Source of the DNA: an uncultured Oscillospiraceae bacterium | GTDB lineage: Bacteria > Bacillota > Clostridia > Oscillospirales > Oscillospiraceae | Assembly (NCBI GenBank): GCA_934636655.1 | Contig: CAKUAS010000011.1 | Coordinates: 8,105-72,104 of the forward strand | DNA length: 64,000 nucleotides | Reading direction: 5' to 3' | Part shown: positions 1-64,000 of the stretch, in pieces | Layout: each line of letters opens with the position of its first letter | How positions within the stretch are numbered: the first letter of the stretch is position 1 | Program-made: the position numbers and the translations under genes | The notes under the pieces: model-generated | Told to the model about the DNA's origin: nothing | What the model saw: only the letters and a program-made list of their open reading frames with translations | The model's database searches: none

Positions 1-270
1 GAGCGTTCCAGCAGAAACGATATCCTCCTCGTTCGGAGCGTCCACGGGCTGCGGTGCCTCAGTGTTCACGGGCGGCTGCGTGCTGGGCTCGGGGCGCCGT
101 GTCTGCTGCGCGGCGCTCATGCCTGGGTTCAGGCCGTCCGTGGGGGTGTCAGCCCCCTTTGCGAGGCTGTAGGCCGATATTCCTATCACGATCACACATA
201 GTGCAAGGACTATGTAGAAGCCCTTGCCGGCAAAAAACTTGTCAAGTCTGCCGCTTTTTTCGTTCTGCAT
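1..270 (-). CDS. 5' part of a gene for a membrane-anchored protein (continues beyond the left edge)
   Basis: Not in the ORF track because there is no stop in the window. Reverse-strand ATG at 268-270, with GGAGG (RC of 279-283) 8 nt upstream. I checked codon by codon that the frame stays open to position 1. The translation MQNEKSGRLDKFFAGKGFYIVLALCVIVIGISAYSLAKG... gives a short tail, one TM helix, then a Pro/Thr/Gln-rich linker. Function cannot be assigned from 90 aa. Confidence 0.55.
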   Translation of the reverse strand, partial: MQNEKSGRLDKFFAGKGFYIVLALCVIVIGISAYSLAKGADTPTDGLNPGMSAAQQTRRPEPSTQPPVNTEAPQPVDAPNEEDIVSAGTL

Positions 271-524
271 AGATAAAACCTCCTTTATCTATGCATATTG
301 TTGACCGTTTTATCCGGTAATATACAAAAGGCGCTATGCATTGTGTATTATCCATAAATCGACATTGATGATTTTGTGGGAATCGATAAATTGCAGAAAA
401 TTTGAGAATCCTTGCAATAAAACACGGCTTTCAAGCATTTGTAGAGTAGAAATGACAAGCAAAATAATTAATTTCTCGAAGTTCGACAGCAGCCCACGAC
501 GGCGCAAAAATTTAAGGAGGCATT

Positions 525-1427
525 ATGAAACACAGTAAATTTATATCTCTTCTGCTCGCCGCGCTCATGTTGACCGCTCTGTGCGCCTGCGGAAACGGCA
601 CAACGCTCACTGCTGTGCATCCGAATATTGCTCAGCCGGGATCCGATGCTCATGCAGAGCTGTCTTTGCCTGCAAATCTCTCAATAGAAGCAGCCGGTGA
701 GACGGCAATGCTATATGAATTGGATAACGGCGAGTCATCTGCCATTAAGCAGATAGAAGCCTGCTTTGGCTTTGATCTGTCAACAGCCGAAAAATCAAGC
801 GACAGCCTCAGTAATTACTACTTCACCGAAAACGGATACCGCGCAGATATCGAAAAAGGAATAGGATACTGGTCCGTAATAAAGCTCGACCCGCCTCCCG
901 TAAAGTCCGGCGCTTCAATGACAGACGAGGAAGCTCTTGAGATCGCAAACACCCTGTTTGATAAAGGCGGCCTGTGGCCGGAGAAAATAGAGAATGTCAA
1001 GATCGTCGATCAGTATTCCCTGAACGAGGACGGCGTTTACGGTGTCAGCGAAAAAAGTGTTTTCTACTATCCTACGGTAGATGGCAAAAGTATTTCGGGC
1101 AGGTACAGGATCGAAGTCGATATAAGCCTCGACGGCGAGATAAACTCCGTTTACTATCTTGTCTCTCCCATAAGCAGCTCTGCTTCTGTCAGCCTGAAAA
1201 GCAGCGCGGAGCTTAGCTCCGACGTGCAGTCAAAAAACTACTCCCCGAGCTTTTCCGGCAATCTCTCGGATGCGAAGATCACAGGCTGTAGGCTCGGCTA
1301 CTACGCCGACGGAGTCGAGCACAACGGCAAGACCTACCTTTTCCCCGTTTACGTCATGATCGGCGAGGGCACAAACGCAAACGGTGAAAAAGAGACATTT
1401 GATATAATAATCGACGCGCAGAAATAA
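525..1427 (+). CDS. putative secreted lipoprotein, function unknown
   Basis: 300-aa ORF with AAGGAGG at 514-520 and ATG at 525. The N-terminus MKHSKFISLLLAALMLTALCACGNG is a signal peptide with a lipobox Cys. A hairpin terminator follows. No catalytic motif recognised. Confidence 0.7.
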   Translation: MKHSKFISLLLAALMLTALCACGNGTTLTAVHPNIAQPGSDAHAELSLPANLSIEAAGETAMLYELDNGESSAIKQIEACFGFDLSTAEKSSDSLSNYYFTENGYRADIEKGIGYWSVIKLDPPPVKSGASMTDEEALEIANTLFDKGGLWPEKIENVKIVDQYSLNEDGVYGVSEKSVFYYPTVDGKSISGRYRIEVDISLDGEINSVYYLVSPISSSASVSLKSSAELSSDVQSKNYSPSFSGNLSDAKITGCRLGYYADGVEHNGKTYLFPVYVMIGEGTNANGEKETFDIIIDAQK

Positions 1428-1441
1428 GTTCATACATCAAA

Positions 1442-1472
1442 AGAGGTCAGGATTTTCATCCTGACCTCTTTG
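1442..1472. terminator. bidirectional hairpin terminator between the lipoprotein gene and the feo operon
   Basis: 12-bp perfect stem agaggtcaggat / atcctgacctct with a 4-nt loop. It is flanked by AAAA on the 5' side and TT on the 3' side, between convergent genes. Confidence 0.6.
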
Positions 1473-1481
1473 CGTATTAAA

Positions 1482-1613
1482 TCATTTTTTGCAGTCCTTG
1501 CAGTCGCCCGAGCAGCCGGAGCATTTGCCGCCGCAGCAGCCCCTGCCCTTTTTCATACTGCGCAGGGCGAACACGAGCCATATTACGAGCACAGCAATTA
1601 TGATTAATTCCAT
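1482..1613 (-). CDS. FeoB-associated Cys-rich small membrane protein (43 aa)
   Basis: Below the size cut-off of the ORF track. The ATG (RC of 1611-1613) lies 1 nt after the feoB stop (1615-1617). The translation MELIIIAVLVIWLVFALRSMKKGRGCCGGKCSGCSGDCKDCKK is one TM helix plus a Cys-rich tail, the pattern of the family annotated as FeoB-associated Cys-rich membrane protein. Confidence 0.8.
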   Translation of the reverse strand: MELIIIAVLVIWLVFALRSMKKGRGCCGGKCSGCSGDCKDCKK

Positions 1614-1614
1614 A

Positions 1615-3624
1615 TCAGAAGATCACCCCTATCAGAGCATACACGCAGAAAGCCGCCAGCCACGCCACACAGCACTGCGAGACCATTACGAGCACAGTTT
1701 TGACTCCGCTGCCGAGCTCACGTCTGAGAGCAGCAAGAGCGGCCACACAGGGCGTATACAGCAGGCAGAACACGAGGAAGCTCACCGCCGAGGGCAGCGT
1801 AAAAAGCGTCCCGAGCGCCGCGCTGCCGAGGTTTGCTCCGACGCCCATGAGAACGCCGAGAGTGCTTATTACGGCCTCCTTGGCCATAAGGCCGGTGACA
1901 AGCGCCGTCGCAACGCGCCAGTCGCCAAAGCCGAGGGGCGCGAATATCGGGGCGAGCCATGTGCCGATGATGGCAAGCAGGCTGTCGCCGCTCCCCTGTC
2001 CGGCAACGTTGAGGCGCACATCGAAGTTCTGCAAAAACCATATGACGATCGTCGCCGCAAAAATTACCGTGAATGCGCGGCGAATGAAATCCCACGCCTT
2101 TTCCCACATAAGCAGCAGCACGGTTTTAAGCGACGGCATGCGGTAATTCGGGAGTTCCATGACAAATGGCACGGGCTTTCCGGTGAACGCCGTTTTACTC
2201 AGGACCTTCGCTGCTATTATTCCCACAAGCATACCGAAAACGTACAGGCAAGTCATGACAAGGCCGCCGTTATTCGGGAAAAACGCCGCAGTGAACACAG
2301 CATAAATGGGTATCTTCGCAGAACAGCTCATAAACGGGATGAGCAGCATCGTCATTTTGCGGTCGCGCTCGGATGAGAGCGTGCGCGTTGCCATGATGGC
2401 CGGAACAGAGCATCCGAAGCCGATGAGCATCGGGACAAAGCTGCGGCCGGACAGGCCTATACGGCGCAGAAGCTTATCCATGACAAACGCAACGCGCGAC
2501 ATGTAGCCCGTATCCTCAAGTATGGCAAGGAAGAAAAACAGCACGACGATTATCGGCAAAAAGCTCAGCATACTGCCGACGCCTGCAAAAACGCCGTCAA
2601 TGACAAGGCTGTGTACGACCGGGTTCAAACCGTAAGCCGTCAGGGCATTGTCAACGAGCTGCGTCACGCTGTCGATGCCGAGCGCAAGAAGATCCGACAG
2701 CCACTTACCCAAAACACTGAACGTCATCCAGAATATAAAGCCCATGATGGCTATAAACGTCGGGATGGCAAGGTACTTATTCGTGAGCACCTTGTCTATC
2801 TTCACGCTGCGCAGCATTTCCCTACTCTCGTGCGCCTTGACGACGCACTCGGAGCAAACCGCCTCAATGAAATGGTAGCGCATCTCGGCAAGAGCAGCGT
2901 TGCGGTCAAGCCCGCCCTCGGTCTCCATTTCGAGCACGGCGTGTCCGATGAGCTCGAGCTCGTTTTCGCTGAGCTTCAGCGCTGAGATTATCTCCTCGTC
3001 CTCCTCGATAACTCGTGTAGCGGCAAATCGCGAGGGCACGCCGATCTTATCGGCGTGATCCTCAACGACGTGACTTACGGTATGTATGCAGCGGTGCACA
3101 GGTCCTGCCGAGCAAAAGTCGATCCTGCGCGGCTTATGCGCATTCTCCGCCGTTTCCGCGACAACGCGCATGAGCTCGTCAACGCCGTCATTTTTAGCTG
3201 CCGCTATCGGCACAACGGGTATGCCAAGTCTATCGGAGAGCTTTTGTATATCAACGCTTCCGTGGTTGCCCAACAGCTCATCCATCATGTTCAGTGCAAG
3301 CACCATGGGCTTGCCCATTTCAATAAGCTGAAGCGTAAGATACAGGTTACGCTCTATATTTGTAGCATCGACTATATTTATTATCGCATCCGGCTTACGG
3401 TCGATTATGAAATTTCGCGTCACCTTTTCCTCGCCCGAGTACGGACGAATTGAGTAAATACCCGGCAGATCGACAAGATCGTAGTTCTTCCAACCTATGA
3501 CCTGACCGATCTTATGCTCTATCGTGACGCCGGGAAAGTTACCGACATGCTGATTTGAGCCGGTGAGCTGATTAAAAAGCGTTGTTTTTCCGCAGTTCTG
3601 GTTTCCCACAAGAGCAAGAAGCAT
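1615..3624 (-). CDS. feoB: ferrous iron transporter FeoB
   Basis: 669 aa. N-terminal G-domain motifs GNQNCGKTT (G1), DLPG (G3) and NMMD (G4), followed by a polytopic membrane domain. Its ATG lies 2 nt after the feoA stop. Confidence 0.95.
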   Translation of the reverse strand: MLLALVGNQNCGKTTLFNQLTGSNQHVGNFPGVTIEHKIGQVIGWKNYDLVDLPGIYSIRPYSGEEKVTRNFIIDRKPDAIINIVDATNIERNLYLTLQLIEMGKPMVLALNMMDELLGNHGSVDIQKLSDRLGIPVVPIAAAKNDGVDELMRVVAETAENAHKPRRIDFCSAGPVHRCIHTVSHVVEDHADKIGVPSRFAATRVIEEDEEIISALKLSENELELIGHAVLEMETEGGLDRNAALAEMRYHFIEAVCSECVVKAHESREMLRSVKIDKVLTNKYLAIPTFIAIMGFIFWMTFSVLGKWLSDLLALGIDSVTQLVDNALTAYGLNPVVHSLVIDGVFAGVGSMLSFLPIIVVLFFFLAILEDTGYMSRVAFVMDKLLRRIGLSGRSFVPMLIGFGCSVPAIMATRTLSSERDRKMTMLLIPFMSCSAKIPIYAVFTAAFFPNNGGLVMTCLYVFGMLVGIIAAKVLSKTAFTGKPVPFVMELPNYRMPSLKTVLLLMWEKAWDFIRRAFTVIFAATIVIWFLQNFDVRLNVAGQGSGDSLLAIIGTWLAPIFAPLGFGDWRVATALVTGLMAKEAVISTLGVLMGVGANLGSAALGTLFTLPSAVSFLVFCLLYTPCVAALAALRRELGSGVKTVLVMVSQCCVAWLAAFCVYALIGVIF

Positions 3625-3626
3625 AA

Positions 3627-3860
3627 TTATATCTCCTCCCTGGGGCGGACCTCTATGCGCGCAGCATCTTCCTTGCGCAGGGTCATCGTATAACCCCGAA
3701 GATACAACTCCAGCGGATCGCCGAGCGGCGCGACCTTGCGCACCGTGACCTCTGTGTGCGGTATGAGACCCATATCGAGCAGGTGGCAGCGCAAATCGCC
3801 CTCACCGCCGACTGCGAGAATTATTGCGGGTTTACCTATCGGCAACTTATCAAGCGTCAT
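3627..3860 (-). CDS. feoA: FeoA (small SH3-like iron transport protein)
   Basis: 77 aa, directly upstream of feoB. GGAGG lies 6 nt before the ATG. Confidence 0.9.
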   Translation of the reverse strand: MTLDKLPIGKPAIILAVGGEGDLRCHLLDMGLIPHTEVTVRKVAPLGDPLELYLRGYTMTLRKEDAARIEVRPREEI

Positions 3861-3887
3861 AAAAAACCTCCACGGCGCAGCAACATG

Positions 3888-3922
3888 TTAGGTTCGCCTA
3901 ACTTATGTTAGTTTACGCTAAC
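3888..3922. promoter_or_regulatory. two tandem DtxR/IdeR-type operator-like palindromes over the feoAB promoter
   Basis: TTAGGTTCGCCTAAC at 3888-3902 and TTAGTTTACGCTAAC at 3908-3922. With flanks they match the DtxR/IdeR consensus TTAGGTTAGCCTAACCTAA at 16/19 and 14/19. Box 2 overlaps the -10 hexamer and box 1 covers the predicted start region. Confidence 0.55.
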
Positions 3923-3938
3923 GTAGAGGTTTTGTCAA
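3910..3938 (-). promoter_or_regulatory. sigma-A type promoter of feoAB
   Basis: On the reverse strand: TTGACA (RC of 3933-3938), a 17-nt spacer, then TAAACT (RC of 3910-3915). Confidence 0.55.
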
Positions 3939-3948
3939 CAAAAAGGCA

Positions 3949-5703
3949 TTAGCTATCTACCGAAGCTATTACTTTGCCTGCATCAAGGCTGAGCACTTTC
4001 ATGCCGCTCATATCCGCAACATAGACGCTGTCTCCCACATACACGGCGCGCGCCTGAGATAGTTCCTCGTCAAGCGGTATCTCGACAGTCTGTATGAAAC
4101 CATTTTCATCACTGTAAGAAAACAGCAGATAACTCGTACCCGTACAGAAGCCAATGATGTTGCGCTCGGGCGATATTAAAAGCGCGGTGTGATCGTAAAG
4201 CGCCTCGGTATAACTGCTCCCGGCAAGATTCTTCGTGTTTTTTACCGTGACATTCGCCTTGTCAGAGGTGTCAAACATCACAAGCTTCAACCCTGTAGCA
4301 ACGCCCGTTTCCTCGTCTGCCTCATTGCCGAGGCCAAAAAGCCTGTCGTCCGACCATGTGTGCAGATAGTCGGAAAAGCCGCTTATCTTGAGTTCGCTCA
4401 GGATCTTCGGGTTTTTCGTATCGGACACGTCGGCGGCAAACAGCGGATCGACCTGACGGAATGTACAGAAATACACAAAATCACCGTCAAAGCGCACGGA
4501 ATACACTCTTTCGCCCTTGGCAAGTCCCTCCACTGAGGATAGTTTATTCAGGCTATCGTCGAGAATATACAGGTTATTTGCCGGTGAGCTGCGCTCGGTA
4601 TCGTATTTATAGCTTTCAAGGTCACGTGCTTCGTCACGGTATACGGTCCAGTAATTTGGCTCATTGGTCGTAACTACTCGCAGAGCGCCGTCATACTCAT
4701 CCATGGAGAACTGGCTGTCAAGATAGCCCTCGACCGTACCCGTGGCCGCAACGGATAGATCGTATACGTTTATTCTTATTATATCCGTGTACTGCTTATC
4801 GGCGTGCTCGGAGACATTATAGATGCTCTCCGTATACGTTTTGAGCTTCTCTTGCTCAAGCCGCCACGCGGCAAGATAGAGGCTGTTCTCGTTCATATAG
4901 GCTGTGCTGCCCGCGCCGAGAACCGAGCGCTGTGTTAAAGCATTGCCGGTCTTAGCGTCATACGCACCTGTGACAACATAGCTTGCTTCGTTGACACAGG
5001 GCATGATGCTTATGCATTGGCTGTCTGCAAGCTTTGCTTCACCGTTGCAGTAAAGCTGCGGAACATAGGTCTTGGGTTCTGTGCGTACGGCGTCACTCAT
5101 AATATAATAGCTTGTCAGAAGATATAGTTTCCCGTCGAAAAGTCTGCTCGTCATGAGCCATCCGTCCTGCCCCGAGGATGCTATGAGCTTTGCGCTTGCG
5201 GGATCTGAGACATCGTAGTAATACACCATTGTGCGTTCGCGGGCATCTTCATACGACACGGCATCGCCGCCGTACACGCTATTTACCGACGCTATCAGCA
5301 TAAGCACACCGTCAAAAACGTATATCCTGCTTACCCACCCGCTTTCCTCGGGCGGCACGACACAGCCGACCTTGCGGCTGTTCTCCCCGGCAGCCTCGTA
5401 TATCGTGACATTTTTACTGTCGAGATAATAAACATATTTGCCGTCGGTCTTTATGGTATCCGCCTCATCGACACCGTCAACCTGTGCGTTTGTTTTCGAG
5501 TGCTCCTCGCTCGTTACCGCAAGCGCGGCATCTGCGCCATCGTTTAAGATATACCTCGCATTTGACCTGTTTTCACTCTGATACTTTTTTACCGCAGCGT
5601 AGACCTCGGAATATCCGCTCGCCTTTTTCTGCTTTGCCGTGCATGCGCACGCAGAAAGCGCGATAGCAATACACAGCGAAATTGCAAGAAGTTTTTTCAT
5701 CAT
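3949..5703 (-). CDS. beta-propeller domain-containing lipoprotein (Beta_propel family), function unknown
   Basis: 584 aa. Signal peptide plus lipobox (LSACAC). The motif NAQVDGVDEADTIKTDGKYVYYL is typical of the clostridial/archaeal secreted beta-propeller family. Confidence 0.7.
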   Translation of the reverse strand: MMKKLLAISLCIAIALSACACTAKQKKASGYSEVYAAVKKYQSENRSNARYILNDGADAALAVTSEEHSKTNAQVDGVDEADTIKTDGKYVYYLDSKNVTIYEAAGENSRKVGCVVPPEESGWVSRIYVFDGVLMLIASVNSVYGGDAVSYEDARERTMVYYYDVSDPASAKLIASSGQDGWLMTSRLFDGKLYLLTSYYIMSDAVRTEPKTYVPQLYCNGEAKLADSQCISIMPCVNEASYVVTGAYDAKTGNALTQRSVLGAGSTAYMNENSLYLAAWRLEQEKLKTYTESIYNVSEHADKQYTDIIRINVYDLSVAATGTVEGYLDSQFSMDEYDGALRVVTTNEPNYWTVYRDEARDLESYKYDTERSSPANNLYILDDSLNKLSSVEGLAKGERVYSVRFDGDFVYFCTFRQVDPLFAADVSDTKNPKILSELKISGFSDYLHTWSDDRLFGLGNEADEETGVATGLKLVMFDTSDKANVTVKNTKNLAGSSYTEALYDHTALLISPERNIIGFCTGTSYLLFSYSDENGFIQTVEIPLDEELSQARAVYVGDSVYVADMSGMKVLSLDAGKVIASVDS

Positions 5704-5849
5704 CTACTTCCTCCCGTCAGCTTAGTATTGTAATTATGACGCTGCGCAATACCAAAATGTTTCGTAAATGTGAAAAAAGGCGCGCCGCAGTTGAGCGGCG
5801 CAACATAGTGATAAGTCGGTTTTGAGCGGCTCTTTTCCGACCATACTTC

Positions 5850-5899
5850 AAAAAAAAATCTCGGTAATACACAAAGTATTACCGAGATTTTGTTATTTT
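5850..5899. terminator. bidirectional intrinsic terminator
   Basis: 15-bp perfect stem aaatctcggtaatac / gtattaccgagattt (5856-5870 and 5876-5890), with an A-run upstream and a T-rich run downstream. Confidence 0.75.
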
Positions 5900-6097
5900 G
5901 CCTGAGCGAAAAATATCACTCTCAAAACTGCGATGCACACTGTAAAATTGGATTTTGTTCTGTGGCAAGGCAAAAAGCGCAGGAATAATGGCGATATATT
6001 TCGAGCATTTTTAACGCCGCCACGGGGCAAAAGGCTTTTTACTGGGCGGCTTAGCCCTATGTCGCACCACCCTTAGCGGCGTCTTTTTGTATTATTG

Positions 6098-6808
6098 TCA
6101 TGTGCCGAGGTAAGCAGCTTTTACCTGCTCGTTTGCAAGCAGTTCTTCGCCTGAACCGGACATCGTGAGTCTGCCTGTTTCAAGAACATAGCCGATATGC
6201 GCGGTCTTGAGCGCCATATTTGCGTTCTGCTCGATCAGCAGAACGGTAACGCCGCGCTTGTTGATCTCCTTGATGATATCAAATATGCCGCGTACGATGA
6301 TGGGCGCAAGACCGAGCGAAGGCTCGTCCATCATGATGACCTTGGGGCGGCTCATGAGCGCTCTGCCGACTGCAAGCATCTGCTGCTCGCCGCCGGAGAG
6401 GGTGCCGCCCTCCTGCCACGAGCGCTCCTTGAGTCTCGGGAACAGGTCATACACCCAGTTGAGGTCATCAGTCAGGTCGTCATTACGCAGGTAAGCACCG
6501 ATCTTGAGATTTTCCAGAACCGTGAGGTCAGGGAATATCTTACGTCCCTCGGGAACGAGTGTTATACCCTTTGTGACGATCGACGTCGGGTCAAGGCCGG
6601 TGATGCTCTCGCCCTTAAATTCTATCGAGCCGCCGGAGGGCTTGACAAGGCCCGCTATCGCGCGCAGTGTCGAGCTCTTGCCCGCACCGTTTGCGCCGAT
6701 AAGTGTGACGATCTGCCCTTCGGGAACGTCAAAGCTTATGCCCTTGACGGCCTCAATGCCGCCGTAATTGACCTTGAGGTCATTGATTTTCAGTATTGTA
6801 TCACTCAT
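6098..6808 (-). CDS. livF: branched-chain amino acid ABC transporter ATP-binding protein LivF
   Basis: Walker A GANGAGKSS, signature LSGGEQQML, Walker B VIMMDEPSLGLAP. The start MSDTILK overlaps the livG stop by 8 nt, so the ORF-track N-terminus is over-extended. Confidence 0.9.
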   Translation of the reverse strand: MSDTILKINDLKVNYGGIEAVKGISFDVPEGQIVTLIGANGAGKSSTLRAIAGLVKPSGGSIEFKGESITGLDPTSIVTKGITLVPEGRKIFPDLTVLENLKIGAYLRNDDLTDDLNWVYDLFPRLKERSWQEGGTLSGGEQQMLAVGRALMSRPKVIMMDEPSLGLAPIIVRGIFDIIKEINKRGVTVLLIEQNANMALKTAHIGYVLETGRLTMSGSGEELLANEQVKAAYLGT

Positions 6809-7646
6809 CTTCAACAACCCCCAAATATGCGTCAATGACTCGCTGATTATTTTGAACCTCCTTGGGCGTGCCCTGAGCTATCTCGGAGCCGAAGTCGATG
6901 ACATAGATATAATCGGATATCTGCATGACAAGCTCCATGTGATGCTCGATAAGGAACACCGTGAGGTTGTGCTTTTCGCGTATCTCGCGGATAAACTGAG
7001 CGAGCTCAAGCGTCTCCTGCGGGTTCATGCCTGCGGCAGGCTCGTCGAGAAGCAGAAGCTTCGGGTCGGCGGCAAGTGCGCGCGCTATCTCAAGGCGGCG
7101 CTGAAGACCGTAGGGCAGGCTCGTTGCTATCTCATCCTTGTATTTATCAAGACCCTGCTCGCGCAGAAGCTCCATCGTCTCCTCGCGCATGCGCTTTTCC
7201 TCAGAGGCATTGAGCCTGAAGGTTGCGGTAAACACATTCTGCTTTGCATGCATGTGCTTTGCGATGAGGACATTTTCAAAAACGGTCATGCTCTTCCAGA
7301 GCCTTATGTTCTGGAAGGTGCGCGCAATACCCTGCCGGGTTATCTTATCAGGAGTGTTGGCAACGACCTTGCCGAGGTACATATCGCCGTTTTCGCCCTT
7401 GTAGTTTTTCTTCATCTTGCCCTGCGGGTGATTACGCACGATGGGCTTGCCCATGAACTCGACAAGGCCGTTTGTCGGCTCATAAACGCCTGTAATACAG
7501 TTGAAAGCCGTCGTTTTGCCCGCGCCGTTGGGGCCTATGAGGGCGATTATCTTGCCCTCGGGTATATCAAGCGAGAGGTTGTTGACGGCGACGACGCCGC
7601 CGAACTGCATCGTAACGTTTTCAACGTGAAGAACATTATCGCTCAT
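6801..7646 (-). CDS. livG: branched-chain amino acid ABC transporter ATP-binding protein LivG
   Basis: Walker A GPNGAGKTT, signature LPYGLQRRLEIA, Walker B LLLLDEPAAGM. Overlaps the livM stop by 4 nt. Confidence 0.9.
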   Translation of the reverse strand: MSDNVLHVENVTMQFGGVVAVNNLSLDIPEGKIIALIGPNGAGKTTAFNCITGVYEPTNGLVEFMGKPIVRNHPQGKMKKNYKGENGDMYLGKVVANTPDKITRQGIARTFQNIRLWKSMTVFENVLIAKHMHAKQNVFTATFRLNASEEKRMREETMELLREQGLDKYKDEIATSLPYGLQRRLEIARALAADPKLLLLDEPAAGMNPQETLELAQFIREIREKHNLTVFLIEHHMELVMQISDYIYVIDFGSEIAQGTPKEVQNNQRVIDAYLGVVEDE

Positions 7647-8728
7647 TTACCCTCACCTACCTTGTCCTCAGCAGCGCGTTTTCTTCTGCCCTTTTCTATA
7701 GCATTTGTTATGATCTGTGGAAGCTCCTTATCGCCGAACATTCCGCGGCTGAAGAACAGAACGATTATCATAATGACTACTGAAAAAACTACCATACGGA
7801 AACTGCCTCTGGTTATGCCGGGAATAAGCGTTTCGCTGTCGAGGAAACGCAGCCACCACTCGCGGCACGCAACAAACAGGAATGTTGCAAATATGCTGCC
7901 GCTTATAGAGCCTATACCGCCGATAACAACGATGAGCAATATCTCATAGGTCATTATGGTGCTGTAGCTTACCGCGGACACAGTCGTGTTGAACATTGCC
8001 AGCAAGCCTCCGGCAATACCTGCGAAAAACGCGGATATGGTGAAGGACATCATCTTGTGCTTTGTAAGATTAATTCCCATAGCCTCCGCAGCGATCTCGT
8101 CGTCTCGTATGGCCTTGAACGCTCGTCCATAGCTCGATTCTATAAGCAGAACAATTATCAGTATGGATATCGCACTTATAGCGAGGTAAGTCGGCAGACC
8201 AAATCCGGTTGCATACTGACTTAGCGGATCGGGACCGTTCGTCAGGGGCGCAACATCATTGGACATGATGATATTCTTCATTATTTCCGCAAAGCCAAGA
8301 GTAGCAATAGCCAGGTAGTCGCTCTTAAGTCTAAGCACCGGAAGACCTATGATAAATGCAAATATTGCGGCTATCACGCCGCCTATCAGTAATGCAGGAA
8401 TAAACGGCAGGCAAAAATCGATTATTCCACCGGCATGCTTATACAGGACATTGGCACGCACCTCAACAGGTATGGTTAAGAGGGCATACGAATATGCGCC
8501 AAGCGCCATAAAGCCTGCCTGTCCCAGTGAAAACAGTCCGGTAAAGCCGTTAAGCAGGTTCATTGAAACAGCCGCCAGTGCGTACACGCAGGTCTTTTGA
8601 AGCACGACCATGAGCATACTGTCGCTTCTCACAACCTTGTTTATGACAAGCAGCGTTATGAGCAGCACCGCAACACATATCAGTGTGACGATGGAGTTGG
8701 TGTTATTTCTTTTTGCAGCTATTTTCAT
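7643..8728 (-). CDS. livM: branched-chain amino acid ABC transporter permease LivM
   Basis: 361-aa polytopic membrane protein lying between livH and livG. Confidence 0.85.
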   Translation of the reverse strand: MKIAAKRNNTNSIVTLICVAVLLITLLVINKVVRSDSMLMVVLQKTCVYALAAVSMNLLNGFTGLFSLGQAGFMALGAYSYALLTIPVEVRANVLYKHAGGIIDFCLPFIPALLIGGVIAAIFAFIIGLPVLRLKSDYLAIATLGFAEIMKNIIMSNDVAPLTNGPDPLSQYATGFGLPTYLAISAISILIIVLLIESSYGRAFKAIRDDEIAAEAMGINLTKHKMMSFTISAFFAGIAGGLLAMFNTTVSAVSYSTIMTYEILLIVVIGGIGSISGSIFATFLFVACREWWLRFLDSETLIPGITRGSFRMVVFSVVIMIIVLFFSRGMFGDKELPQIITNAIEKGRRKRAAEDKVGEGK

Positions 8729-8731
8729 TCG

Positions 8732-9598
8732 TCACACCTTCTCCGTCAGTTTTTCGCCAAACAGTCCCGTGGGCTTTACAGCGAGTATGATTATAAGGAT
8801 TGCAAATGTAAATGCATCCCTGTATACAGCGAGGTTAAAGGCTACTGCAAGATTTTCAACAATGCCGATTACAAATGCACCGAGCACAGCTCCCGGAATG
8901 GAGCCGATTCCTCCAAACACAGCTGCAACAAAAGCCTTCAATCCGGGCAGTGCGCCTGAGGTCGGCTGAACACCGGTAAACTTCGTGAAATAAAGCATGG
9001 AGCCAATCGCCGCCAGCGCAGAGCCGATAATAAATGTGATGCTTATAACTCGGTTAATGTTAATGCCCATAAGCCTTGCCGTTTCAAAGTCGCGCGAGGC
9101 TGCGCGCATAGCCATGCCGATTTTAGTATGCTTTATGAGAAGCATAAGCGCTACCATGAGAACGATAGCTATTACAGGCGTTATAAAGACGACTGCCTTG
9201 TCACCTATGCCGAACAGCTTTACACGCTCGCTCAGCAAGGGCAAAGCCGGATACTGCTTTGAAAGTCCGCCCGTTATGTACAGCACAAAATTCTGAAGCA
9301 AATAACTGACGCCGATGGCGGAGATCATTACGGACATCCTCGGCGCGCTGCGCAGGGGCTTATATGCGATCCTCTCAATGAGAAATCCGAGCAGTATTGT
9401 AAGCACGAACACCAAAGGCATCGCAATATACACCGGCAGCGATGCGGCAAGGTACACCATCATGATTCCGGCGACCATGAATACATCTCCATGTGCAAAG
9501 TTTATCAGTCTCAGAATGCCATATACCATTGTATAGCCTATGGCTATCAGGGCATATTGCCCGCCGACAGCCAGTCCGGCGATCAAATAATCCAGCAT
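8732..9598 (-). CDS. livH: branched-chain amino acid ABC transporter permease LivH
   Basis: 288-aa polytopic membrane protein, the first permease gene after the binding-protein gene. Confidence 0.85.
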   Translation of the reverse strand: MLDYLIAGLAVGGQYALIAIGYTMVYGILRLINFAHGDVFMVAGIMMVYLAASLPVYIAMPLVFVLTILLGFLIERIAYKPLRSAPRMSVMISAIGVSYLLQNFVLYITGGLSKQYPALPLLSERVKLFGIGDKAVVFITPVIAIVLMVALMLLIKHTKIGMAMRAASRDFETARLMGININRVISITFIIGSALAAIGSMLYFTKFTGVQPTSGALPGLKAFVAAVFGGIGSIPGAVLGAFVIGIVENLAVAFNLAVYRDAFTFAILIIILAVKPTGLFGEKLTEKV

Positions 9599-9650
9599 TA
9601 TTATCTCCGTTTCTTCGACGAATGCTCTAAAACGGCTTCCGCCGATAACT

Positions 9651-9685
9651 GCATTATGCGGTGGATATACTCCACCGCATAATGC
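9651..9685 (-). other. intercistronic 15-bp hairpin between the binding-protein gene and livH
   Basis: Perfect inverted repeat gcattatgcggtgga (9651-9665), loop tatac, tccaccgcataatgc (9671-9685). There is no U-tract on the coding (minus) strand. Confidence 0.6.
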
Positions 9686-9733
9686 ACTGTGTAGTTATTA
9701 ACTGAGTCAAGACGACTCTATCTCAATCCTGTC

Positions 9734-10996
9734 TCAACCGCCGATGAGTTCCTTTGCAAAGCCGGCCATAACGCTGCCCTGGAACGGGTCGAGGAAGCAG
9801 ATACGGAAGTAGTAGTCCTTACCGTCGGTGACCTGCGGGTTGGTGCAGGAGCAGCCGATAGCGGGAACTGCAGCAGCCGCGAAAGTGTCCGCTGCGGCAA
9901 TGGAAACGCCGGAGCCGTAAGAGCCGAGGACAACAAGGCATTTATCGGACACGAGCTTTGCAGCTGCGGTCTTGCCGGTGGTATCGTCGGAGCCGTTGTC
10001 CTGAATGTCAAGCTCAATTTTGTACTCAACACCGTTTACGGTAATGCTGGGCTTGAGGGAGTTAGCATACTGGATGCCGAGAACTTCCTGCTTACCTCCG
10101 GGGCCGTTGTTGCCGGACTGAGGCTCGTAAACGCCGATCTTGATCGTGTTGCCATCAAGAGCGATACCGGTATCCTTGTAGTCAACGGGAGTGCCCTGAG
10201 TGTCGTTGTTTTCAACAGACTGTACCTTAACGAAGCTGAAGGCGCCGTCACCGGCCTGCTTTATGTACGCGCTGTCCTTGATAGCGTCGCCGGTCTGATT
10301 GAACTTGATGGTGCCGGTGACTGCATCTGTAATATTGACTTCCCAAAGAGCCTTCGCAACATCAACGGAGGTGATGCTGCCGCCCTTTGCGTTGAGAGCT
10401 GCCTCGATAGCCGCATATGCGGTATTGTATGCGTCAAAGCCGAGAGCGGAGACCGCTGCGACTATGTCGTTGCCGCCGTTATTGGTGAGACGAACGGAAT
10501 CTGCATTGAGGTACTCCTTGAAGCCCTTAACGAAAGCAGAAGCGGGACCCGAGGTGTCATTCTCGTCAAAGAAGGTTGAGCAGTAAACCTTGAGATCGGT
10601 GCCCTTGACACCGTCAAGGATAACAGAGCTCTCCCAAGTGTCGCCCGCAAGAATGGGAATATCTATACCCTTATCGGCAGCCTGCTGGAGCAGCAGAGCG
10701 GCAACAGTGGTGGAGTTGGGAGCAAATATAACATCCGCATTCTCCTGAGTTGCCTTAACAAGGTACGAGGTGAAATCCGAGGTATCCTTCGGGAAGGACT
10801 CGAATATTACCTTGCCGCCGTTTGACTCAAATGCATCACGGAAATAGGTGCCGAGCCCCTGTGAATAGGTGTCGCCGGTCTCACAAAGAACATAGGCAAT
10901 TTTCTTTCCGCTGTCGCTGCTGTCGCCGCCATTGCCGCATGCGCACAGCGAAAATACCATGAGCATCGCAAGAACAAGTGCTAAAAACTTCTTCAT
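9734..10996 (-). CDS. ABC transporter substrate-binding lipoprotein (Leu/Ile/Val-binding, type I PBP family)
   Basis: 420 aa. Signal peptide with lipobox LCACGNG. First gene of the liv-type operon. Confidence 0.8.
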   Translation of the reverse strand: MKKFLALVLAMLMVFSLCACGNGGDSSDSGKKIAYVLCETGDTYSQGLGTYFRDAFESNGGKVIFESFPKDTSDFTSYLVKATQENADVIFAPNSTTVAALLLQQAADKGIDIPILAGDTWESSVILDGVKGTDLKVYCSTFFDENDTSGPASAFVKGFKEYLNADSVRLTNNGGNDIVAAVSALGFDAYNTAYAAIEAALNAKGGSITSVDVAKALWEVNITDAVTGTIKFNQTGDAIKDSAYIKQAGDGAFSFVKVQSVENNDTQGTPVDYKDTGIALDGNTIKIGVYEPQSGNNGPGGKQEVLGIQYANSLKPSITVNGVEYKIELDIQDNGSDDTTGKTAAAKLVSDKCLVVLGSYGSGVSIAAADTFAAAAVPAIGCSCTNPQVTDGKDYYFRICFLDPFQGSVMAGFAKELIGG

Positions 10997-11082
10997 TGGG
11001 TTTTCCTCCTAATTAAATCTCAACTTTCAACTTTCTCCGTGTCCGCACAAGGCGAACATTTGTCTTTATGTTGATAGTTGGC

Positions 11083-11111
11083 ATTATAAACTACGAAAAA
11101 GCAAATTGCAA
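11083..11111 (-). promoter_or_regulatory. sigma-A type promoter of the liv operon
   Basis: On the reverse strand: TTGCAA (11106-11111), 17 nt, TATAAT (RC of 11083-11088). Confidence 0.55.
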
Positions 11112-11170
11112 CTGTTTTTTGAATATTTTATTAATATAATTCTGACAATGTTTTGAATATGAAATAAAGC

Positions 11171-12391
11171 TTACATTATTTTCGGGCTCGTTCGCCAGTC
11201 CGCGCCGCCCTTTCGTTCTCCGCGTGCGGCATAGCCGAGGACATACAGATCGTGTGCGGCACTGCCGAGTTCAAAGAGTCCGCGGCACTCATCCCCGCAG
11301 CTTTTTACCTCAGCGGGCTTTGTTATGACCGGTATGCGCGACTTTTCGCCCATATCGCGCAGCAGCGAGCAGCCGCGTGAATTTGCCGCCAGAACGCGGG
11401 CATAGGGAGGCGTCTCGGCCGACATCTGTGCGCTTATGCCGAGGGCGGCGCACATTATAATACGGCGTATGCGGCTGAGGGCATAGCGTTTGCTCTTTCC
11501 GGCAGCAAGTATAGCATCGAGCGTGCACTCCTCCTTCGCCGCGCGGGCAATGCGGTTGTGCAGCCCCTCCCCCGTGTCCGGAAGGCCTGCATAAGCCTCG
11601 TCCGGCAGCATGCGCAGGCGCGATATTATTGCGCTCTCCAGACTTTCGGGAATCACGGGGCCGCGGCCGAGCTTTTCCTCGCGCCGATAGACGTTGTGGG
11701 CGCTTTCGGGCAGCACCGATGCAATGTCTCTGCCGCTTGATATCATACGGCGTATCTCCGCCGCCGACTTATAGCCCTCACCGGAGAGCTCATCGTGCCC
11801 CGAGCCGAAGCGCTGGACAGTCACAGGCTTTAAGTTAATACCCAGATTGTATATGGCTTTTATGTATTCGACGGCTAGGATATTATTCGGAGTTTCGAGC
11901 TGGCAGGACATTTCGCCGAGGCGCTTTGCCACGGCTCTCTGCCGCGCGGCGGCAAAAGGTATGCCCTCGTCGGCGGCAAGCTCTGCGCGTATATCCGCGC
12001 CGATAAGCGGATCGATAAGCGTCTCCGCGATCGTTTCAAGCACCTCGACCTCGCCGCACTCGCTGCCGAAGCTCAGGTGCGTGACAACTCCTGTTGCACC
12101 CAAAAGCCCTACGGCCCCGCGCGCAAAGCCCTCGGCCGAGGATAATACCCACGGAAGCGGAAGCTCCAGCACAAGGTCAACTCCGCTGCGCGCCGCGGCC
12201 TCGGCTCGCGCGAACTTTGAGTACACCGCTGCCTCACCGCGCTGGATGAAATCGCCCGACATCACGCACACCACGGGGCAGTCCTCGCCCATGAGCTTTT
12301 TTGTCTCCGCGATATGGTGCATATGTCCATAATGGAAGGGATTATACTCTCCTACTATGCCAATTACGCTCAAATCATTCATCCCTTTCAA
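11171..12391 (-). CDS. tmcAL: tRNA(Met) cytidine acetate ligase (UPF0348/YlbM nucleotidyltransferase family)
   Basis: 406 aa. N-terminal HxGH-type motif GEYNPFHYGHMHHI and the overall YlbM-like layout. The start is uncertain: TTG at 12391 or ATG at 12382. Confidence 0.75.
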   Translation of the reverse strand: MKGMNDLSVIGIVGEYNPFHYGHMHHIAETKKLMGEDCPVVCVMSGDFIQRGEAAVYSKFARAEAAARSGVDLVLELPLPWVLSSAEGFARGAVGLLGATGVVTHLSFGSECGEVEVLETIAETLIDPLIGADIRAELAADEGIPFAAARQRAVAKRLGEMSCQLETPNNILAVEYIKAIYNLGINLKPVTVQRFGSGHDELSGEGYKSAAEIRRMISSGRDIASVLPESAHNVYRREEKLGRGPVIPESLESAIISRLRMLPDEAYAGLPDTGEGLHNRIARAAKEECTLDAILAAGKSKRYALSRIRRIIMCAALGISAQMSAETPPYARVLAANSRGCSLLRDMGEKSRIPVITKPAEVKSCGDECRGLFELGSAAHDLYVLGYAARGERKGGADWRTSPKIM

Positions 12392-12490
12392 AAATTACTT
12401 GATTTTTGTGCAAAATGTATTAAAATAATTTAGGTATGCTTTAATGATACAATTTTTTTGTGATTTTTACAATAAGAAAGGAATACCGGA

Positions 12491-13687
12491 ATGAAAATTC
12501 TTGTTATCAACGCAGGCAGCTCCTCCCTGAAGTATCAGCTCATCGACATGGAGACCGAGTCCGTCATGGCCAAGGGTCTTTGCGAGCGCATCGGCATCGA
12601 CGGTCACCTCAAGCACAGCCCGCTGGTCGGCGGCAAGCCCGTATTTGACGAGGATCTTGCAATGCCCACCCACGCAGAGGCAATAGCCGCTGTTATAGAC
12701 AAGCTCACCAGCGCCGAGTACGGCGTTGTTGCCTCCATGAAGGAGATCGACGCTGTCGGCCACCGCGTCGTTCACGGCGGCGAGAAGTTCGCTTCCTCCG
12801 TGCGCATCGACGATGCCGTCATGGAAGCTCTAAAGGAGTGCACTCCCTTTGCTCCCCTGCACAACCCCGCAAATATCATCGGCATCAACGCCTGCCGCGA
12901 CGTTATGGGCGACGTTCCCATGGTCGCAGTGTTCGACACCGCTTTCCACCAGACCATGCCCGGCAAGGCTTACATGTACGCCGTTCCCTATGAATATTAC
13001 AAGAATGACGGCATCCGCCGCTACGGCTTCCACGGCACCTCCCACCGCTATGTTTCCGGCCGCTGCGCAGAGCTCATGGGCAAGCCCATCGGGGAGCTCA
13101 AGATCGTCTCCTGCCATATGGGCAACGGCAGCTCCATCGCCGCTATCGACGGCGGCAAGTGCGTCGACACCTCCATGGGCTTCACTCCCCTGGTCGGCCT
13201 CCCCATGGGTACCCGCTGCGGCGATCTGGACGCAGGCGTTATCCAGTTTATCATGAACAAATACGGCATCAGCATCGACGAGATGCTCAACATACTCAAC
13301 AAGAAGTCCGGTGTTCTGGGCGTTTCCGGCGTTTCCTCCGACTTCCGCGATCTCGACAACGCCGCTGCCGAGGGCAACGAGCGCGCACAGCTGGCACTGG
13401 ATATGTTCCATTACTGGGTCGCAAAGGTCGCAGGCTCTTATGTTGCAGCAATGAACGGCGTTGACGCCATCGTATTCACCGCAGGCGTAGGCGAAAACTC
13501 CAAGAGCTCCCGCAAGGCCATTGCCGAGTACTTCGGCTATCTGGGAGTTACCATTGACGACGAGGCAAACTCCAAGCGCGGCGAGGATATCATGATCTCC
13601 ACCCCCGATTCCAAGGTCAAGGTCTTCGTTATTCCCACCAATGAAGAGCTCGTCATTGCACGCGATACCCGCGACATAGTCGGCTAA
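12491..13687 (+). CDS. ackA: acetate kinase
   Basis: 398 aa. The N-terminus [17 protein letters not shown] and the size are typical of AckA. Confidence 0.95.
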
Positions 13688-13698
13688 TCCGAAAAACA

Positions 13699-13737
13699 CG
13701 CTGCCGTCCCTGCAAACGCAGAGGCGGCAGTTTTTTG
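13699..13737 (+). terminator. intrinsic terminator of ackA
   Basis: Stem ctgccg...cggcag with inner ctgc/gcag pairs, followed by TTTTTT at 13731-13736. Confidence 0.7.
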
Positions 13738-13747
13738 TCCGCTGTTG

Positions 13748-15265
13748 TTATAATAATGGAGCGATGACTCGCAGTATGCGATCAAGAAGCTCGCCGAAAA
13801 AGCTCGTGTGGCAATCGGCAAGCTCTATTTTGCGGCATTTTTCGATCGTAGCAAGGTCGTCATTTCTCAGGTCGATTACCGCCGGGCTGTCATAAAAGAG
13901 CGTTCCGCATTCAAAGTGCAGATACAGGCTGCGATAGTCCATGTTTATTGTTCCGACGACGCCGAGCTTATCGTCGGAAACATAGCTTTTTGCGTGTATA
14001 AAGCCCGGCGTGTACTCATATATCTTAACTCCTGCACGGATGAGAGAAGCATAGTACGACCTTGTCAGGCGGTATACGATCTTTTTATCCGGTATTCCCG
14101 GGGTAATAAGGCGCACATCTACGCCGCGCTTTGCCGCAAGACATAGAGCATTTTGCAGACTGCTGTCAATGGCAAGGTACGGCGTTGTTATATAAACGTA
14201 GTCGTTTGCGGTGTAGAGTATATCTGCATATACGCTCTCGCTCGTGTTTTCATCGTCAAGCGGACTGTCGGAAAAGCTGAGAATATAACCGTCGCTTTCG
14301 CTGCCGCTCTCCTCGTACTTTTCGGGCAAATAGTCGCCGTAAGCACCCTCTTTTTCCTCAAAGGCGTTCCACATTTCAAGAAACATGAGAGTCAGGTTCT
14401 CAACGCCCGGGCCCTTGAACATGAGTCCCGTGTCCTTCCAGTGTCCGAAGCGCTCTTTTTGGTTTATATACTCATCGCTTATATTTATGCCGCCTATGAA
14501 GCCGGCCTTACCGTCGATTACCGTTATCTTCCGATGGTCGCGGTTATTCATAACAACGCTGACGACGGGCACGAACTTATTGAACGCAAAGGCCTTGATG
14601 CCGTAGCCGCGCAGAGTCTGATAATAGTCTGCCGGGAGATAATCGGCACAGCCCACATCGTCGTATATAACGCGTACATCAACGCCCTGAGCTACCTTGC
14701 GCCGCAGAATATCGAGCACCGAATCCCACATCTGCCCCGAATTTATTATGAAATACTCAAAAAAAATGAACTTTTCCGCCTTCTCGAGCTCCGGCAGAAG
14801 GCTCGCATACATATCCTCACCGACGGGGAAATAGGTCGTTTGCGTATCACGGCACGCTCTGTAGCCGCTGTAGGACTCAAGATAGCGAAAAATGCCGCGC
14901 ACATTGTCATCGTCTATCTCATCGGTGACCGACGGGCGATGTGCATAGTACCGCTGAGTGTCCTCAAGCTGAACGTTCAGCTTCTCACGCACGAATCTTG
15001 TCGGGCGCTTATTACCGAACAGGACGTACATAAGCCCGCCGAAAAGCGGCAAAAGCGCGATAAACAGAACCCAGCTGACCTTGTATGACGGGTCCATATC
15101 GTTTTTTATGACGTGCAGGATGGCGATAAGGCTCAGTATGCGCAGGATATAGTTCATCACCGGCAGCGCATCGCCGAGGCGCAGAACGAGCGCAACTATC
15201 CATACCAGCTGCACAAGGATGAGCACAGCCGTTATCGCGGTTCGTGAAAGCAGTTTTTTCAGCAA
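13748..15265 (-). CDS. cls: cardiolipin synthase
   Basis: 505 aa. Two N-terminal TM helices and two HKD motifs (HRKITVIDG and HAKSYVSDD). TTG start with GAGGA upstream. Confidence 0.9.
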   Translation of the reverse strand: MLKKLLSRTAITAVLILVQLVWIVALVLRLGDALPVMNYILRILSLIAILHVIKNDMDPSYKVSWVLFIALLPLFGGLMYVLFGNKRPTRFVREKLNVQLEDTQRYYAHRPSVTDEIDDDNVRGIFRYLESYSGYRACRDTQTTYFPVGEDMYASLLPELEKAEKFIFFEYFIINSGQMWDSVLDILRRKVAQGVDVRVIYDDVGCADYLPADYYQTLRGYGIKAFAFNKFVPVVSVVMNNRDHRKITVIDGKAGFIGGINISDEYINQKERFGHWKDTGLMFKGPGVENLTLMFLEMWNAFEEKEGAYGDYLPEKYEESGSESDGYILSFSDSPLDDENTSESVYADILYTANDYVYITTPYLAIDSSLQNALCLAAKRGVDVRLITPGIPDKKIVYRLTRSYYASLIRAGVKIYEYTPGFIHAKSYVSDDKLGVVGTINMDYRSLYLHFECGTLFYDSPAVIDLRNDDLATIEKCRKIELADCHTSFFGELLDRILRVIAPLL

Positions 15266-15432
15266 TCGGGTATCCTCATTTCTCTTTATTCTTCTATTAA
15301 TATTATATTATCTCATGTTCGTTCGCGTTTTGCAATATCCGCATGAAAAAACGCGACCGCCGGCGCTCCTTGACGCACGGGGCCGATTCTGATAAAATCT
15401 TGCTGTTAATATGCATTATCGGAGGTCGACAG

Positions 15433-16461
15433 GTGGATACGGGAAACTCGCTTTCAGCAGCCAAAAAGACGCAGATATACGATTTCATAAAAATAGCGGT
15501 GGAAATACTTGTCGTGCTTCAGCACATAACGGTCATGTATTCCGATCATGCTGCTGTTCCTCAAATAATGTCCTCGCGCCTGCTGGCATCGGTGTACGCC
15601 GTACTCGCCGTAGCCACAATGCCTATATTCATGTGCATCTGCGGAGCTGTTTACGACTATTGCATCAGCATAGGAAAATACCAGAACCGGCTGCGCTTTA
15701 TCGGAAACAAGTTTAAGCGTCTTATGATCCCGTACTATGTTTTCAGCGCGCTCATCGTCGCGCCGGTGGTCATAAAAGTCGGCGTCGTTTCGTGGTCGTA
15801 CCAGGAGTTTCTCATCCGCGGCACGCTGCTCGGCGGACTTACGAGACATTTGTGGTTCTGCATGTCGCTGTTCTGCATTTTCATTCTTTGCGCACTGCTG
15901 CGCGATGTTCTCAAAAAGTGTCCGCCCTTTATCATTCTCCCGATAGTCGCCGTCATGTCGTACATCGGGACGCGCTGGAGCGCACCGTATTTCCAGCTCC
16001 ACCAGACGCTGCACTACATTCTGTATTTCTACGTCGGCACGCTTATAAACAGCAATTGGGATAAATTCGCCGGGTTTATCAAAAAGCATTATATCATATG
16101 CCTGATCCTCTCCGCGGCAGCATGGCTTAGCATACTCGCCTCCGCGCATTTGAGATATCTTGCGGCGTTCGGCTCAATACTGTTTATATTTGCAGTTTCC
16201 ATGCCCGTTGGCATCCCGAACCTCGAGCGGCACTCCTCCTATACTCTGCTCAAGCGCGACAGCTTCGGCATATATCTTCTGCACCCAATGATGATATATC
16301 TTATCTTCCACGCCTTCCGTGACAGCACGGTAAATCCCTATCTCATAAGCGTCGTGACCTTCGTTGTGGTGTACTCCGCCTCGATAGTGATAACCGAAAT
16401 AATACGAAAGCTGCATCTCGGTGTCATAATCGGTGAAAAAAGCCTTAAAAGCTCGCGATAA
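15433..16461 (+). CDS. acyltransferase family 3 membrane protein
   Basis: Polytopic. The N-terminal pattern IYDFIKIAVEILVVLQH is typical of Acyl_transf_3. A GTG at 15433 lies 7 nt after GGAGG (15421-15425) and is preferred over the ORF-track start at 15343. Confidence 0.7.
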   Translation: MDTGNSLSAAKKTQIYDFIKIAVEILVVLQHITVMYSDHAAVPQIMSSRLLASVYAVLAVATMPIFMCICGAVYDYCISIGKYQNRLRFIGNKFKRLMIPYYVFSALIVAPVVIKVGVVSWSYQEFLIRGTLLGGLTRHLWFCMSLFCIFILCALLRDVLKKCPPFIILPIVAVMSYIGTRWSAPYFQLHQTLHYILYFYVGTLINSNWDKFAGFIKKHYIICLILSAAAWLSILASAHLRYLAAFGSILFIFAVSMPVGIPNLERHSSYTLLKRDSFGIYLLHPMMIYLIFHAFRDSTVNPYLISVVTFVVVYSASIVITEIIRKLHLGVIIGEKSLKSSR

Positions 16462-16474
16462 ACGGCAAAAACGC

Positions 16475-16503
16475 TTGACATTCAGGGGCTGCCGTGATAT
16501 GCT
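16475..16503 (+). promoter_or_regulatory. sigma-A type promoter of rplU-rpmA
   Basis: TTGACA at 16475-16480, 17 nt, TATGCT at 16498-16503. Confidence 0.55.
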
Positions 16504-16509
16504 ATTCGA

Positions 16510-16587
16510 GCCGCATTGAATGGGTCGGAAGTCCGGAGCTTGTCCGGCACCCATGAGAGCGAGACCTGAAGAAAGGATTGTTAGTTT
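16510..16587 (+). ncRNA. possible L21 ribosomal-protein leader
   Basis: About 78 nt of 5' UTR with a nested stem (ATGGGT...ACCCAT enclosing CCGG agcttgt CCGG), in the position of the Firmicute L21 leader. Not verified against a covariance model. Confidence 0.35.
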
Positions 16588-16902
16588 ATGAAGCATGCTA
16601 TCATCATGACCGGCGGCAAGCAGTACCGCGTGGCAGAGGGCGACGTTATCTTCGTTGAGAAGCTTGACGTTGAAGCCGGCGAGACCGTTAAGTTTGACAA
16701 GGTTCTCGCAGTTATCGACGGCGACAGCACCGTTTTCGGCGCTCCTGTTATCGACGGCGCTACCGTTTCCGCAAATGTCGTCAAGAACGGCAAGGGCAAG
16801 AAGGTTCGCGTTTACAAGATGAAGCCCAAAAAGGGTTATCGCAGAACGCAGGGTCACAGACAGCCCTATACCAAGGTTCAGATCGAAACCATCAACGCAT
16901 AA
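16588..16902 (+). CDS. rplU: 50S ribosomal protein L21
   Basis: [26 protein letters not shown] is the canonical L21 N-terminus. Confidence 0.95.
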
Positions 16903-16940
16903 TTTTCCCCGCTACTACTGATAATGGAGGTGTAACCTTA

Positions 16941-17204
16941 ATGGCACATAAAAAAGGTATGGGTTCTACCAAGAACGGCCGCGACAGTGAGTCTAAGCGT
17001 CTTGGTGTCAAAAGAGCAGACGGTCAGTTCGTCCTGGCCGGAAATATCCTCGTCAGACAGCGCGGAACTAAGATCCATCCCGGCACCAACGTTGGCAAGG
17101 GTAAGGACGACACCCTGTTCGCTCTCGTAGACGGCAAGGTAAAGTTCGAGCGCAAGGATAAGGATCGCAAGCAGGTTTCTGTTTACGAAGAGATCGCTCA
17201 GTAA
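16941..17204 (+). CDS. rpmA: 50S ribosomal protein L27 (short form, no N-terminal propeptide)
   Basis: [29 protein letters not shown] is an L27 starting at the mature-type N-terminus. Confidence 0.95.
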
Positions 17205-17216
17205 ATTAACATGACG

Positions 17217-17250
17217 ATGCCGGACGAAGCTTTCGTCCGGCATTTATTAT
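17217..17250 (+). terminator. hairpin terminator after rpmA
   Basis: Stem atgccggacgaa / ttcgtccggcat with a 3-nt loop, followed by TTATTAT. Confidence 0.55.
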
Positions 17251-17341
17251 AGGGTTCTGTCATGCAGATAACTTTGCGGCCTTTGGCGGCTCTTTTGAGC
17301 CGGAAATTCAATAAACACCAATATTTATAGTGAGGTGAAAT

Positions 17342-18625
17342 ATGGCTACCTCTTTTGTTGATAAAGCACGGATAACGATAAAGGCCGGAAACGGCGGCAA
17401 CGGAGCTGTCGCGTTCCACCGCGAGAAATACGTCGCGGCAGGCGGCCCGGACGGCGGCGACGGCGGTAAGGGCGGCGATATCGTTTTCGTTGTTGACGAC
17501 AACATGTCCACTCTGATGGACTTCAGATACAAGCGCAAGTACGTCGCCGGAACAGGCGCGGACGGACAGGGCAAGCGCTGCTCCGGTAAGGACGGCGAGA
17601 GCCTTTATATCCGCGTTCCGCGCGGCACGCTCGTGCGTGATACCGAGACCGGCGGCATAATGCACGATATGTCCGACGGCAAGCCCTTCATCGCCGCTCG
17701 CGGCGGCAAGGGCGGCTGGGGCAACAAGCATTTCGCAACGCCTACGAGGCAGGTCCCGCGTTTTGCAAAGCCCGGCCTTCCCGGCGAAGCGCACGATATC
17801 ACACTTGAATTAAAGCTTCTGGCCGATGTTGGGCTGGTCGGCTTCCCAAATGTGGGCAAGTCCACCCTGCTGTCGGTCGTAAGCAAGGCACACCCGAAGA
17901 TCGCCAACTACCATTTCACAACGCTGTTCCCCAATCTCGGCGTTGTGTATGTAGACGAGGGCCGCTCCTTTGTCATGGCCGATATCCCCGGCATAATCGA
18001 GGGTGCATCCGAGGGTGCCGGGCTCGGCCACGATTTTCTGCGGCACATTGACCGCTGCCGATTGCTCATACATCTCGTTGACGTTTCCGGCTCCGAGGGG
18101 CGCGACCCGGTCGAGGATTTCGATGCCATAAACGCCGAGCTCAAAGAATACTCCGCCGAGCTCGCCGAGCGCAAGCAGATAGTTGCGGCAAACAAGTGCG
18201 ACCTGTGCGGCGACGACCGCGAAAACATTGAGCGACTCAAAGCGCACGTTGAGGCTCTCGGCTACGGATTCTTTGAGATGAGCGCCGCAACGCATCACGG
18301 AACGCGTGAGCTCGTCAACATGGCGGCCGAGCAGCTAAGCGAGCTTCCCCCTGTCATTCACTTCGAAGCAGACTATGTTCCGCCCGAGCCCGTTATCGAT
18401 ACGTCCGAGGATATTACGATCGAAAAATACGATGACGTTTGGGTCGTCGAAGGAGGCTGGCTGCAAAGACTTATGGCTTCCGTCAACTTCTCGGACAATG
18501 AGAGCATGATGTACTTTAACCGAGTCCTGCGCGATAACGGGGTTTATCAGCGCATGGAGGATATGGGCATTTGTGACGGCGACACAGTCAGCATCTATAA
18601 CCTCGAGTTTGAGTACCGTGATTGA
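17342..18625 (+). CDS. obg: GTPase Obg
   Basis: Gly-rich Obg fold at the N-terminus (GGNGAVAFHREKYV..GGDGGKGG). G motifs GFPNVGKST, DIPGIIEGA and NKCD. C-terminal extension present. Confidence 0.95.
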   Translation: MATSFVDKARITIKAGNGGNGAVAFHREKYVAAGGPDGGDGGKGGDIVFVVDDNMSTLMDFRYKRKYVAGTGADGQGKRCSGKDGESLYIRVPRGTLVRDTETGGIMHDMSDGKPFIAARGGKGGWGNKHFATPTRQVPRFAKPGLPGEAHDITLELKLLADVGLVGFPNVGKSTLLSVVSKAHPKIANYHFTTLFPNLGVVYVDEGRSFVMADIPGIIEGASEGAGLGHDFLRHIDRCRLLIHLVDVSGSEGRDPVEDFDAINAELKEYSAELAERKQIVAANKCDLCGDDRENIERLKAHVEALGYGFFEMSAATHHGTRELVNMAAEQLSELPPVIHFEADYVPPEPVIDTSEDITIEKYDDVWVVEGGWLQRLMASVNFSDNESMMYFNRVLRDNGVYQRMEDMGICDGDTVSIYNLEFEYRD

Positions 18626-18647
18626 TGCTTTTATATTTAATAATGTA

Positions 18648-18685
18648 GAAAAACGATGCCTGTTTTCCCAGGCATCGTTTTCTTT
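18648..18685. terminator. bidirectional terminator between obg and the SASP gene
   Basis: 13-bp stem aaaacgatgcctg / caggcatcgtttt, flanked by an A-run and a T-run. Confidence 0.7.
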
Positions 18686-18700
18686 CTCTCTTATCAAAGA

Positions 18701-18901
18701 TTACTTCAGGCCGTTCTCGTATGCCTGGATCATCTTTTTGACCATCTGGCCACCGACAGAGCCGGCCTGGCGAGCAGTGATGTCGCCGTTATAACCGTTC
18801 TTCAGGTTTACGCCAACCTCGTTAGCTGCCTCCATCTTAAACTTCTCCATTGCCTCGCGTGCAGCAGGGACAACAAGATGATTGCTGGAATTGTTAGACA
18901 T
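18701..18901 (-). CDS. alpha/beta-type small acid-soluble spore protein
   Basis: MSNNSSNHLVVPAAREAMEKFKMEAANEVGV..ITARQAGSVGGQMVKKMI is the conserved SASP core. AGGAG lies upstream of the ATG at 18901, so the ORF-track N-terminus is over-extended. A possible forespore-type promoter (GAATA ... GGCAATGATA, RC of about 18952-18982) is weak evidence only. Confidence 0.9.
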   Translation of the reverse strand: MSNNSSNHLVVPAAREAMEKFKMEAANEVGVNLKNGYNGDITARQAGSVGGQMVKKMIQAYENGLK

Positions 18902-19095
18902 AATTTTTACATCTCCTTTTTTGTATTGGGTACGGTTTCTTGACCCGCTACTTATCATTGCCTCAAATCGTTGTTATATTCTCTTGTCGGGCATGTAATT
19001 ACTGCTAAATTTCTTGTACATACAAGATGTTGTGCCGCAGTTTTTGTCGACCACAATCGTGCAAAAATTTTATCTATTTATGTGGTTATGTCTAC

Positions 19096-19124
19096 TTGAC
19101 AATTATTTTAAATGCTTGTACAAT
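19096..19124 (+). promoter_or_regulatory. sigma-A type promoter of the YhgE/Pip operon
   Basis: TTGACA at 19096-19101, 17 nt, TACAAT at 19119-19124. Confidence 0.55.
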
Positions 19125-19230
19125 ACCATTGTATCTAAATCGTTACCGTTTTGTAATCGCCGCATTATAGCAAATTTCGATACACATTATAGCTATACTA
19201 CTCTTTAGTCTGACAGGAGTATTATTCAAT

Positions 19231-21783
19231 ATGCGTAATATTTTCAGGATTTTTAAACATGATCTGCGGGCACTGTATAAGAATTTCTTTGCCTTCCTCA
19301 TCATACTGGCAATACTCGTATTGCCAGCCCTGTATGCATGGTTTAACATTTATGCATTCTGGGATCCGTACGGAAAGACTCAGGATGTTTCCATAGCGGT
19401 CGTTTCCAACGACAAAGACTATATGGATTCCGACGGCAACATCGTCAACATGGGCGAGGCTCTCATTTCGGAGATCAAGGATGACGAGAACTTCGGTTTT
19501 GTATTCCTTGATGATGCCGATAAGGCAGTCAAAGATCTATATGCCGGCAAATACTACGCCGCGATTATCATAGAGCCCGACTTTACATATAATATGTACA
19601 ACTTCCTGAACACGGATATGTACAGCCCTACGATCAAATTCTATCAGAACGAAAAAACAAACGCCATCGCCGTCAAGGTAGTTGAGGCTGCCGGTGATAA
19701 AGTAAAGAAGATCGTAAACGAAAAATACATTTCAACCGTCATCGAAACGCTGTTTGACAAGCTTAACTCTTTCTCCTCCGATGTGCAGGGCAACTCCTCT
19801 GCCGAGATGCTCAAAAACACGCTCAGAAAGATAAACGACAATCTCATCAGCTACAGCGGAACGATCGACCAGTTCATCACTGCAAATAATACGCTTATCG
19901 ATACGCTCCAGCGTACAAACAATACGCTCAACTACTCGATCTACCTCATTGGCAACGAGCGAGTCAATATTTCCAAGCAGATCGTATACATTGAGGACAC
20001 CAAAAAGGATCTTGCGCTCATAAACGACGAAGTCAACCGCATGCTCACCGAACTGCAGGACTCCGTAAACGAAGCGATATACAAGCTCGACAGGCTCTAT
20101 AACGGCGGCACCGATGACGCGGAAGCTGCGCGAAATGCTCTGGCTGAGCTTGAAAAGCAGTACAAGGAGCTCATCGACTACCTCACTCACTCCGGTCTTA
20201 CCAACACCGAGGTTGAGGATGCGCTCACAGCACTCAACAAGCTCACCGATAAGATCACTCAGCTTCGCGACAAGCTCGGTCTCAACGGCGGTCAGGTCGA
20301 TGCTCAGCAGACACGAGTTCTCGCAGCCCACAATAAGAGCGCTATAGAGGCTGTCAAAAACGATTACGAATCCGTCGCCGTTCCTGTGGTCTACAAAGCC
20401 GTTACGGGCTACGACTATGAGGATCTCAACGACGCATCACAGACACAGCAGTCTATGGAGTCGCTCGTCGGCTTTATGAAAGATGATACAAATGACCGCA
20501 TCCAGAGCGTCCAAGCAAACATTGCCAAGGCGCAGAGCACGTCTGACCCCGAGGTACGCAAGGAGGCTCTTCTGGCCGCTCAGAGCGATGCCAAGGTCGT
20601 AAATCAGGAGATCAGCGCCCTCGGCGCGACCGCAGAGGCTGTTGGAACGGCAAGCGGCAGCGACATTTCAAATATCTCCGGTTCTATTAACACAGCACAG
20701 AGCAGCGCCAAGAGCGCGCAGGATATTCTTGACGATATTCTCAACGGTAATCGCGATATTGACCTCATCCGCGATCTCCAGCTCATCAGCGACATGCTCG
20801 GCACCACAAGAGCCACCCTTACCGAGACGGTCTACCCCATGCTCGATACGATGCTCAACAATCTTCAGGACAGTCTCGGCGAAGTATCATCTCTCCTGCT
20901 TGACCTCAATGGCATACTCGGCAAGACAACTCCCATCGTAAAAGAGCTCGGCAACACCTTCGGAGCTGTTAACAACGCCCTCATTCAGGTCAAGGATCTG
21001 CTCACCTCCTACAGCGGCAGGATCGACGACTTTATTGAAATGCTCGACGGCAATCCCGATAACGGCACGCTTCAAAACGTGTTTGACTTCCTCAACGTCG
21101 ATCCCGAGAGTATAGGCTCGTTCCTGTCAAGCCCGGTTTCAATGGTAACGAAATCGGTTTACCCCGTTGAATCCTACGGTGCGGCAATGACGCCGTTCTA
21201 CACCATGCTCGCGATCTGGGTCGGCTGCGTTATCCTTAACGCTATTCTAAAGTGCGACGCACCTATCCCCGTTCCCGAAGCTACCGAAAAGCAGCGCTTC
21301 TTCGGCAGATATCTGCTGTTCTTTGTTCTAAGCCAGGTGCAGACGCTTATAACGATGCTCGGCAATATGCTTATCCTCGGCGTTGACTGTGTGCATCCGG
21401 GACTGCTGCTGCTGTCCGGAGTCATCACCTCTATGGCCTGCTCTATGCTGGCATACGCCTTTGCCGTTGCGTTCGGCAATATCGGCAGAGCGCTTATCGT
21501 TGTTATACTTATTATTCAAATCGCAGGTTCCGGCGGCTCCTACCCCATCGAACTGCTGCCGAACTTCTTCCAGCAGGTATACTTATTCTTCCCCTTCCCC
21601 TACGCGATCAACGCCATGCGCGAGGCCATCGCAGGACTGTATCAGAACCAGTATCTTATCTATCTGCTGCAGCTGATGCTGTTTTTCGTTGTCGGTCTGC
21701 TTATAGGCATATTCGCAAAGCGTTCGCTCAGTGGTATAAACAAGTACATGAACGAACAGCTTGATAAGACGGAAATGATGTAA
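19231..21783 (+). CDS. YhgE/Pip domain-containing membrane protein (850 aa)
   Basis: N-terminal TM with the PALYAWFNIYAFWDPYG motif, a roughly 450-aa coiled-coil-like ectodomain rich in N/T/L/D/Q, and a C-terminal bundle of about 5 TM helices. This is the architecture of Pip/YhgE/EsaA relatives. Confidence 0.8.
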   Translation: MRNIFRIFKHDLRALYKNFFAFLIILAILVLPALYAWFNIYAFWDPYGKTQDVSIAVVSNDKDYMDSDGNIVNMGEALISEIKDDENFGFVFLDDADKAVKDLYAGKYYAAIIIEPDFTYNMYNFLNTDMYSPTIKFYQNEKTNAIAVKVVEAAGDKVKKIVNEKYISTVIETLFDKLNSFSSDVQGNSSAEMLKNTLRKINDNLISYSGTIDQFITANNTLIDTLQRTNNTLNYSIYLIGNERVNISKQIVYIEDTKKDLALINDEVNRMLTELQDSVNEAIYKLDRLYNGGTDDAEAARNALAELEKQYKELIDYLTHSGLTNTEVEDALTALNKLTDKITQLRDKLGLNGGQVDAQQTRVLAAHNKSAIEAVKNDYESVAVPVVYKAVTGYDYEDLNDASQTQQSMESLVGFMKDDTNDRIQSVQANIAKAQSTSDPEVRKEALLAAQSDAKVVNQEISALGATAEAVGTASGSDISNISGSINTAQSSAKSAQDILDDILNGNRDIDLIRDLQLISDMLGTTRATLTETVYPMLDTMLNNLQDSLGEVSSLLLDLNGILGKTTPIVKELGNTFGAVNNALIQVKDLLTSYSGRIDDFIEMLDGNPDNGTLQNVFDFLNVDPESIGSFLSSPVSMVTKSVYPVESYGAAMTPFYTMLAIWVGCVILNAILKCDAPIPVPEATEKQRFFGRYLLFFVLSQVQTLITMLGNMLILGVDCVHPGLLLLSGVITSMACSMLAYAFAVAFGNIGRALIVVILIIQIAGSGGSYPIELLPNFFQQVYLFFPFPYAINAMREAIAGLYQNQYLIYLLQLMLFFVVGLLIGIFAKRSLSGINKYMNEQLDKTEMM

Positions 21784-21803
21784 AAACTACAGGAGCAATC
21801 ACT

Positions 21804-22241
21804 ATGGATACTCAGTACGAAAAAAAGTATAACGACCTGATGGAATGCCTCAGGCAGATGCACGAGCATAACGTCAGGCGTACTAGCATGGCGCTGCGAA
21901 GTCTGCTGATAGTGCCGACTATCTTCCTTGTTATGCTGTTTTTCACAAACAGCTCGAAAACGATATTCCTCGTTTTGTGGATAGTTTCGATGTTCATCAT
22001 TGCAGCAGTCCTCATCGTCATTGAGTATCAGGACTACACTCTCAGGAAAATGATAGCGAGTGTCGAAAACGGCGGGGATACAAAGCCCGCGATAACGGAA
22101 AACTCCGAGACCTCAGTCGATAAGCGCGCCGAAGCAATACGAGAATCCATACGCAGCCGCTCGCCGGAGAACGACGAAAGCAGCGCCGAAAGCTTCAAAT
22201 ACGACAACTATGAAGAAGCCCCCACCGGCAAGGACGAATAA
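21804..22241 (+). CDS. small two-TM membrane protein with acidic tail, function unknown
   Basis: 145 aa. AGGAG lies 9 nt upstream. Two hydrophobic helices, then a D/E/S-rich C-terminus. Sits between the two YhgE/Pip genes. Confidence 0.6.
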   Translation: MDTQYEKKYNDLMECLRQMHEHNVRRTSMALRSLLIVPTIFLVMLFFTNSSKTIFLVLWIVSMFIIAAVLIVIEYQDYTLRKMIASVENGGDTKPAITENSETSVDKRAEAIRESIRSRSPENDESSAESFKYDNYEEAPTGKDE

Positions 22242-22258
22242 ACGACACTCTACGAAAG

Positions 22259-24298
22259 ATGAGTAATGCGATGAACAAACTAAAAGATAAAACTTCAAAT
22301 GTTCGCTCCGTCATCCGTTCGGACATAAAGCGTCTGAGCAAGAGCGTTGTCGCGATCGTCTGCGTCTTCGGTCTGGCTCTGATTCCCTGTCTGTACGCCT
22401 GGTTCAACATCATGTCCAACTGGGATCCCTACACTCCCAGTTCAACGCAGAATCTCACCATCGCCGTCGCAAGCGAGGACGAGGGCACAACGTTTATGGG
22501 ACTTGATCTCAATATAGGCAACATCATTATTGAAAAGCTCAAGAGCAACAACCAGATAGACTGGCAGTTCGTTGACTCCGATCAGGCGGTTCAGGATGGC
22601 CTGTACAGCGGCGATTACTACGCCGGACTTGTCATACCGGCGGACTTCAGCTCGGCAATGCTCGGCTTCACCGACGGCGAGTTTGAAACTCCCGAAATAA
22701 TCTACTACGACAACCAGAAGATGAACGCCGTTGCCTCCCGTGTTACCGACCGTGCCCAGAGCATAGTCAAAAACGAGGTAAACAGCATCTTCCTCGCTTC
22801 CATCGTCGACGAGATGTCGACCTTCACCTCCCTGTTCTCCGGCATGGGCGGAGACACCTCTCTGTCGCTGGATAACCTCGACGAACAGCTTGAGGATATA
22901 AAGACCGATCTGCGTACCTATGTCTCCATAATGGAGTCGATGGCCTCGGTCACGCAGTCGGCACTGAACGTCACGACAATGACCAGCGCTCTGCTCCCGG
23001 ACGTTGTCAACATGCTCAACAACAGCCGCAAGAGCATCTCCAATATGCAGGATCGCCTCGCAACCAGCAAGGAGGACGTTATCTACTCGGCTGATGCGAT
23101 AAGAAACAGCTCTGAGCAGCTTCGCAACACCATTGAGCGCCTCGACGAGGCCACCGGCGGCGACCCTGCTGGTGCCGGCAGCTCAGTCATCGACTGGGAC
23201 GCACTGTACGGCGAGGGCGGCATAACCGATTACGAGGGCGAGATCCTCGACGATCTGTACTACGACGTAAACAAGCAGCTACATGAGAGCGTTATCCGCT
23301 TCGACGATATTCTCCAGCAGACAAATATCGACAGCAACCTCATAAACTCCATGACGACGCTCCAGAACTCGCTGGATAACCTCGATTCCCTCATCGCTCA
23401 GATACAGGGCGACGTTGATAGTCAGGCCCTCACCCTGCAGCAGTTCACCTCCGCGCTCAGCTCCTGCACGCAGAGCATCAACGGCACGCGCGAAGTCATG
23501 AACACGATGCTCGAGCTCGCTACGAACGTACAGTCAAGCGTAAATGAGCTGCGCTCATCCGAGAGCGTTTCCAATATCCTTGATCTGATGCAGAACGATG
23601 TTGCCAGCCTCGTCGACTACCTCTCCTCCCCCGCGAACCTCGAGGTCGTCCGTGTTTACGCCGTTGAGAACTTCGGCTCAGGCATGGCTCCGTTCTACAC
23701 CGTGCTGGCAATCTGGGCAAGCGCCCTGCTGAGCGTCAGCCTCATGCATCCGCATATCAAGAACCGCAGCGAGTTCCCCACTCTGAACGTCACCGAGTCC
23801 TACTTCGGCCGCTACTTCATATTCTTCGCCATCGGCCAGCTCACCGCACTCATGACGGTGCTCGGCAACCTCTATTACATAGGCATACAGTGCTACAACC
23901 CGTTCCTGTTCTGGCTTGCAGCAGCGCTTTCAAGCCTTGTCGCAACGCTTGTAAACTACAGCTTCGTATTTGCGCTCGGCAGCACGGGCGAAGCGCTTTC
24001 GATCATCGTTCTGGTTTTGCAGGTTGCAGGCTCCGGCGGCACTTACCCAGTGCAGATGCTGCCGAAGTTCTTCCAGGTGCTTTACGGCGTGATGCCGTTC
24101 AAGTATTCGATGAACGCTATGCGCGAGACCATCGCCGGCAGCTACAACGGCACTTACTTTAAGTGCATCCTCGTTCTGCTGCTCATGGCAGTCATCGCCG
24201 TTCCGCTCGGAATATTCCTGCACATCGTGTGCAAGCCTTACCTCAGGCGCTCGAACGAGAGCAAGGCAAAAACGGCCGGTCTCATGCACGGCGGCTGA
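22259..24298 (+). CDS. YhgE/Pip domain-containing membrane protein (679 aa, paralog)
   Basis: Same architecture as the 850-aa gene (PCLYAWFNIMSNWDPYT, a shorter ectodomain, C-terminal TM bundle with the conserved QVAGSGGTYPVQMLPKFFQ). The start may be 22259 or 22271. Confidence 0.8.
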   Translation: MSNAMNKLKDKTSNVRSVIRSDIKRLSKSVVAIVCVFGLALIPCLYAWFNIMSNWDPYTPSSTQNLTIAVASEDEGTTFMGLDLNIGNIIIEKLKSNNQIDWQFVDSDQAVQDGLYSGDYYAGLVIPADFSSAMLGFTDGEFETPEIIYYDNQKMNAVASRVTDRAQSIVKNEVNSIFLASIVDEMSTFTSLFSGMGGDTSLSLDNLDEQLEDIKTDLRTYVSIMESMASVTQSALNVTTMTSALLPDVVNMLNNSRKSISNMQDRLATSKEDVIYSADAIRNSSEQLRNTIERLDEATGGDPAGAGSSVIDWDALYGEGGITDYEGEILDDLYYDVNKQLHESVIRFDDILQQTNIDSNLINSMTTLQNSLDNLDSLIAQIQGDVDSQALTLQQFTSALSSCTQSINGTREVMNTMLELATNVQSSVNELRSSESVSNILDLMQNDVASLVDYLSSPANLEVVRVYAVENFGSGMAPFYTVLAIWASALLSVSLMHPHIKNRSEFPTLNVTESYFGRYFIFFAIGQLTALMTVLGNLYYIGIQCYNPFLFWLAAALSSLVATLVNYSFVFALGSTGEALSIIVLVLQVAGSGGTYPVQMLPKFFQVLYGVMPFKYSMNAMRETIAGSYNGTYFKCILVLLLMAVIAVPLGIFLHIVCKPYLRRSNESKAKTAGLMHGG

Positions 24299-24314
24299 TA
24301 CAAGATTTGATAAG

Positions 24315-24350
24315 AAACCGCACCGCAGATGTTTCTGCGGTGCGGTTTTA
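24315..24350. terminator. bidirectional terminator
   Basis: 15-bp stem aaaccgcaccgcaga / tctgcggtgcggttt, between convergent genes. Confidence 0.75.
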
Positions 24351-24369
24351 TTCTCATGTTATGCTGCAA

Positions 24370-26115
24370 TTATATTCTGCCGAAAAGTTTGTCGAGCAGG
24401 TTTTTGACTGTGCTTATCGTGTCCTGGAACCATGCGCGGATAGTGTCTGCTGTCGAGCGCGTATCTCCGCAGACGGTGCAGGTGTTGCCCTTGTAGTGAT
24501 GGCCGGTCGCTTCGATGGTCTCGCCCTGAGATATTACCTCGTTGCAGATCATACACACCTCGTCGCCGGTGTAGCCGTCTTCGGTGCAGGTGGGCTCGAC
24601 TGCGCCGCGGAGCTCCGTGATGTGCTCGTGGTAGTTGTAGTGGATCGTTGCGTTCAGGAGGTCGTCGTTGTCCCCCTCAATATTAATTGCGTTCCACTGT
24701 TCTTCAGTACCGGTGTAATAGACGTCTTTCAAATTATCGCAAGCATCGAATGCTCCTGATGATATGCTCATCACGCTGCTCGGGATCGTGATGCTCAAAA
24801 GGTTTGTGCAGCCTTCGAATACGCAATAGCCAATTTTCTCCACTCCATCTAAAAGCACAACGTTTTTAAGGCTAGTGCAACCTCCAAAATCAGGCATTGC
24901 GCCATGACCTAAATAGCTCACACTTCCGGGTATCGTGATTTCCTTAAGACTTGTGCAATTTTGAAAAGCACCAGTACTAATATCCGTTACGCTGTCCGGT
25001 ATTTCAATATTTTCAAGGCTTGTGCAGGCTTCAAACGCAGCTATTCCAATAGTTGTAACACCGTTCGGTATTGTAACATTTGTAAGGCTTTCGCAGCCGC
25101 AAAATGTGGCTGTGTCAATTTTTTTCACGCCGTCAGGTATCGTAATGTCTATAAGGCTTCTGCACTGATAGAAGGCTTGCTCGCCAATGCTCGTAACACT
25201 ATCCGGAATTACAACGCCAGTCAGTCCTGTGCAGCCGGTAAATGTATAATCATTTATTCTTGTTATACCATTCGGGATATCAATGTGATTTATGCCCGTG
25301 CAATCTTGGAACGCCTTGCTGCCTATGCTCATCACACTGTTCGGGATTATGACGTTTGTAAGGCTCTCGCAGCCGCGGAATGCAGCGTCACTGATGCTTG
25401 TTACGCCGTTTGGAATTATATATGAAGCATCTGTTTTTCTTGCCGGATAACGAACGAGGCCGGTCTTTTCCTTGTTAAAAAGCACGCCATTCTCCGAGGT
25501 ATAAGCAGTGTTGCCTTCCTCTACTCTTATATTTTCAAGGCTTGTGCAGCCAATAAATGCCTGATTACCGATGCTCGTTACGCTATCGGGTATTTCTATG
25601 CTCGTAAGGTTCGTGCAGCCGAATTGATCATAGCTGAATGCACCGTCGCCGATGCTCACTACGCCGTCAGGGATCGTATAAGAAGTATCAGTCTTCCCCT
25701 CCGGATATTTGATAAGCTCTGTTTTATCTTCATTAAACAAAACTCCGTCAGCAGAACTGTACACCATATTTCCATCTGCAACATTAATGCACTCTAAACT
25801 TGGGCTACCCCAAAATGCACCTTCTGTGCGAATGCTCGTCACACTATTTGGAATCGTGACGCTCGTCAAGTTAGGTATGAAGTTGAATGCCATAATGCCG
25901 ATGCTCGTCACTTCAACGCCATCAATTTCTGCCGGAACAACTGCTGCCGTGACTGATTTATCGCAGCCTATTATTTCACCGTTCGGTTTATCAAAATAGA
26001 TATTGCCACCTGTGACTTTATAGGTAACAATATCGTCCTCTGCCAGCGCCGCGGTCGGCACCAGTGATACCACCATCAGCAGCACGAGCAGCAGATTTAG
26101 TACTCGTTTTTTCAT
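24370..26115 (-). CDS. secreted BspA-type leucine-rich-repeat protein with C-terminal Cys-rich module
   Basis: Signal peptide MKKRVLNLLLVLLMVVSLVPTAALA. Many repeats of about 23 aa of the IPxSVTSIGxxAFxxCxSL type. C-terminal CxxxxxxxxxxxCxxC...CxxC segment. GGGAGGA lies 5 nt before the ATG at 26115. Confidence 0.8.
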   Translation of the reverse strand: MKKRVLNLLLVLLMVVSLVPTAALAEDDIVTYKVTGGNIYFDKPNGEIIGCDKSVTAAVVPAEIDGVEVTSIGIMAFNFIPNLTSVTIPNSVTSIRTEGAFWGSPSLECINVADGNMVYSSADGVLFNEDKTELIKYPEGKTDTSYTIPDGVVSIGDGAFSYDQFGCTNLTSIEIPDSVTSIGNQAFIGCTSLENIRVEEGNTAYTSENGVLFNKEKTGLVRYPARKTDASYIIPNGVTSISDAAFRGCESLTNVIIPNSVMSIGSKAFQDCTGINHIDIPNGITRINDYTFTGCTGLTGVVIPDSVTSIGEQAFYQCRSLIDITIPDGVKKIDTATFCGCESLTNVTIPNGVTTIGIAAFEACTSLENIEIPDSVTDISTGAFQNCTSLKEITIPGSVSYLGHGAMPDFGGCTSLKNVVLLDGVEKIGYCVFEGCTNLLSITIPSSVMSISSGAFDACDNLKDVYYTGTEEQWNAINIEGDNDDLLNATIHYNYHEHITELRGAVEPTCTEDGYTGDEVCMICNEVISQGETIEATGHHYKGNTCTVCGDTRSTADTIRAWFQDTISTVKNLLDKLFGRI

Positions 26116-26144
26116 TGTCTTCCTCCCGATATTTCTCCGCGCAG

Positions 26145-26170
26145 CTGTCATAAAGCATACCTTTTGACAG
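26145..26170. repeat. imperfect copy of the CTGTCAAAAGGTAT/ATACCTTTTGACAG palindrome
   Basis: The sequence is ctgtcataaagcat ataccttttgacag. The left arm matches at 11/14 and the right arm is identical to the copy at 26299-26332. It lies about 30 nt upstream of the LRR gene start. Confidence 0.6.
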
Positions 26171-26298
26171 GCAACCTATTTACGCGGTGCGAGCATTCAA
26201 AAACGAGTTTTTTAATAAAATCAATGCTTTTTTCGGAGAAATTCAAGGCAGCATATTGCAATTTTGTCGATTTTCAGCTATCATAATGACAACGAAGC

Positions 26299-26339
26299 GC
26301 AACTGTCAAAAGGTATACCTTTTGACAGTTGCTTTTTTT
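26299..26339. repeat. perfect 34-bp palindrome followed by T7 (terminator-like or operator)
   Basis: gcaactgtcaaaaggta|taccttttgacagttgc at 26299-26332, then ttttttt at 26333-26339. It sits just upstream of the cysK -35 element. Confidence 0.65.
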
Positions 26340-26360
26340 CATATTTTTTCGCTCAAGCTA

Positions 26361-26389
26361 TTGACAAATGCAAAATGCGGACTTATAAT
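26361..26389 (+). promoter_or_regulatory. sigma-A type promoter of cysK
   Basis: TTGACA at 26361-26366, 17 nt, TATAAT at 26384-26389. This leaves a leader of about 145 nt. Confidence 0.65.
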
Positions 26390-26539
26390 ACTACCAACCT
26401 ACGAAGTTAGTAGTATTTAATATCGAACCGAGGTAATTATAATGGCTGCATATATTGTCTTCCGATGTCGGAGCTGAAACTTTTTCCGAAGCTCACATCA
26501 ATTCAAATTTACTATTTATAATTAAAAGGAGATAATATC

Positions 26540-27472
26540 ATGTCTAAAATATACACTTCCGCCGATCAGCTTATTGGTTCCACTCCCCTGCTTGAGCTCA
26601 CACATATTGAAAAGAAACACGGTCTCAAGGCCAAAGTTCTCGCAAAGCTCGAGTATTTTAACCCCGCAGGCTCTGTAAAGGACAGGATTGCAAAGGCAAT
26701 GATCGACGACGCCGAAGCTAAGGGCCTGCTGAACGCCGACTCCGTCATCATTGAGCCAACCAGCGGCAACACCGGCATCGGTCTTGCGTCCGTCGCCGCC
26801 GCGAGAGGCTATCGCATCATTATCGTGATGCCCGAGACCATGAGCGTTGAGCGCCGCCAGCTTATGAAGGCCTATGGCGCGGAGCTTGTGCTCACCGAGG
26901 GCGCAAAGGGCATGAAGGGCGCTATCGCCAAGGCAGACGAGCTTGCAAAAGAGATCCCCAACAGCTTTATCCCCGGCCAGTTCGTCAATGCGGCAAACCC
27001 CAAGGCTCACTTTGAGACCACCGGCCCCGAGATCTTCGCAGACACCGACGGCGATGTTGATATCTTCGTCGCAGGCGTTGGCACAGGCGGCACGGTCACC
27101 GGCGTCGGCCAGTACCTCAAGTCCAAAAAGCCGGAGGTCAAGGTCGTTGCCGTAGAGCCGAAGAGCTCGGCAGTCCTCTCCACCGGCGTTGCAGGCTCGC
27201 ACAAGATCCAGGGCATCGGCGCAGGCTTTGTCCCCGAGGTGCTGGATACCAAGATCTATGACGAGATAATCCCCGTTGAAAACGATGACGCGTTTGCAAC
27301 CGGTAAAGAGATCGGCAAGAGCGAGGGCGTGCTCGTGGGCATCTCCTCCGGTGCGGCTGTGTGGGCAGCTATAGAGCTTGCGAAGCGTCCGGAGAACGAG
27401 GGTAAGACCATTGTCGTGCTCCTGCCCGACACAGGTGACCGCTACCTCTCTACCCCGCTGTTTGCGGACTGA
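26540..27472 (+). CDS. cysK: cysteine synthase A (O-acetylserine sulfhydrylase)
   Basis: 310 aa. PLP-lysine motif [11 protein letters not shown] and the GNTGIG loop. Confidence 0.95.
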
Positions 27473-27501
27473 TATAAACTAACTCACAGGAGGCTTTTCC
27501 G

Positions 27502-28071
27502 ATGATCCCGAACAAAGAACAGGCGCTTGAACTTTTGAAAAAGTACAACTCCGACCCATTCCATATCAAACACGGACTTATCGTTTCCGGTGTTATGGAG
27601 TACTTCGCAAATGAGCTCGGATACGGTGACGAGGCCGATTTCTGGAGCGTCGTAGGGCTGCTGCACGATCTTGACTTCGAGCTGTACCCCGAGCAGCACT
27701 GCATTAAAAGTCAGGAGCTCATGCGCGAGGAGGGGCTGGATGAGCGGCTGATACATGCGACGGCAAGCCACGGCTACGCTATAACGGTCGATATCAAGCC
27801 CGAGCATCTGATGGAAAAGGTCCTGTATGCTACGGATGAGCTCACAGGTCTCATTGGCGCTGTGGCGATCATGCGCCCGTCGAAGAGCGTTCAGGATCTT
27901 GAGCTCAAGTCCGTCAAGAAGAAGTACAAGAGCGCTAACTTTGCGGCAGGCTGCTCGCGCGAGGTCATTGAGCGCGGCGCGGATATGCTCGGCTGGAGCC
28001 TTGAAGATCTAATAAGCCGCACAATACTCGCAATGCGCGCGACTCCTGCGGCTACTTGGGCGGACGAATGA
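27502..28071 (+). CDS. HD-domain metal-dependent phosphohydrolase
   Basis: 189 aa. H...HD motif (HIKHG ... GLLHDLD). AGGAGG RBS. Its stop overlaps the mnmA ATG (ATGA). Confidence 0.75.
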   Translation: MIPNKEQALELLKKYNSDPFHIKHGLIVSGVMEYFANELGYGDEADFWSVVGLLHDLDFELYPEQHCIKSQELMREEGLDERLIHATASHGYAITVDIKPEHLMEKVLYATDELTGLIGAVAIMRPSKSVQDLELKSVKKKYKSANFAAGCSREVIERGADMLGWSLEDLISRTILAMRATPAATWADE

Positions 28072-29129
28072 AAATTTTGATTGCAATGAGCGGCGGCGTT
28101 GATTCCAGCGTCGCCGCAAAGCTTTTGTGCGACATGGGTAACGAGTGTATAGGCTGCACGATGAAGCTTTTTGATAACTGCGACGCGGGGCTTTCGCGCA
28201 GCAAAACCTGCTGCAGCCTCGACGATGTTGAGGACGCGCGCAGCGTGGCATTCTCGCTCGGCATGCGCTATTATGTGTTCAATTTCAAGGACGATTTCCG
28301 CGAGAAGGTAATAAAAAAGTTTGCCTCCGCCTATTTTGCGGGGCAAACACCAAATCCGTGCATCGACTGCAATCGGTATATGAAATTCGATAAGCTGTAC
28401 GAGCGCGCAAGACTCCTCGGCTGCGACAAAATCGCGACGGGGCACTACGCCCGCATAGAGTTTGACGGCAAAAACTATATTCTCAAAAAGGCGCTGGACA
28501 AATCGAAGGATCAGAGCTATGTGCTTTACATGCTCACGCAGGAGCAGCTCGCGCACACCGTGTTCCCTCTCGGCGAGTTTTCCAAGAGTAAAACCCGTGC
28601 CATTGCAGAAGCATCGGGACTTGGTAATGCACACAAGCCGGATAGTCAGGATATATGCTTCGTGCCGGACGGAGACTACGCTACCGCTATCGAGCGCCTT
28701 ACCGGTAAGACGGCCGCACCGGGCAATTTCATCGATGCGGATGGCAACATTATCGGCATACATCGCGGCATCACGCACTACACGGTCGGTCAGCACCGCG
28801 GTTTAGGGCTTTCACTCCCCGAGCGGCGCTATGTCTGCAAAATCGACGCGAAGAGCGGAACCGTTACCCTCGGAGGGAATGACGAGTTATATTCGCGCGA
28901 AGTTCGCGTCAGCGATTTTAATTGGATAAGCGGTCAGGTTCCGACAGGATCGATACGCTGCACAGCAAAGATCCGCTACCGGCAACCGGAGCAGCCTGCC
29001 ACGGTTACGCCTGTAGGCGAAGATGAAGTTGTAATACTTTTTAACGAGCCGCAGCGCGCCGTCACGCCCGGCCAGTCGGCCGTATTGTATGACGGTGATA
29101 TTGTACTCGGCGGCGGTCAGATAACGTAA
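28068..29129 (+). CDS. mnmA: tRNA 2-thiouridine(34) synthase MnmA
   Basis: The N-terminus MKILIAMSGGVDSSV is a PP-loop, and the catalytic-Cys context CIDCN is present. The start at 28068 is coupled to the HD gene. Confidence 0.95.
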   Translation: MKILIAMSGGVDSSVAAKLLCDMGNECIGCTMKLFDNCDAGLSRSKTCCSLDDVEDARSVAFSLGMRYYVFNFKDDFREKVIKKFASAYFAGQTPNPCIDCNRYMKFDKLYERARLLGCDKIATGHYARIEFDGKNYILKKALDKSKDQSYVLYMLTQEQLAHTVFPLGEFSKSKTRAIAEASGLGNAHKPDSQDICFVPDGDYATAIERLTGKTAAPGNFIDADGNIIGIHRGITHYTVGQHRGLGLSLPERRYVCKIDAKSGTVTLGGNDELYSREVRVSDFNWISGQVPTGSIRCTAKIRYRQPEQPATVTPVGEDEVVILFNEPQRAVTPGQSAVLYDGDIVLGGGQIT

Positions 29130-29542
29130 TCGCCGCCGTGCGGCGCGTTCATGAGGTCGGCAAGCGTTATTCCCGAAAAATAATCGCGAGTGAGATCGTA
29201 ATAGCCCTCCCACACAGACAGCGTTCGGCACTCGGCCGCGCGATGGCAGGGCGGCGCGTTATCCTGAAGACATGACACCGGCGCGAGGTCGCCCTCGGCG
29301 AGCTTGAGAATTTCCCAAAGCGTGTACTGCTCTGGAGATCGTGTAAGCCTGTAGCCGCCTCCAATACCGTGGACACTGGCAATAAGACCTGCGGACTTAA
29401 GCGATGGCATGATCTTTTCAATATATTTGAGCGATATCTCCTGCCGGGCGGCGACCTCCTTCATGGGGATGTAGCTGCCGTTGTTGTGCTCGGCAAGATC
29501 GAGCAGTATGCGTATTGCATAACGTCCTTTTGTTGATATCAT
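29117..29542 (-). CDS. Rrf2-family transcriptional regulator (IscR/CymR-like, three-Cys cluster motif)
   Basis: MISTKGRYAIRILLDL is the Rrf2 wHTH N-terminus. A C-x7-C-x5-C motif (CLQDNAPPCHRAAEC) is present. The ATG at 29542 lies 6 nt after GAGGTG. The 3' end overlaps mnmA by 13 nt in convergent orientation. Confidence 0.85.
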   Translation of the reverse strand: MISTKGRYAIRILLDLAEHNNGSYIPMKEVAARQEISLKYIEKIMPSLKSAGLIASVHGIGGGYRLTRSPEQYTLWEILKLAEGDLAPVSCLQDNAPPCHRAAECRTLSVWEGYYDLTRDYFSGITLADLMNAPHGGDYVI

Positions 29543-29608
29543 GTGATTCACCTCTTAGATATATTATACAACCAATCCCGTAGGTAAATCAACATTTATT
29601 TTATGTGC

Positions 29609-29638
29609 AAAAAAGGCAGCCGAACGGCTGCCTTTTAT
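29609..29638. terminator. bidirectional terminator ending the radical-enzyme operon
   Basis: Stem ggcagccg / cggctgcc with a 2-nt loop, flanked by AAAAA and TTTT. Confidence 0.7.
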
Positions 29639-29741
29639 ATTTGCTTTTGACTTTGTAGTGCAATGCACTCCCAAGCCGGTACTGTGTTACCGGTCGGGCA
29701 CCGCAATAAAGACTTTTTGAAGCCTCAATTCGCCTCTAAAA

Positions 29742-30536
29742 TTACTTCTTTGCAAGACCCTTCTGGCGAGCATACTCTGCTGCGCCGAGTGCGCCCATGA
29801 GCTGCGGGTCGGTCTTCAGGTTGACAACCTTCAGCTTCAGAACGTGCTCTATTGCTTCCTTCAGACCGTCGTTCTTTGCGCAGCCACCGGTAAGGGTGAT
29901 GCTGTCGGTAGCGCCGGCCTTCTTGGCCATAACGAAGCAGCGCTTTGCAACTGCCATCTCAACGCCTGCTGCGATCTCGTCCATGGGCTTGCCTTCGCCG
30001 ACCAGGGTGATGACCTCGGACTCTGCGAAAACGGTGCACTGTGCGGTGATGGGGATGACGTTCTTTGCGGTCAGAGCCAGCTTCGAGAACTCGGGAAGGC
30101 TCATCTCGAAAGAGCGTGCCATTGCCTCGAAGAAGCGGCCGGTACCTGCTGCGCACTTATCGTTCATTGCGAAGTTCTTTACGGTGCCGTCGGTGTCAAC
30201 GGAGATGCCCTTGACGTCCTGGCCGCCGATGTCGATGATTGCCTTGACGGAAGGATCGGTGACGTGTACGCCCATTGCGTGGCAGCTTATCTCGGAGATG
30301 TTCTCATCTGCGAAGGGGACCTTGTTACGGCCGTAGCCGGTACCGATGAGGTACTCGAGATCCTTCGAGCTCTTCAGGCCTGCCTTCTCGCAGACTTCTG
30401 CCATTGCCGCTACTGCGGATGCCTCGGAATTGATCTTGCTGCGGATGGTGGTGTCTGCTACCATCTTGCCGTTCTCATCGAGTATTACTGCCTTTGTGTA
30501 GGTCGAGCCTACGTCACAACCGCCAAAATATTTCAT
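29742..30536 (-). CDS. acyl-CoA dehydratase activase (BcrA/BcrD/HgdC-type ATPase)
   Basis: MKYFGGCDVGSTYTKAV is an ASKHA phosphate-1 motif. The cluster-bridging Cys contexts EISCHAMG and NDKCAAGTGRFFE match HgdC/HadI. GGAGG lies 8 nt before the ATG at 30536. Confidence 0.9.
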   Translation of the reverse strand: MKYFGGCDVGSTYTKAVILDENGKMVADTTIRSKINSEASAVAAMAEVCEKAGLKSSKDLEYLIGTGYGRNKVPFADENISEISCHAMGVHVTDPSVKAIIDIGGQDVKGISVDTDGTVKNFAMNDKCAAGTGRFFEAMARSFEMSLPEFSKLALTAKNVIPITAQCTVFAESEVITLVGEGKPMDEIAAGVEMAVAKRCFVMAKKAGATDSITLTGGCAKNDGLKEAIEHVLKLKVVNLKTDPQLMGALGAAEYARQKGLAKK

Positions 30537-30585
30537 TAGTGTTGCCTCCAATAAATATTTATTTAACTATTAAAATTCGTTGTTA

Positions 30586-30615
30586 TGCCAACTCTCCGTT
30601 GCCGGAGAGTTGGCA
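30586..30615 (-). other. 13-bp intercistronic hairpin upstream of the activase gene
   Basis: tgccaactctccg (30586-30598), loop ttgc, cggagagttggca (30603-30615). On the mRNA strand it is followed by AT-rich sequence without a clean U-tract. Confidence 0.6.
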
Positions 30616-30646
30616 GTTGGTTTAAATTGTGTTTCTGATATCGGGA

Positions 30647-30859
30647 TCAGACTTCGTCGTACTTGTAGTCGGGGAACTTATCCATGTCGTACGGCGTCTT
30701 GAGCATATCCTTGCGCTCCATATTGTCATAGTGGTTCTTAACAAACGGCTCAAAGACGTTGAACAGGAACTTGCCGTCGAGGTCAAAGAAAAATACGGCG
30801 AACAGTGCTGCATAGGCAACTGCGCCTACGCCAAGTGCTCTTTTAACAAACTTTTTCAT
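30647..30859 (-). CDS. 70-aa single-TM microprotein embedded in the radical-enzyme operon
   Basis: A strong GGGAGGAG RBS lies 8 nt upstream of the ATG and starts right after the stop of the 535-aa gene. The sequence MKKFVKRALGVGAVAYAALFAVFFFDL is a TM helix, followed by a charged, aromatic-rich tail (KNHYDNMERKDMLKTPYDMDKFPDYKYDEV). Confidence 0.65.
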   Translation of the reverse strand: MKKFVKRALGVGAVAYAALFAVFFFDLDGKFLFNVFEPFVKNHYDNMERKDMLKTPYDMDKFPDYKYDEV

Positions 30860-30877
30860 ATTCTCTGCTCCTCCCTA

Positions 30878-32485
30878 TTACCAGGTCATGTCGTCGTCGA
30901 GCTCGAGGAGAGAAGGATCCAGAGGCTCTTCGTGCATAACGGTGGTCATGTAGTCGTTTATGAGACGACGGATCTCGGCACGGGAAACAGTGCGGCTGTC
31001 GGGCAGTGCGTGAGGGATCCAGAATGCGGGGATATTTCTGTCACGGAACTCATCCTCGAACAGACCGTGTACGCCCTGCATGCCCTTGCACTGGAGCTGA
31101 TCGTACATCGCGACCATGTCGCAGTTGAAGCGCTCCATGTAGTCCCACAGCTCAAAGATGTGGTGCATGCCGCCGACTGCCATACGGCGCATCGGAGCCC
31201 ACATGTGGTACTGTGCGACGTCCTCGAGCATGTTCTCGTAGCTGTCGGTGCGGATGGTCATATCGAACATGAGAGAGTCCATGTTGATGATGACATTCAG
31301 ACCCCAGGTGTTGTAAGCCCAGGTGCACCAGTTGGAGTAGTACAGAGGTGCGCAGGACCATGCGATAACTCTGTGGCGGGTGTTGGGGAAGGTGTTGATC
31401 TTATTGCGTACGCACTTCTCCATAATGGGACGTACCTTGCCGTCGACCTCGTGCCAGATGGGCAGATCGCCGAACTGGGACTGATAGATGCGGTACAGTG
31501 CCTGTGCAACGCCGTTGATGGGGTAGGAATTGGTCTTTGCCGCGACCTCCCACTTCTCCCACTCGAACTTCTGCAGCTCATTCTGGCGCTCGATGCACTC
31601 GCACATAACGTCAAAATTCATGGGAACGCCGGTCTGATCCTCGATGAACTTCCAGCACTTCTCAATATCCTTCTGAACGAACTTGTTTGCGAGGGGATCG
31701 TCAAAGATCATGGGCATCTGCAGCGCGTACAGAGGCTTGTCGTTGAACCAGTCCTGAAGAATAGCGGTACCGACGGAGCCGTCGCAGGCCTCGTTGCAGG
31801 TTATCATGAACGGGCTGTAGTCAGGAATATCGTCAAGGACGTAGAGGCCGGCCTCGGCCTGGCACATCGGGCAGGGGTCGCCAGGCAGGCCGATGGACTG
31901 AACTGCATCGATGTAGTTATGAACGGTGTGAGAGTTAACGTGGCAGGTGACGAAGTAGGGGATCATCTCCAGAGAGACTGCCTTGAATTTGTCGCTCCAG
32001 CCGTAGAACATACCGCCCCATACGGTCTCCTTCATTGCCATGGTGTGGTACCATGCGTCGTTCTTCTTGCCGCCGTGCAGCTTGGTATCTGCATTGAACA
32101 TGGTCATGAACTGATAGATGGTCGCGTTGACCATTGCGCGATAGTGCCATGCGGAGGCGCGCAAAGCCTCGCCGCGCATGCCCTCGAGGCCGCGGTCGAA
32201 CCAGTGCAGAACGGGCAGATAGGTCTGGCCTACCCAGCGGTAGCGCCAAATGCCCTTTGCAAAGTTGATGAGGCCGCCGTACTTCATTACGTCCATTACC
32301 ATGTGCAGGTAGTTATACATCCAAATGTTATGGAAGTAATAGAAGGTGTCCTTTACGCCGCGCCATTCTCTGTGCTTGTAAAGGCCGGTCTTGGGCAGGT
32401 AGTTATCGCCGAGGCGACGGCCGCCTTCTTCTGCGGTATGGGGCTTGCCATACCAAAAATCTTTTAATGCTTTCTTAAAATCCAT
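30878..32485 (-). CDS. 2-hydroxyacyl-CoA dehydratase / benzoyl-CoA reductase superfamily subunit, atypical long form (535 aa)
   Basis: The core region carries Cys motifs CPMCQAEAG, CNEACDGS and WSCAPLYY, as in HgdA/HadB-like subunits. It also has about 170 extra N-terminal residues rich in W/Y/H/M. AGGAGGG RBS. The ATG lies 2 nt after the stop of the upstream subunit gene. Confidence 0.8.
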   Translation of the reverse strand: MDFKKALKDFWYGKPHTAEEGGRRLGDNYLPKTGLYKHREWRGVKDTFYYFHNIWMYNYLHMVMDVMKYGGLINFAKGIWRYRWVGQTYLPVLHWFDRGLEGMRGEALRASAWHYRAMVNATIYQFMTMFNADTKLHGGKKNDAWYHTMAMKETVWGGMFYGWSDKFKAVSLEMIPYFVTCHVNSHTVHNYIDAVQSIGLPGDPCPMCQAEAGLYVLDDIPDYSPFMITCNEACDGSVGTAILQDWFNDKPLYALQMPMIFDDPLANKFVQKDIEKCWKFIEDQTGVPMNFDVMCECIERQNELQKFEWEKWEVAAKTNSYPINGVAQALYRIYQSQFGDLPIWHEVDGKVRPIMEKCVRNKINTFPNTRHRVIAWSCAPLYYSNWCTWAYNTWGLNVIINMDSLMFDMTIRTDSYENMLEDVAQYHMWAPMRRMAVGGMHHIFELWDYMERFNCDMVAMYDQLQCKGMQGVHGLFEDEFRDRNIPAFWIPHALPDSRTVSRAEIRRLINDYMTTVMHEEPLDPSLLELDDDMTW

Positions 32486-32487
32486 AA

Positions 32488-33699
32488 TTACTTGCCCTCC
32501 TGAATCTTCTTGATCTCGACAGATTCAACGAATGCCTGGAAGCGGGTACGGAGCTGACCGGATGCGGTGTTTATGTACTCCTTCTCGATCGAGCATACGG
32601 GGATACCGAAGTCGCGCTTCATAACGATGGTGTCGATGACGCGCTCATAGCTCCAGTATTCGCAGAACTTATTGGAGCAAACGATAAGGCCGTCTGCGTT
32701 GTATTCCTTGACGAGGTCTGCCAGGCGCTGCTTTCTTGCACGCATCTCGTCCTGAGGCATGAAGCGCGGGCAGTTGGAGGTCTTAAGATAATGCTTTGCG
32801 ATAGCGTAGAGGGGGTCCTCGCCCTTTTCAACGACTATCGGCTGGCGGGTCTCGACTGCGCCGTAGCAGTAACGGTCGCAAACGACCTCTGCGCCGCAGC
32901 TCTCAACGAGCTTGGTGAAGTCGGGATCGTCGTTCTCGCTTCCCGCGAGCACGACCTTGCAGCGGAACGGCCACTTCTCGTCGGGCTTACGGGTCTTCAT
33001 TTCCTTCGCGGTCTCGCGCAGGTAGGGAAGGATGAGGTACTTCGGGCATACCAGCGATACGAGCTGGATGACATGGAACTCATAGCCGGTGATGGTGGGA
33101 TTATCGAGCTTGCGGTAATCGCCTATCTCGTTTATGAGCTTGCAGACCTCATTGTGCTGCTTGATGGCTTCCTTGAGCGCCTTGTCGGAAACATCGATTC
33201 CGAGATTGTCATGCAGCGTGGTCAGGACATGGGACCTGAGCTGATCGCGGAAGTACTCATAGTCGTTCTCGGTGTTTTTGAAGGGAACGTCGGTGAACTC
33301 GCAGAAGAAACGGTCGTTCTGGATGACATTCATGTCCTTGACGGAGTCAAGATGCTTGGGCTTGATGTGCTCCTGGAAGCGGCAGGTGACGGTGCATGTC
33401 TCGGTCGCCATCTGTGCGTCGAGGAAGTTGAAGCCGCCTTCGAGCGCGCGCTCGAAAAGGCTGCGGCCGTAGTGACATACGCGAGCGGACATGTAGTAGG
33501 TCGCAATGTCGGGTGAGCTGCAACGCGGTGCTCTCAGACGAACAGAGAAGCAGCCGGGCAGGTCGAGAAGTACTTCAGGCATGAAGTAGCAGGTATAGCC
33601 GATGGCGAATTTGCCCTCTGCCTTTGCCTGCTGAACCAGCTCGTTGTTGGCTTCCTGAAGCAGGTTCTCAAAGTAAATCAGGTGCTTAAGGTCTCTCAC
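32488..33699 (-). CDS. 2-hydroxyacyl-CoA dehydratase family subunit (403 aa)
   Basis: The N-terminal pattern AKAEGKFAIGYTCYFMPEVLL is typical of HgdB/HadC/BcrC-type subunits. Further Cys motifs TETCTVTC and CSNKFCEYW. GTG start with a G-rich RBS. Confidence 0.8.
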   Translation of the reverse strand: MRDLKHLIYFENLLQEANNELVQQAKAEGKFAIGYTCYFMPEVLLDLPGCFSVRLRAPRCSSPDIATYYMSARVCHYGRSLFERALEGGFNFLDAQMATETCTVTCRFQEHIKPKHLDSVKDMNVIQNDRFFCEFTDVPFKNTENDYEYFRDQLRSHVLTTLHDNLGIDVSDKALKEAIKQHNEVCKLINEIGDYRKLDNPTITGYEFHVIQLVSLVCPKYLILPYLRETAKEMKTRKPDEKWPFRCKVVLAGSENDDPDFTKLVESCGAEVVCDRYCYGAVETRQPIVVEKGEDPLYAIAKHYLKTSNCPRFMPQDEMRARKQRLADLVKEYNADGLIVCSNKFCEYWSYERVIDTIVMKRDFGIPVCSIEKEYINTASGQLRTRFQAFVESVEIKKIQEGK

Positions 33700-33768
33700 G
33701 GATAACCCCCCATAAAAAATATTTTGCTGAGCTCACAAGGGCATACTTTGCCCTTTATGTACTCATCT

Positions 33769-33797
33769 ATTTTAACAAACTGTCATATTATTGTCAA
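33769..33797 (-). promoter_or_regulatory. sigma-A type promoter of the radical-enzyme operon
   Basis: On the reverse strand: TTGACA (RC of 33792-33797), 17 nt, TAAAAT (RC of 33769-33774). Confidence 0.6.
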
Positions 33798-33872
33798 TTA
33801 CATTTTGTCGGATAAATCAGCATTTTGTGCAAATTTCGCCCCATTTTTGTTAGACATTTATATATAACGTGT

Positions 33873-35039
33873 CTAAATCGTGAAGTTATTCAAAAAATTT
33901 TGAATAGTTAATGAACACGCTGTGCAGCTACCCTGTATCATCTCCGGGCTTCCGCCGCCACGGCCCGAGATCCCCTCATTTATGCTTTTTGCCGCCTTTC
34001 GGAGATCAACACTGCGGCTTCCGATGATATAGCGATAGCCGCTCTCATCGCTTCCGGAGAACACCGCGGCGATACCGGAACACTTTTTCACGCACTCGTT
34101 CACGAGCGCGCGGAGCGACGGCTCGTCCAAAACGCTGTCGAAAAGGCAGATGTTTCCCTCTGTAGGCTCGACGGCATCGGCTTTCATCCTTGCAAAAGCT
34201 CCGCAGAGCTCTGCCGAGCGAGCCTTGAGCTTTTCGTTTTCCGCCATAAGTCTGCGTACTGCAGCGGCAGTCTCGTTCCGCTTTGCCGACAGGAGCATGG
34301 ATATCTCCGTATTGTTGGCACTGAGTACGACCTCATTGTCGTAAGCATCAAGACCGCAGAGCATAGTTATGCGCACACCCTCTCCCCCTCTGCGGCGGCG
34401 CTCGGACGTGAGTATGCGCACTGTTCCGACCTCCGCGGTAGAGCTTACGTGCGGCGCGCAGCATGCGCAGATATCGGTGTTTTCGATCTCTACGATGCGC
34501 ACATTTTCAGTGAGATCGAGCTTACTGCGGTACTCGAGCGTTTTTAACACATCCTCGGGCGGAAATGTCGCTGTGACCTTGTAGTTTGCAGCAACGGCAT
34601 AGTTTGCCTCGCGTTCGATCTCCAAAAGCTGCTCCCAACTTAGCTCTCCGTCGAAATCTATAGTTACAACGTCGCTGCCCATATGGAAACCAACATTGTT
34701 GTACCCATATTTCTTATGCACGAGCCCCGACACAATATGCTCGCCGGAGTGATTTTGCATTCTTCTGAAGCGCGTTTCCCAATCGATCGCGCAATCGTAA
34801 GTGCATCCTATCTCAAGCTGTTGGTTTACATAATGTAAAACCTCGTTGTTTTTTTCGTGCGTATCAAAAACATGCACATCACCTATCACTCCGCTGTCAC
34901 CGAGTTGGCCGCCGCCCTCGGGAAAAAACGCTGTGCGGTCAAGGGTCACGAGGTATCGCTCTCCGTCCTTTTCGCAGGAGGTGACGGTCGCCGCGAAGGT
35001 CTTCATGTGGCTGTCGATATAATAAAGCTTTTCAGTCAT
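33873..35039 (-). CDS. alaX: alanyl-tRNA editing protein AlaX-L (AlaRS editing domain plus DHHA1-like domain)
   Basis: Zinc and editing motifs HSGEHIVSG and CCAPHV. The N-terminus resembles the AlaRS second-additional domain. The ATG at 35039 lies 8 nt after GGAG. Confidence 0.8.
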   Translation of the reverse strand: MTEKLYYIDSHMKTFAATVTSCEKDGERYLVTLDRTAFFPEGGGQLGDSGVIGDVHVFDTHEKNNEVLHYVNQQLEIGCTYDCAIDWETRFRRMQNHSGEHIVSGLVHKKYGYNNVGFHMGSDVVTIDFDGELSWEQLLEIEREANYAVAANYKVTATFPPEDVLKTLEYRSKLDLTENVRIVEIENTDICACCAPHVSSTAEVGTVRILTSERRRRGGEGVRITMLCGLDAYDNEVVLSANNTEISMLLSAKRNETAAAVRRLMAENEKLKARSAELCGAFARMKADAVEPTEGNICLFDSVLDEPSLRALVNECVKKCSGIAAVFSGSDESGYRYIIGSRSVDLRKAAKSINEGISGRGGGSPEMIQGSCTACSLTIQNFLNNFTI

Positions 35040-35092
35040 TACGCTCACTCCGTTTTATTTTTTTATGATAATAACATTTTATTGGGCATTAT

Positions 35093-36310
35093 TCAATCAG
35101 GCAATGAGCAAAATGCAAGATTCGCCGCAGTGGGGTCACCCAAGAGGCAGGCGCGCTGGATGCTGCCGGCACCGTACTTTGCGCGAATGCTGTCCATGGC
35201 GGCATCTATGCTGCGCTGTTTATTTAAGTTAACATAATCTATAAATATGTCTATCTGCTCCACATCATCTGCATGCACGAGTTCAAGGCCGCGCAGCCCC
35301 ATACTATGCAGAGGTGAGGAAAAATCGTGGCTCTGACGCACAAGTTCCAGACCGTAGGCCGCGAGCTCCGTGGTCACATCGGTAGCATAACGCAGGCGCA
35401 TTCTGTGCGTTCTCCATTGAAGCTGCTCGGACCTGAGTGCGACCTCGACCGTTCGGCAGCGAAGCTTCTGCCTGCGCAGACGCGATGAAACGCTCTCGGC
35501 CAGCATCAGAAGCGTCTCACGCGCCTGGCGCTCGGTCGAAACGTCGCGTGCAAGAGTTACGCTGTTGCCGATAGACTGCGGCGGCTCTTCCTCTCCCGCC
35601 CCGCGCACGCGCGAATCGTCCAGTCCGTTTGCATATCGCCAAAGCGCAATACCGCCCTTGCCGAAACGAGCGCGCAAAAGCTCGGGATCTGTGCGCGCTA
35701 TTTCGCCGATGGTCTGAATCCCCATACGTGCAAGCTCGCGCCGCGTGCTGCGGCCGACCATCAGCATGTCTGAGGCCGGAAGCCCCCAGATCATGTTCTT
35801 AAAATGCTCCCTGTCGATAACAGTAACGGCATCCGGTTTTTTATAATCCGAGCCGAGCTTGGCGAGCACCTTGTTCCATGATACGCCCACACTGACCGTG
35901 AGCCCCGTCTCGTTCTTCACCCTTCGGCGGATCTCGTCGGCGGTTTTTCTCGGGTCGGGACAGGCAAGGCAATTTGTAATATCCAGCCAGCTTTCGTCGA
36001 TACCGAACGGCTCGCAAAGATCGGTATACTCGGCGTAGATCTCGCGCACCATTGCGGAATACTTGGCATAGCGCTCGAAGTGCGGTTCTACGAGCTGCAG
36101 CTCCGGGCAAAGCTGCCGTGCCTGCCATATCGCCATGCCTGTTTTTACCCCGGCCCTCTTCGCCGTCTCGTCTTTTGCCAACACTATCCCGTGCCGCGCT
36201 TCCTGAGAGCCGCACACCGCAAATGGCTTGCCTTCAAGCTCCGGCCTGTATAAGCGCTCTACGCTTGCATAGCACGAATTTATGTCCGAATGAAGTATCA
36301 CTCTGTCCAT
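35093..36310 (-). CDS. dinB: DNA polymerase IV (Y-family)
   Basis: MDRVILHSDINSCYASVE and GIDESWLDIT are the catalytic motifs. The ATG at 36310 lies 8 nt after GGAGA. Confidence 0.9.
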   Translation of the reverse strand: MDRVILHSDINSCYASVERLYRPELEGKPFAVCGSQEARHGIVLAKDETAKRAGVKTGMAIWQARQLCPELQLVEPHFERYAKYSAMVREIYAEYTDLCEPFGIDESWLDITNCLACPDPRKTADEIRRRVKNETGLTVSVGVSWNKVLAKLGSDYKKPDAVTVIDREHFKNMIWGLPASDMLMVGRSTRRELARMGIQTIGEIARTDPELLRARFGKGGIALWRYANGLDDSRVRGAGEEEPPQSIGNSVTLARDVSTERQARETLLMLAESVSSRLRRQKLRCRTVEVALRSEQLQWRTHRMRLRYATDVTTELAAYGLELVRQSHDFSSPLHSMGLRGLELVHADDVEQIDIFIDYVNLNKQRSIDAAMDSIRAKYGAGSIQRACLLGDPTAANLAFCSLPD

Positions 36311-36316
36311 ATATCG

Positions 36317-36364
36317 CATCTCCGTTTAAGATAGTGCTTGCATTATACATCGCCGTTTCAGATA
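36317..36364. repeat. 17-nt direct repeat in the dinB / repressor divergent promoter region
   Basis: catctccgtttaagata at 36317-36333 and catcgccgtttcagata at 36348-36364, 15/17 identical, with starts 31 nt apart. The first copy overlaps the dinB RBS. Confidence 0.6.
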
Positions 36365-36401
36365 TGTAAACAGGTATTTTTATCTTTTTTGGATATTTCA
36401 C

Positions 36402-36430
36402 TTGATTTTTATATCGTCATGCTATATAAT
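36402..36430 (+). promoter_or_regulatory. sigma-A type promoter of the XRE-S24 repressor gene
   Basis: TTGATT at 36402-36407, 17 nt, TATAAT at 36425-36430. Confidence 0.6.
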
Positions 36431-36460
36431 ACGGTCATACATAAACAAAGGAGACACAAT

Positions 36461-37159
36461 ATGCGCAAAAGCATTGGTGAAATTTTGAATTTAAAACGCC
36501 GTGAGCTTGGCTTTTCGCAGTCGGAGCTTGCGTCCGTGCTGGCCGGAGACGGCATTGAGGTCACAAATCAGGCAATCTCTAAATGGGAGACCGGCAGCAC
36601 TCTGCCGAATGCGAAGCAGTTTCTCGCACTGTGCCGTGCCTTGGAGATCGACGACATTGCCGGTACATTCGGCGGTACAAGTGAAGGCGGCATCCTCGCC
36701 GGTTTAAATACCCTCGGTCGAAGAAAGGCGCTCGACTATATCGAGCTTCTGCGTGACAGCGGACGATACGGCTTACAACCCGAACCCGTTAAAACTCGTA
36801 TGCTGCCGCTGTATTCGCTGGCTGTTTCGGCCGGTACAGGTCAGTTTCTCGACAGTGAGGATTATGACATGACCGAGGTCGGTCCGGAAGTGCCGGAAGG
36901 CGCAAACTTCGGAGTGCGCGTCGCCGGGGACAGTATGGAGCCGCAATTTCACGACGGTCAGACCGTTTGGGTCAGTCAGCAGCACAGTTTAATGACCGGT
37001 GAGATCGGCATTTTTCTCTACGACGGCTGCGCCTACTTAAAGCAGCTCGTCGCCGGCGACGGCTATCTCGCTCTGCATTCGCTCAACCCCGAATATCCCG
37101 ATATCCGCATATCCCCCACCCTGCCGCTGCGCGTGCTCGGCAAGGTGCTCGCAGCATAA
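36461..37159 (+). CDS. XRE-family HTH plus S24 peptidase self-cleaving repressor (HdiR/LexA-like)
   Basis: N-terminal HTH (LKRRELGFSQSELASVL..NQAISKWETG). Candidate Ala-Gly cleavage site (VSAGTG). S24 Ser in GDSMEP and Lys in AYLKQL. AAAGGAGA RBS before the ATG at 36461. Confidence 0.85.
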   Translation: MRKSIGEILNLKRRELGFSQSELASVLAGDGIEVTNQAISKWETGSTLPNAKQFLALCRALEIDDIAGTFGGTSEGGILAGLNTLGRRKALDYIELLRDSGRYGLQPEPVKTRMLPLYSLAVSAGTGQFLDSEDYDMTEVGPEVPEGANFGVRVAGDSMEPQFHDGQTVWVSQQHSLMTGEIGIFLYDGCAYLKQLVAGDGYLALHSLNPEYPDIRISPTLPLRVLGKVLAA

Positions 37160-37167
37160 AGGGCATG

Positions 37168-37198
37168 AAAAAACACCGCTCGTTGAGCGGTGTTTTTT
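37168..37198. terminator. bidirectional terminator
   Basis: Stem aaaaaacaccgctc / agcggtgtttttt with loop gttg. Confidence 0.75.
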
Positions 37199-37217
37199 CA
37201 TGTGTAAATAAATCAAA

Positions 37218-37571
37218 TTACTTTGCAGCCTTTGCCTTCTCGCACAGGACGGTGAAAGCGGCGGGATCGTGGATAGCGGTCTCGGACAGCATCTTGCGGT
37301 TCATATCGATACCGGCAAGCTTCAGGCCGTGCATGAAGGTGGAGTAGTTCATGCCGTTTGCCTTGCATGCCGCGCTGATACGGGTAATCCACAGCTGACG
37401 GAAGTCGCGCTTTTTCTGCTTGCGGCCTACATATGCGTAGCGGCCGGACTTCATCATCTGCTCCTGAGCCATCTTGTAGTGGCGGGACTTGTTGCCCCAG
37501 TAGCCCTTTGCCAGACCAAGGATCTTGTTTCTATGTTTACGGGTCATCATTGCGCCCTTAACTCTTGCCAT
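37218..37571 (-). CDS. rplT: 50S ribosomal protein L20
   Basis: [26 protein letters not shown] is the canonical L20 N-terminus. Confidence 0.95.
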
Positions 37572-37607
37572 TTGTAATTCCTCCTATCAGTAACAGTCAG
37601 CCCTTAA

Positions 37608-37805
37608 TTATTTGTAAGGGATCATCTTTTTGATGGTTGCCTCGTTGGTAACGTCGGCAATTGCGCCGGAACGCAGACGGCGGCAGCGCTTGGTGTCCTT
37701 CTTGGTGAGGATATGGCTCTTGAACGCATGTGCGCGCTTTACTTTACCGGTCTTGGTGAGATTGAATCTCTTCTTAGCACCGCTATGGGTCTTAAGTTTA
37801 GGCAT
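37608..37805 (-). CDS. rpmI: 50S ribosomal protein L35
   Basis: [14 protein letters not shown] is the canonical L35 N-terminus. Confidence 0.95.
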
Positions 37806-37862
37806 AGTTATTTTCTCCTTCCGTATGCTGCTATTATCAGAATTTCTGTCTGTAATAACCTA

Positions 37863-38453
37863 TCAGTTGTTTTCTTCCGCCTTTGCAGCGGCCTCAGCCT
37901 GCTTCTTGGCGGCTTCCTTCTGCGCCTTCTTGACTGCCGCGGCAGACTTCGGGGACAGGAACATGGACATGTTGCGCCCTTCAAGCTTGGGAGCCTTATC
38001 AAGGTTTGCAACCTCTTCGCATTTTGCCGCGAAGTCGCGCAGGATGACCTCACCCAGATGAGTGTGCGCCATTTCTCTGCCACGGAAGCGGATTGAGACC
38101 TTGACCCTGTCGCCGTCGGAAAGGAACTTGAGCGCGCTCTTGAGCTTCGTGTTCAGGTCGTTCTCGCCGATGCCGGGAGACATGCGGATCTCCTTGACCT
38201 CCATGACACGCTGGTTCTTCTTGGCTTCCTTTTCGCGCTTGGACTGCTCAAAGCGGTACTTGCCGTAGTCCATGATCTTGCAGACGGGGGGCTTTGCCAT
38301 CGGGGATATCTTGACCAGGTCAAGCTCCTTCTCCTCCGCAATTTTCATGGCGGCTTCCGCGGACATAATGCCAAGCTGCTCGCCGTCGTCACCTATAACG
38401 CGTATTTCCTTGTCGAGGATCTCTTCATTGATCTCATGATTCACGCTTGCGAT
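37863..38453 (-). CDS. infC: translation initiation factor IF-3 (probable ATC start)
   Basis: INEEI..IRVIGDDGEQLGI...PPVCKIMDYGKYRFEQ is the IF-3 pattern. The in-frame ATC (RC of 38451-38453) lies 9 nt after GGAGG (RC of 38463-38467). The GTG used by the ORF track is 18 nt away. Confidence 0.85.
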   Translation of the reverse strand: MASVNHEINEEILDKEIRVIGDDGEQLGIMSAEAAMKIAEEKELDLVKISPMAKPPVCKIMDYGKYRFEQSKREKEAKKNQRVMEVKEIRMSPGIGENDLNTKLKSALKFLSDGDRVKVSIRFRGREMAHTHLGEVILRDFAAKCEEVANLDKAPKLEGRNMSMFLSPKSAAAVKKAQKEAAKKQAEAAAKAEENN

Positions 38454-38474
38454 TGTAAAACACCTCCATAATGC

Positions 38475-38600
38475 AAAAAACGGATGCCTGACAGCATCCG
38501 CGCAAACAAAGCCCCATTTGGAGCGATGCTATTGACCGAAGCGCGCCTCTTGCGGCTCGGTGAGGTCGGGGATGCCGTACCTACTTTGTTTTCAGCTCTA
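38475..38600 (-). ncRNA. infC leader with terminator/attenuator (L20-leader-like)
   Basis: About 125 nt of 5' UTR from the promoter. It ends with hairpin cggatgc/gcatccg (38481-38500) followed on the mRNA strand by UUUUUU (RC of 38475-38480), immediately before the infC RBS. This matches the Firmicute L20 autoregulatory leader layout. Not verified by a covariance model. Confidence 0.45.
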
Positions 38601-38602
38601 TT

Positions 38603-38631
38603 AATATATCAGCACATTCTCATATTGTCAA
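38603..38631 (-). promoter_or_regulatory. sigma-A type promoter of infC-rpmI-rplT
   Basis: On the reverse strand: TTGACA (RC of 38626-38631), 17 nt, TATATT (RC of 38603-38608). Confidence 0.6.
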
Positions 38632-38680
38632 GACTTTTTTGCGGGAATTCACGGCGGAGGGACACTCCGCCGTGAATGAT

Positions 38681-38863
38681 TTAATCATCACTTTTTCTGT
38701 GAAAAGCATAATAGGCAAAATACGCCGCCGCACTGCCCGTGAGCACGCTCCAGATGCTTGCCCAGCTCTGTGAACGCGGAGCGATGAAATACGATCCGAC
38801 GACCAGCAGTACCGCTGACAGTATGAACCCGATTATGCTCAGCGCTCTGCCAGGTTTACGCAT
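38681..38863 (-). CDS. small two-TM membrane protein, function unknown
   Basis: MRKPGRALSIIGFILSAVLLVVGSYFIA...LTGSAAAYFAYYAF. The start at 38863 avoids overlap with deoC, but the ORF-track start at 38929 is possible. A hairpin at about 38643-38673 follows the stop. Confidence 0.45.
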   Translation of the reverse strand: MRKPGRALSIIGFILSAVLLVVGSYFIAPRSQSWASIWSVLTGSAAAYFAYYAFHRKSDD

Positions 38864-38882
38864 TGGCTCACCGAACGCTTTC

Positions 38883-39575
38883 TCAGTAGTTTTCGCCGTC
38901 TGCGGAATCATTGGCGCTTTCACGCTCAAGCTCCATTGCGAGCTTGACTATGCGGCTCGTACCGAGACGGGTAGCGCCGAGGGCAATGAAGTCCTCCGCA
39001 TCCTCGAGCGAGGCGATGCCGCCGGCTGCCTTGACCTGAAGACTGTCGGGACTGCAGCGGCGCAGGAGCTCAACATCATGACGGGTAGCTCCGCCCTTGC
39101 TGAAGCCGGTCGAGGTCTTTATAAAGTCCGCGCCGCACTCGGAAACGATGGTGCAAAGGCGCATTTTCTCTTCATCGGTCAGCAGACAGCACTCGATTAT
39201 GACCTTGAGCACCTTGCCGAGGCATGAGCGGCGCACGGCCTTGATATCTTCGGCAACGTCCTCCCAGCAGCCATCCTTGACCATGGAGAGGTTAATGACC
39301 ATGTCTATTTCGTCCGCGCCGTTGGCAACGGCATCGGCAGCCTCAAAGGCCTTTGCCGCCGAGGACATATAGCCGTTCGGGAAGCCGATGACGGTGCATA
39401 TCTTCATTCTGTCGCCGACATAGCGCTTTGCGCCCGGAACGTGGCAGGGCGGAATGCACACCGACGCGCAGCCGTATTTTATTGCCTGATCACAGAGCTT
39501 TCTTATCTCTGCCTCGGTGCAGTCGACGCGCAGCAGAGTGTGGTCGCAGTATGCCAGCAGTTCTTTTATATCCAT
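38883..39575 (-). CDS. deoC: deoxyribose-phosphate aldolase
   Basis: MDIKELLAYCDHTLL at the N-terminus. Schiff-base Lys context DFIKTSTGF. Size is about 230 aa. Confidence 0.9.
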   Translation of the reverse strand: MDIKELLAYCDHTLLRVDCTEAEIRKLCDQAIKYGCASVCIPPCHVPGAKRYVGDRMKICTVIGFPNGYMSSAAKAFEAADAVANGADEIDMVINLSMVKDGCWEDVAEDIKAVRRSCLGKVLKVIIECCLLTDEEKMRLCTIVSECGADFIKTSTGFSKGGATRHDVELLRRCSPDSLQVKAAGGIASLEDAEDFIALGATRLGTSRIVKLAMELERESANDSADGENY

Positions 39576-39694
39576 AAGTTTTGTTCCTTTCAGAAATATT
39601 GTTGACACCATTATATTTCATTCCGGCGGCATATTCAAGCGTTTGTCCCTAATATACTCTAACAAAAACCATTGACAAGGACAGGAACGAATAT

Positions 39695-40309
39695 ATGGAT
39701 GAAAACACAAGCACGAATTTTGCCCAGCTTATAGGCGCAATGACCGCTCCTCCGGTTTTTTCTCACGCATCCCGCGGTGAAAGCTTCTACACCTTTCCGC
39801 TCGAGGTCGCACGGCTGTCCGGTGCAACGGACACGATAAACATCATCGCTCGCTCAGAGCTTTTGAGCGCCGTCGAGGCATCTGATATTGAAAAGCTCTG
39901 CATCACGGGCGAGCTGAGATCGTTCAACAACAAAAGCGGCGAGGGCGCCAAACTCGTCATAACGGTGTTTGCAAAAGAGATATACCCATGCGGCGGCGAC
40001 GACACGAATCTCATCCGCCTTACCGGTACGCTGTGCAAGCCGCCGAATCTGCGCGTAACGCCGATGGGGCGGGATATCTGCGACCTGATGCTCGCAGTCA
40101 ATCGCAAATACGGACGCTCGGACTATCTGCCGTGCATCACCTGGGGACTAAAAGCCCGAGAGGCGTCCTACTGGGATACGGGCACTACGGTGTCGCTCGA
40201 AGGGCGCATACAGAGCCGCAGCTACATAAAGCTCATCGGCGGAGAGCCGGTCGAGAAGACGGCCTTCGAGGTATCCGTGACGGAGATCGATGAGCTTACA
40301 GATCGTTAA
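39695..40309 (+). CDS. tandem OB-fold (SSB-like) protein without acidic tail
   Basis: 204 aa with two SSB-like halves (..ITGELRSFNN.. and ..LEGRIQSRSYI..). There is no C-terminal D/E-rich tip. The 3' end overlaps lysA by 14 nt in convergent orientation. Confidence 0.55.
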   Translation: MDENTSTNFAQLIGAMTAPPVFSHASRGESFYTFPLEVARLSGATDTINIIARSELLSAVEASDIEKLCITGELRSFNNKSGEGAKLVITVFAKEIYPCGGDDTNLIRLTGTLCKPPNLRVTPMGRDICDLMLAVNRKYGRSDYLPCITWGLKAREASYWDTGTTVSLEGRIQSRSYIKLIGGEPVEKTAFEVSVTEIDELTDR

Positions 40310-41600
40310 GGCAGATATCCTCAAGGCTCTCGCGGCGCACGGCGACATAGCTCTTGCCTCCCGAGAGCATAACTATCGGCGGGCGCGGAATGCGGTTGTA
40401 ATTTGAAGCCATGGAGTAGTTATAAGCGCCCGTGGTGCACACGGCGACGATATCTCCGCGCTTAATCTCCGCGGGAAGCAGGATATTTTCCTGAATTATA
40501 TCGCCGCTTTCGCAGCAGCGTCCAACGAGCGAGCAGTGCATCATGTCGGTGTTTTTTGTCTGTTTCGCGGCAAGGCATGTGTACTGCGAGCGGTAAAGCG
40601 CATAGCGTGGATTATCCGTCATACCTCCGTCTATCGAGACATAAGTCTTATAGCCCGGTATATGCTTGACTGAACCGACTGTGTACAGCGTCATGCCGGC
40701 GTCGGCCACTATTGCTCTGCCAGGCTCCATATGTATATCCGGCATTTTTATGCCGAGCAAGGCGCATTCCGTCTTTACGGCCTGCGCTACCTGCGCGATT
40801 TTTTCTTCGACGTTGAGATACGGGTCGGTGTCGACATATCTCACACCGTAGCCGCCTCCGAAGTCGAGCTCCTGCGCTTCATAGCCGTACTTATCCTTTA
40901 TCTGCGCTATGAACCGGAGCATTATTACCGCCGCTCTTTCAAAAACGTTCTCGGCAAATACCTGAGAACCGACGTGGCAGTGAAAGCCCCTGAGCTCTAT
41001 ATGCTTCATCCGCAGCGCCGAGGCCGTAAAGGTCTCGGCCTGCCCCGTTTCTATGGCAACGCCGAACTTTGAATCGACCTTGCCCGTGGATATTGCTTCA
41101 TAAGTGTGCGGGTCTATGCCCGGAGTCAGGCGCAGAAGAACACGCTGCACGGTATTGCGCCTTGCAGCTTCAGTCTCTACGGCTTCAAGCTCCTCTTTAT
41201 TGTCAATGACAAAGCAGCCCACCCCCTTATCCATGGCAAAGCGGATATCGGCATCCGTCTTGTTATTGCCGTGGAAATACGCATTTTCCATCGGGTATCC
41301 GGCCGCCGCGGCCGTATAGATCTCGCCGCTTGAGACAACGTCAATACCCATTTCCTCCTCGCGCATTATCTCATAAACGCGTTTGAAGGAATTTGCCTTG
41401 CTCGCGTAGAGCGCCTTTGCGCTGTCTCCGAAATATTTTTTGAACGCGCGGCAGTACACTCTGCAATTATGGCGCAATCTGTCCTCATCCATGAGATACA
41501 GCGGAGTTCCGTACCTTTCGGCAAGCTCCGCCGTATCCTGTCCGGCAAAGCGGAGCACACCGTCATCGCCGCGGCTTATGTTATCGCATATCATACTCAT
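40296..41600 (-). CDS. lysA: diaminopimelate decarboxylase
   Basis: 434 aa. PLP Lys in ALYASKAN. Motifs DFGGGYGV and GRCCESGD. Confidence 0.95.
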   Translation of the reverse strand: MSMICDNISRGDDGVLRFAGQDTAELAERYGTPLYLMDEDRLRHNCRVYCRAFKKYFGDSAKALYASKANSFKRVYEIMREEEMGIDVVSSGEIYTAAAAGYPMENAYFHGNNKTDADIRFAMDKGVGCFVIDNKEELEAVETEAARRNTVQRVLLRLTPGIDPHTYEAISTGKVDSKFGVAIETGQAETFTASALRMKHIELRGFHCHVGSQVFAENVFERAAVIMLRFIAQIKDKYGYEAQELDFGGGYGVRYVDTDPYLNVEEKIAQVAQAVKTECALLGIKMPDIHMEPGRAIVADAGMTLYTVGSVKHIPGYKTYVSIDGGMTDNPRYALYRSQYTCLAAKQTKNTDMMHCSLVGRCCESGDIIQENILLPAEIKRGDIVAVCTTGAYNYSMASNYNRIPRPPIVMLSGGKSYVAVRRESLEDICLNDL

Positions 41601-41616
41601 ATCGCTTATCCGCCCT

Positions 41617-41985
41617 TCACTTTCTCGGCGGGATTATCTCTATCCAGTAGCCGTCGGGGTCTTCGAGGAAATAGATTCCCATTTTCGGATTCTCAAAGCA
41701 TATGCAGCCGAGTTTTTCGTGCTTTGCATGGGCTTTTTCCATATCGTCGGCAACAAATGCGAGGTGGAACTCCTGTTCGCCGAGATCATACGGCGTATCG
41801 CGGTCGCGCAGCCATGTGAGCTCGAGCGTGAAATCGGTCACTCCGTCTCCGAGGTAGACAAGCTTGAAGCTGCCGTCGGCGGCGTTTTTCTCGCGTACGG
41901 GTTTTAGTCCGAGGGCCTCGTCGTAAAATTTAAGACTGCGGTCAAGATCGAACACATTGAAATTAAAGTGATTGAATGAAAACAT
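41617..41985 (-). CDS. VOC/glyoxalase-family protein
   Basis: 122 aa with a betaalphabetabetabeta-type VOC pattern (FNHFNFNVFDL...EIIPP). It lies 16 nt upstream of lysA on the same strand. Confidence 0.75.
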   Translation of the reverse strand: MFSFNHFNFNVFDLDRSLKFYDEALGLKPVREKNAADGSFKLVYLGDGVTDFTLELTWLRDRDTPYDLGEQEFHLAFVADDMEKAHAKHEKLGCICFENPKMGIYFLEDPDGYWIEIIPPRK

Positions 41986-42055
41986 ACTGCACCCCCTGCG
42001 TTTATTTCCCTTATATTTTATTATGTTTCCGCGCGCGATGCAAGCAAAAAACTTA

Positions 42056-42084
42056 TTGGCATTTGCCCTTATGTGCTTTATAAT
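42056..42084 (+). promoter_or_regulatory. sigma-A type promoter of the glycogen operon
   Basis: TTGGCA at 42056-42061, 17 nt, TATAAT at 42079-42084. Confidence 0.6.
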
Positions 42085-42116
42085 GTAAGTTGAAAAAATA
42101 TTTGCGGAGTGCTGAT

Positions 42117-44054
42117 ATGAACTATTCCGAACTTATAGACAAATACGTTCCCTCTGACGATGTTTTCCTGTTTAACACCGGCTGCGCGCAAAAGGCCTGG
42201 CTGCTGCTCGGCTGCCGGTATATTGAAGAGGAAAAACTGCACCGCTTCGCGGTTTGGGCGCCGAATGCAAAGAGCGTTTCGCTCGTCGGTGACTTTAACG
42301 GATGGGATATGACACACACTCCTATGGAAAAACGCGGCGGCATATGGTACTGCTTCGTAGAGGGGCTGTCTAACGGCGATCTGTATAAATACTGCGTGAC
42401 GACGGCCGCGGGCAAAACCGTGTGGAAATCCGATCCCTTTGCGCAGTGGTCGCAGTCGGGCGTGAACACCGCATCTATGGTGTGGACAGGCTCGCATGTC
42501 TGGCGCGACGAAAAATTCATGCAGAACCGTACATGTCAGAATTGCTTTGAAAGCCCCATGTCGATATACGAAATGCACCTTGGCTCATGGAAGACTCCGG
42601 AGGGCGGCGTGAATTACGCCTCCATCGCGCCTGAGCTCGCAGAGTATTGCACGGAAATGGGCTATACGCACATTGAGCTCATGCCGCTGACGGAGTACCC
42701 GTATCCCGGCTCGTGGGGCTATCAGGTAACGGGCTACTACGCGCCGACGAGCCGTTACGGAACGCCGGACGAGTTTGCCGAGTTTATCGACACCATGCAC
42801 AGCGCCGGCATAGGCGTTATCATGGACTGGGTACCCGCGCATTTTCCGCGCGATGAGCACGGCCTTGCCGAGTTTGACGGCACACGCCTTTTTGAGTGCA
42901 AGGAAGAGCGCATGGCCTCACATCCCGAGTGGGGCACGCTGATATTTGACTACGACATGCCGGAGGTCCAGTCGTTTCTCATATCATCGGCCTGCTTCTT
43001 CTTTGAAAAATACCATATCGACGGTATCCGCGTTGATGCCGTATCCTCAATGCTGTACTTAAACTACGGCCGAAAAGAAGGCGAATACACCAAAAACCGT
43101 GACGGCGGCAATATCAATCTCGGCGCTGTGAGCTTTCTGAAGAAGCTCAACACCGCCGTTCTGTCGAGCTTTCCAGGCACTGTCACCGTCGCCGAGGAGT
43201 CGACGTCCTATCCAATGGTCACGATGCCGCCCTCCGTCGGCGGGCTCGGCTTCAGCTTCAAGTGGGACATGGGATACATGCACGACACGCTCGACTATTT
43301 TTCGGTCGATCCACTGTTCCGTAAGGGCTGCCACGATAAGCTTACGTTTTCCATGATGTACGCATTCTCGGAAAACTTTATCCTTGCCTACTCGCACGAT
43401 GAGGTGGTGCACGGCAAAAAATCGATGCTGGACAAAATGTTCGGCAGCTACGAGCAGAAGTTTGCGACGCTGCGCGCACTGTACGGCTATCAATTTGCCC
43501 ATCCCGGCAAGAAGCTGTGCTTTATGGGCTCGGAGTTCGGCCAGTTTATCGAGTGGAACTATCAGCAGGAGCTCGACTGGCTGCTGCTGGACTACCCTAT
43601 GCATGAAAAGCTGCGCGAATACTACGCAGCACTCAACAAGCTCTATCGCGCATGCCCGGCGCTGTACGAGATAGACAAGTCCTGGGACGGCTTCAAGTGG
43701 CTGAATGTTAACGACAGTGCACTAAGCTCCATAGCCTTCCTGCGCTCGGCAAAGCCGGAAAGTGAAAGCTATCTCATCTGCGCGTGCAACTTCATTCCGA
43801 ACGAGCACAATGGATTTGTGATAGGACTTCCTCAGTCGGGTACTCTGCGTGAGGTGCTTTCAAGCGACGATATAAGATTCGGCGGAAATGGTTTACATAA
43901 TTCAAAAGCTGTTTTCAGCCGTGATACGGGCTTTGCCGATCTGCCCTACAGCGCGGCTATAGATCTGCCGCCGCTGTCGACAGTTTATTTTGAATACATT
44001 CCGGAAAGGATGGCTGATAATAATGAAAAAGCAGTTCAGAAGCATTCTAAATGA
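42117..44054 (+). CDS. glgB: 1,4-alpha-glucan branching enzyme
   Basis: GH13 regions DWVPAHF, GIRVDAVSSM, VAEEST and AYSHDEV. The ATG at 42117 lies 7 nt after GGAG and is preferred to the TTG at 42090. Confidence 0.9.
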   Translation: MNYSELIDKYVPSDDVFLFNTGCAQKAWLLLGCRYIEEEKLHRFAVWAPNAKSVSLVGDFNGWDMTHTPMEKRGGIWYCFVEGLSNGDLYKYCVTTAAGKTVWKSDPFAQWSQSGVNTASMVWTGSHVWRDEKFMQNRTCQNCFESPMSIYEMHLGSWKTPEGGVNYASIAPELAEYCTEMGYTHIELMPLTEYPYPGSWGYQVTGYYAPTSRYGTPDEFAEFIDTMHSAGIGVIMDWVPAHFPRDEHGLAEFDGTRLFECKEERMASHPEWGTLIFDYDMPEVQSFLISSACFFFEKYHIDGIRVDAVSSMLYLNYGRKEGEYTKNRDGGNINLGAVSFLKKLNTAVLSSFPGTVTVAEESTSYPMVTMPPSVGGLGFSFKWDMGYMHDTLDYFSVDPLFRKGCHDKLTFSMMYAFSENFILAYSHDEVVHGKKSMLDKMFGSYEQKFATLRALYGYQFAHPGKKLCFMGSEFGQFIEWNYQQELDWLLLDYPMHEKLREYYAALNKLYRACPALYEIDKSWDGFKWLNVNDSALSSIAFLRSAKPESESYLICACNFIPNEHNGFVIGLPQSGTLREVLSSDDIRFGGNGLHNSKAVFSRDTGFADLPYSAAIDLPPLSTVYFEYIPERMADNNEKAVQKHSK

Positions 44055-45501
44055 AAAGGGCCGCAAAGAGCTTCCAAACATTCTGCTCGCAGCGGCCGAG
44101 TGCGCACCTCTCTCCAAAACCGGCGGCCTTGCCGACGTTGTCGGAACACTGCCGAAGGCGCTTAAAAAGCTCGGCTTCGACGCGAGGGTCATCACGCCGT
44201 ATCACCGCTGCATAAAGGACAGATACGCAGATCGTGTCGAGCATATGTTCGATTTTTATGTAAACCTCGGCTGGCGCACGCAGTACTGCGGCATAGAGCG
44301 GCTCGTGCTCGACGATGTGTGCATTTATCTTGTTGACAGCGAGTTTTACTTCGGCGATAAAATTTACCGCGGCGGCCAGGCCGAGGGCGAGCAGTACGCA
44401 TTCTTTACGCGTGCCGTGCTCGATGCCATACCGAACCTCGGTTTCGCTCCCGACATAGTCCACTGCAACGACTGGCACACGGCCATGCTCCCTATGCTGG
44501 CAAAGACGCAGTACTGCGGCGCGATGCAAAGCTCCCTACGCTGGCTGCTGACGATACACAACATTGCGTATCAGGGCAAATTTGGCTTTGACTACGTTCA
44601 GGATCTGCTCGGCGTCGAGGATAAATACTACACGCCGGAGTTTATGGAGCTCAACGGCTGCGCAAGCTTTCTCAAGGCCGGCTGCGTGTTTGCCGACAGG
44701 ATAAATACCGTCAGCCCAACCTACGCAAACGAGATCAAGACAGCCTACTTCGGCGAGGGTCTCGAAGGTATACTTTCGGCGCGCTCAAACGAGCTTTCCG
44801 GCATAATAAACGGCATCGACACAAAGGTGTTTAACCCCTACACGGACCCGGCGCTGCCCGCAAGATATCACAAGGGCAGGCTCAACGGCAAAAAATTATG
44901 TAAACTTGAACTCCAGCGTGATTTCGGACTTGAGCAGCGCGAGGAGGCGCCCATATTCGCAATGGTCACGCGCATGACCGAGCAGAAGGGTTTTGACCTT
45001 GTCGAGCGCATGCTCGATGAGATCATGCAGTATAACGACATGCAGTTTTTCATGCTCGGCAGCGGCGACAAGGAATACGAAACCTTCATGCGAGAGGCTG
45101 AGGCACGCTATAAGGGCAGGCTGTGCGCTTACATTGGCTATAACGAAGAGTTATCGCATCGAGTGTACGCCGGAGCGGATTTCCTGCTCATGCCCTCGCG
45201 CTTTGAGCCATGCGGCCTTTCGCAGATGATCGCCATGCGCTACGGCACACTGCCCATCGTGCGAGAAACAGGCGGTCTCAAGGATTCGGTGAAGCCTTAC
45301 AATCAATTCACCGGCGAGGGTACTGGCTTCTCCTTTGCCGATTTTAACGCCCACGAGATGAAGGCCGCGGTTCTGCTCGCTCTCGACTGCTATCACAAGC
45401 CCGAGGTCATGCAGTCGCTCATCCGTCAGGCTATGGAGGCCGATTTCAGCTTTGACCGCTCCTCGGAAGAATACGCAATGCTTTATCTATGGATGCTTTG
45501 A
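44023..45501 (+). CDS. glgA: glycogen synthase (GT5)
   Basis: The motif AAECAPLSKTGGLADVVG is the KTGGL motif. ATG at 44023. Confidence 0.9.
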   Translation: MKKQFRSILNEKGRKELPNILLAAAECAPLSKTGGLADVVGTLPKALKKLGFDARVITPYHRCIKDRYADRVEHMFDFYVNLGWRTQYCGIERLVLDDVCIYLVDSEFYFGDKIYRGGQAEGEQYAFFTRAVLDAIPNLGFAPDIVHCNDWHTAMLPMLAKTQYCGAMQSSLRWLLTIHNIAYQGKFGFDYVQDLLGVEDKYYTPEFMELNGCASFLKAGCVFADRINTVSPTYANEIKTAYFGEGLEGILSARSNELSGIINGIDTKVFNPYTDPALPARYHKGRLNGKKLCKLELQRDFGLEQREEAPIFAMVTRMTEQKGFDLVERMLDEIMQYNDMQFFMLGSGDKEYETFMREAEARYKGRLCAYIGYNEELSHRVYAGADFLLMPSRFEPCGLSQMIAMRYGTLPIVRETGGLKDSVKPYNQFTGEGTGFSFADFNAHEMKAAVLLALDCYHKPEVMQSLIRQAMEADFSFDRSSEEYAMLYLWML

Positions 45502-47765
45502 TAAGAAAGGTTAACACATATGCCGGCTATGACGAGCTCTGGCGCAGCGGGCGGCTGTACATCGAGTATTGCGGCGAAAAAAGCTTTGATGTCGCATTCG
45601 AGCGCGGACATTGGATGCCGGTAGACAACGCAACGGAGCATGAGCGGATTTATCTCGTCTCCGCGGCAGCGATAGGCAGCGCAATGGATAAATGCACTCG
45701 CAGCGGTTATCCTGCAGAAAAAGTTTTTGAATTTCTGCCCGAAGATCGCTCGGAACTCATCCCGGCAGAACTTTTTCGCGTACTGATGGATGATATGGGG
45801 CTTGGCATCGACGATGCTGTAAGTACCGTCGTGCGCTCGTTCGGCACATCGCTTGCCTCGCAGCCGGAGCGCGATTGGCTTGCCCCCCTTCAGCCGAGGA
45901 CTGCTTTTCTCGATAAGCTTCTGCGTGATGAATTAAAGCTGCGCGGCATCGCCTGGCACGATTCGTATGACAGCGCATTTCGCTCGTCTGTCGGAGCTGT
46001 CGAGGAGGGGACTGAGATCACCTTCTCCATCATGGCCTTCGGAGGAGTGGAGGCCGCCGCGCTCTGCGTATATGGCGACGACTTCTCCGAAGAGCTTGAC
46101 ATGCAGCGCACGGGGAACATATTCTCCGCACGCTTTACAGCCCCCTGCCCTGCCGCATTGTTTTATAAGTTTAAGCTCGGCGAGAGCTTCCTGTGCCCCG
46201 CCGACGATGGACACAGCTCATGCGTTTGCGGCGGCGAGGCCGAGGGCTTTCGCCTCACAGTATATAAGCGAGGTTTTAAAACGCCTGAAAAGTTTCGCCG
46301 CAGCATCATGTATCAGATTTTCCCCGACCGTTTCGGATTTTCCGATGACGGCACGGCGGAGGCCGGAATTGAGTATCACCGCCGCCTCGGTCAGACACCG
46401 GAAATGCACGGAAGCATATCCGAGCCCGTCAAATGGCAGCCGCGCAAGGGTGAAAAGGACTACGCCCCAGACGATTTTTACGGCGGAACGCTCAAGGGAA
46501 TAACCGCTTATCTTCCGTATCTCAAAGAGCTCGGTATCGGGATTCTGTACCTAAATCCCATCGTCGAGGCAAGGTCAAATCATCGCTACGATACCTCAAA
46601 CTACAAAAACGTTGATCCGATACTCGGCAGTGTCGATGATTATGTAAACCTATGTGCTGAGGCAGAAAGGCTTGGCATCGGCATTATAAACGACGGCGTT
46701 TTCTCGCACACGGGCGCGGACAGCGTGTATTTCGACCGTTTCGGCAGTTACGGCGGAGTCGGTGCGCATGCGAGTAAGGACTCTCCCTATTTTGGATGGT
46801 TCGACTTCCGGACTTATCCCGATGATTACCGTTGCTGGTGGAATTTTAAAGACCTCCCCGAAGTAAATGAGGAGGACAAAAGCTGGCAGGACTATATAAT
46901 CAGTTCCGACAACAGCATCGTAAAGCTCTGGCTGCGGCGCGGAGCAAGCGGCTGGCGGCTCGATGTGGCCGACGAATTGCCCGACGATGTACTGATGCTC
47001 ATACGCGATTCGGCGAAAGCCGAAAAGCACGACTGCACGATAATCGGCGAGGTTTGGGAGGATGCCGTACTCAAGGTGAGCTACGGACACCGGCGTAATT
47101 ACGCACTCGGATATGCACTCGACAGCGTGATGAACTATCCGTTCCGCACGGCTGTGATCAGCTTTGCGCGAGGCGAGACAGACTCTTTTGCGCTGCGCGA
47201 TTTTCTGCTGTCGCAGCAGCACAATTACCCCGAACCCATGTACATGGCGCTTATGAATCTGCTGTCCTCGCACGATGTTGAAAGGCTGCACTCGGCGCTC
47301 GGCGCGGATTGCGAGCTCAAGTCGCTCGACCGTACAAATCAGGCGGCATTCAGGCTCACGCCCGAGCAGTCCGCTAAAGCTGACAGACTTCAAAAGCTGT
47401 GCGCCGCTATACAATACTGTGCCCCAGGCGTACCCTGCCTTTATTACGGCGACGAGGAATGCCTTGACGGCGCAGGCGATCCATTTAATCGTGCCCCGTT
47501 TGAGCCAACGAGAGTGGGTTTACATAACTTTTATGCTGAGCTCGGTAAAATGCGCAGCGGGAGCGAAGCGCTCAGATCCGGCAGTGCAAAATTCCATGCT
47601 CCGACACCCGATGTCCTGATCATACTGCGCGAGGCTGAAAATGACCGTGTTCTCTGCGTTGTGAACCGCGGGAATGATCAATTTATACTGCGTGACTGTG
47701 GATATGCATATGGTGTTGACGTCAGCGTACCGCCTTGCTCGGCAAAGATATATAAGTTAACATAA
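45489..47765 (+). CDS. GH13 alpha-glucan hydrolase (neopullulanase/amylopullulanase-like) with unusual N-terminal region
   Basis: GH13 regions I-IV are NDGVFSH, GWRLDVADE, IIGEVWED and LLSSHDVER. The first roughly 150 aa are not a standard GH13 N-domain (see findings). Confidence 0.85.
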   Translation: MDALIRKVNTYAGYDELWRSGRLYIEYCGEKSFDVAFERGHWMPVDNATEHERIYLVSAAAIGSAMDKCTRSGYPAEKVFEFLPEDRSELIPAELFRVLMDDMGLGIDDAVSTVVRSFGTSLASQPERDWLAPLQPRTAFLDKLLRDELKLRGIAWHDSYDSAFRSSVGAVEEGTEITFSIMAFGGVEAAALCVYGDDFSEELDMQRTGNIFSARFTAPCPAALFYKFKLGESFLCPADDGHSSCVCGGEAEGFRLTVYKRGFKTPEKFRRSIMYQIFPDRFGFSDDGTAEAGIEYHRRLGQTPEMHGSISEPVKWQPRKGEKDYAPDDFYGGTLKGITAYLPYLKELGIGILYLNPIVEARSNHRYDTSNYKNVDPILGSVDDYVNLCAEAERLGIGIINDGVFSHTGADSVYFDRFGSYGGVGAHASKDSPYFGWFDFRTYPDDYRCWWNFKDLPEVNEEDKSWQDYIISSDNSIVKLWLRRGASGWRLDVADELPDDVLMLIRDSAKAEKHDCTIIGEVWEDAVLKVSYGHRRNYALGYALDSVMNYPFRTAVISFARGETDSFALRDFLLSQQHNYPEPMYMALMNLLSSHDVERLHSALGADCELKSLDRTNQAAFRLTPEQSAKADRLQKLCAAIQYCAPGVPCLYYGDEECLDGAGDPFNRAPFEPTRVGLHNFYAELGKMRSGSEALRSGSAKFHAPTPDVLIILREAENDRVLCVVNRGNDQFILRDCGYAYGVDVSVPPCSAKIYKLT

Positions 47766-47782
47766 TTTTTAGAGGTATGGAT

Positions 47783-48799
47783 ATGGACTACAAAGAAGTT
47801 CTCGCAAATGCGAAAAAGAACATCGGCCCGAACTGCAAGGTCTGCCCCGAATGCAACGGCCTTGCCTGCGGTAATCTCATGCCCGGCCCGGGCTCAAAAG
47901 CGCCCGGCAACGGCGCAAACGACAACTGGAAGGCCTGGCGGAGTATAAGGCTCAACATGGATACGATATTCCCGGATGAGCCCGTTGACACTGGGATTGA
48001 CTTCCTCGGCCGACATCTTTCGATGCCGCTCATCTCCGCGCCTGTGGGCTCACTTAAAGCGCAGTATAATCCCACGGATGATATCCGCGATTTCAACGAA
48101 TGCTGCGCCGAGGCAGCCGAACAGTGCGGCATTGCGTCGAGCTTCGGCGACGGTCTTGACGCAAGAGTGTTCCCTCACGGCTGCGAAACATCGAAAAAAC
48201 ATGGCGGTATAGCCATCCCGGTCATAAATCCTCTAAGCATGGAGACGATAAAAGCGAATCTCGACATGGCAAACGAAGCAATGCCTTTCGCCGTCTCCTT
48301 CGTGGTCGATTCTGCCGGACTTCCTCACCTTAAAAAGGTCAGTCCCGACGCGGGCAGCAAAAGCCAAGAGCAGCTGCGCGAGCTGTGCGAATACGCAAAA
48401 ATACCCATGATAATAAAGGGCATCATGACGGCACGCGGCGCAGTCAAAGCAGCAGATGCCGGTGCTGCGGCAATAATAGTTTCAAACCACGGCGGGCGCG
48501 TTCTCGGCGGCTCGGCCGCGACAGCGGAGGTCCTGCCGGAGATAGTCGACGCTGTCGGCGACAGGGTCAAGATAATCGTCGACGGCGGCATACGCAGCGG
48601 CACTGATATCTTCCGCGCACTTGCAATCGGCGCGGACGCGGTCATGATCTGCCGTCCGTTCCTGATAAGCTACTACGGCGGCAGGACAGAAGGCATCGTC
48701 AGCTACATTGAGAAGCTGCGCGCGGAGCTCAAGGACACGATGTACATGTGCGGTGCGCGAAAAATAAGCGATATCGACCGCTCAATGATAAGATTTTAG
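47783..48799 (+). CDS. FMN-dependent alpha-hydroxy-acid oxidase/dehydrogenase family protein
   Basis: Motif IVSNHGGR and a TIM-barrel FMN pattern (DGGIRSGTDIFRALAIGA). N-terminal Cys cluster CKVCPECNGLACGN. The ATG at 47783 lies 7 nt after GAGG, and the ATG at 47777 is too close to it. Confidence 0.8.
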   Translation: MDYKEVLANAKKNIGPNCKVCPECNGLACGNLMPGPGSKAPGNGANDNWKAWRSIRLNMDTIFPDEPVDTGIDFLGRHLSMPLISAPVGSLKAQYNPTDDIRDFNECCAEAAEQCGIASSFGDGLDARVFPHGCETSKKHGGIAIPVINPLSMETIKANLDMANEAMPFAVSFVVDSAGLPHLKKVSPDAGSKSQEQLRELCEYAKIPMIIKGIMTARGAVKAADAGAAAIIVSNHGGRVLGGSAATAEVLPEIVDAVGDRVKIIVDGGIRSGTDIFRALAIGADAVMICRPFLISYYGGRTEGIVSYIEKLRAELKDTMYMCGARKISDIDRSMIRF

Positions 48800-48807
48800 G
48801 CAGCAAA

Positions 48808-48833
48808 AAGCCCGGTTCAGTTGAACCGGGCTT
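48808..48833. terminator. bidirectional terminator
   Basis: 12-bp stem aagcccggttca / tgaaccgggctt with a 2-nt loop. Confidence 0.7.
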
Positions 48834-48838
48834 GATTA

Positions 48839-50632
48839 TTATTTAGTCATTAAATTGTACATCTCGACATATTCGGGAGCTTGCATCGCATTTTCAAGGA
48901 GGTTATAGGTACTCACAAATGTGTTGATTAAGCTATAGCCTGAGCCGCCGGTGCTTATGTAGAAATACCCACCATCCTGAAATGCGGGCAGACCATTGGT
49001 CTTGAGATATTCCTCCGTTTTATTGAGATTTGCAAAATACTGCTCGACCACACCGCGATAGCGCGCCTCGACTATCCTGAACGCATCACGCAGCGCCTCG
49101 TTATTCACCGTCTGCTCATATATCGACGGATAATTCTCCTTTGCGTAGATCAGATAAGACAATATAAAAAATTTAAATTCTGAATAAGCAAAGTAGTCAC
49201 CGCTTGACATCGCCACATATTCGAACCAATTTTCCCTGGAAAACGGCTGATCGAGTAAGTATTCGTACAGCGAGATATTCGTTGTCGAACTCCAGCAGTA
49301 AGCCGTGAACTCATTCATCAAGCCATATATGCCGTTGACATTGGAGTCGACCTCCGCACCCGCTCCGACATAGGTACTGTATCTGAAGCTGCGCAGATCT
49401 TCGGGCACGATGGCCGCTATCTCCTCGGTTTGATAAGTATCGGTTTCGGGAACCATAATGTGCATGCCCTCACCGGTATAATAGGCACGATACATAGCGC
49501 TACTGTATTCACCTGTGACGGGATCTATCTTAGTGTTGTACCGACTGTTAAATGCTGTGTAGATATGCTCTTGTTCATGCACCGCCGTACTCAGATCTTC
49601 AATCAGTCCTCTATTATTCATCCAGGTCATGAAATCGTCGCCGTTCGCTTCGCTGTCGCGCAGGATATACGACCCGTTCGGGCAGTATTTATCCAAAAGC
49701 GCAAGGACATTGTCATGCGTAGCCGTATCAGTGGGAGCCGGTATACCGCTTGCCGGTGTGGGGCAGGGATACGGAAGCTTTCCGCTTACGATATACTCAC
49801 TGTCACCGGACGGAGTCGGTGTGGGGGTAGGATCAGGCGTAGGCGTGGGCGTGGGCGTAGGGTCGGGAGTATCGCTGTTATAATAGCGATACAGGAAGGT
49901 CACGATCTGTCCGCGCGTACACGTTGCGTTCGGCGCAAACTTGTTGGGCGTAACACCCGCTGTTATACCGTTTTCGACAGCCCATATGACCGCACTGCGG
50001 TAGTAAGCATTCGCGGAAACATCAGCAAAGAGACAGCTGTTTCCGACATCCGGCTCACCGGCCGCGCGATATAAAAACGAGACGACCTGAGCGCGAGTGC
50101 AAGGCTTATTGGGTGCAAATCGGTCGGCGCTTACGCCGCTTGTTATACCGTTTTTGACAGCCCAGCGTATGGCTTTGTAGTAATAATTGGTGTAATGAAC
50201 ATCGTCAAAGGCCATAATAACGTCCACCGTCGGCCCGCCGGCGGCGCGCCACATGAATGTGACGACTTGCGCCCTGGTGCATGAATCGTTGGGCGCAAAG
50301 TGCGTATCGTCAGTGCCCTGCGTTATGTCGTTTTTGACGGCCCACTCCACGGCATTGCTGTAATACTTGCCGGGGGCTACATCGACAAAACCGGCAACAC
50401 CCTGATCGCCCGAGCTCGTTTTGTGACAAACCGAGCAGGGCTTGTACCCGCATCTCACGGCATAGTCGAGCGTCACGGCATAGCCCGATTCGCTCAGGTA
50501 CCTGCATCCGTACTCGTGATACTTGCTGCCTGTGTCGGTTATATACACCATCTGATCGGCAAGCGCGCCGATCGGAAGCAGCGTGCAGAGCATAATGACA
50601 ACAAGCAGCAGCGCTATTAGGCGTTTTTTCAT
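48839..50632 (-). CDS. cell-surface protein: signal peptide, Cys/His mini-domain, 3 SLH repeats, Pro-Thr linker, C-terminal HExxH domain
   Basis: 597 aa with three SLH-like repeats (F.DV....YY..A..WAV.N.IT.G......FAPN..CTRAQVV.F). TPDPTPTPTPTPDPTPTPTP linker at 49808-49873. HEQEH at 49565-49579. Confidence 0.8.
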   Translation of the reverse strand: MKKRLIALLLVVIMLCTLLPIGALADQMVYITDTGSKYHEYGCRYLSESGYAVTLDYAVRCGYKPCSVCHKTSSGDQGVAGFVDVAPGKYYSNAVEWAVKNDITQGTDDTHFAPNDSCTRAQVVTFMWRAAGGPTVDVIMAFDDVHYTNYYYKAIRWAVKNGITSGVSADRFAPNKPCTRAQVVSFLYRAAGEPDVGNSCLFADVSANAYYRSAVIWAVENGITAGVTPNKFAPNATCTRGQIVTFLYRYYNSDTPDPTPTPTPTPDPTPTPTPSGDSEYIVSGKLPYPCPTPASGIPAPTDTATHDNVLALLDKYCPNGSYILRDSEANGDDFMTWMNNRGLIEDLSTAVHEQEHIYTAFNSRYNTKIDPVTGEYSSAMYRAYYTGEGMHIMVPETDTYQTEEIAAIVPEDLRSFRYSTYVGAGAEVDSNVNGIYGLMNEFTAYCWSSTTNISLYEYLLDQPFSRENWFEYVAMSSGDYFAYSEFKFFILSYLIYAKENYPSIYEQTVNNEALRDAFRIVEARYRGVVEQYFANLNKTEEYLKTNGLPAFQDGGYFYISTGGSGYSLINTFVSTYNLLENAMQAPEYVEMYNLMTK

Positions 50633-50698
50633 CTCTTTTCTCCTTACAAATATATTTAATTTGTCTGAAATTTTATCACACTATGCCGATTATAGCAA

Positions 50699-50732
50699 CA
50701 AAAAACCCGATGCAAAAGCATCGGGTTTTTTG
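50699..50732. terminator. bidirectional terminator
   Basis: 13-bp stem aaaaacccgatgc / gcatcgggttttt with loop aaaa. Confidence 0.75.
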
Positions 50733-50786
50733 TTTTATGGGGAAGAGAGAGGATGAAAGAAAAACGATCTGCTTTGAAATATCGGA

Positions 50787-51218
50787 TTACTTGATCTCAA
50801 GACGTCTTGCCGCGGGAACCTCGGGGGTCTTCTCCGGCATGGTCAGAGTCAGGACACCGTCGTTATACTCAGCGGTGATAGCGTCGGTATCAATGCCCTT
50901 GATGTTGAAGCTGCGGCTGAACGAGCCGTAGTAACGCTCGCGGCGGACAAAGCCGTTCTCGCCTTTGTCTTCCTTTTCCTCGGACTTGCGCTCTGCGGAA
51001 ATGGTCAGGCAATCCTTGTCGATATCAATGTTGATATCCTCCTTCTTGAAGCCGGGCAGTTCCGCTTCAAGAACATAGTTTCCGTCGACCTTCTTGATGT
51101 CGGTGCGGAAGCCGCTGACGTCTGCGTCATTCCAGAAGCTGTGGCTCATTTCCTCCAGCTCACGGAAAGGATTATAAGATGCTACTCTGCGATAGCCAAA
51201 CGGTGTAAGTTCAAACAT
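50787..51218 (-). CDS. Hsp20/alpha-crystallin small heat-shock protein
   Basis: Alpha-crystallin domain (DIKKVDGNYVLEAELPGFKKEDI...YNDGVLTLTMPK). The ATG at 51218 lies 8 nt after GGAGG, and the TTG of the ORF track is too close. Confidence 0.9.
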   Translation of the reverse strand: MFELTPFGYRRVASYNPFRELEEMSHSFWNDADVSGFRTDIKKVDGNYVLEAELPGFKKEDINIDIDKDCLTISAERKSEEKEDKGENGFVRRERYYGSFSRSFNIKGIDTDAITAEYNDGVLTLTMPEKTPEVPAARRLEIK

Positions 51219-51358
51219 AATCAATACCTCCTAATGATTTGGGGAAAGACTCAAACTCGAAATTTGGTTCTTCGTTTATGTCTTTCGTTTCTTGTTGTAT
51301 ATAAAGTACCATATAATTATGAACAAATATAGTGCTTTATATGAACAAAATGTAAACC

Positions 51359-51385
51359 TTAGCACTCCCAAGTTTCGAGTGCTAA
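51359..51385. promoter_or_regulatory. CIRCE operator (HrcA binding site)
   Basis: A perfect TTAGCACTC-N9-GAGTGCTAA, located 141 nt upstream of the hsp20 start. Confidence 0.85.
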
Positions 51386-51428
51386 GGTTTTTCACTTGCA
51401 AGTATTATTATGTCCTGCTTTTCGCGAT

Positions 51429-52052
51429 TTACTCGCCTTTTTTGTTGAGCGCTTTGTGTTTGACGAGAACGAGGATCGCAAACGCTATCGCAACGGCCGC
51501 TATCGCCACCGAAGTATACACGATCGCAGCGTTATAGGTGTTATTGATGTTTATTGCCTGCTCAGGACGAACGGGCACGGTAGGCGTGGGCGTGACTTCC
51601 GGATTTTCCGGTTCTTCGGTCGGCTCCGGCGTCGGATCTGCGATCATAGGATGATCGGGCACACTGACAGGCGCTTCCGCCGCCTGTTTGCCGTCCGCAC
51701 CAAGGAGATCGCTCATGAGCACCCAGCCGTCGAAGCTTTCGCCGTTATCCGACGCAACCGTAACATGGCCCCACGGCACATCTCCCATATAGCTCACGCG
51801 GTATTCGACCTTGAGCTCGGTGTCGTTTTTGATCAGCATGTACTTTCCGTTTAAGTCGCACTCGGGGGTCTCCCACGCGACAATGTAACCATCCTCGTTA
51901 TATGCCGTATAAACGGCTCCGTCTTTTATAAGATTATTCGGATCGTCCCATGGGTCGGCAACGGGCTTGAGCCCGATCTCGGCACTCGCCGAAAGCGGCA
52001 GCGCCGCCATCATGAGCAGCAGCATAAGAACGAAGAGAAGCTTATTTTTCAT
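51429..52052 (-). CDS. secreted protein with C-terminal TM anchor, function unknown
   Basis: Signal peptide MKNKLLFVLMLLLMMAALPLSASA, a globular domain of about 110 aa, a Pro/Thr/Glu linker, and a C-terminal TM (AAIVYTSVAIAAVAIAFAILVLV). GGAGG lies 7 nt before the ATG at 52052. Confidence 0.6.
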   Translation of the reverse strand: MKNKLLFVLMLLLMMAALPLSASAEIGLKPVADPWDDPNNLIKDGAVYTAYNEDGYIVAWETPECDLNGKYMLIKNDTELKVEYRVSYMGDVPWGHVTVASDNGESFDGWVLMSDLLGADGKQAAEAPVSVPDHPMIADPTPEPTEEPENPEVTPTPTVPVRPEQAININNTYNAAIVYTSVAIAAVAIAFAILVLVKHKALNKKGE

Positions 52053-52146
52053 ACCAATGCCTCCAATGTGCACAAACATCCGAAGTATAGCATAAAAGAA
52101 CGAAAAATGAAAGCACAAATTTGTTAACTAACAAAACATTCCCGTG

Positions 52147-53598
52147 TCACAGCGCTATGGGTACGGCATTCGGCTCTATCGGGCAGGTATAACCGCCCTT
52201 GGAGCGGCGCTTAAATTCCTCGCGCGCAGCCTTTAACAGCTCGGGGTCTTCGATTAGGTCGATGACCGACGCCGCCATGACCTTTCCCGCGCAGAGCATG
52301 CCCTTATAGGCGATGCTGCTCTTGCCGCAGGTGACTGTCTGCCATGTGTGTCCGGGCATACCGCTCGGCCAGGTTACGGTCTCGATCTGCGCAGCCGGGG
52401 TAAGCCAGCTGACGTCGCCGACATCGGTGCTGCCGGCTATGAAGCCGGTGCCCGAGTAGTAAGGCATGAGGAAATCGTTGAGGGGCTCGGCAAGATCGTG
52501 CGTCTTCTCCATGACGGTCTCGGCGATATCCGAGTCAAAATGCGCGCCGATGCCGGGAGCGGAACTCTGCTTGGGGAAGGTCTTGCGCAGCTCGGCGGCA
52601 AACTTGCGCTCTGCGTCCGTATGCTGCGGAACGCCGATCTTTTCAAAATTATCGTACATAAGCTTTTCGAGTGTGAAGTTAGGCAGGAGTTCCGCGGTGC
52701 CGTCTATGAAAACGCGCTCCACGCTCGTCTCGGTCATCATAGCCGCGCCCTCGGCTATTTTATCCACGCGTTTTTGCAGCTCAATGCAGTCCTTGACCTT
52801 GTTGGCGCGCGTCATGTACAGCACCTCTGCCTCGGACTGAACGACATTTGGAGATATGCCGCCCGTATTTGTTATCGCATAGTGTACGCGGCAATCATCC
52901 GACATATGCTCGCGCAGAAACTGCACGCCGATATTCATGAGCTCAACGGCATCGAGCGCGCTGCGGCCGAGCTCGGGGCATGCTGCCGCGTGAGCGGACA
53001 GTCCCTTGAATTTATAAAGCACCTGGATCGACGAGTTATTTGTACCGGTCTTGACCTGATTTACGTCCGCAGGGTGCCAGCAGAACGCGGCATCGAGCTT
53101 TTCCCAAACGCGCTCACGCGCCATGAAGGCCTTGCCGCTTCCGCCCTCCTCGCCGGGACAGCCGAAGAAAATGACCGTTCCGCTGCTGCCGCTGTCCTCA
53201 AGATATTTCTTGACGGCGAAGGCCGCAGCGAGCGAGGCAACGCCCAGCAGATTGTGTCCGCAGCCGTGGCCGTTGCCGTCATGGACTACGGGGTCTTTTT
53301 CGTAAAGCCCCGCCTTCTGCGAAAGTCCTGAGAGTGCGTCGAACTCGCCGAGCACGCCGATATACGGCCTTCCGCTGCCGAACGAGCCGCAGAACGCGGT
53401 GTCAATGCCGCAGAGCTTTTCGCGTACCTCAAAGCCGTACTCGCGCAGTATTTTGCAGTAAAGCGCCGCGGCCTTATATTCCTTGAGCGAGAGCTCCGGG
53501 TTATCCCAGATCTCGTCGGCCGTCTTTTCGTAGAAGTCCGCCATAGATTCAACAGAATCTATGGAGGCGTTTTTGAGTTTTGTCTTTATTTCATTCAT
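52147..53598 (-). CDS. M20-family amidohydrolase (AbgB-like)
   Basis: Metal-ligand motif NGHGCGHNLLG and the M20 dimerisation-domain layout. The start MNEIKTKL at 53598 lies 1 nt after the ABC ATPase stop, so the ORF-track N-terminus is over-extended. Confidence 0.8.
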   Translation of the reverse strand: MNEIKTKLKNASIDSVESMADFYEKTADEIWDNPELSLKEYKAAALYCKILREYGFEVREKLCGIDTAFCGSFGSGRPYIGVLGEFDALSGLSQKAGLYEKDPVVHDGNGHGCGHNLLGVASLAAAFAVKKYLEDSGSSGTVIFFGCPGEEGGSGKAFMARERVWEKLDAAFCWHPADVNQVKTGTNNSSIQVLYKFKGLSAHAAACPELGRSALDAVELMNIGVQFLREHMSDDCRVHYAITNTGGISPNVVQSEAEVLYMTRANKVKDCIELQKRVDKIAEGAAMMTETSVERVFIDGTAELLPNFTLEKLMYDNFEKIGVPQHTDAERKFAAELRKTFPKQSSAPGIGAHFDSDIAETVMEKTHDLAEPLNDFLMPYYSGTGFIAGSTDVGDVSWLTPAAQIETVTWPSGMPGHTWQTVTCGKSSIAYKGMLCAGKVMAASVIDLIEDPELLKAAREEFKRRSKGGYTCPIEPNAVPIAL

Positions 53599-53599
53599 A

Positions 53600-54343
53600 T
53601 CAAAGCACCTTGGATAAAAAGTCCTGTAAACGCTCGCTCTGAGGATGCTCGAATATCTCCTCGGGCGTGCCCTCCTCGACGAGCTTACCGTCGGCCATAA
53701 ACAGGACGCGGTTGCCGACCTCGCGTGCAAAGCCCATCTCGTGGGTGACGACGACCATCGTCATGCCCTCGTGCGCGAGCTCCTTCATAACGTCGAGCAC
53801 CTCACCGACCATCTCGGGGTCGAGCGCGCTCGTAGGCTCGTCAAACAGCATGACATCGGGCTCCATGCACAGTGCGCGCACGATCGCTATACGCTGCTTC
53901 TGGCCGCCCGAGAGCTGGATGGGATATGCGTCTGCACGGTCCTCAAGACCTACGCGCTTTAAAAGCTGCATCGCCTTGGCCTTGGCCTCCTCAACAGGCA
54001 CCTTTTTGACCTCGACTGGCGCAAGGATCATGTTCTCAAGTATCGTCTTGTGCGGGAAAAGATTAAAGTGCTGGAAGACCATGCCCATCTTCTGGCGGTG
54101 CTTGTTTATGTCTATCTTCTTATTGGTTATATCGACATTTTCAAAAATAATGCTGCCGCTCGTGGGCTCTTCGAGCAGGTTCAGCGAGCGCAGGAGGGTT
54201 GACTTTCCCGAACCCGAGGGGCCGATGACGACCATAACGTCGCCGCGGTTAATGTCGACCGTAACGCCGTCGAGTGCCTTGATAACGCCCTTTTTGTAGT
54301 ATTTCTTCAGGTCTTTTACCTGTATAAGTTTATCGTTTGTCAC
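53600..54343 (-). CDS. polar amino acid ABC transporter ATP-binding protein (GlnQ-like)
   Basis: Walker [10 protein letters not shown], signature [11 protein letters not shown], Walker [12 protein letters not shown]. Confidence 0.9.
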
Positions 54344-55109
54344 CGACGCTCATCTTCCTTTCAAAGTGTTCGATTATCTTGGAGGTGGGGAATGTCAGGC
54401 AGAAGTACACAGCCGTTGCGACAACGAGCGGCTCTGCGATACGGAACGTTGCGCCCTTGATGGAGGCAACGGCGTACATAATTTCGCCCACTCCGATGGT
54501 GTAGCAGATAGAGGACTCCTTGATTATCGTGACGAATTCGTTTGCGATAGCCGGAAGGATGTTCTTTATCGCCTGCGGCAGAATGATGAAGCGCATGTTC
54601 TGCGCCTGAGTAAGGCCGAGAGAGCGTGCAGCTTCCGTCTGGCCACCGTCGATGCTCTGGATGCCGGAGCGGATGATCTCGCTCAGGTAGGCCGCAGAGT
54701 TGAGGCTCAGGGCGACAACGCCGGGAACAAAACGCTCAAAGCGTATGGTTCCGAAGAGCTTAAACGAGGGGATATCGACATTTGCAAACGCCACATAATA
54801 TATAATGAAGAGCTGAACGAGCATTGGTGTTGCACGGAAGAGCTCGACATAAACGCTTGCGAGGAAAGAGATCGGGTTAAAGCGGCCGAGGGCTGCGAGG
54901 AAGCCCTCCTCGCGCAGGTGGCCGTGCTTATCAAGTGCAAGGAAACCGAACGGCTGCCATTTGCTCAGGCGCATGACCGCAAGCAGCAGCGCGAGAATAA
55001 AACCAAATATAACGGTCAATGCGGACAGGGATATAGTGCAGACAAGGCCGTCTATAAACAGCTGCCTGTAATCCCATGTTATTGAAAATCCATCCGGAGT
55101 AAAAAACAT
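54330..55109 (-). CDS. polar amino acid ABC transporter permease (HisM/GlnP type)
   Basis: 259-aa polytopic protein with the EAA-like loop ([22 protein letters not shown]). Confidence 0.9.
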
Positions 55110-55141
55110 ACGTCCTTATCCTTTCAAAACTGTGTATACGG

Positions 55142-55177
55142 GAAATTCTCCCCGGAGATTCTCCGGGGAGAAATTTC
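55142..55177 (-). other. intercistronic hairpin after the binding-protein gene
   Basis: gaaattctccccggag (55142-55157) pairs with ctccggggagaaatttc (55161-55177). This is a 16-bp stem with a one-base bulge and no U-tract. Confidence 0.55.
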
Positions 55178-55191
55178 GTTATTATCTATCG

Positions 55192-56121
55192 TTATGCTGC
55201 GGTATCGTCTGCGGAAGTGTCAGCTTCGGGAACCTGACCTGCCTCGTCGAGCAGACCTTCGTACTTGTCGCCGACTGCGAGGATGCCTGCCTCGTCAACG
55301 AACTTCTGGAGACTGCCGTCGTTGATCGCCTCGTCGATGATGAGGTTGAGTGCTGCGAGGAGAACTTCGTTGTCCTTATTTACGCCGATCGCGGAGCCTT
55401 CCTGCTCGTAAGGTACTTCGCAGACAATGACGAGATCCTCGTACTGTGCCTGGTATGCCTTTGCGACGATGGTCTCCATGAATGCGCCGTCGAGCTTGCC
55501 GGAAACGACCTCTGCAATGATGTCGGGAACCTTGGTCAGACCGATGTTGTCAGCGTCGGGAGTGTTGGCCTCTGCCAGATCATACTGGATGGAGCCGGTC
55601 TGTGCGCCGATCTTGTACTTTGCGTTATTTGCAACTTCGAGAGAAGTGATTTCGTCTGCCTTTGCCTTGGAGGTGATGAAGGACTGGCCGCCCTTGTAGT
55701 AAATCTTGGTGAAGTTCATGATGCTCTCACGCTTGGTATCGGGGGAGTAACCGGCCATGCCGATATCAACGTTCTTTGCCTGGAGCTCTGCGAGGGTTCC
55801 GTCAAAGTCCATGGGGATGATGTTCAGCTCGAGGCCGAGCTTATCGGCTATGTACTGAGCGAATGCAACGTCAAAGCCTGCGAGAGTTGCGTTGCCGTCT
55901 GCGTCGAGGGAGTAAAACTCATAGGGAGCGAAGTCGGGGCTGGTAGCGACGGTGAGCTTGCCGTCTTCAACGGTCTTGAGCTCTGCCTTGAGCTCGTCAA
56001 GAGTCATGGACGAATAATCCTTGGTCTGATCGTCATTGTCTTTATTGTCTGTGTCGTTGCCGCAGGCGCACAGTGCGAACACCATGACCATCGCGAGCAG
56101 AAGTGCGATAAACTTTTTCAT
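55192..56121 (-). CDS. polar amino acid ABC transporter substrate-binding lipoprotein
   Basis: Signal peptide with lipobox LCACGND and a type II PBP pattern (DFAPYEF...GYSPD...GAQTGS). Confidence 0.85.
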   Translation of the reverse strand: MKKFIALLLAMVMVFALCACGNDTDNKDNDDQTKDYSSMTLDELKAELKTVEDGKLTVATSPDFAPYEFYSLDADGNATLAGFDVAFAQYIADKLGLELNIIPMDFDGTLAELQAKNVDIGMAGYSPDTKRESIMNFTKIYYKGGQSFITSKAKADEITSLEVANNAKYKIGAQTGSIQYDLAEANTPDADNIGLTKVPDIIAEVVSGKLDGAFMETIVAKAYQAQYEDLVIVCEVPYEQEGSAIGVNKDNEVLLAALNLIIDEAINDGSLQKFVDEAGILAVGDKYEGLLDEAGQVPEADTSADDTAA

Positions 56122-56181
56122 TTTCTATACCTCTCAAAAAATTTTTAACTGTTTTATGTGCCGTTCCTTACGACGTTGCCT

Positions 56182-56210
56182 ATATTAGCATCTTTATTCA
56201 CTTTTGTCAA
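56182..56210 (-). promoter_or_regulatory. sigma-A type promoter of the amino-acid ABC / M20 operon
   Basis: On the reverse strand: TTGACA (RC of 56205-56210), 17 nt, TAATAT (RC of 56182-56187). Confidence 0.55.
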
Positions 56211-56258
56211 CACTTTTTTGAAAAAATATTCGTATTTTTTTATAAAAACCGTGTTTTA

Positions 56259-56293
56259 AGTGAATATTATTCATTATAGCGCGAATATTCACT
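56259..56293. repeat. 10-bp perfect inverted repeat AGTGAATATT-N15-AATATTCACT
   Basis: Arms at 56259-56268 and 56284-56293. Related AGTGAATA-type copies sit at 56195-56202 (RC, inside the promoter spacer) and 56299-56305 (GTGAAT core only). Confidence 0.6.
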
Positions 56294-56315
56294 GTTTTCG
56301 TGAATTTTTGCATAA

Positions 56316-56353
56316 AAAATCGGCCCCGATTTTGGCGCTCGGAGCCGATTTTT
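56316..56353. terminator. terminator after znuB
   Basis: Stem aaaatcggc / gccgatttt (56316-56324 and 56344-56352) with a 19-nt loop and flanking A and T runs. Confidence 0.5.
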
Positions 56354-56370
56354 ATGGGGTTTATACAGTT

Positions 56371-57192
56371 TTACGCTCTCTTTTTTAGTAAAGCTGCAAA
56401 AGAAAACGCCGCAAAAGCGATGATATTGACTATGACTATCGCCGCGCCGGACGGAAGCTCGAATGCATAAGATGCAGCCATGCCGATGATAAAGCACACG
56501 ACGGAAACTATGCCGGAGCATATCACCACGGCCTTAAAGCTGCGGCAAAGCCGCATTGCCGTGAGCGCCGGGAATATTATGAGGCTGGATATGAGCAGTG
56601 CGCCCATCATGCGCATACCGATGACGACGGTGACGGCGGTGAGCACGGCGATAACGCTGTTTATAAGCTGCGCCTTCGTGCCCGTCGCGCGTGCGAAGGT
56701 CTCGTCAAACGTGACAGCGAATATACGCGGATACAGCAGAACGAACATTAAAAGCACAGCTGCAGAAAGTATAATGCTCAAAACGGCGTCGGCCCGGCTT
56801 AAGGACAGTATGCTGCCGAACATGTAGTTTGAAACGTCGGTGTTCATGCCCGTTGTAAGTGACACTGTCACGACGCCGACAGCCAGTGCCGACGAGGATA
56901 TGAGCGCTATCGCCGCGTCGCCCTTAATTTTGCTGTTCTGATTTATCCTCAGCAGCAGGAACGCCGCCGCGACAACTACCGGTACGGCGAGGTACAGCGG
57001 CGCGATGTTGGCAGCCGCCGCTATCGCCAGCGCGCCGAAGCCGACGTGCGAAAGGCCGTCGCCTATCATGGAATAGCGCTTCAAGACGAGCGACACGCCC
57101 AAAAGTGCCGCGCACAGCGAAACCAGAACTCCTACAACGATGGCACGGATCATAAAATGATAAGAAAACATCTCTTTTATAAGCTCTATCAT
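56371..57192 (-). CDS. znuB: metal (zinc-type) ABC transporter permease
   Basis: 273 aa with 8-9 TM helices, ZnuB/AdcB-like. The start overlaps the znuC stop (ATGA). Confidence 0.8.
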   Translation of the reverse strand: MIELIKEMFSYHFMIRAIVVGVLVSLCAALLGVSLVLKRYSMIGDGLSHVGFGALAIAAAANIAPLYLAVPVVVAAAFLLLRINQNSKIKGDAAIALISSSALAVGVVTVSLTTGMNTDVSNYMFGSILSLSRADAVLSIILSAAVLLMFVLLYPRIFAVTFDETFARATGTKAQLINSVIAVLTAVTVVIGMRMMGALLISSLIIFPALTAMRLCRSFKAVVICSGIVSVVCFIIGMAASYAFELPSGAAIVIVNIIAFAAFSFAALLKKRA

Positions 57193-57893
57193 GCTCTCGA
57201 CCCTCCCACGAATCTGCGCGCAAGGTCACTCTCGCGGTACTGCGCAGTTGTGCCGAAAAACAGCTGGCTGCGGCCGAGGTGCAGGATATGCGTGGCATAG
57301 CGCACCGCGGCGTGGATATCGTGCGATATCATGATGACGCTCGTATTATCGCAAAGGTTCACGAGCTTAATGAGGTTGTACATCTCGTTTGCTGCGACGG
57401 GGTCGAGACCCGTTACCGGCTCGTCGAGCAGCAGCAGCTTTTTCGTCGCGCACATAGCGCGCGCGAGCAGAACGCGCTGCTGCTGACCGCCGGAGAGCTC
57501 AAGATAGCAGCGGTCGGCGATATCGTCAATGCCGAGGCGCTCCATATTCTCTGCGGCAGCGGCCTTATCCTCGGCATTATAGAACACCCTTCCGCGCATG
57601 GAGTTCAGTCTGCCGGAAAGCACGACCTCGCGCACCGAGGCCGGAAAGTCGCGCTGTATCTGCGTCTGCTGCGGGAGATAGCCTATCTCCGTCGGCTTGA
57701 GATCGTCAAAAACGATCTCGCCCTTTGACGGCTGCTTGAGCCCCAAAATGCCGCGCATGAGCGTAGACTTGCCCGAGCCGTTTTCGCCGACGATACACAG
57801 ATACGCGCCCGCGTCGAGAGAAAAATTAATATTGCTGAGCACCGTTTCGCCGTCATAGGCAAAGCTGAGGTCCCTGCATGTTATCTGTGCCAT
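57189..57893 (-). CDS. znuC: metal (zinc-type) ABC transporter ATP-binding protein
   Basis: Walker A GENGSGKST, signature LSGGQQQRVLLA, Walker B LLLLDEPVTGLD. Confidence 0.85.
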   Translation of the reverse strand: MAQITCRDLSFAYDGETVLSNINFSLDAGAYLCIVGENGSGKSTLMRGILGLKQPSKGEIVFDDLKPTEIGYLPQQTQIQRDFPASVREVVLSGRLNSMRGRVFYNAEDKAAAAENMERLGIDDIADRCYLELSGGQQQRVLLARAMCATKKLLLLDEPVTGLDPVAANEMYNLIKLVNLCDNTSVIMISHDIHAAVRYATHILHLGRSQLFFGTTAQYRESDLARRFVGGSRA

Positions 57894-57894
57894 T

Positions 57895-58845
57895 TCAGTA
57901 AAGCGCCTCCTTCAAAGTTTCAATATTCATACGCATGAGGTCAAGGTACGTGACACCGTCCTCAAACTGCCGCGCCGTCACGCTGTTCGCCGAGTAAAAC
58001 GGCAGCTTTTCGCAGCCTGTGTCCTCGCAAATGACGTCGGCCATCTTTTCATTTGAAAACTCCATATACAAAACAGCCGGTATTTTCTCTTCGCGCACAT
58101 GGTCGATCAAAAACGCTACCGTTTTCGCCGAGGGCTCGGTCTGCGAGGCGCAGCCGGGGTAGGCCGCGTAGTATTTGAGCCCGTACTCGCGAGTAAAGTA
58201 TCGCATCGGGAAACGGTCCGCAAAAACGAGCGTATCGCGCACACCGTTTAAAACCGTCGTACGTATCTCGATATCGAGCTCCATGAGCTTTGCGTTATAG
58301 ACCTCGTAGTTGAGCATATATTCGTTTGCGTTCTCTTGGTCGAGCTCACATAGCTTATCGCACAGCGCATAACATATCTTCGCCGCATTTCCCGGCGTTG
58401 TCCACACATGCTCGTCGAGCTCCTCTTCTTCCCCGTCGTCATGCTCATGATCGTGCTCATCCTCGGCGGCGTAGATACCCTCGCCGCTTTCGGCTACGGT
58501 CTCGACGCAGTCCATCATGCGCAGGGCATTAACGTTCTCGCCCACGAGTGACTCTACCCAAGCTTCCGACTCGCCGCCGTTGCAGATAAACAGGTCGCTT
58601 TCCTGTATCGCAATAACGTCCTTCGGTGCGGGCTCATAGGAATGTACCTCCGCGCCGGGCTTTATGAGAAGCTTTATCTGCGCCCTGTCCCCCGCTATCT
58701 CGCGGGCAAAATCGTAGGCCGGAAAGTTCGTGCAAACTATCTGCAGCTTTGAGCTGTCCTTCTTTTCCGTCTCCCGTGCCGAACAGCCCGAGAGGATAAG
58801 GCACAGGCACAACAGCAGCGGAACAAGCTTTTTAACAGCGCTCAT
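57895..58845 (-). CDS. znuA: metal ABC transporter substrate-binding lipoprotein with His/Asp/Glu-rich loop
   Basis: Lipobox LILSGCS. Cluster-9 (TroA-like) SBP. The loop EDEHDHEHDDGEEEELDEH is typical of zinc-specific ZnuA/AdcA. Confidence 0.8.
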   Translation of the reverse strand: MSAVKKLVPLLLCLCLILSGCSARETEKKDSSKLQIVCTNFPAYDFAREIAGDRAQIKLLIKPGAEVHSYEPAPKDVIAIQESDLFICNGGESEAWVESLVGENVNALRMMDCVETVAESGEGIYAAEDEHDHEHDDGEEEELDEHVWTTPGNAAKICYALCDKLCELDQENANEYMLNYEVYNAKLMELDIEIRTTVLNGVRDTLVFADRFPMRYFTREYGLKYYAAYPGCASQTEPSAKTVAFLIDHVREEKIPAVLYMEFSNEKMADVICEDTGCEKLPFYSANSVTARQFEDGVTYLDLMRMNIETLKEALY

Positions 58846-60098
58846 GACATCAGCACCGCGGCGGCAGTACCGATAAGGCTCATGTTCTCGGCATTAACAA
58901 ACTCGTATCGTCTGCCCATGATCTCACCGGCGTATACATCCATAAAGCGCTCAAGCTCAGGGCGCAGGAGCTTGCTTTCGGAATAAAGCGAGCCGTCCAC
59001 AGCTATACACACGGGGCGTGAGCTGCCCGCGCCCGTGATCTCAAGTATGCCGCAAAGCTTGGATGCTATGCATCTCGCCGAGCGCTCAAAAATTTCAGAT
59101 ATTATGTAAACTAAATTGACTCTATCCTCACTGTTGAAACCCTTGGGAAAGCGTGAGCTTCCCCATTTGTCGATAGTCGGAGTTGTGACCTCGGTCATTT
59201 TTTCGATTATCTCGGTCGCGCGCTCGGAAAACAGCCCTTCTTTGGCGGCCATTTTGAGCGTATACATGCAGACCTGACCGAGATAGCGGCCGGATATCAT
59301 TTTCTCGGCGACATATGCGCCGGTATCGGGTAGATCTTCATCCATTGCAAGATCTGCGTCACCGCGGGGAAATGCGCGGAACGAGCCGCTCTCGAGGTTC
59401 ACGAGCATTTTTCCGCCGCCCGTGAGCCCGAGCTTTCCGATCTTGCCGCACTCGATCTCGCAGCAGGTGTTGCAGCCCGTTCCGGCAACGAGTCCGATAT
59501 ATCCGTCGAAGCTTCCCTTTGACAGCACCTTTCCGGCAAGCAGAGTCGCCGGAGTGTCGTTTAAAACAACGATTCTACCAACCTTTTCTCCACGCTTTTC
59601 GAGCTCCGCTCTCAGCGACGCGCCGAGGTACGAGCCGACAGCGCCCTCGATTTCGACCTGCTTTGTGAGCCCAAGGACTTTACCGTCGCACTCGGGAGTT
59701 ATCTCGACCGGGTAAGAAAAGCAAAAGCCTATATCCTTTGCCTGCTTCAGAAGAGGCTGCACGCAGTCGGCAACGCAGGATATAAACTGCTCCCAGGCCG
59801 CGGGCTCCGCCGCACCGGGCATCGGGCGCTTATCAAGAGCGTCGATCACGTCCTTTTTCCCGTCAAAACCTATAAGCGCGGTACGAAAATTCGTGCCGCC
59901 CGCGTCAATGACAATGGCCTTTTCACCTTTTTGGAGCTTGCCCGACGAATACAGATACGTCGGCAGCATGGGCATGTTCTTCTGCGGTGCGGCAAGTCCT
60001 GCGTGCATCGCATCGGCAAAGGCCTTCGTATACTCGGCAAGGTCAACGCGCTCGGCGTCCATGCCGTGATCTTTCATAAACTGTGCTACTTTTATCAT
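58842..60098 (-). CDS. hexokinase-family sugar kinase (eukaryote-like hexokinase fold)
   Basis: Motifs VIDAGGTNFRTALIGF, LNDTPATLLAG, GLVAGTGCNTC and IAVDGSLY parallel the hexokinase motifs LDLGGTNFRV, NDTVGTL, GTGxNACY and VDGSVY. The ATG at 60098 lies 6 nt after GAGG. The stop overlaps the znuA start (ATGA). Confidence 0.8.
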   Translation of the reverse strand: MIKVAQFMKDHGMDAERVDLAEYTKAFADAMHAGLAAPQKNMPMLPTYLYSSGKLQKGEKAIVIDAGGTNFRTALIGFDGKKDVIDALDKRPMPGAAEPAAWEQFISCVADCVQPLLKQAKDIGFCFSYPVEITPECDGKVLGLTKQVEIEGAVGSYLGASLRAELEKRGEKVGRIVVLNDTPATLLAGKVLSKGSFDGYIGLVAGTGCNTCCEIECGKIGKLGLTGGGKMLVNLESGSFRAFPRGDADLAMDEDLPDTGAYVAEKMISGRYLGQVCMYTLKMAAKEGLFSERATEIIEKMTEVTTPTIDKWGSSRFPKGFNSEDRVNLVYIISEIFERSARCIASKLCGILEITGAGSSRPVCIAVDGSLYSESKLLRPELERFMDVYAGEIMGRRYEFVNAENMSLIGTAAAVLMS

Positions 60099-60110
60099 TA
60101 CATACCTCAA

Positions 60111-60139
60111 AAAGACCCGGCGGAGCCCGTCGGGTCTTT
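60111..60139 (-). terminator. intrinsic terminator after the SPFH gene, abutting the hexokinase RBS
   Basis: 13-bp stem (aaagacccggcgg / ccgtcgggtcttt, with one G-U pair) and a 3-nt loop. On the mRNA strand a run of five U (partly from the stem arm) ends 2 nt before the GAGG RBS at 60105-60108. Confidence 0.7.
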
Positions 60140-60155
60140 GATTTCAAACTTTTTC

Positions 60156-61064
60156 TTACTTCTCTGCGGGAATGTCCTTGACCGACTGGACAACGCCCTC
60201 GGCAAGACCGGCGATACCCTGGATCTCGCTCGGGATGATTATCTTCGTTGCCTTGCCGTTTGCGGCCGCCGCGAAAGCCTCGAGAGCCTTGATCTTCAGC
60301 ACAGCGTCGCTCGGCATAGACTCGTTTATAAGGCGGATACCTTCGGCGGTAGCGGTCTGGACCTTGAGAATAGCCTCGGCCTCGCCTTCCGCTTCGAGGA
60401 TCTGCTGCTGTTTCTTCGCGTCGGCGCGCAGGATGGCCGATTCCTTCTCGCCTTCCGCTTCAAGGATGGCCGCACGCTTTTCGCCTTCGGCACGGAGAAT
60501 GGCCTCGCGGCGTTCACGCTCTGCCTTCATCTGCTTTTCCATCGCCGACTGGATCTCTCTGGGCGGCAGGATATTCTTGAGCTCAACGCGGTTAACCTTG
60601 ATGCCCCAGGGGTCGGTGGCCTCGTCGAGTATGGTGCGCATTTTGCCGTTTATGAGGTCGCGGCTGGTAAGGCACTGGTCGAGCTCAAGGTCACCGATTA
60701 TGTTACGCAGCGTCGTTGCCGACAGGTTCTCTATAGCGACCATTGGATGCTCGATACCGTAGGTGTACAGCTTGGGGTCGGTTATCTGGAAGTAGATAAC
60801 GGTGTCTATCTGCATGGTGACGTTATCCTTTGTGATAACGGGCTGGGGCGGGAAATCGGCTACCTGCTCCTTGAGGGAGATGGTCTTTGCGACTCTCTCA
60901 AAAAACGGCACCTTGACATGGATACCGGTTCCCCAGGTTGCCTGATATTTGCCCAGGCGCTCGATGATCATGACCTTGCTCTGCTGGACGATGCGGATGT
61001 TTCTGATAATAACGACCAGTGCGAGCAGAATGATAATACACAGTACGATGGTTTGAGGGTCCAT
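60156..61064 (-). CDS. SPFH/band-7 (stomatin-like) protein
   Basis: N-terminal TM, an SPFH core, and a coiled-coil tail with EAEGE repeats (ILRAEGEKRAAILEAEGEKESAILRA). Confidence 0.9.
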   Translation of the reverse strand: MDPQTIVLCIIILLALVVIIRNIRIVQQSKVMIIERLGKYQATWGTGIHVKVPFFERVAKTISLKEQVADFPPQPVITKDNVTMQIDTVIYFQITDPKLYTYGIEHPMVAIENLSATTLRNIIGDLELDQCLTSRDLINGKMRTILDEATDPWGIKVNRVELKNILPPREIQSAMEKQMKAERERREAILRAEGEKRAAILEAEGEKESAILRADAKKQQQILEAEGEAEAILKVQTATAEGIRLINESMPSDAVLKIKALEAFAAAANGKATKIIIPSEIQGIAGLAEGVVQSVKDIPAEK

Positions 61065-61092
61065 TTGTTCTCTCCTTTTTTATATCAGTTTT

Positions 61093-61554
61093 TTATTTTA
61101 CCGTTTCCTCTGCGGGAAGCGCAACGATAAGCTTCACGCCGTCAATACGCTGTGCAGTTACGAGCGTACCCTCGGGAATTGTTTTATCGTCGTTTTCGCT
61201 TCTTGCTGTCCACGTTTTTCCGTCAACGTACACAGCGCCGGTGCCCGCGATATTATCTATCGTCTCCGTCACGCGGCACTCCTTGCCGATAACGATATCG
61301 GCATTGGTCGGCTCGACCTTATTGTTGACATACTTCTTGACGAGCGGCCTTGTGTAATACAATGTCACCGCCGAAACGATGAGAAACAGGACGATCTGAA
61401 GCCACACGGGTCCATTCAGCATCGCGCACAGCAGCGCTGCCAGTGAGCCCGCCGCGAACCAGATACACACGAGCCCTACCGTCACCGCCTCGACCACGAG
61501 GAAGAAGACCATGGCGATCAGCCAGAACATAGTCATCGTCATTTCAAATGGCAT
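61093..61554 (-). CDS. NfeD-family membrane protein
   Basis: Three N-terminal TM helices plus a C-terminal OB-like NfeD domain, upstream of the SPFH partner. The ATG at 61554 lies 8 nt after GGAGG. Confidence 0.85.
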   Translation of the reverse strand: MPFEMTMTMFWLIAMVFFLVVEAVTVGLVCIWFAAGSLAALLCAMLNGPVWLQIVLFLIVSAVTLYYTRPLVKKYVNNKVEPTNADIVIGKECRVTETIDNIAGTGAVYVDGKTWTARSENDDKTIPEGTLVTAQRIDGVKLIVALPAEETVK

Positions 61555-61714
61555 TGCGTTCACCTCCAATTGTTCTTGGTTATATTGTATTACATTTATC
61601 AATATTAATCAACAACAATTTGCTGACACACCAGACAGCAAAAGCATTTTCAGGCATTTTATACTCATATGAATTTAATTCAAAGCGGCCGCCCGGCAAA
61701 TCACGCATTAGCGC

Positions 61715-61743
61715 TTTACATTTGTGATGTGTTGATGTAAAAT
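61715..61743 (+). promoter_or_regulatory. sigma-A type promoter of yerC-methyltransferase-hslO
   Basis: TTTACA at 61715-61720, 17 nt, TAAAAT at 61738-61743. Confidence 0.55.
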
Positions 61744-61772
61744 GTAAATGTATGACCGAAGGAGGTTAGCTC

Positions 61773-62075
61773 ATGAATAAGCTTAACAGAAAGCCCCGCA
61801 ATCAGGATATGTATAAGGCGATACTTACGCTCAAGACAGTTGAAGAGTGCATGGATTTCTTTGACGATCTGTGTACCGTTACCGAAATCCAGGCTATGGA
61901 GCAGCGCTATCAGGTCGCCGTGTGTCTTTCCAAGGGCATGATCTATAACGACATTCTGGCCGAGACCGGCGCTTCCAGCGCGACGATAAGCCGCGTCAAC
62001 CGCTCGCTGCAATACGGCAAGGACGGCTATGAAATAGTATTTGAACGTCTGGCCGAGCAGCAGGACAAGGACTGA
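61773..62075 (+). CDS. YerC/YecD-family (TrpR-related) DNA-binding protein
   Basis: The sequence FFDDLCTVTEIQAMEQRYQVA...ETGASSATISRVNRSLQYG is the hallmark of the YerC/YecD family. Confidence 0.85.
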   Translation: MNKLNRKPRNQDMYKAILTLKTVEECMDFFDDLCTVTEIQAMEQRYQVAVCLSKGMIYNDILAETGASSATISRVNRSLQYGKDGYEIVFERLAEQQDKD

Positions 62076-62812
62076 TGGCCGCATCTTACGGGCCGCTGTC
62101 AATGTGGTACGATACGCTTACGGGCGATATACCCTACGGCGACTTCGCCGATTTTTACAAAGCCCGCTTTGACGACGACGGAGGCGAATTCAAAACTCTT
62201 CTTGACCTTTGCTGCGGCACGGGAACGCTCACGGCGATCATGGCGCGCCGCGGCTACGAGATGATCGCCGTCGACGCCTCGCCGGATATGCTCATGCAGG
62301 CCTCCGGCAAAGCGGCAGACGCAGAGATCATACCGCTGTACCTTTGTCAGGACGCAGCCGAGCTCGATCTTTACGGTACGGTAGACGCGGCTTACTGCTC
62401 GCTTGACGGAATTAATTACATTGCTCCGGACAAGCTCGACCGTGTATTTGACAGGCTGCATCTTTTCATACGTCCTTACGGACTTTTCATATTCGATATC
62501 AAAACGCCGGAGAGCATGATGGCGCTCGACGGCGAAATATTCGTTGACGAGACGGACGAGGTGCTCTGCCTGTGGCGTGCGGATTTCTCCGAGGAGGAAA
62601 ACGCCCTGCTGTATGGCATGGATCTTTTCTCGCGCCGAGGCAGACTCTGGCAGCGTGAGTGCGAGGAGCATATCGAGTATGCCCACTCACCCGAGGAGCT
62701 CAAAGCGGCGCTTGAGAAAGCGGGCTTTGAGGAGATAAGCTTTTTCACCGACTGCCCGCAGGGCGACCGGGGCAGAATGTTCATCTCGGCAAAGAATACG
62801 AGCATTTATTGA
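62075..62812 (+). CDS. class I SAM-dependent methyltransferase
   Basis: Motif I LLDLCCGTG. The start overlaps the yerC stop (TGATG). Confidence 0.8.
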   Translation: MAASYGPLSMWYDTLTGDIPYGDFADFYKARFDDDGGEFKTLLDLCCGTGTLTAIMARRGYEMIAVDASPDMLMQASGKAADAEIIPLYLCQDAAELDLYGTVDAAYCSLDGINYIAPDKLDRVFDRLHLFIRPYGLFIFDIKTPESMMALDGEIFVDETDEVLCLWRADFSEEENALLYGMDLFSRRGRLWQRECEEHIEYAHSPEELKAALEKAGFEEISFFTDCPQGDRGRMFISAKNTSIY

Positions 62813-62821
62813 GGTTTTACT

Positions 62822-63703
62822 ATGGACAGAATACTAAGAGCGACAGCCGGAGACGGCTTCATAAAAATGTCGGCAGTCAGCGCGAAAGCCACCGTGCAGC
62901 GCGCTAAAGATATACACAACTGCACGCCCACAGCGGCTGCTGCGCTTGGCAGAACGCTGTGCGCAGCGTCCATGCTCGGCAACATGATGAAGGAGGATGA
63001 CGGCAGCCTCACGATACGCATAAACGGCGGCGGTCCGATAGGCAGTGTCATAGCCGTTTCCGACAGTGCAGGCTTCGTGCGCGGCTATGTGACGAATCCC
63101 GGTATCGAGCTCCCTCTAAGGCAGGACGGCAAGCTCAATGTAGGCGGTGCAGTCGGAAGAGACGGTATGATAACCGTCAGCCGCGATATCGGGCTCAAGG
63201 AGCCGTACATCGGTTCGACGCAGCTCGTTTCTGGCGAGATAGCCGAGGACCTGACGGCATACATGCTCGAAAGTGAGCAGATACCGGCAGCCTGCGGTCT
63301 CGGCGTTCTGGTGGATACCGATCTTAGCATTAAGTCCGCCGGCGGCTTTATCGTGCAGCTCATGCCCGGCGCGGCGGATGAGTTTATCGACAAGCTTGAG
63401 GAAAACATCACCATGATGGACGCACTGACGACCATTCTGGCCGAGGACGGACTCGAAGCCGTATTCGAGCAGGTGCTCAAGGGCCTTGAGCATCACATCG
63501 TCGGTGAGGACGAGATCGGCTATCGCTGCAGATGCAGCCGTGAGCGCGTGGCAAGCGCGATACTCGGCATAGGTGAAACCGAGCTGCAGAACATGATCGA
63601 CGAGGGCAAGGATGTTGATGTCAGCTGTCAATTCTGCGATACGGTGTACACCTTCACTCCCGATGATATCTCAAAACTTTTGGAGCAGGCAAAAAACGAT
63701 TAA
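62822..63703 (+). CDS. hslO: redox-regulated chaperone Hsp33
   Basis: The C-terminal zinc centre CRCSRERV...CQFCDTVY and the size of 293 aa. Confidence 0.9.
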   Translation: MDRILRATAGDGFIKMSAVSAKATVQRAKDIHNCTPTAAAALGRTLCAASMLGNMMKEDDGSLTIRINGGGPIGSVIAVSDSAGFVRGYVTNPGIELPLRQDGKLNVGGAVGRDGMITVSRDIGLKEPYIGSTQLVSGEIAEDLTAYMLESEQIPAACGLGVLVDTDLSIKSAGGFIVQLMPGAADEFIDKLEENITMMDALTTILAEDGLEAVFEQVLKGLEHHIVGEDEIGYRCRCSRERVASAILGIGETELQNMIDEGKDVDVSCQFCDTVYTFTPDDISKLLEQAKND

Positions 63704-63720
63704 AAACTTCAAAATTGTTA

Positions 63721-63749
63721 TTGACAATTGGGGTCAGCTTTAGTATAAT
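63721..63749 (+). promoter_or_regulatory. sigma-A type promoter of the tRNA cluster
   Basis: TTGACA at 63721-63726, 17 nt, TATAAT at 63744-63749. Confidence 0.65.
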
Positions 63750-63766
63750 AAACAAGCCGCTGATGA

Positions 63767-63843
63767 GGGAGCATAGCTCAGCTGGTTAGAGCACCTGCCT
63801 TACAAGCAGGGGGTCACTGGTTCGAGTCCAGTTGTTCCCACCA
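63767..63843 (+). tRNA. tRNA-Val (anticodon TAC)
   Basis: I folded the cloverleaf by hand: acceptor GGGAGCA/TGTTCCC, D arm GCTC..GAGC, anticodon stem CCTGC/GCAGG with loop CTTACAA, T arm ACTGG TTCGAGT CCAGT, and an encoded CCA. Confidence 0.9.
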
Positions 63844-63857
63844 TTTTATCAGCACAT

Positions 63858-63933
<76 letters not shown>

Positions 63934-63936
63934 TTT

Positions 63937-64000
63937 GCGGGCATAGCTCATCCGGTAGAGCGCCACCTTGCCAAGGTGGAGGTAGCGAGTTCGAGTCTCG
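63937..64000 (+). tRNA. tRNA-Gly (anticodon GCC), truncated by the window edge
   Basis: Acceptor GCGGGCA, anticodon stem CCACC/GGTGG with loop TTGCCAA, T arm GCGAG TTCGAGT CTCG. The 3' end lies beyond position 64000. Confidence 0.85.

Follow-up and report, generated by a model that had tools for sequence, protein, structure and literature searches.

A four-gene operon in an uncultured human-gut Oscillospiraceae bacterium represents, as judged by profile searches and ligand alignments, a branch without characterised members among the ATP-activated radical Fe-S enzymes, kin of the benzoyl-CoA reductases and 2-hydroxyacyl-CoA dehydratases. The operon was analysed within a window of 64,000 nucleotides, the whole stretch of DNA considered here. 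The encoded proteins are a beta subunit with a predicted double-cubane cluster, an unusually long alpha subunit with a predicted catalytic [4Fe-4S] site, a single-TM microprotein and an activase.

Organization and regulatory elements of the operon

All four open reading frames were recovered on the minus strand, running from 33699 down to 29742, as an earlier sequence-only reading of this DNA had described. The gene for the beta subunit (32488..33699; GTG start, 403 aa) is followed by that for the alpha subunit (30878..32485; 535 aa), which begins 2 nt past the beta stop, and then by the genes for the microprotein (30647..30859; 70 aa) and for the activase, or 'archerase', of the HgdC/HadI/MbdQ type (29742..30536; 264 aa). 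The activase most likely starts at the ATG at 30536 behind a GGAGG rather than at the TTG at 30551, and an independent gene caller likewise gave 264 aa. The beta gene lay directly 5' of the alpha gene in every orthologous locus (79/79).

The four-gene set is a real operon, bounded by a conserved promoter and a terminator, both of which had been proposed before and were found again in our scan. The sigma-70-type promoter on the minus strand (TTGACA-17 nt-TAAAAT with a TG-extended -10, 33769..33797) has 11/12 matches, and its -35 and extended -10 are nearly invariant in the orthologous loci of other species, down to ~79% beta-subunit identity, indicating more than a chance match. The terminator hairpin, AAAAGGCAGCCG-TTCG-CGGCTGCCTTTT (29611..29636), is flanked by A- and T-runs and is bidirectional. 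Compared with a contig encoding an identical alpha protein, the gene content differs just past this terminator (L082 versus L081), a break that delimits the module.

Two further RNA elements were observed that the sequence-only reading had missed. A stem-loop in the 5'UTR, AAGGGCA-AAGTA-TGCCCTT (33737..33755, minus strand), stands upstream of a G-rich Shine-Dalgarno sequence and the GTG start, and its stem is maintained in other species by compensatory pairs (AAGGGTA/TACCCTT, CAGGGCG/CGCCTTG, GAGATG/CATCTC and GGGCGTG/CACGCCC); it may serve as a 5' stabiliser of the mRNA. A 13-bp intercistronic hairpin without a U-tract was found by scanning in the gap between the microprotein and activase genes (30586..30615, minus strand). 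It was conserved, with compensatory substitutions, in every locus with at least 87% alpha identity, was absent or replaced in remoter species, and may uncouple the dosage of the activase.

The effective codon numbers (Nc) of operon genes were 31.0, 32.6 and 35.9, ranking 2nd, 3rd and 5th among 39 window genes, compared with 29.3 for acetate kinase in the same window. In loci where alpha was less than 85% identical, the median identities were 78% for alpha, 82% for beta and 89% for the activase, and 55% for the adjacent AlaX-like protein; the higher values of the operon proteins point to strong purifying selection on them. The operon is probably highly expressed, as predicted from its codon bias and sequence conservation.

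Predicted cluster ligands of the large subunits and the activase

Both large subunits matched PF06050 (HGD-D; gathering score 28.4) and the fourth gene product matched PF01869 (BcrAD_BadFG), which supports the earlier view of a self-contained module from the ATP-activated BCR/HAD/DCCP superfamily, one subunit of which is unusually long. The beta subunit scored 297 bits against PF06050. Its closest solved structure was BzdN (8s02_B, 1.4e-22), and its top curated family match was the NCBIfam model double_cubane (NF040772, 1.1e-39; 136.6 bits, cut-off 350). The [8Fe-9S] ligands of BzdN are C36/73/100/263/293/327 (PMC11971306), and they align with C37, C75, C102, C278, C310 and C346 of beta. These six cysteines were invariant in 8 beta subunits of 36-85% identity, whereas none of the other 11 beta cysteines was invariant across the same 8 proteins. 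In the HMMER alignment, HadC has an alanine at the position of C278 and a proline at that of C37. The beta subunit had been described as HgdB/HadC-like; with its six invariant double-cubane cysteines it is better described as BzdN/DCCP-like, and it is predicted to hold an [8Fe-9S] double-cubane cluster with a role in electron storage.

The alpha subunit matched PF06050 at 99.7 bits over residues 186-498 only, and no further Pfam domain was detected in it at E ≤ 0.1. Its AF2 model (pLDDT 89.2, pTM 0.89) contained helices at residues 44-132, and Foldseek matched the model to BzdO, DCCP, HadB and MbdO at ~1e-11 with a probability of 1.00 (TM scores of 0.7-0.8 target-normalised and ~0.6 query-normalised). 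The alpha profile was about equidistant from BzdO (2.9e-23, the best), HadB (3e-21), MbdO and DCCP. C205, C234 and C466 align with C95, C128 and C380 of BzdO and also with cysteines of HadB, and are the sole family-conserved cysteines of alpha, whose core carries a predicted three-cysteine catalytic [4Fe-4S] site. Among the cysteine motifs singled out earlier, the first cysteine of CPMCQ (C205) and the second of CNEACDG (C234) proved to be conserved but that of WSCAP did not, and C466 has to be added. Of the catalytic residues of BzdO, His131 aligns with Ser237 of alpha, and the aligned stretch begins downstream of Trp46 and Glu65.

The N-terminal extension of alpha is shorter than the ~170 residues claimed before. 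Relative to BzdO it amounts to ~100-110 residues (C205 versus C95, C466 versus C380), and figures of 170-185 arise because the Pfam model leaves that stretch of alpha uncovered. Its reported richness in W, Y, H and M was borne out, with W/Y/F/H/M making up 31% of residues 1-185 compared to 21% of the remainder of alpha and 15% of beta. An acidic C-terminal tail motif, EPLDPSLL-x-(F/L)DD-xxx-W, is also conserved, and this tail and the N-terminal motifs are kept down to 22-30% identity.

The activase, encoded by the single activase gene of the operon, scored 191.7 bits against PF01869 and 217 bits against TIGR00241 (cut-off 125.4). Its matches in the PDB were MbdQ (1e-61), HadI (1e-57), HgdC (3e-55) and DCCP-R (1e-38), in agreement with the earlier description as an HgdC/HadI-type activase. 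The motifs NDKCAAGTGRF (C128) and CTVFAESEV (C167) are conserved in the alignments with MbdQ and HadI, and we take the two cysteines to be the ligands of the bridging [4Fe-4S] cluster, by analogy with Cys127 and Cys166 of HgdC.

Microprotein and possible membrane link

The microprotein has one hydrophobic helix at residues 9-27 (KD19 maximum 2.03), and its gene was found directly 3' of the alpha gene in all orthologous loci (74/74). A juxtamembrane motif, FFFDLDGK.LF.VVEPF.K.HYD.M.R.D, was common to 69 unique microprotein sequences. Homologues also occur in group-B cassettes and in subfamilies at 30-35% identity; the microprotein is present in groups A and B. The aromatic helical N-domain and acidic C-tail of alpha, together with the obligatory microprotein, suggest a complex that is tethered to the membrane or works with something located there. 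By the positive-inside rule, however, the N-terminus of the microprotein is predicted to be cytoplasmic, which would place its conserved motif outside the cell, an awkward position for docking onto a cytoplasmic enzyme. The alpha subunit itself has no TM segment (KD19 maximum 0.86).

Family, sister cassettes and genomic neighbourhood

The alpha family comprises at least 1,256 protein clusters, and the N-terminal helical domain and acidic C-tail are conserved across the whole family, which appears to be a deep branch without characterised members. The protein nests in none of the characterised clades: no NCBIfam equivalog cut-off was approached, and the N-terminal region is routine only within this uncharacterised family, so the first of the two findings named beforehand as refuting the earlier reading was not obtained. 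The module is not a lone orphan, as the earlier term implied, but belongs to a large family with recurrent partners of its own, namely a TM microprotein, an ATPase of the CooC type and a mini-ACS-like protein. In group-B and group-C cassettes, the CooC-type ATPase, which carries a CxC metal motif, is encoded directly upstream of beta. Sister cassettes add the mini-ACS-like protein, which has an invariant C-x2-C-x5-C motif and resembles the CoA-binding A2 domain of acetyl-CoA synthase (ACS). The tryptophan that stacks on the CoA adenine in ACS presumably corresponds to a conserved arginine of the mini-ACS-like protein. CooC and mini-ACS genes are absent locally from the window and its closest relatives. 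Some orthologous modules adjoin a gene for a GltD/NfnB-like Fe-S flavoprotein, which could provide the electron input. The HypA genes near module loci go with an IsrA-like oxidoreductase and not with the alpha-beta enzyme.

The statement that the 64 kb contain no CoA-handling gene held for the window genes tested. None was found by a Pfam scan of 30 further window genes (a few smaller or ambiguous ORFs lay outside the scan), nor among the annotated genes of L081, a contig with an identical alpha protein, that match the window at ~22.4-44 kb. In ~180 group-A and group-B loci there was no recurrent CoA-pathway neighbour, no ACAD, ETF or 3HCDH gene was present in 80 group-B loci, and the 145 neighbour proteins examined at 22 loci included no recurrent CoA family. 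Genes of the D-2-hydroxyacid dehydrogenase family, which is common generally, were seen in 2/12 group-A and 2/10 group-B neighbourhoods. In the group-C locus L096, a cassette of CooC-beta-alpha-activase-small-miniACS, whose alpha protein (P0199) is 22% identical to that of the window, is flanked by ACAD+ETFba and by FixC-like and two 3HCDH genes. Another distant relative has as its neighbours an MFS transporter and a protein that weakly matches the 4HBT thioesterases. The alpha-beta substrate may be CoA-free; the L096 cluster, the weak 4HBT neighbour and the partner resembling the ACS A2 domain make a thioester, and even dehydratase chemistry, also possible.

Proposed mechanism and alternative explanations

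The best explanation, which we hold to be modestly probable, is that the operon is functional, is probably expressed at a high level and encodes a heterodimeric low-potential Fe-S enzyme activated by ATP. Reduced ferredoxin or flavodoxin would donate an electron to the bridging [4Fe-4S] cluster of the homodimeric activase. The activase would hydrolyse ATP and pass the electron to beta, whose [8Fe-9S] double-cubane cluster would store more than one electron, as in BzdN. From there, in the direction of flow that we infer, the electron would reach the [4Fe-4S] cluster of alpha, held by three cysteines with one open iron site, and the substrate would be reduced by radical chemistry. The sequence-only reading had allowed for a dehydratase or a reductase. 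With the six beta and three alpha cysteines aligned, the predicted cluster set is reductase-like, following BzdNO, and not dehydratase-like as in HadBC, which favours a reduction with net consumption of ATP over a redox-neutral dehydration. Against this explanation stand the dependence of the cluster types on ligand alignment, with a double_cubane score below its cut-off, and the single activase gene, whose product is nearly as close to HadI and HgdC as it is to MbdQ. The CoA-linked neighbours of the two distant relatives, the likeness of a sister partner to the ACS A2 domain and the predicted topology of the microprotein count against it as well.

In a less probable account, the enzyme would belong to a split fermentation pathway, either as a hydroxyacyl-CoA dehydratase or as some other enzyme dependent on an acyl- or aryl-CoA. 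It would need the activase only catalytically, and the CoA-transferase or ligase, 2-hydroxyacid dehydrogenase and acyl-CoA dehydrogenase/ETF would be encoded elsewhere in the genome. A single-gene homodimeric activase close to HadI and HgdC, a high codon bias typical of bulk fermentation enzymes, the occasional D-2-hydroxyacid dehydrogenase neighbours, the thioesterase match, the acetyl-CoA-binding character of the ACS domain resembled by the mini-ACS-like partner and the ACAD, ETF and 3HCDH genes around P0199 would all suit this account. However, P0199 is a remote group-C relative, the arginine in the mini-ACS-like protein seems to replace the CoA-stacking tryptophan, beta keeps the six double-cubane ligands that are lost in HadC and scores only 76 bits with the HadC equivalog (cut-off 700), and CoA genes do not recur in the loci and window genes surveyed. 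It is unlikely that the enzyme resembles DCCP in reducing a small molecule, whether inorganic or a C1/C2 compound, perhaps at a heterometal site matured by the CooC-type and related nickel factors of sister cassettes. DCCP reduces acetylene, azide and hydrazine, beta finds its best curated match in the double_cubane family, the CooC-type ATPase and the cysteine motif of the mini-ACS-like partner fit metal handling, and organic-substrate pathway genes do not recur nearby. Against this, the enzyme is heterodimeric, and the distal subcluster ligands have been lost from its catalytic alpha subunit, as from BzdO and HadB, which bind organic substrates. CooC and mini-ACS are also missing locally, and the nearby HypA genes belong to another enzyme.

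Still less likely is an enzyme resembling PlsA/PlsR or a glycerol ester reductase, which would reduce an ester or other group of a membrane-embedded lipid reached through the microprotein and the aromatic N-domain. The anaerobic plasmalogen synthase PlsA/PlsR is BCR/HAD-like and reduces the sn-1 ester of phospholipids, and the obligatory microprotein, the W/Y/F/H/M-rich N-domain and the lack of soluble-substrate pathway genes nearby agree with such a role, whereas the likeness to PlsA is by description only, with no extra Pfam domain or TM segment in alpha. The predicted external position of the microprotein motif, a codon bias unusually high for a lipid-tailoring enzyme and the absence of consistently adjacent lipid-synthesis genes (the cls of the window is ~14 kb off) also speak against it. 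A bolder version of the preferred ATP-activated reductase, namely a membrane-tethered BzdNO-type two-electron reductase of a CoA-free compound that acts as an electron sink in Oscillospiraceae, with sister partners hinting at a new cofactor, is doubtful. If true, the operon would represent, at high abundance in the human gut, a class of archerase-driven enzymes that has gone unrecognised, the CoA-free substrate would possibly be hydrophobic, the module would be a major electron sink in Oscillospiraceae, and the CooC-type nickel-insertion ATPase and mini-ACS-like protein would indicate that the superfamily includes a cofactor that is heterometallic or new in some other way.

Comparison with known systems

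By published description only, PlsA/PlsR belongs to the same superfamily and is a precedent for a membrane-embedded non-CoA substrate, but it is described as multidomain or fused, unlike the set of 403, 535 and 70 aa here. DCCP/DCCP-R and E. coli YjiM/YjiL share the ATP-driven homodimeric reductase partner, and the double_cubane model of DCCP is the best match of beta. DCCP from Carboxydothermus is a homodimer of one protein with a 7-Cys motif and has the double-cubane cluster as its active site, whereas here two different subunits are paired and catalysis is assigned to the three-cysteine alpha subunit; neither beta (136.6 bits) nor alpha (35.4 bits) reaches the NF040772 cut-off of 350, and DCCP-R (1e-38) is a far poorer match of the activase than HadI and MbdQ (1e-57 to 1e-61).

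HadBC/HadI, HgdAB/HgdC, FldBC/FldI and LcdAB likewise combine an alpha/beta HGD-D heterodimer with a single homodimeric activase, and alpha resembles HadB in profile, in its three aligned cysteines and in structure (Foldseek TM 0.80-0.82, target-normalised). Dehydratase beta subunits have a single three-cysteine [4Fe-4S]/[4Fe-5S] cluster, the distal subcluster being lost; in contrast to HadC, the present beta keeps the full six-cysteine set, it scores 76 bits with the HadC model NF052456 (cut-off 700), and alpha matches no dehydratase model. The long alpha N-terminal domain and the microprotein further distinguish the present system, as does the lack of an adjacent CoA-transferase, 2-hydroxyacid dehydrogenase or ACAD/ETF among the window genes tested.

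The ATPase of class I benzoyl-CoA reductases is heterodimeric, whereas dehydratases and DCCP rely on a homodimeric activase. The single activase gene accordingly departs from the Bzd type, in which BzdP and BzdQ form the ATPase, and the scores remain well below the bzdN (82.3 bits, cut-off 453.8) and bzdQ (171, cut-off 380) cut-offs. Unlike BzdO, alpha begins with an additional domain of ~110 aa and ends in a conserved C-tail, and unlike the Bzd and Mbd systems, which reduce benzoyl-CoA and 3-methylbenzoyl-CoA, the operon includes an obligatory TM microprotein and has no ferredoxin, CoA-ligase or ring-cleavage genes nearby. As in BzdNO and MbdNO, however, two HGD-D-fold subunits form a heterodimer; the activase is closest to MbdQ of MbdPQ, beta matches BzdN best with all six [8Fe-9S] ligands, and alpha matches BzdO best with all three [4Fe-4S] ligands.

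Organization, regulation and conservation of the module

The four minus-strand ORFs proposed in the sequence-only reading were all located, and its promoter and hairpin terminator were both recovered by a consensus scan. The beta subunit gene (32488-33699) has a GTG start and encodes a 403-aa protein matching HGD-D in Pfam (PF06050, 297 bits). The alpha gene (30878-32485) begins 2 nt past the beta stop codon and encodes 535 aa matching the same family with 99.7 bits. A 70-aa microprotein ORF (30647-30859) and the activase gene (29742-30536; BcrAD_BadFG in Pfam) follow. The activase start is almost certainly ATG 30536, with GGAGG ahead of it, giving a protein of 264 aa, the length also returned by an independent gene caller.

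The promoter (TTGACA-17-TAAAAT with a TG-extended -10, 33797-33769, minus strand) was kept across species, as was the G-rich Shine-Dalgarno (SD) sequence with the GTG start; the terminator hairpin lies at 29611-29636. Directly after the predicted transcription start, a 5'UTR stem-loop (33737-33755, minus strand) showed covariation across species; it matched no Rfam family and is probably an mRNA 5' stabilizer. A riboswitch or other known RNA in the leader and spacers was rejected, as Rfam at E ≤ 1 returned only a chance sRNA match over the terminator. The microprotein-activase spacer contains a 13-bp GC-rich hairpin without a U-tract (30586-30615, minus strand), which was retained with compensatory changes in all loci of at least 87% alpha identity. 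Remoter species carry either a spacer of 16-60 nt without the hairpin or one of 180-340 nt with GC-rich hairpin repeats, the latter being REP-like (L042, L045, L053 and L061).

Several further elements were found around the operon. A perfect inverted repeat, TTAGACA-N13-TGTCTAA (33850-33876), spans the stop codon of the upstream AlaX-like gene ~55 nt upstream of the -35 element and was kept in other species at alaX-linked loci, at times in imperfect form; it may serve as an operator or as a weak terminator of alaX. The gene of an Rrf2-family regulator with three clustered Cys (CLQDNAPPCHRAAEC) lies at 29117-29551 on the minus strand and has its own promoter-like site (29592-29563). It adjoins the module in close relatives only and is replaced in L082, a contig with an identical alpha and other genes past the terminator, so that it is probably not a regulator of the module. 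A 612-aa antisense ORF opposite alpha (30629-32467, plus strand) exceeds the real 535-aa gene, and comparable long antisense ORFs oppose beta and activase; all were dismissed as by-products of strong GC3 codon bias.

Beta precedes alpha in 79 of 79 orthologous loci of the 80-locus set. As judged from sequence comparison, the module is under strong purifying selection: where alpha identity was below 85%, median identities were 78% for alpha, 82% for beta and 89% for activase, and 55% for the syntenic AlaX-like neighbor. The effective numbers of codons of activase (31.0), alpha (32.6) and beta (35.9) ranked 2, 3 and 5 of 39 window genes, with 29.3 for the acetate kinase of the window. This codon bias, together with the conserved promoter, 5'UTR stem-loop, SD and intercistronic hairpin, suggests that the operon is strongly and differentially expressed.

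The AlaX-like gene (33873-35048, minus strand; tRNA-synt_2c and tRNA_SAD, sometimes DHHA1) immediately preceded the module in 48 of 67 orthologous loci and was the sole repeatedly conserved neighbor, the others varying. Its adjacency despite ~55% identity reflects either unusually persistent synteny or a functional link. On the other side, 26 of 80 contigs reached at least 1.4 kb beyond alpha; most metagenome and MAG contigs ended within a few hundred bases past it, in or near the activase gene (e.g. L002, L004, L007, L009, L013, L014 and L016; also L117). A repeat or mobile-element boundary was considered for these breaks, which are better explained by the 88-99% activase protein identity between species. 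The contig ends are thus probably an assembly artefact of this conservation, and the activase is consequently often missing from binned genomes.

Predicted iron-sulfur cluster ligands

The best NCBIfam match of beta was double_cubane, with 136.6 bits against a cut-off of 350, and no equivalog cut-off was reached for any characterized dehydratase, benzoyl-CoA reductase or double-cubane protein. Its solved relatives ranked as BzdN of benzoyl-CoA reductase (8s02_B, 1.4e-22), HadC of a dehydratase (7.9e-15) and the double-cubane protein DCCP (6e-13). In the BzdNO structure, the [8Fe-9S] cluster is ligated by BzdN Cys36/73/100/263/293/327 and the catalytic [4Fe-4S] cluster by BzdO Cys95/128/380 (PMC11971306). 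The HMMER alignment placed beta C37, C75, C102, C278, C310 and C346 on the six BzdN ligands; HadC has Pro at the first and Ala at the fourth of these positions. The six Cys were invariant in eight aligned beta subunits (36-85% identity), and none of the other eleven Cys was.

The alpha-family profile matched BzdO (2.9e-23), HadB (3e-21), the Bzd-type relative MbdO (3.8e-17) and DCCP (1.4e-16). Only three Cys are conserved in the family; in the window protein these are C205, C234 and C466, which fall exactly on BzdO C95/C128/C380 and on the HadB Cys. The position of BzdO His131 is occupied by Ser. The activase was closest to MbdQ (1e-61), HadI (1e-57) and HgdC (3e-55) and less close to the DCCP reductase DCCP-R (1e-38), and its Cys motifs NDKCAAGTGRF and CTVFAESEV were conserved. 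From this ligand conservation, we infer a putative cofactor set of a [4Fe-4S] cluster bridging an activase homodimer, an [8Fe-9S] cluster in beta and an open-site [4Fe-4S] cluster held by three Cys in alpha.

The long alpha subunit

The alpha subunit had first attracted attention for its long N-terminus. The extension is real but family-wide rather than a peculiarity of one gene, and the excess, originally put at ~170 residues, amounts to ~110 over BzdO when counted from the aligned Cys. The best 120 homologues had 531-644 aa (nearly all 531-578 aa), with 97-100% query coverage and 76-99% identity. When 1.84 billion representatives were searched exhaustively, only 503 relatives were returned at E ≤ 0.001, among them proteins of 482-536 aa with 29-35% identity that aligned from about residue 20; there was no canonical dehydratase subunit among the strong matches listed. 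Both the N-terminal signature REWRG-x-KDT...W plus RYRW and an acidic C-terminal tail with the consensus EPLDPSLL-x-FDD-xxx-W were kept family-wide, down to 22-30% identity.

The N-terminal region consists of W/Y/F/H/M to 31%. In the AF2 model (39 sequences; pLDDT 89.2, pTM 0.89), the extension formed a helix bundle (residues 44-132), with the first strand at residue 148. Foldseek searches with this model retrieved BzdO, DCCP, HadB and MbdO equally (E about 1e-11, 12-17% identity), with TM scores of 0.7-0.8 normalized to the target and about 0.6 normalized to the query. The lower query-normalized value indicates that the modeled extension has no solved counterpart.

This branch of the superfamily occurs widely among Clostridia of the human gut and the rumen, and its database names are generic without exception. 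An identical alpha protein was present on human-gut metagenome contigs, Hadza samples included, and the nearest genome records were MAGs of uncultured Clostridiales/Oscillospiraceae. The wider family comprises at least 1,256 clusters, with individual 90% clusters of up to about 5,000 members.

The membrane microprotein

The 70-aa microprotein is a real and conserved part of the module and resembles a subunit. It lies 3' of alpha in all 74 orthologous loci that extend far enough and contains a single hydrophobic helix. This helix was variable among 69 unique sequences, and the juxtamembrane motif FFFDLDGK.LF.VVEPF.K.HYD.M.R.D was nearly invariant. Homologous small ORFs of 53-76 aa, with a TM helix and (F/W)(N/D)LD.KL...HYD, occur after alpha or after activase in subfamilies whose alpha is only 30-35% identical. 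The charge distribution predicts an N-in/C-out topology, which fits poorly with the idea that the conserved motif docks on a cytoplasmic enzyme.

Sister cassettes and their partners

The wider family is organized in cassettes of a CooC-type ATPase, beta, alpha, activase, a small TM ORF and a mini-ACS-like protein of ~235-244 aa, carried by Treponema sp. TIM-1, Eubacterium sp., Oscillospiraceae and many gut contigs. The ATPase matched CooC1 best among solved structures (3kje, 1.6e-15), and its CxC metal motif was aligned and invariant. The mini-ACS-like protein resembles the A2 domain of acetyl-CoA synthase (ACS), which binds acetyl-CoA (10.1101/2024.08.05.606187). It matched PF03598/CdhC in four of five cassettes sampled, weakly matched ACS residues about 330-469 and ended in an invariant C-x2-C-x5-C-EVEGM. 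CooC, mini-ACS, HypA and IsrA-like genes are all absent from the window. Some orthologues of its module carry the small-ORF and mini-ACS pair directly after activase (L046, L047 and L059), and those of the L069 type share the pair with an adjacent cassette of the sister group B.

Other arrangements were also observed. In L069 (3084-11797), a group-B cassette (CooC, beta', 595-aa alpha', activase, small ORF, mini-ACS-like) is directly followed by beta, alpha and microprotein of the window type (group A) without their own activase, as in L056, L072, L073 and L077. Treponema sp. TIM-1 has one more long alpha-type gene (519 aa; L092, 4477-6036), which stands alone upstream of CooC, and its mini-ACS-like gene is followed by an OYE/Pyr_redox (2,4-dienoyl-CoA-reductase-like) gene; L108-type loci have a rearranged cassette and then OYE-type genes.

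HypA was found beside some modules (L028, L031, L054, L094 and L097), always after a GltD/NfnB-like Fe-S flavoprotein of about 920-944 aa. A role of HypA in maturing the HGD-D enzyme was considered, and the gene was re-attributed to this IsrA-like flavoprotein on the basis of the constant order and of the published neighborhood of IsrA, a putative isoprene reductase, in whose family 73% of 988 homologues adjoin HypA. The flavoprotein may either donate electrons or be unrelated to the module. Such units recur beside HGD-D modules of two subfamilies (L054, 15650-18636), and in L094 and L097 the order is TetR, IsrA-like (924 aa), HypA, beta, alpha, small ORF, MarR and ABC exporters.

Two MAG bins contain two module copies each (L028 with L011; L031, 5547-11825, with L010). 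One copy is alaX-linked, has an activase and shows 93% alpha identity; the other shows 80%, lies behind the IsrA-like flavoprotein and HypA and lacks its own activase. This suggests that paralogous modules share one activase, and the window organism may hold a second copy elsewhere.

CoA-handling genes and proposed function

The superfamily catalyzes dearomatization, ketyl-radical dehydration and acetylene or azide reduction, which are among the hardest reductions in biology. We favor, if only just, an ATP-driven low-potential reductase for the module, with a BzdNO-type electron path, a location probably at or near the membrane and a possibly CoA-free substrate. The activase would pass an electron to the double-cubane cluster of beta, from which it would move to the open-site [4Fe-4S] cluster of alpha. 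That the enzyme is a reductase rather than a dehydratase, and that it is tethered to the membrane, is what we infer.

The main rival, a split pathway with a CoA-dependent dehydratase or reductase, appears rather unlikely. The absence of CoA-handling genes noted from the sequence was borne out by Pfam in 30 further window genes, which cover all but a few smaller or ambiguous ORFs: none encodes a CoA-transferring, CoA-ligating or acyl-CoA-dehydrogenating enzyme or an ETF. The scanned genes include a branched-chain amino-acid ABC transporter, acetate kinase, cardiolipin synthase, Obg, glycogen genes, FeoB, Znu and Hsp33. Neither did the annotated twin contig with an identical alpha have a CoA-handling gene around the module. 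Among the 25 commonest Pfam families, no CoA-related one occurred in at least two loci, whether for 65 neighbor proteins of 12 orthologous loci or for 80 of 10 group-B loci, and probes including ACAD, ETF and 3HCDH matched 0 of 80 group-B metagenome loci. However, the full cassette of P0199, a group-C relative with 22% identity (L096), lies between ACAD plus ETFba and a FixC-like gene plus two 3-hydroxyacyl-CoA dehydrogenase genes, the only clear acyl-CoA context seen for the wider family. Another relative has an MFS transporter and a weak match to 4HBT thioesterase as neighbors. The earlier suggestion of a possibly non-CoA substrate is thus consistent with the lack of a recurrent CoA neighbor and is weakened by the setting of this distant relative; parts of the wider family may act on a thioester, and the window enzyme conceivably does too. 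The L096 locus (2866-16432) also contains two small ORFs (61 and 69 aa) and, in its flanks, an acetoacetate-decarboxylase-family gene.

The likeness of the mini-ACS-like partner to an acetyl-CoA-binding domain also speaks for a split CoA pathway. However, the position that we take, by our own count, to be that of the adenine (CoA)-stacking Trp of ACS is a conserved Arg, and the partner was not taken to prove that CoA is bound. A DCCP-like reductase of small molecules, perhaps with a heterometal, is improbable, and a PlsA-like lipid reductase slightly more so.

Comparison with known systems

In the literature on YjiL/YjiM/archerases we found nothing bearing on the alpha family, and no publication was found on this family or its association with CooC, mini-ACS or the microprotein. 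Nor did we find any earlier connection of CooC-type and ACS-like partners, as they occur in the sister cassettes, with the HGD-D superfamily. Within the known superfamily, the module brings together a putative double-cubane subunit of the reductase type, an alpha of new architecture and an obligatory membrane microprotein. Knowing the substrate would reveal a new electron-consuming reaction of gut Oscillospiraceae, probably one of quantitative importance, and could broaden what is known of the chemistry of ATP-driven iron-sulfur enzymes and of how their cofactors mature. Compared with known systems, the module differs from the 2-hydroxyacyl-CoA dehydratases in scores, beta-ligand pattern and context, and from DCCP in subunit composition and score. 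The Bzd-type class I benzoyl-CoA reductase is the closest in working mode, although the module departs from it in its single activase, its scores and its context.
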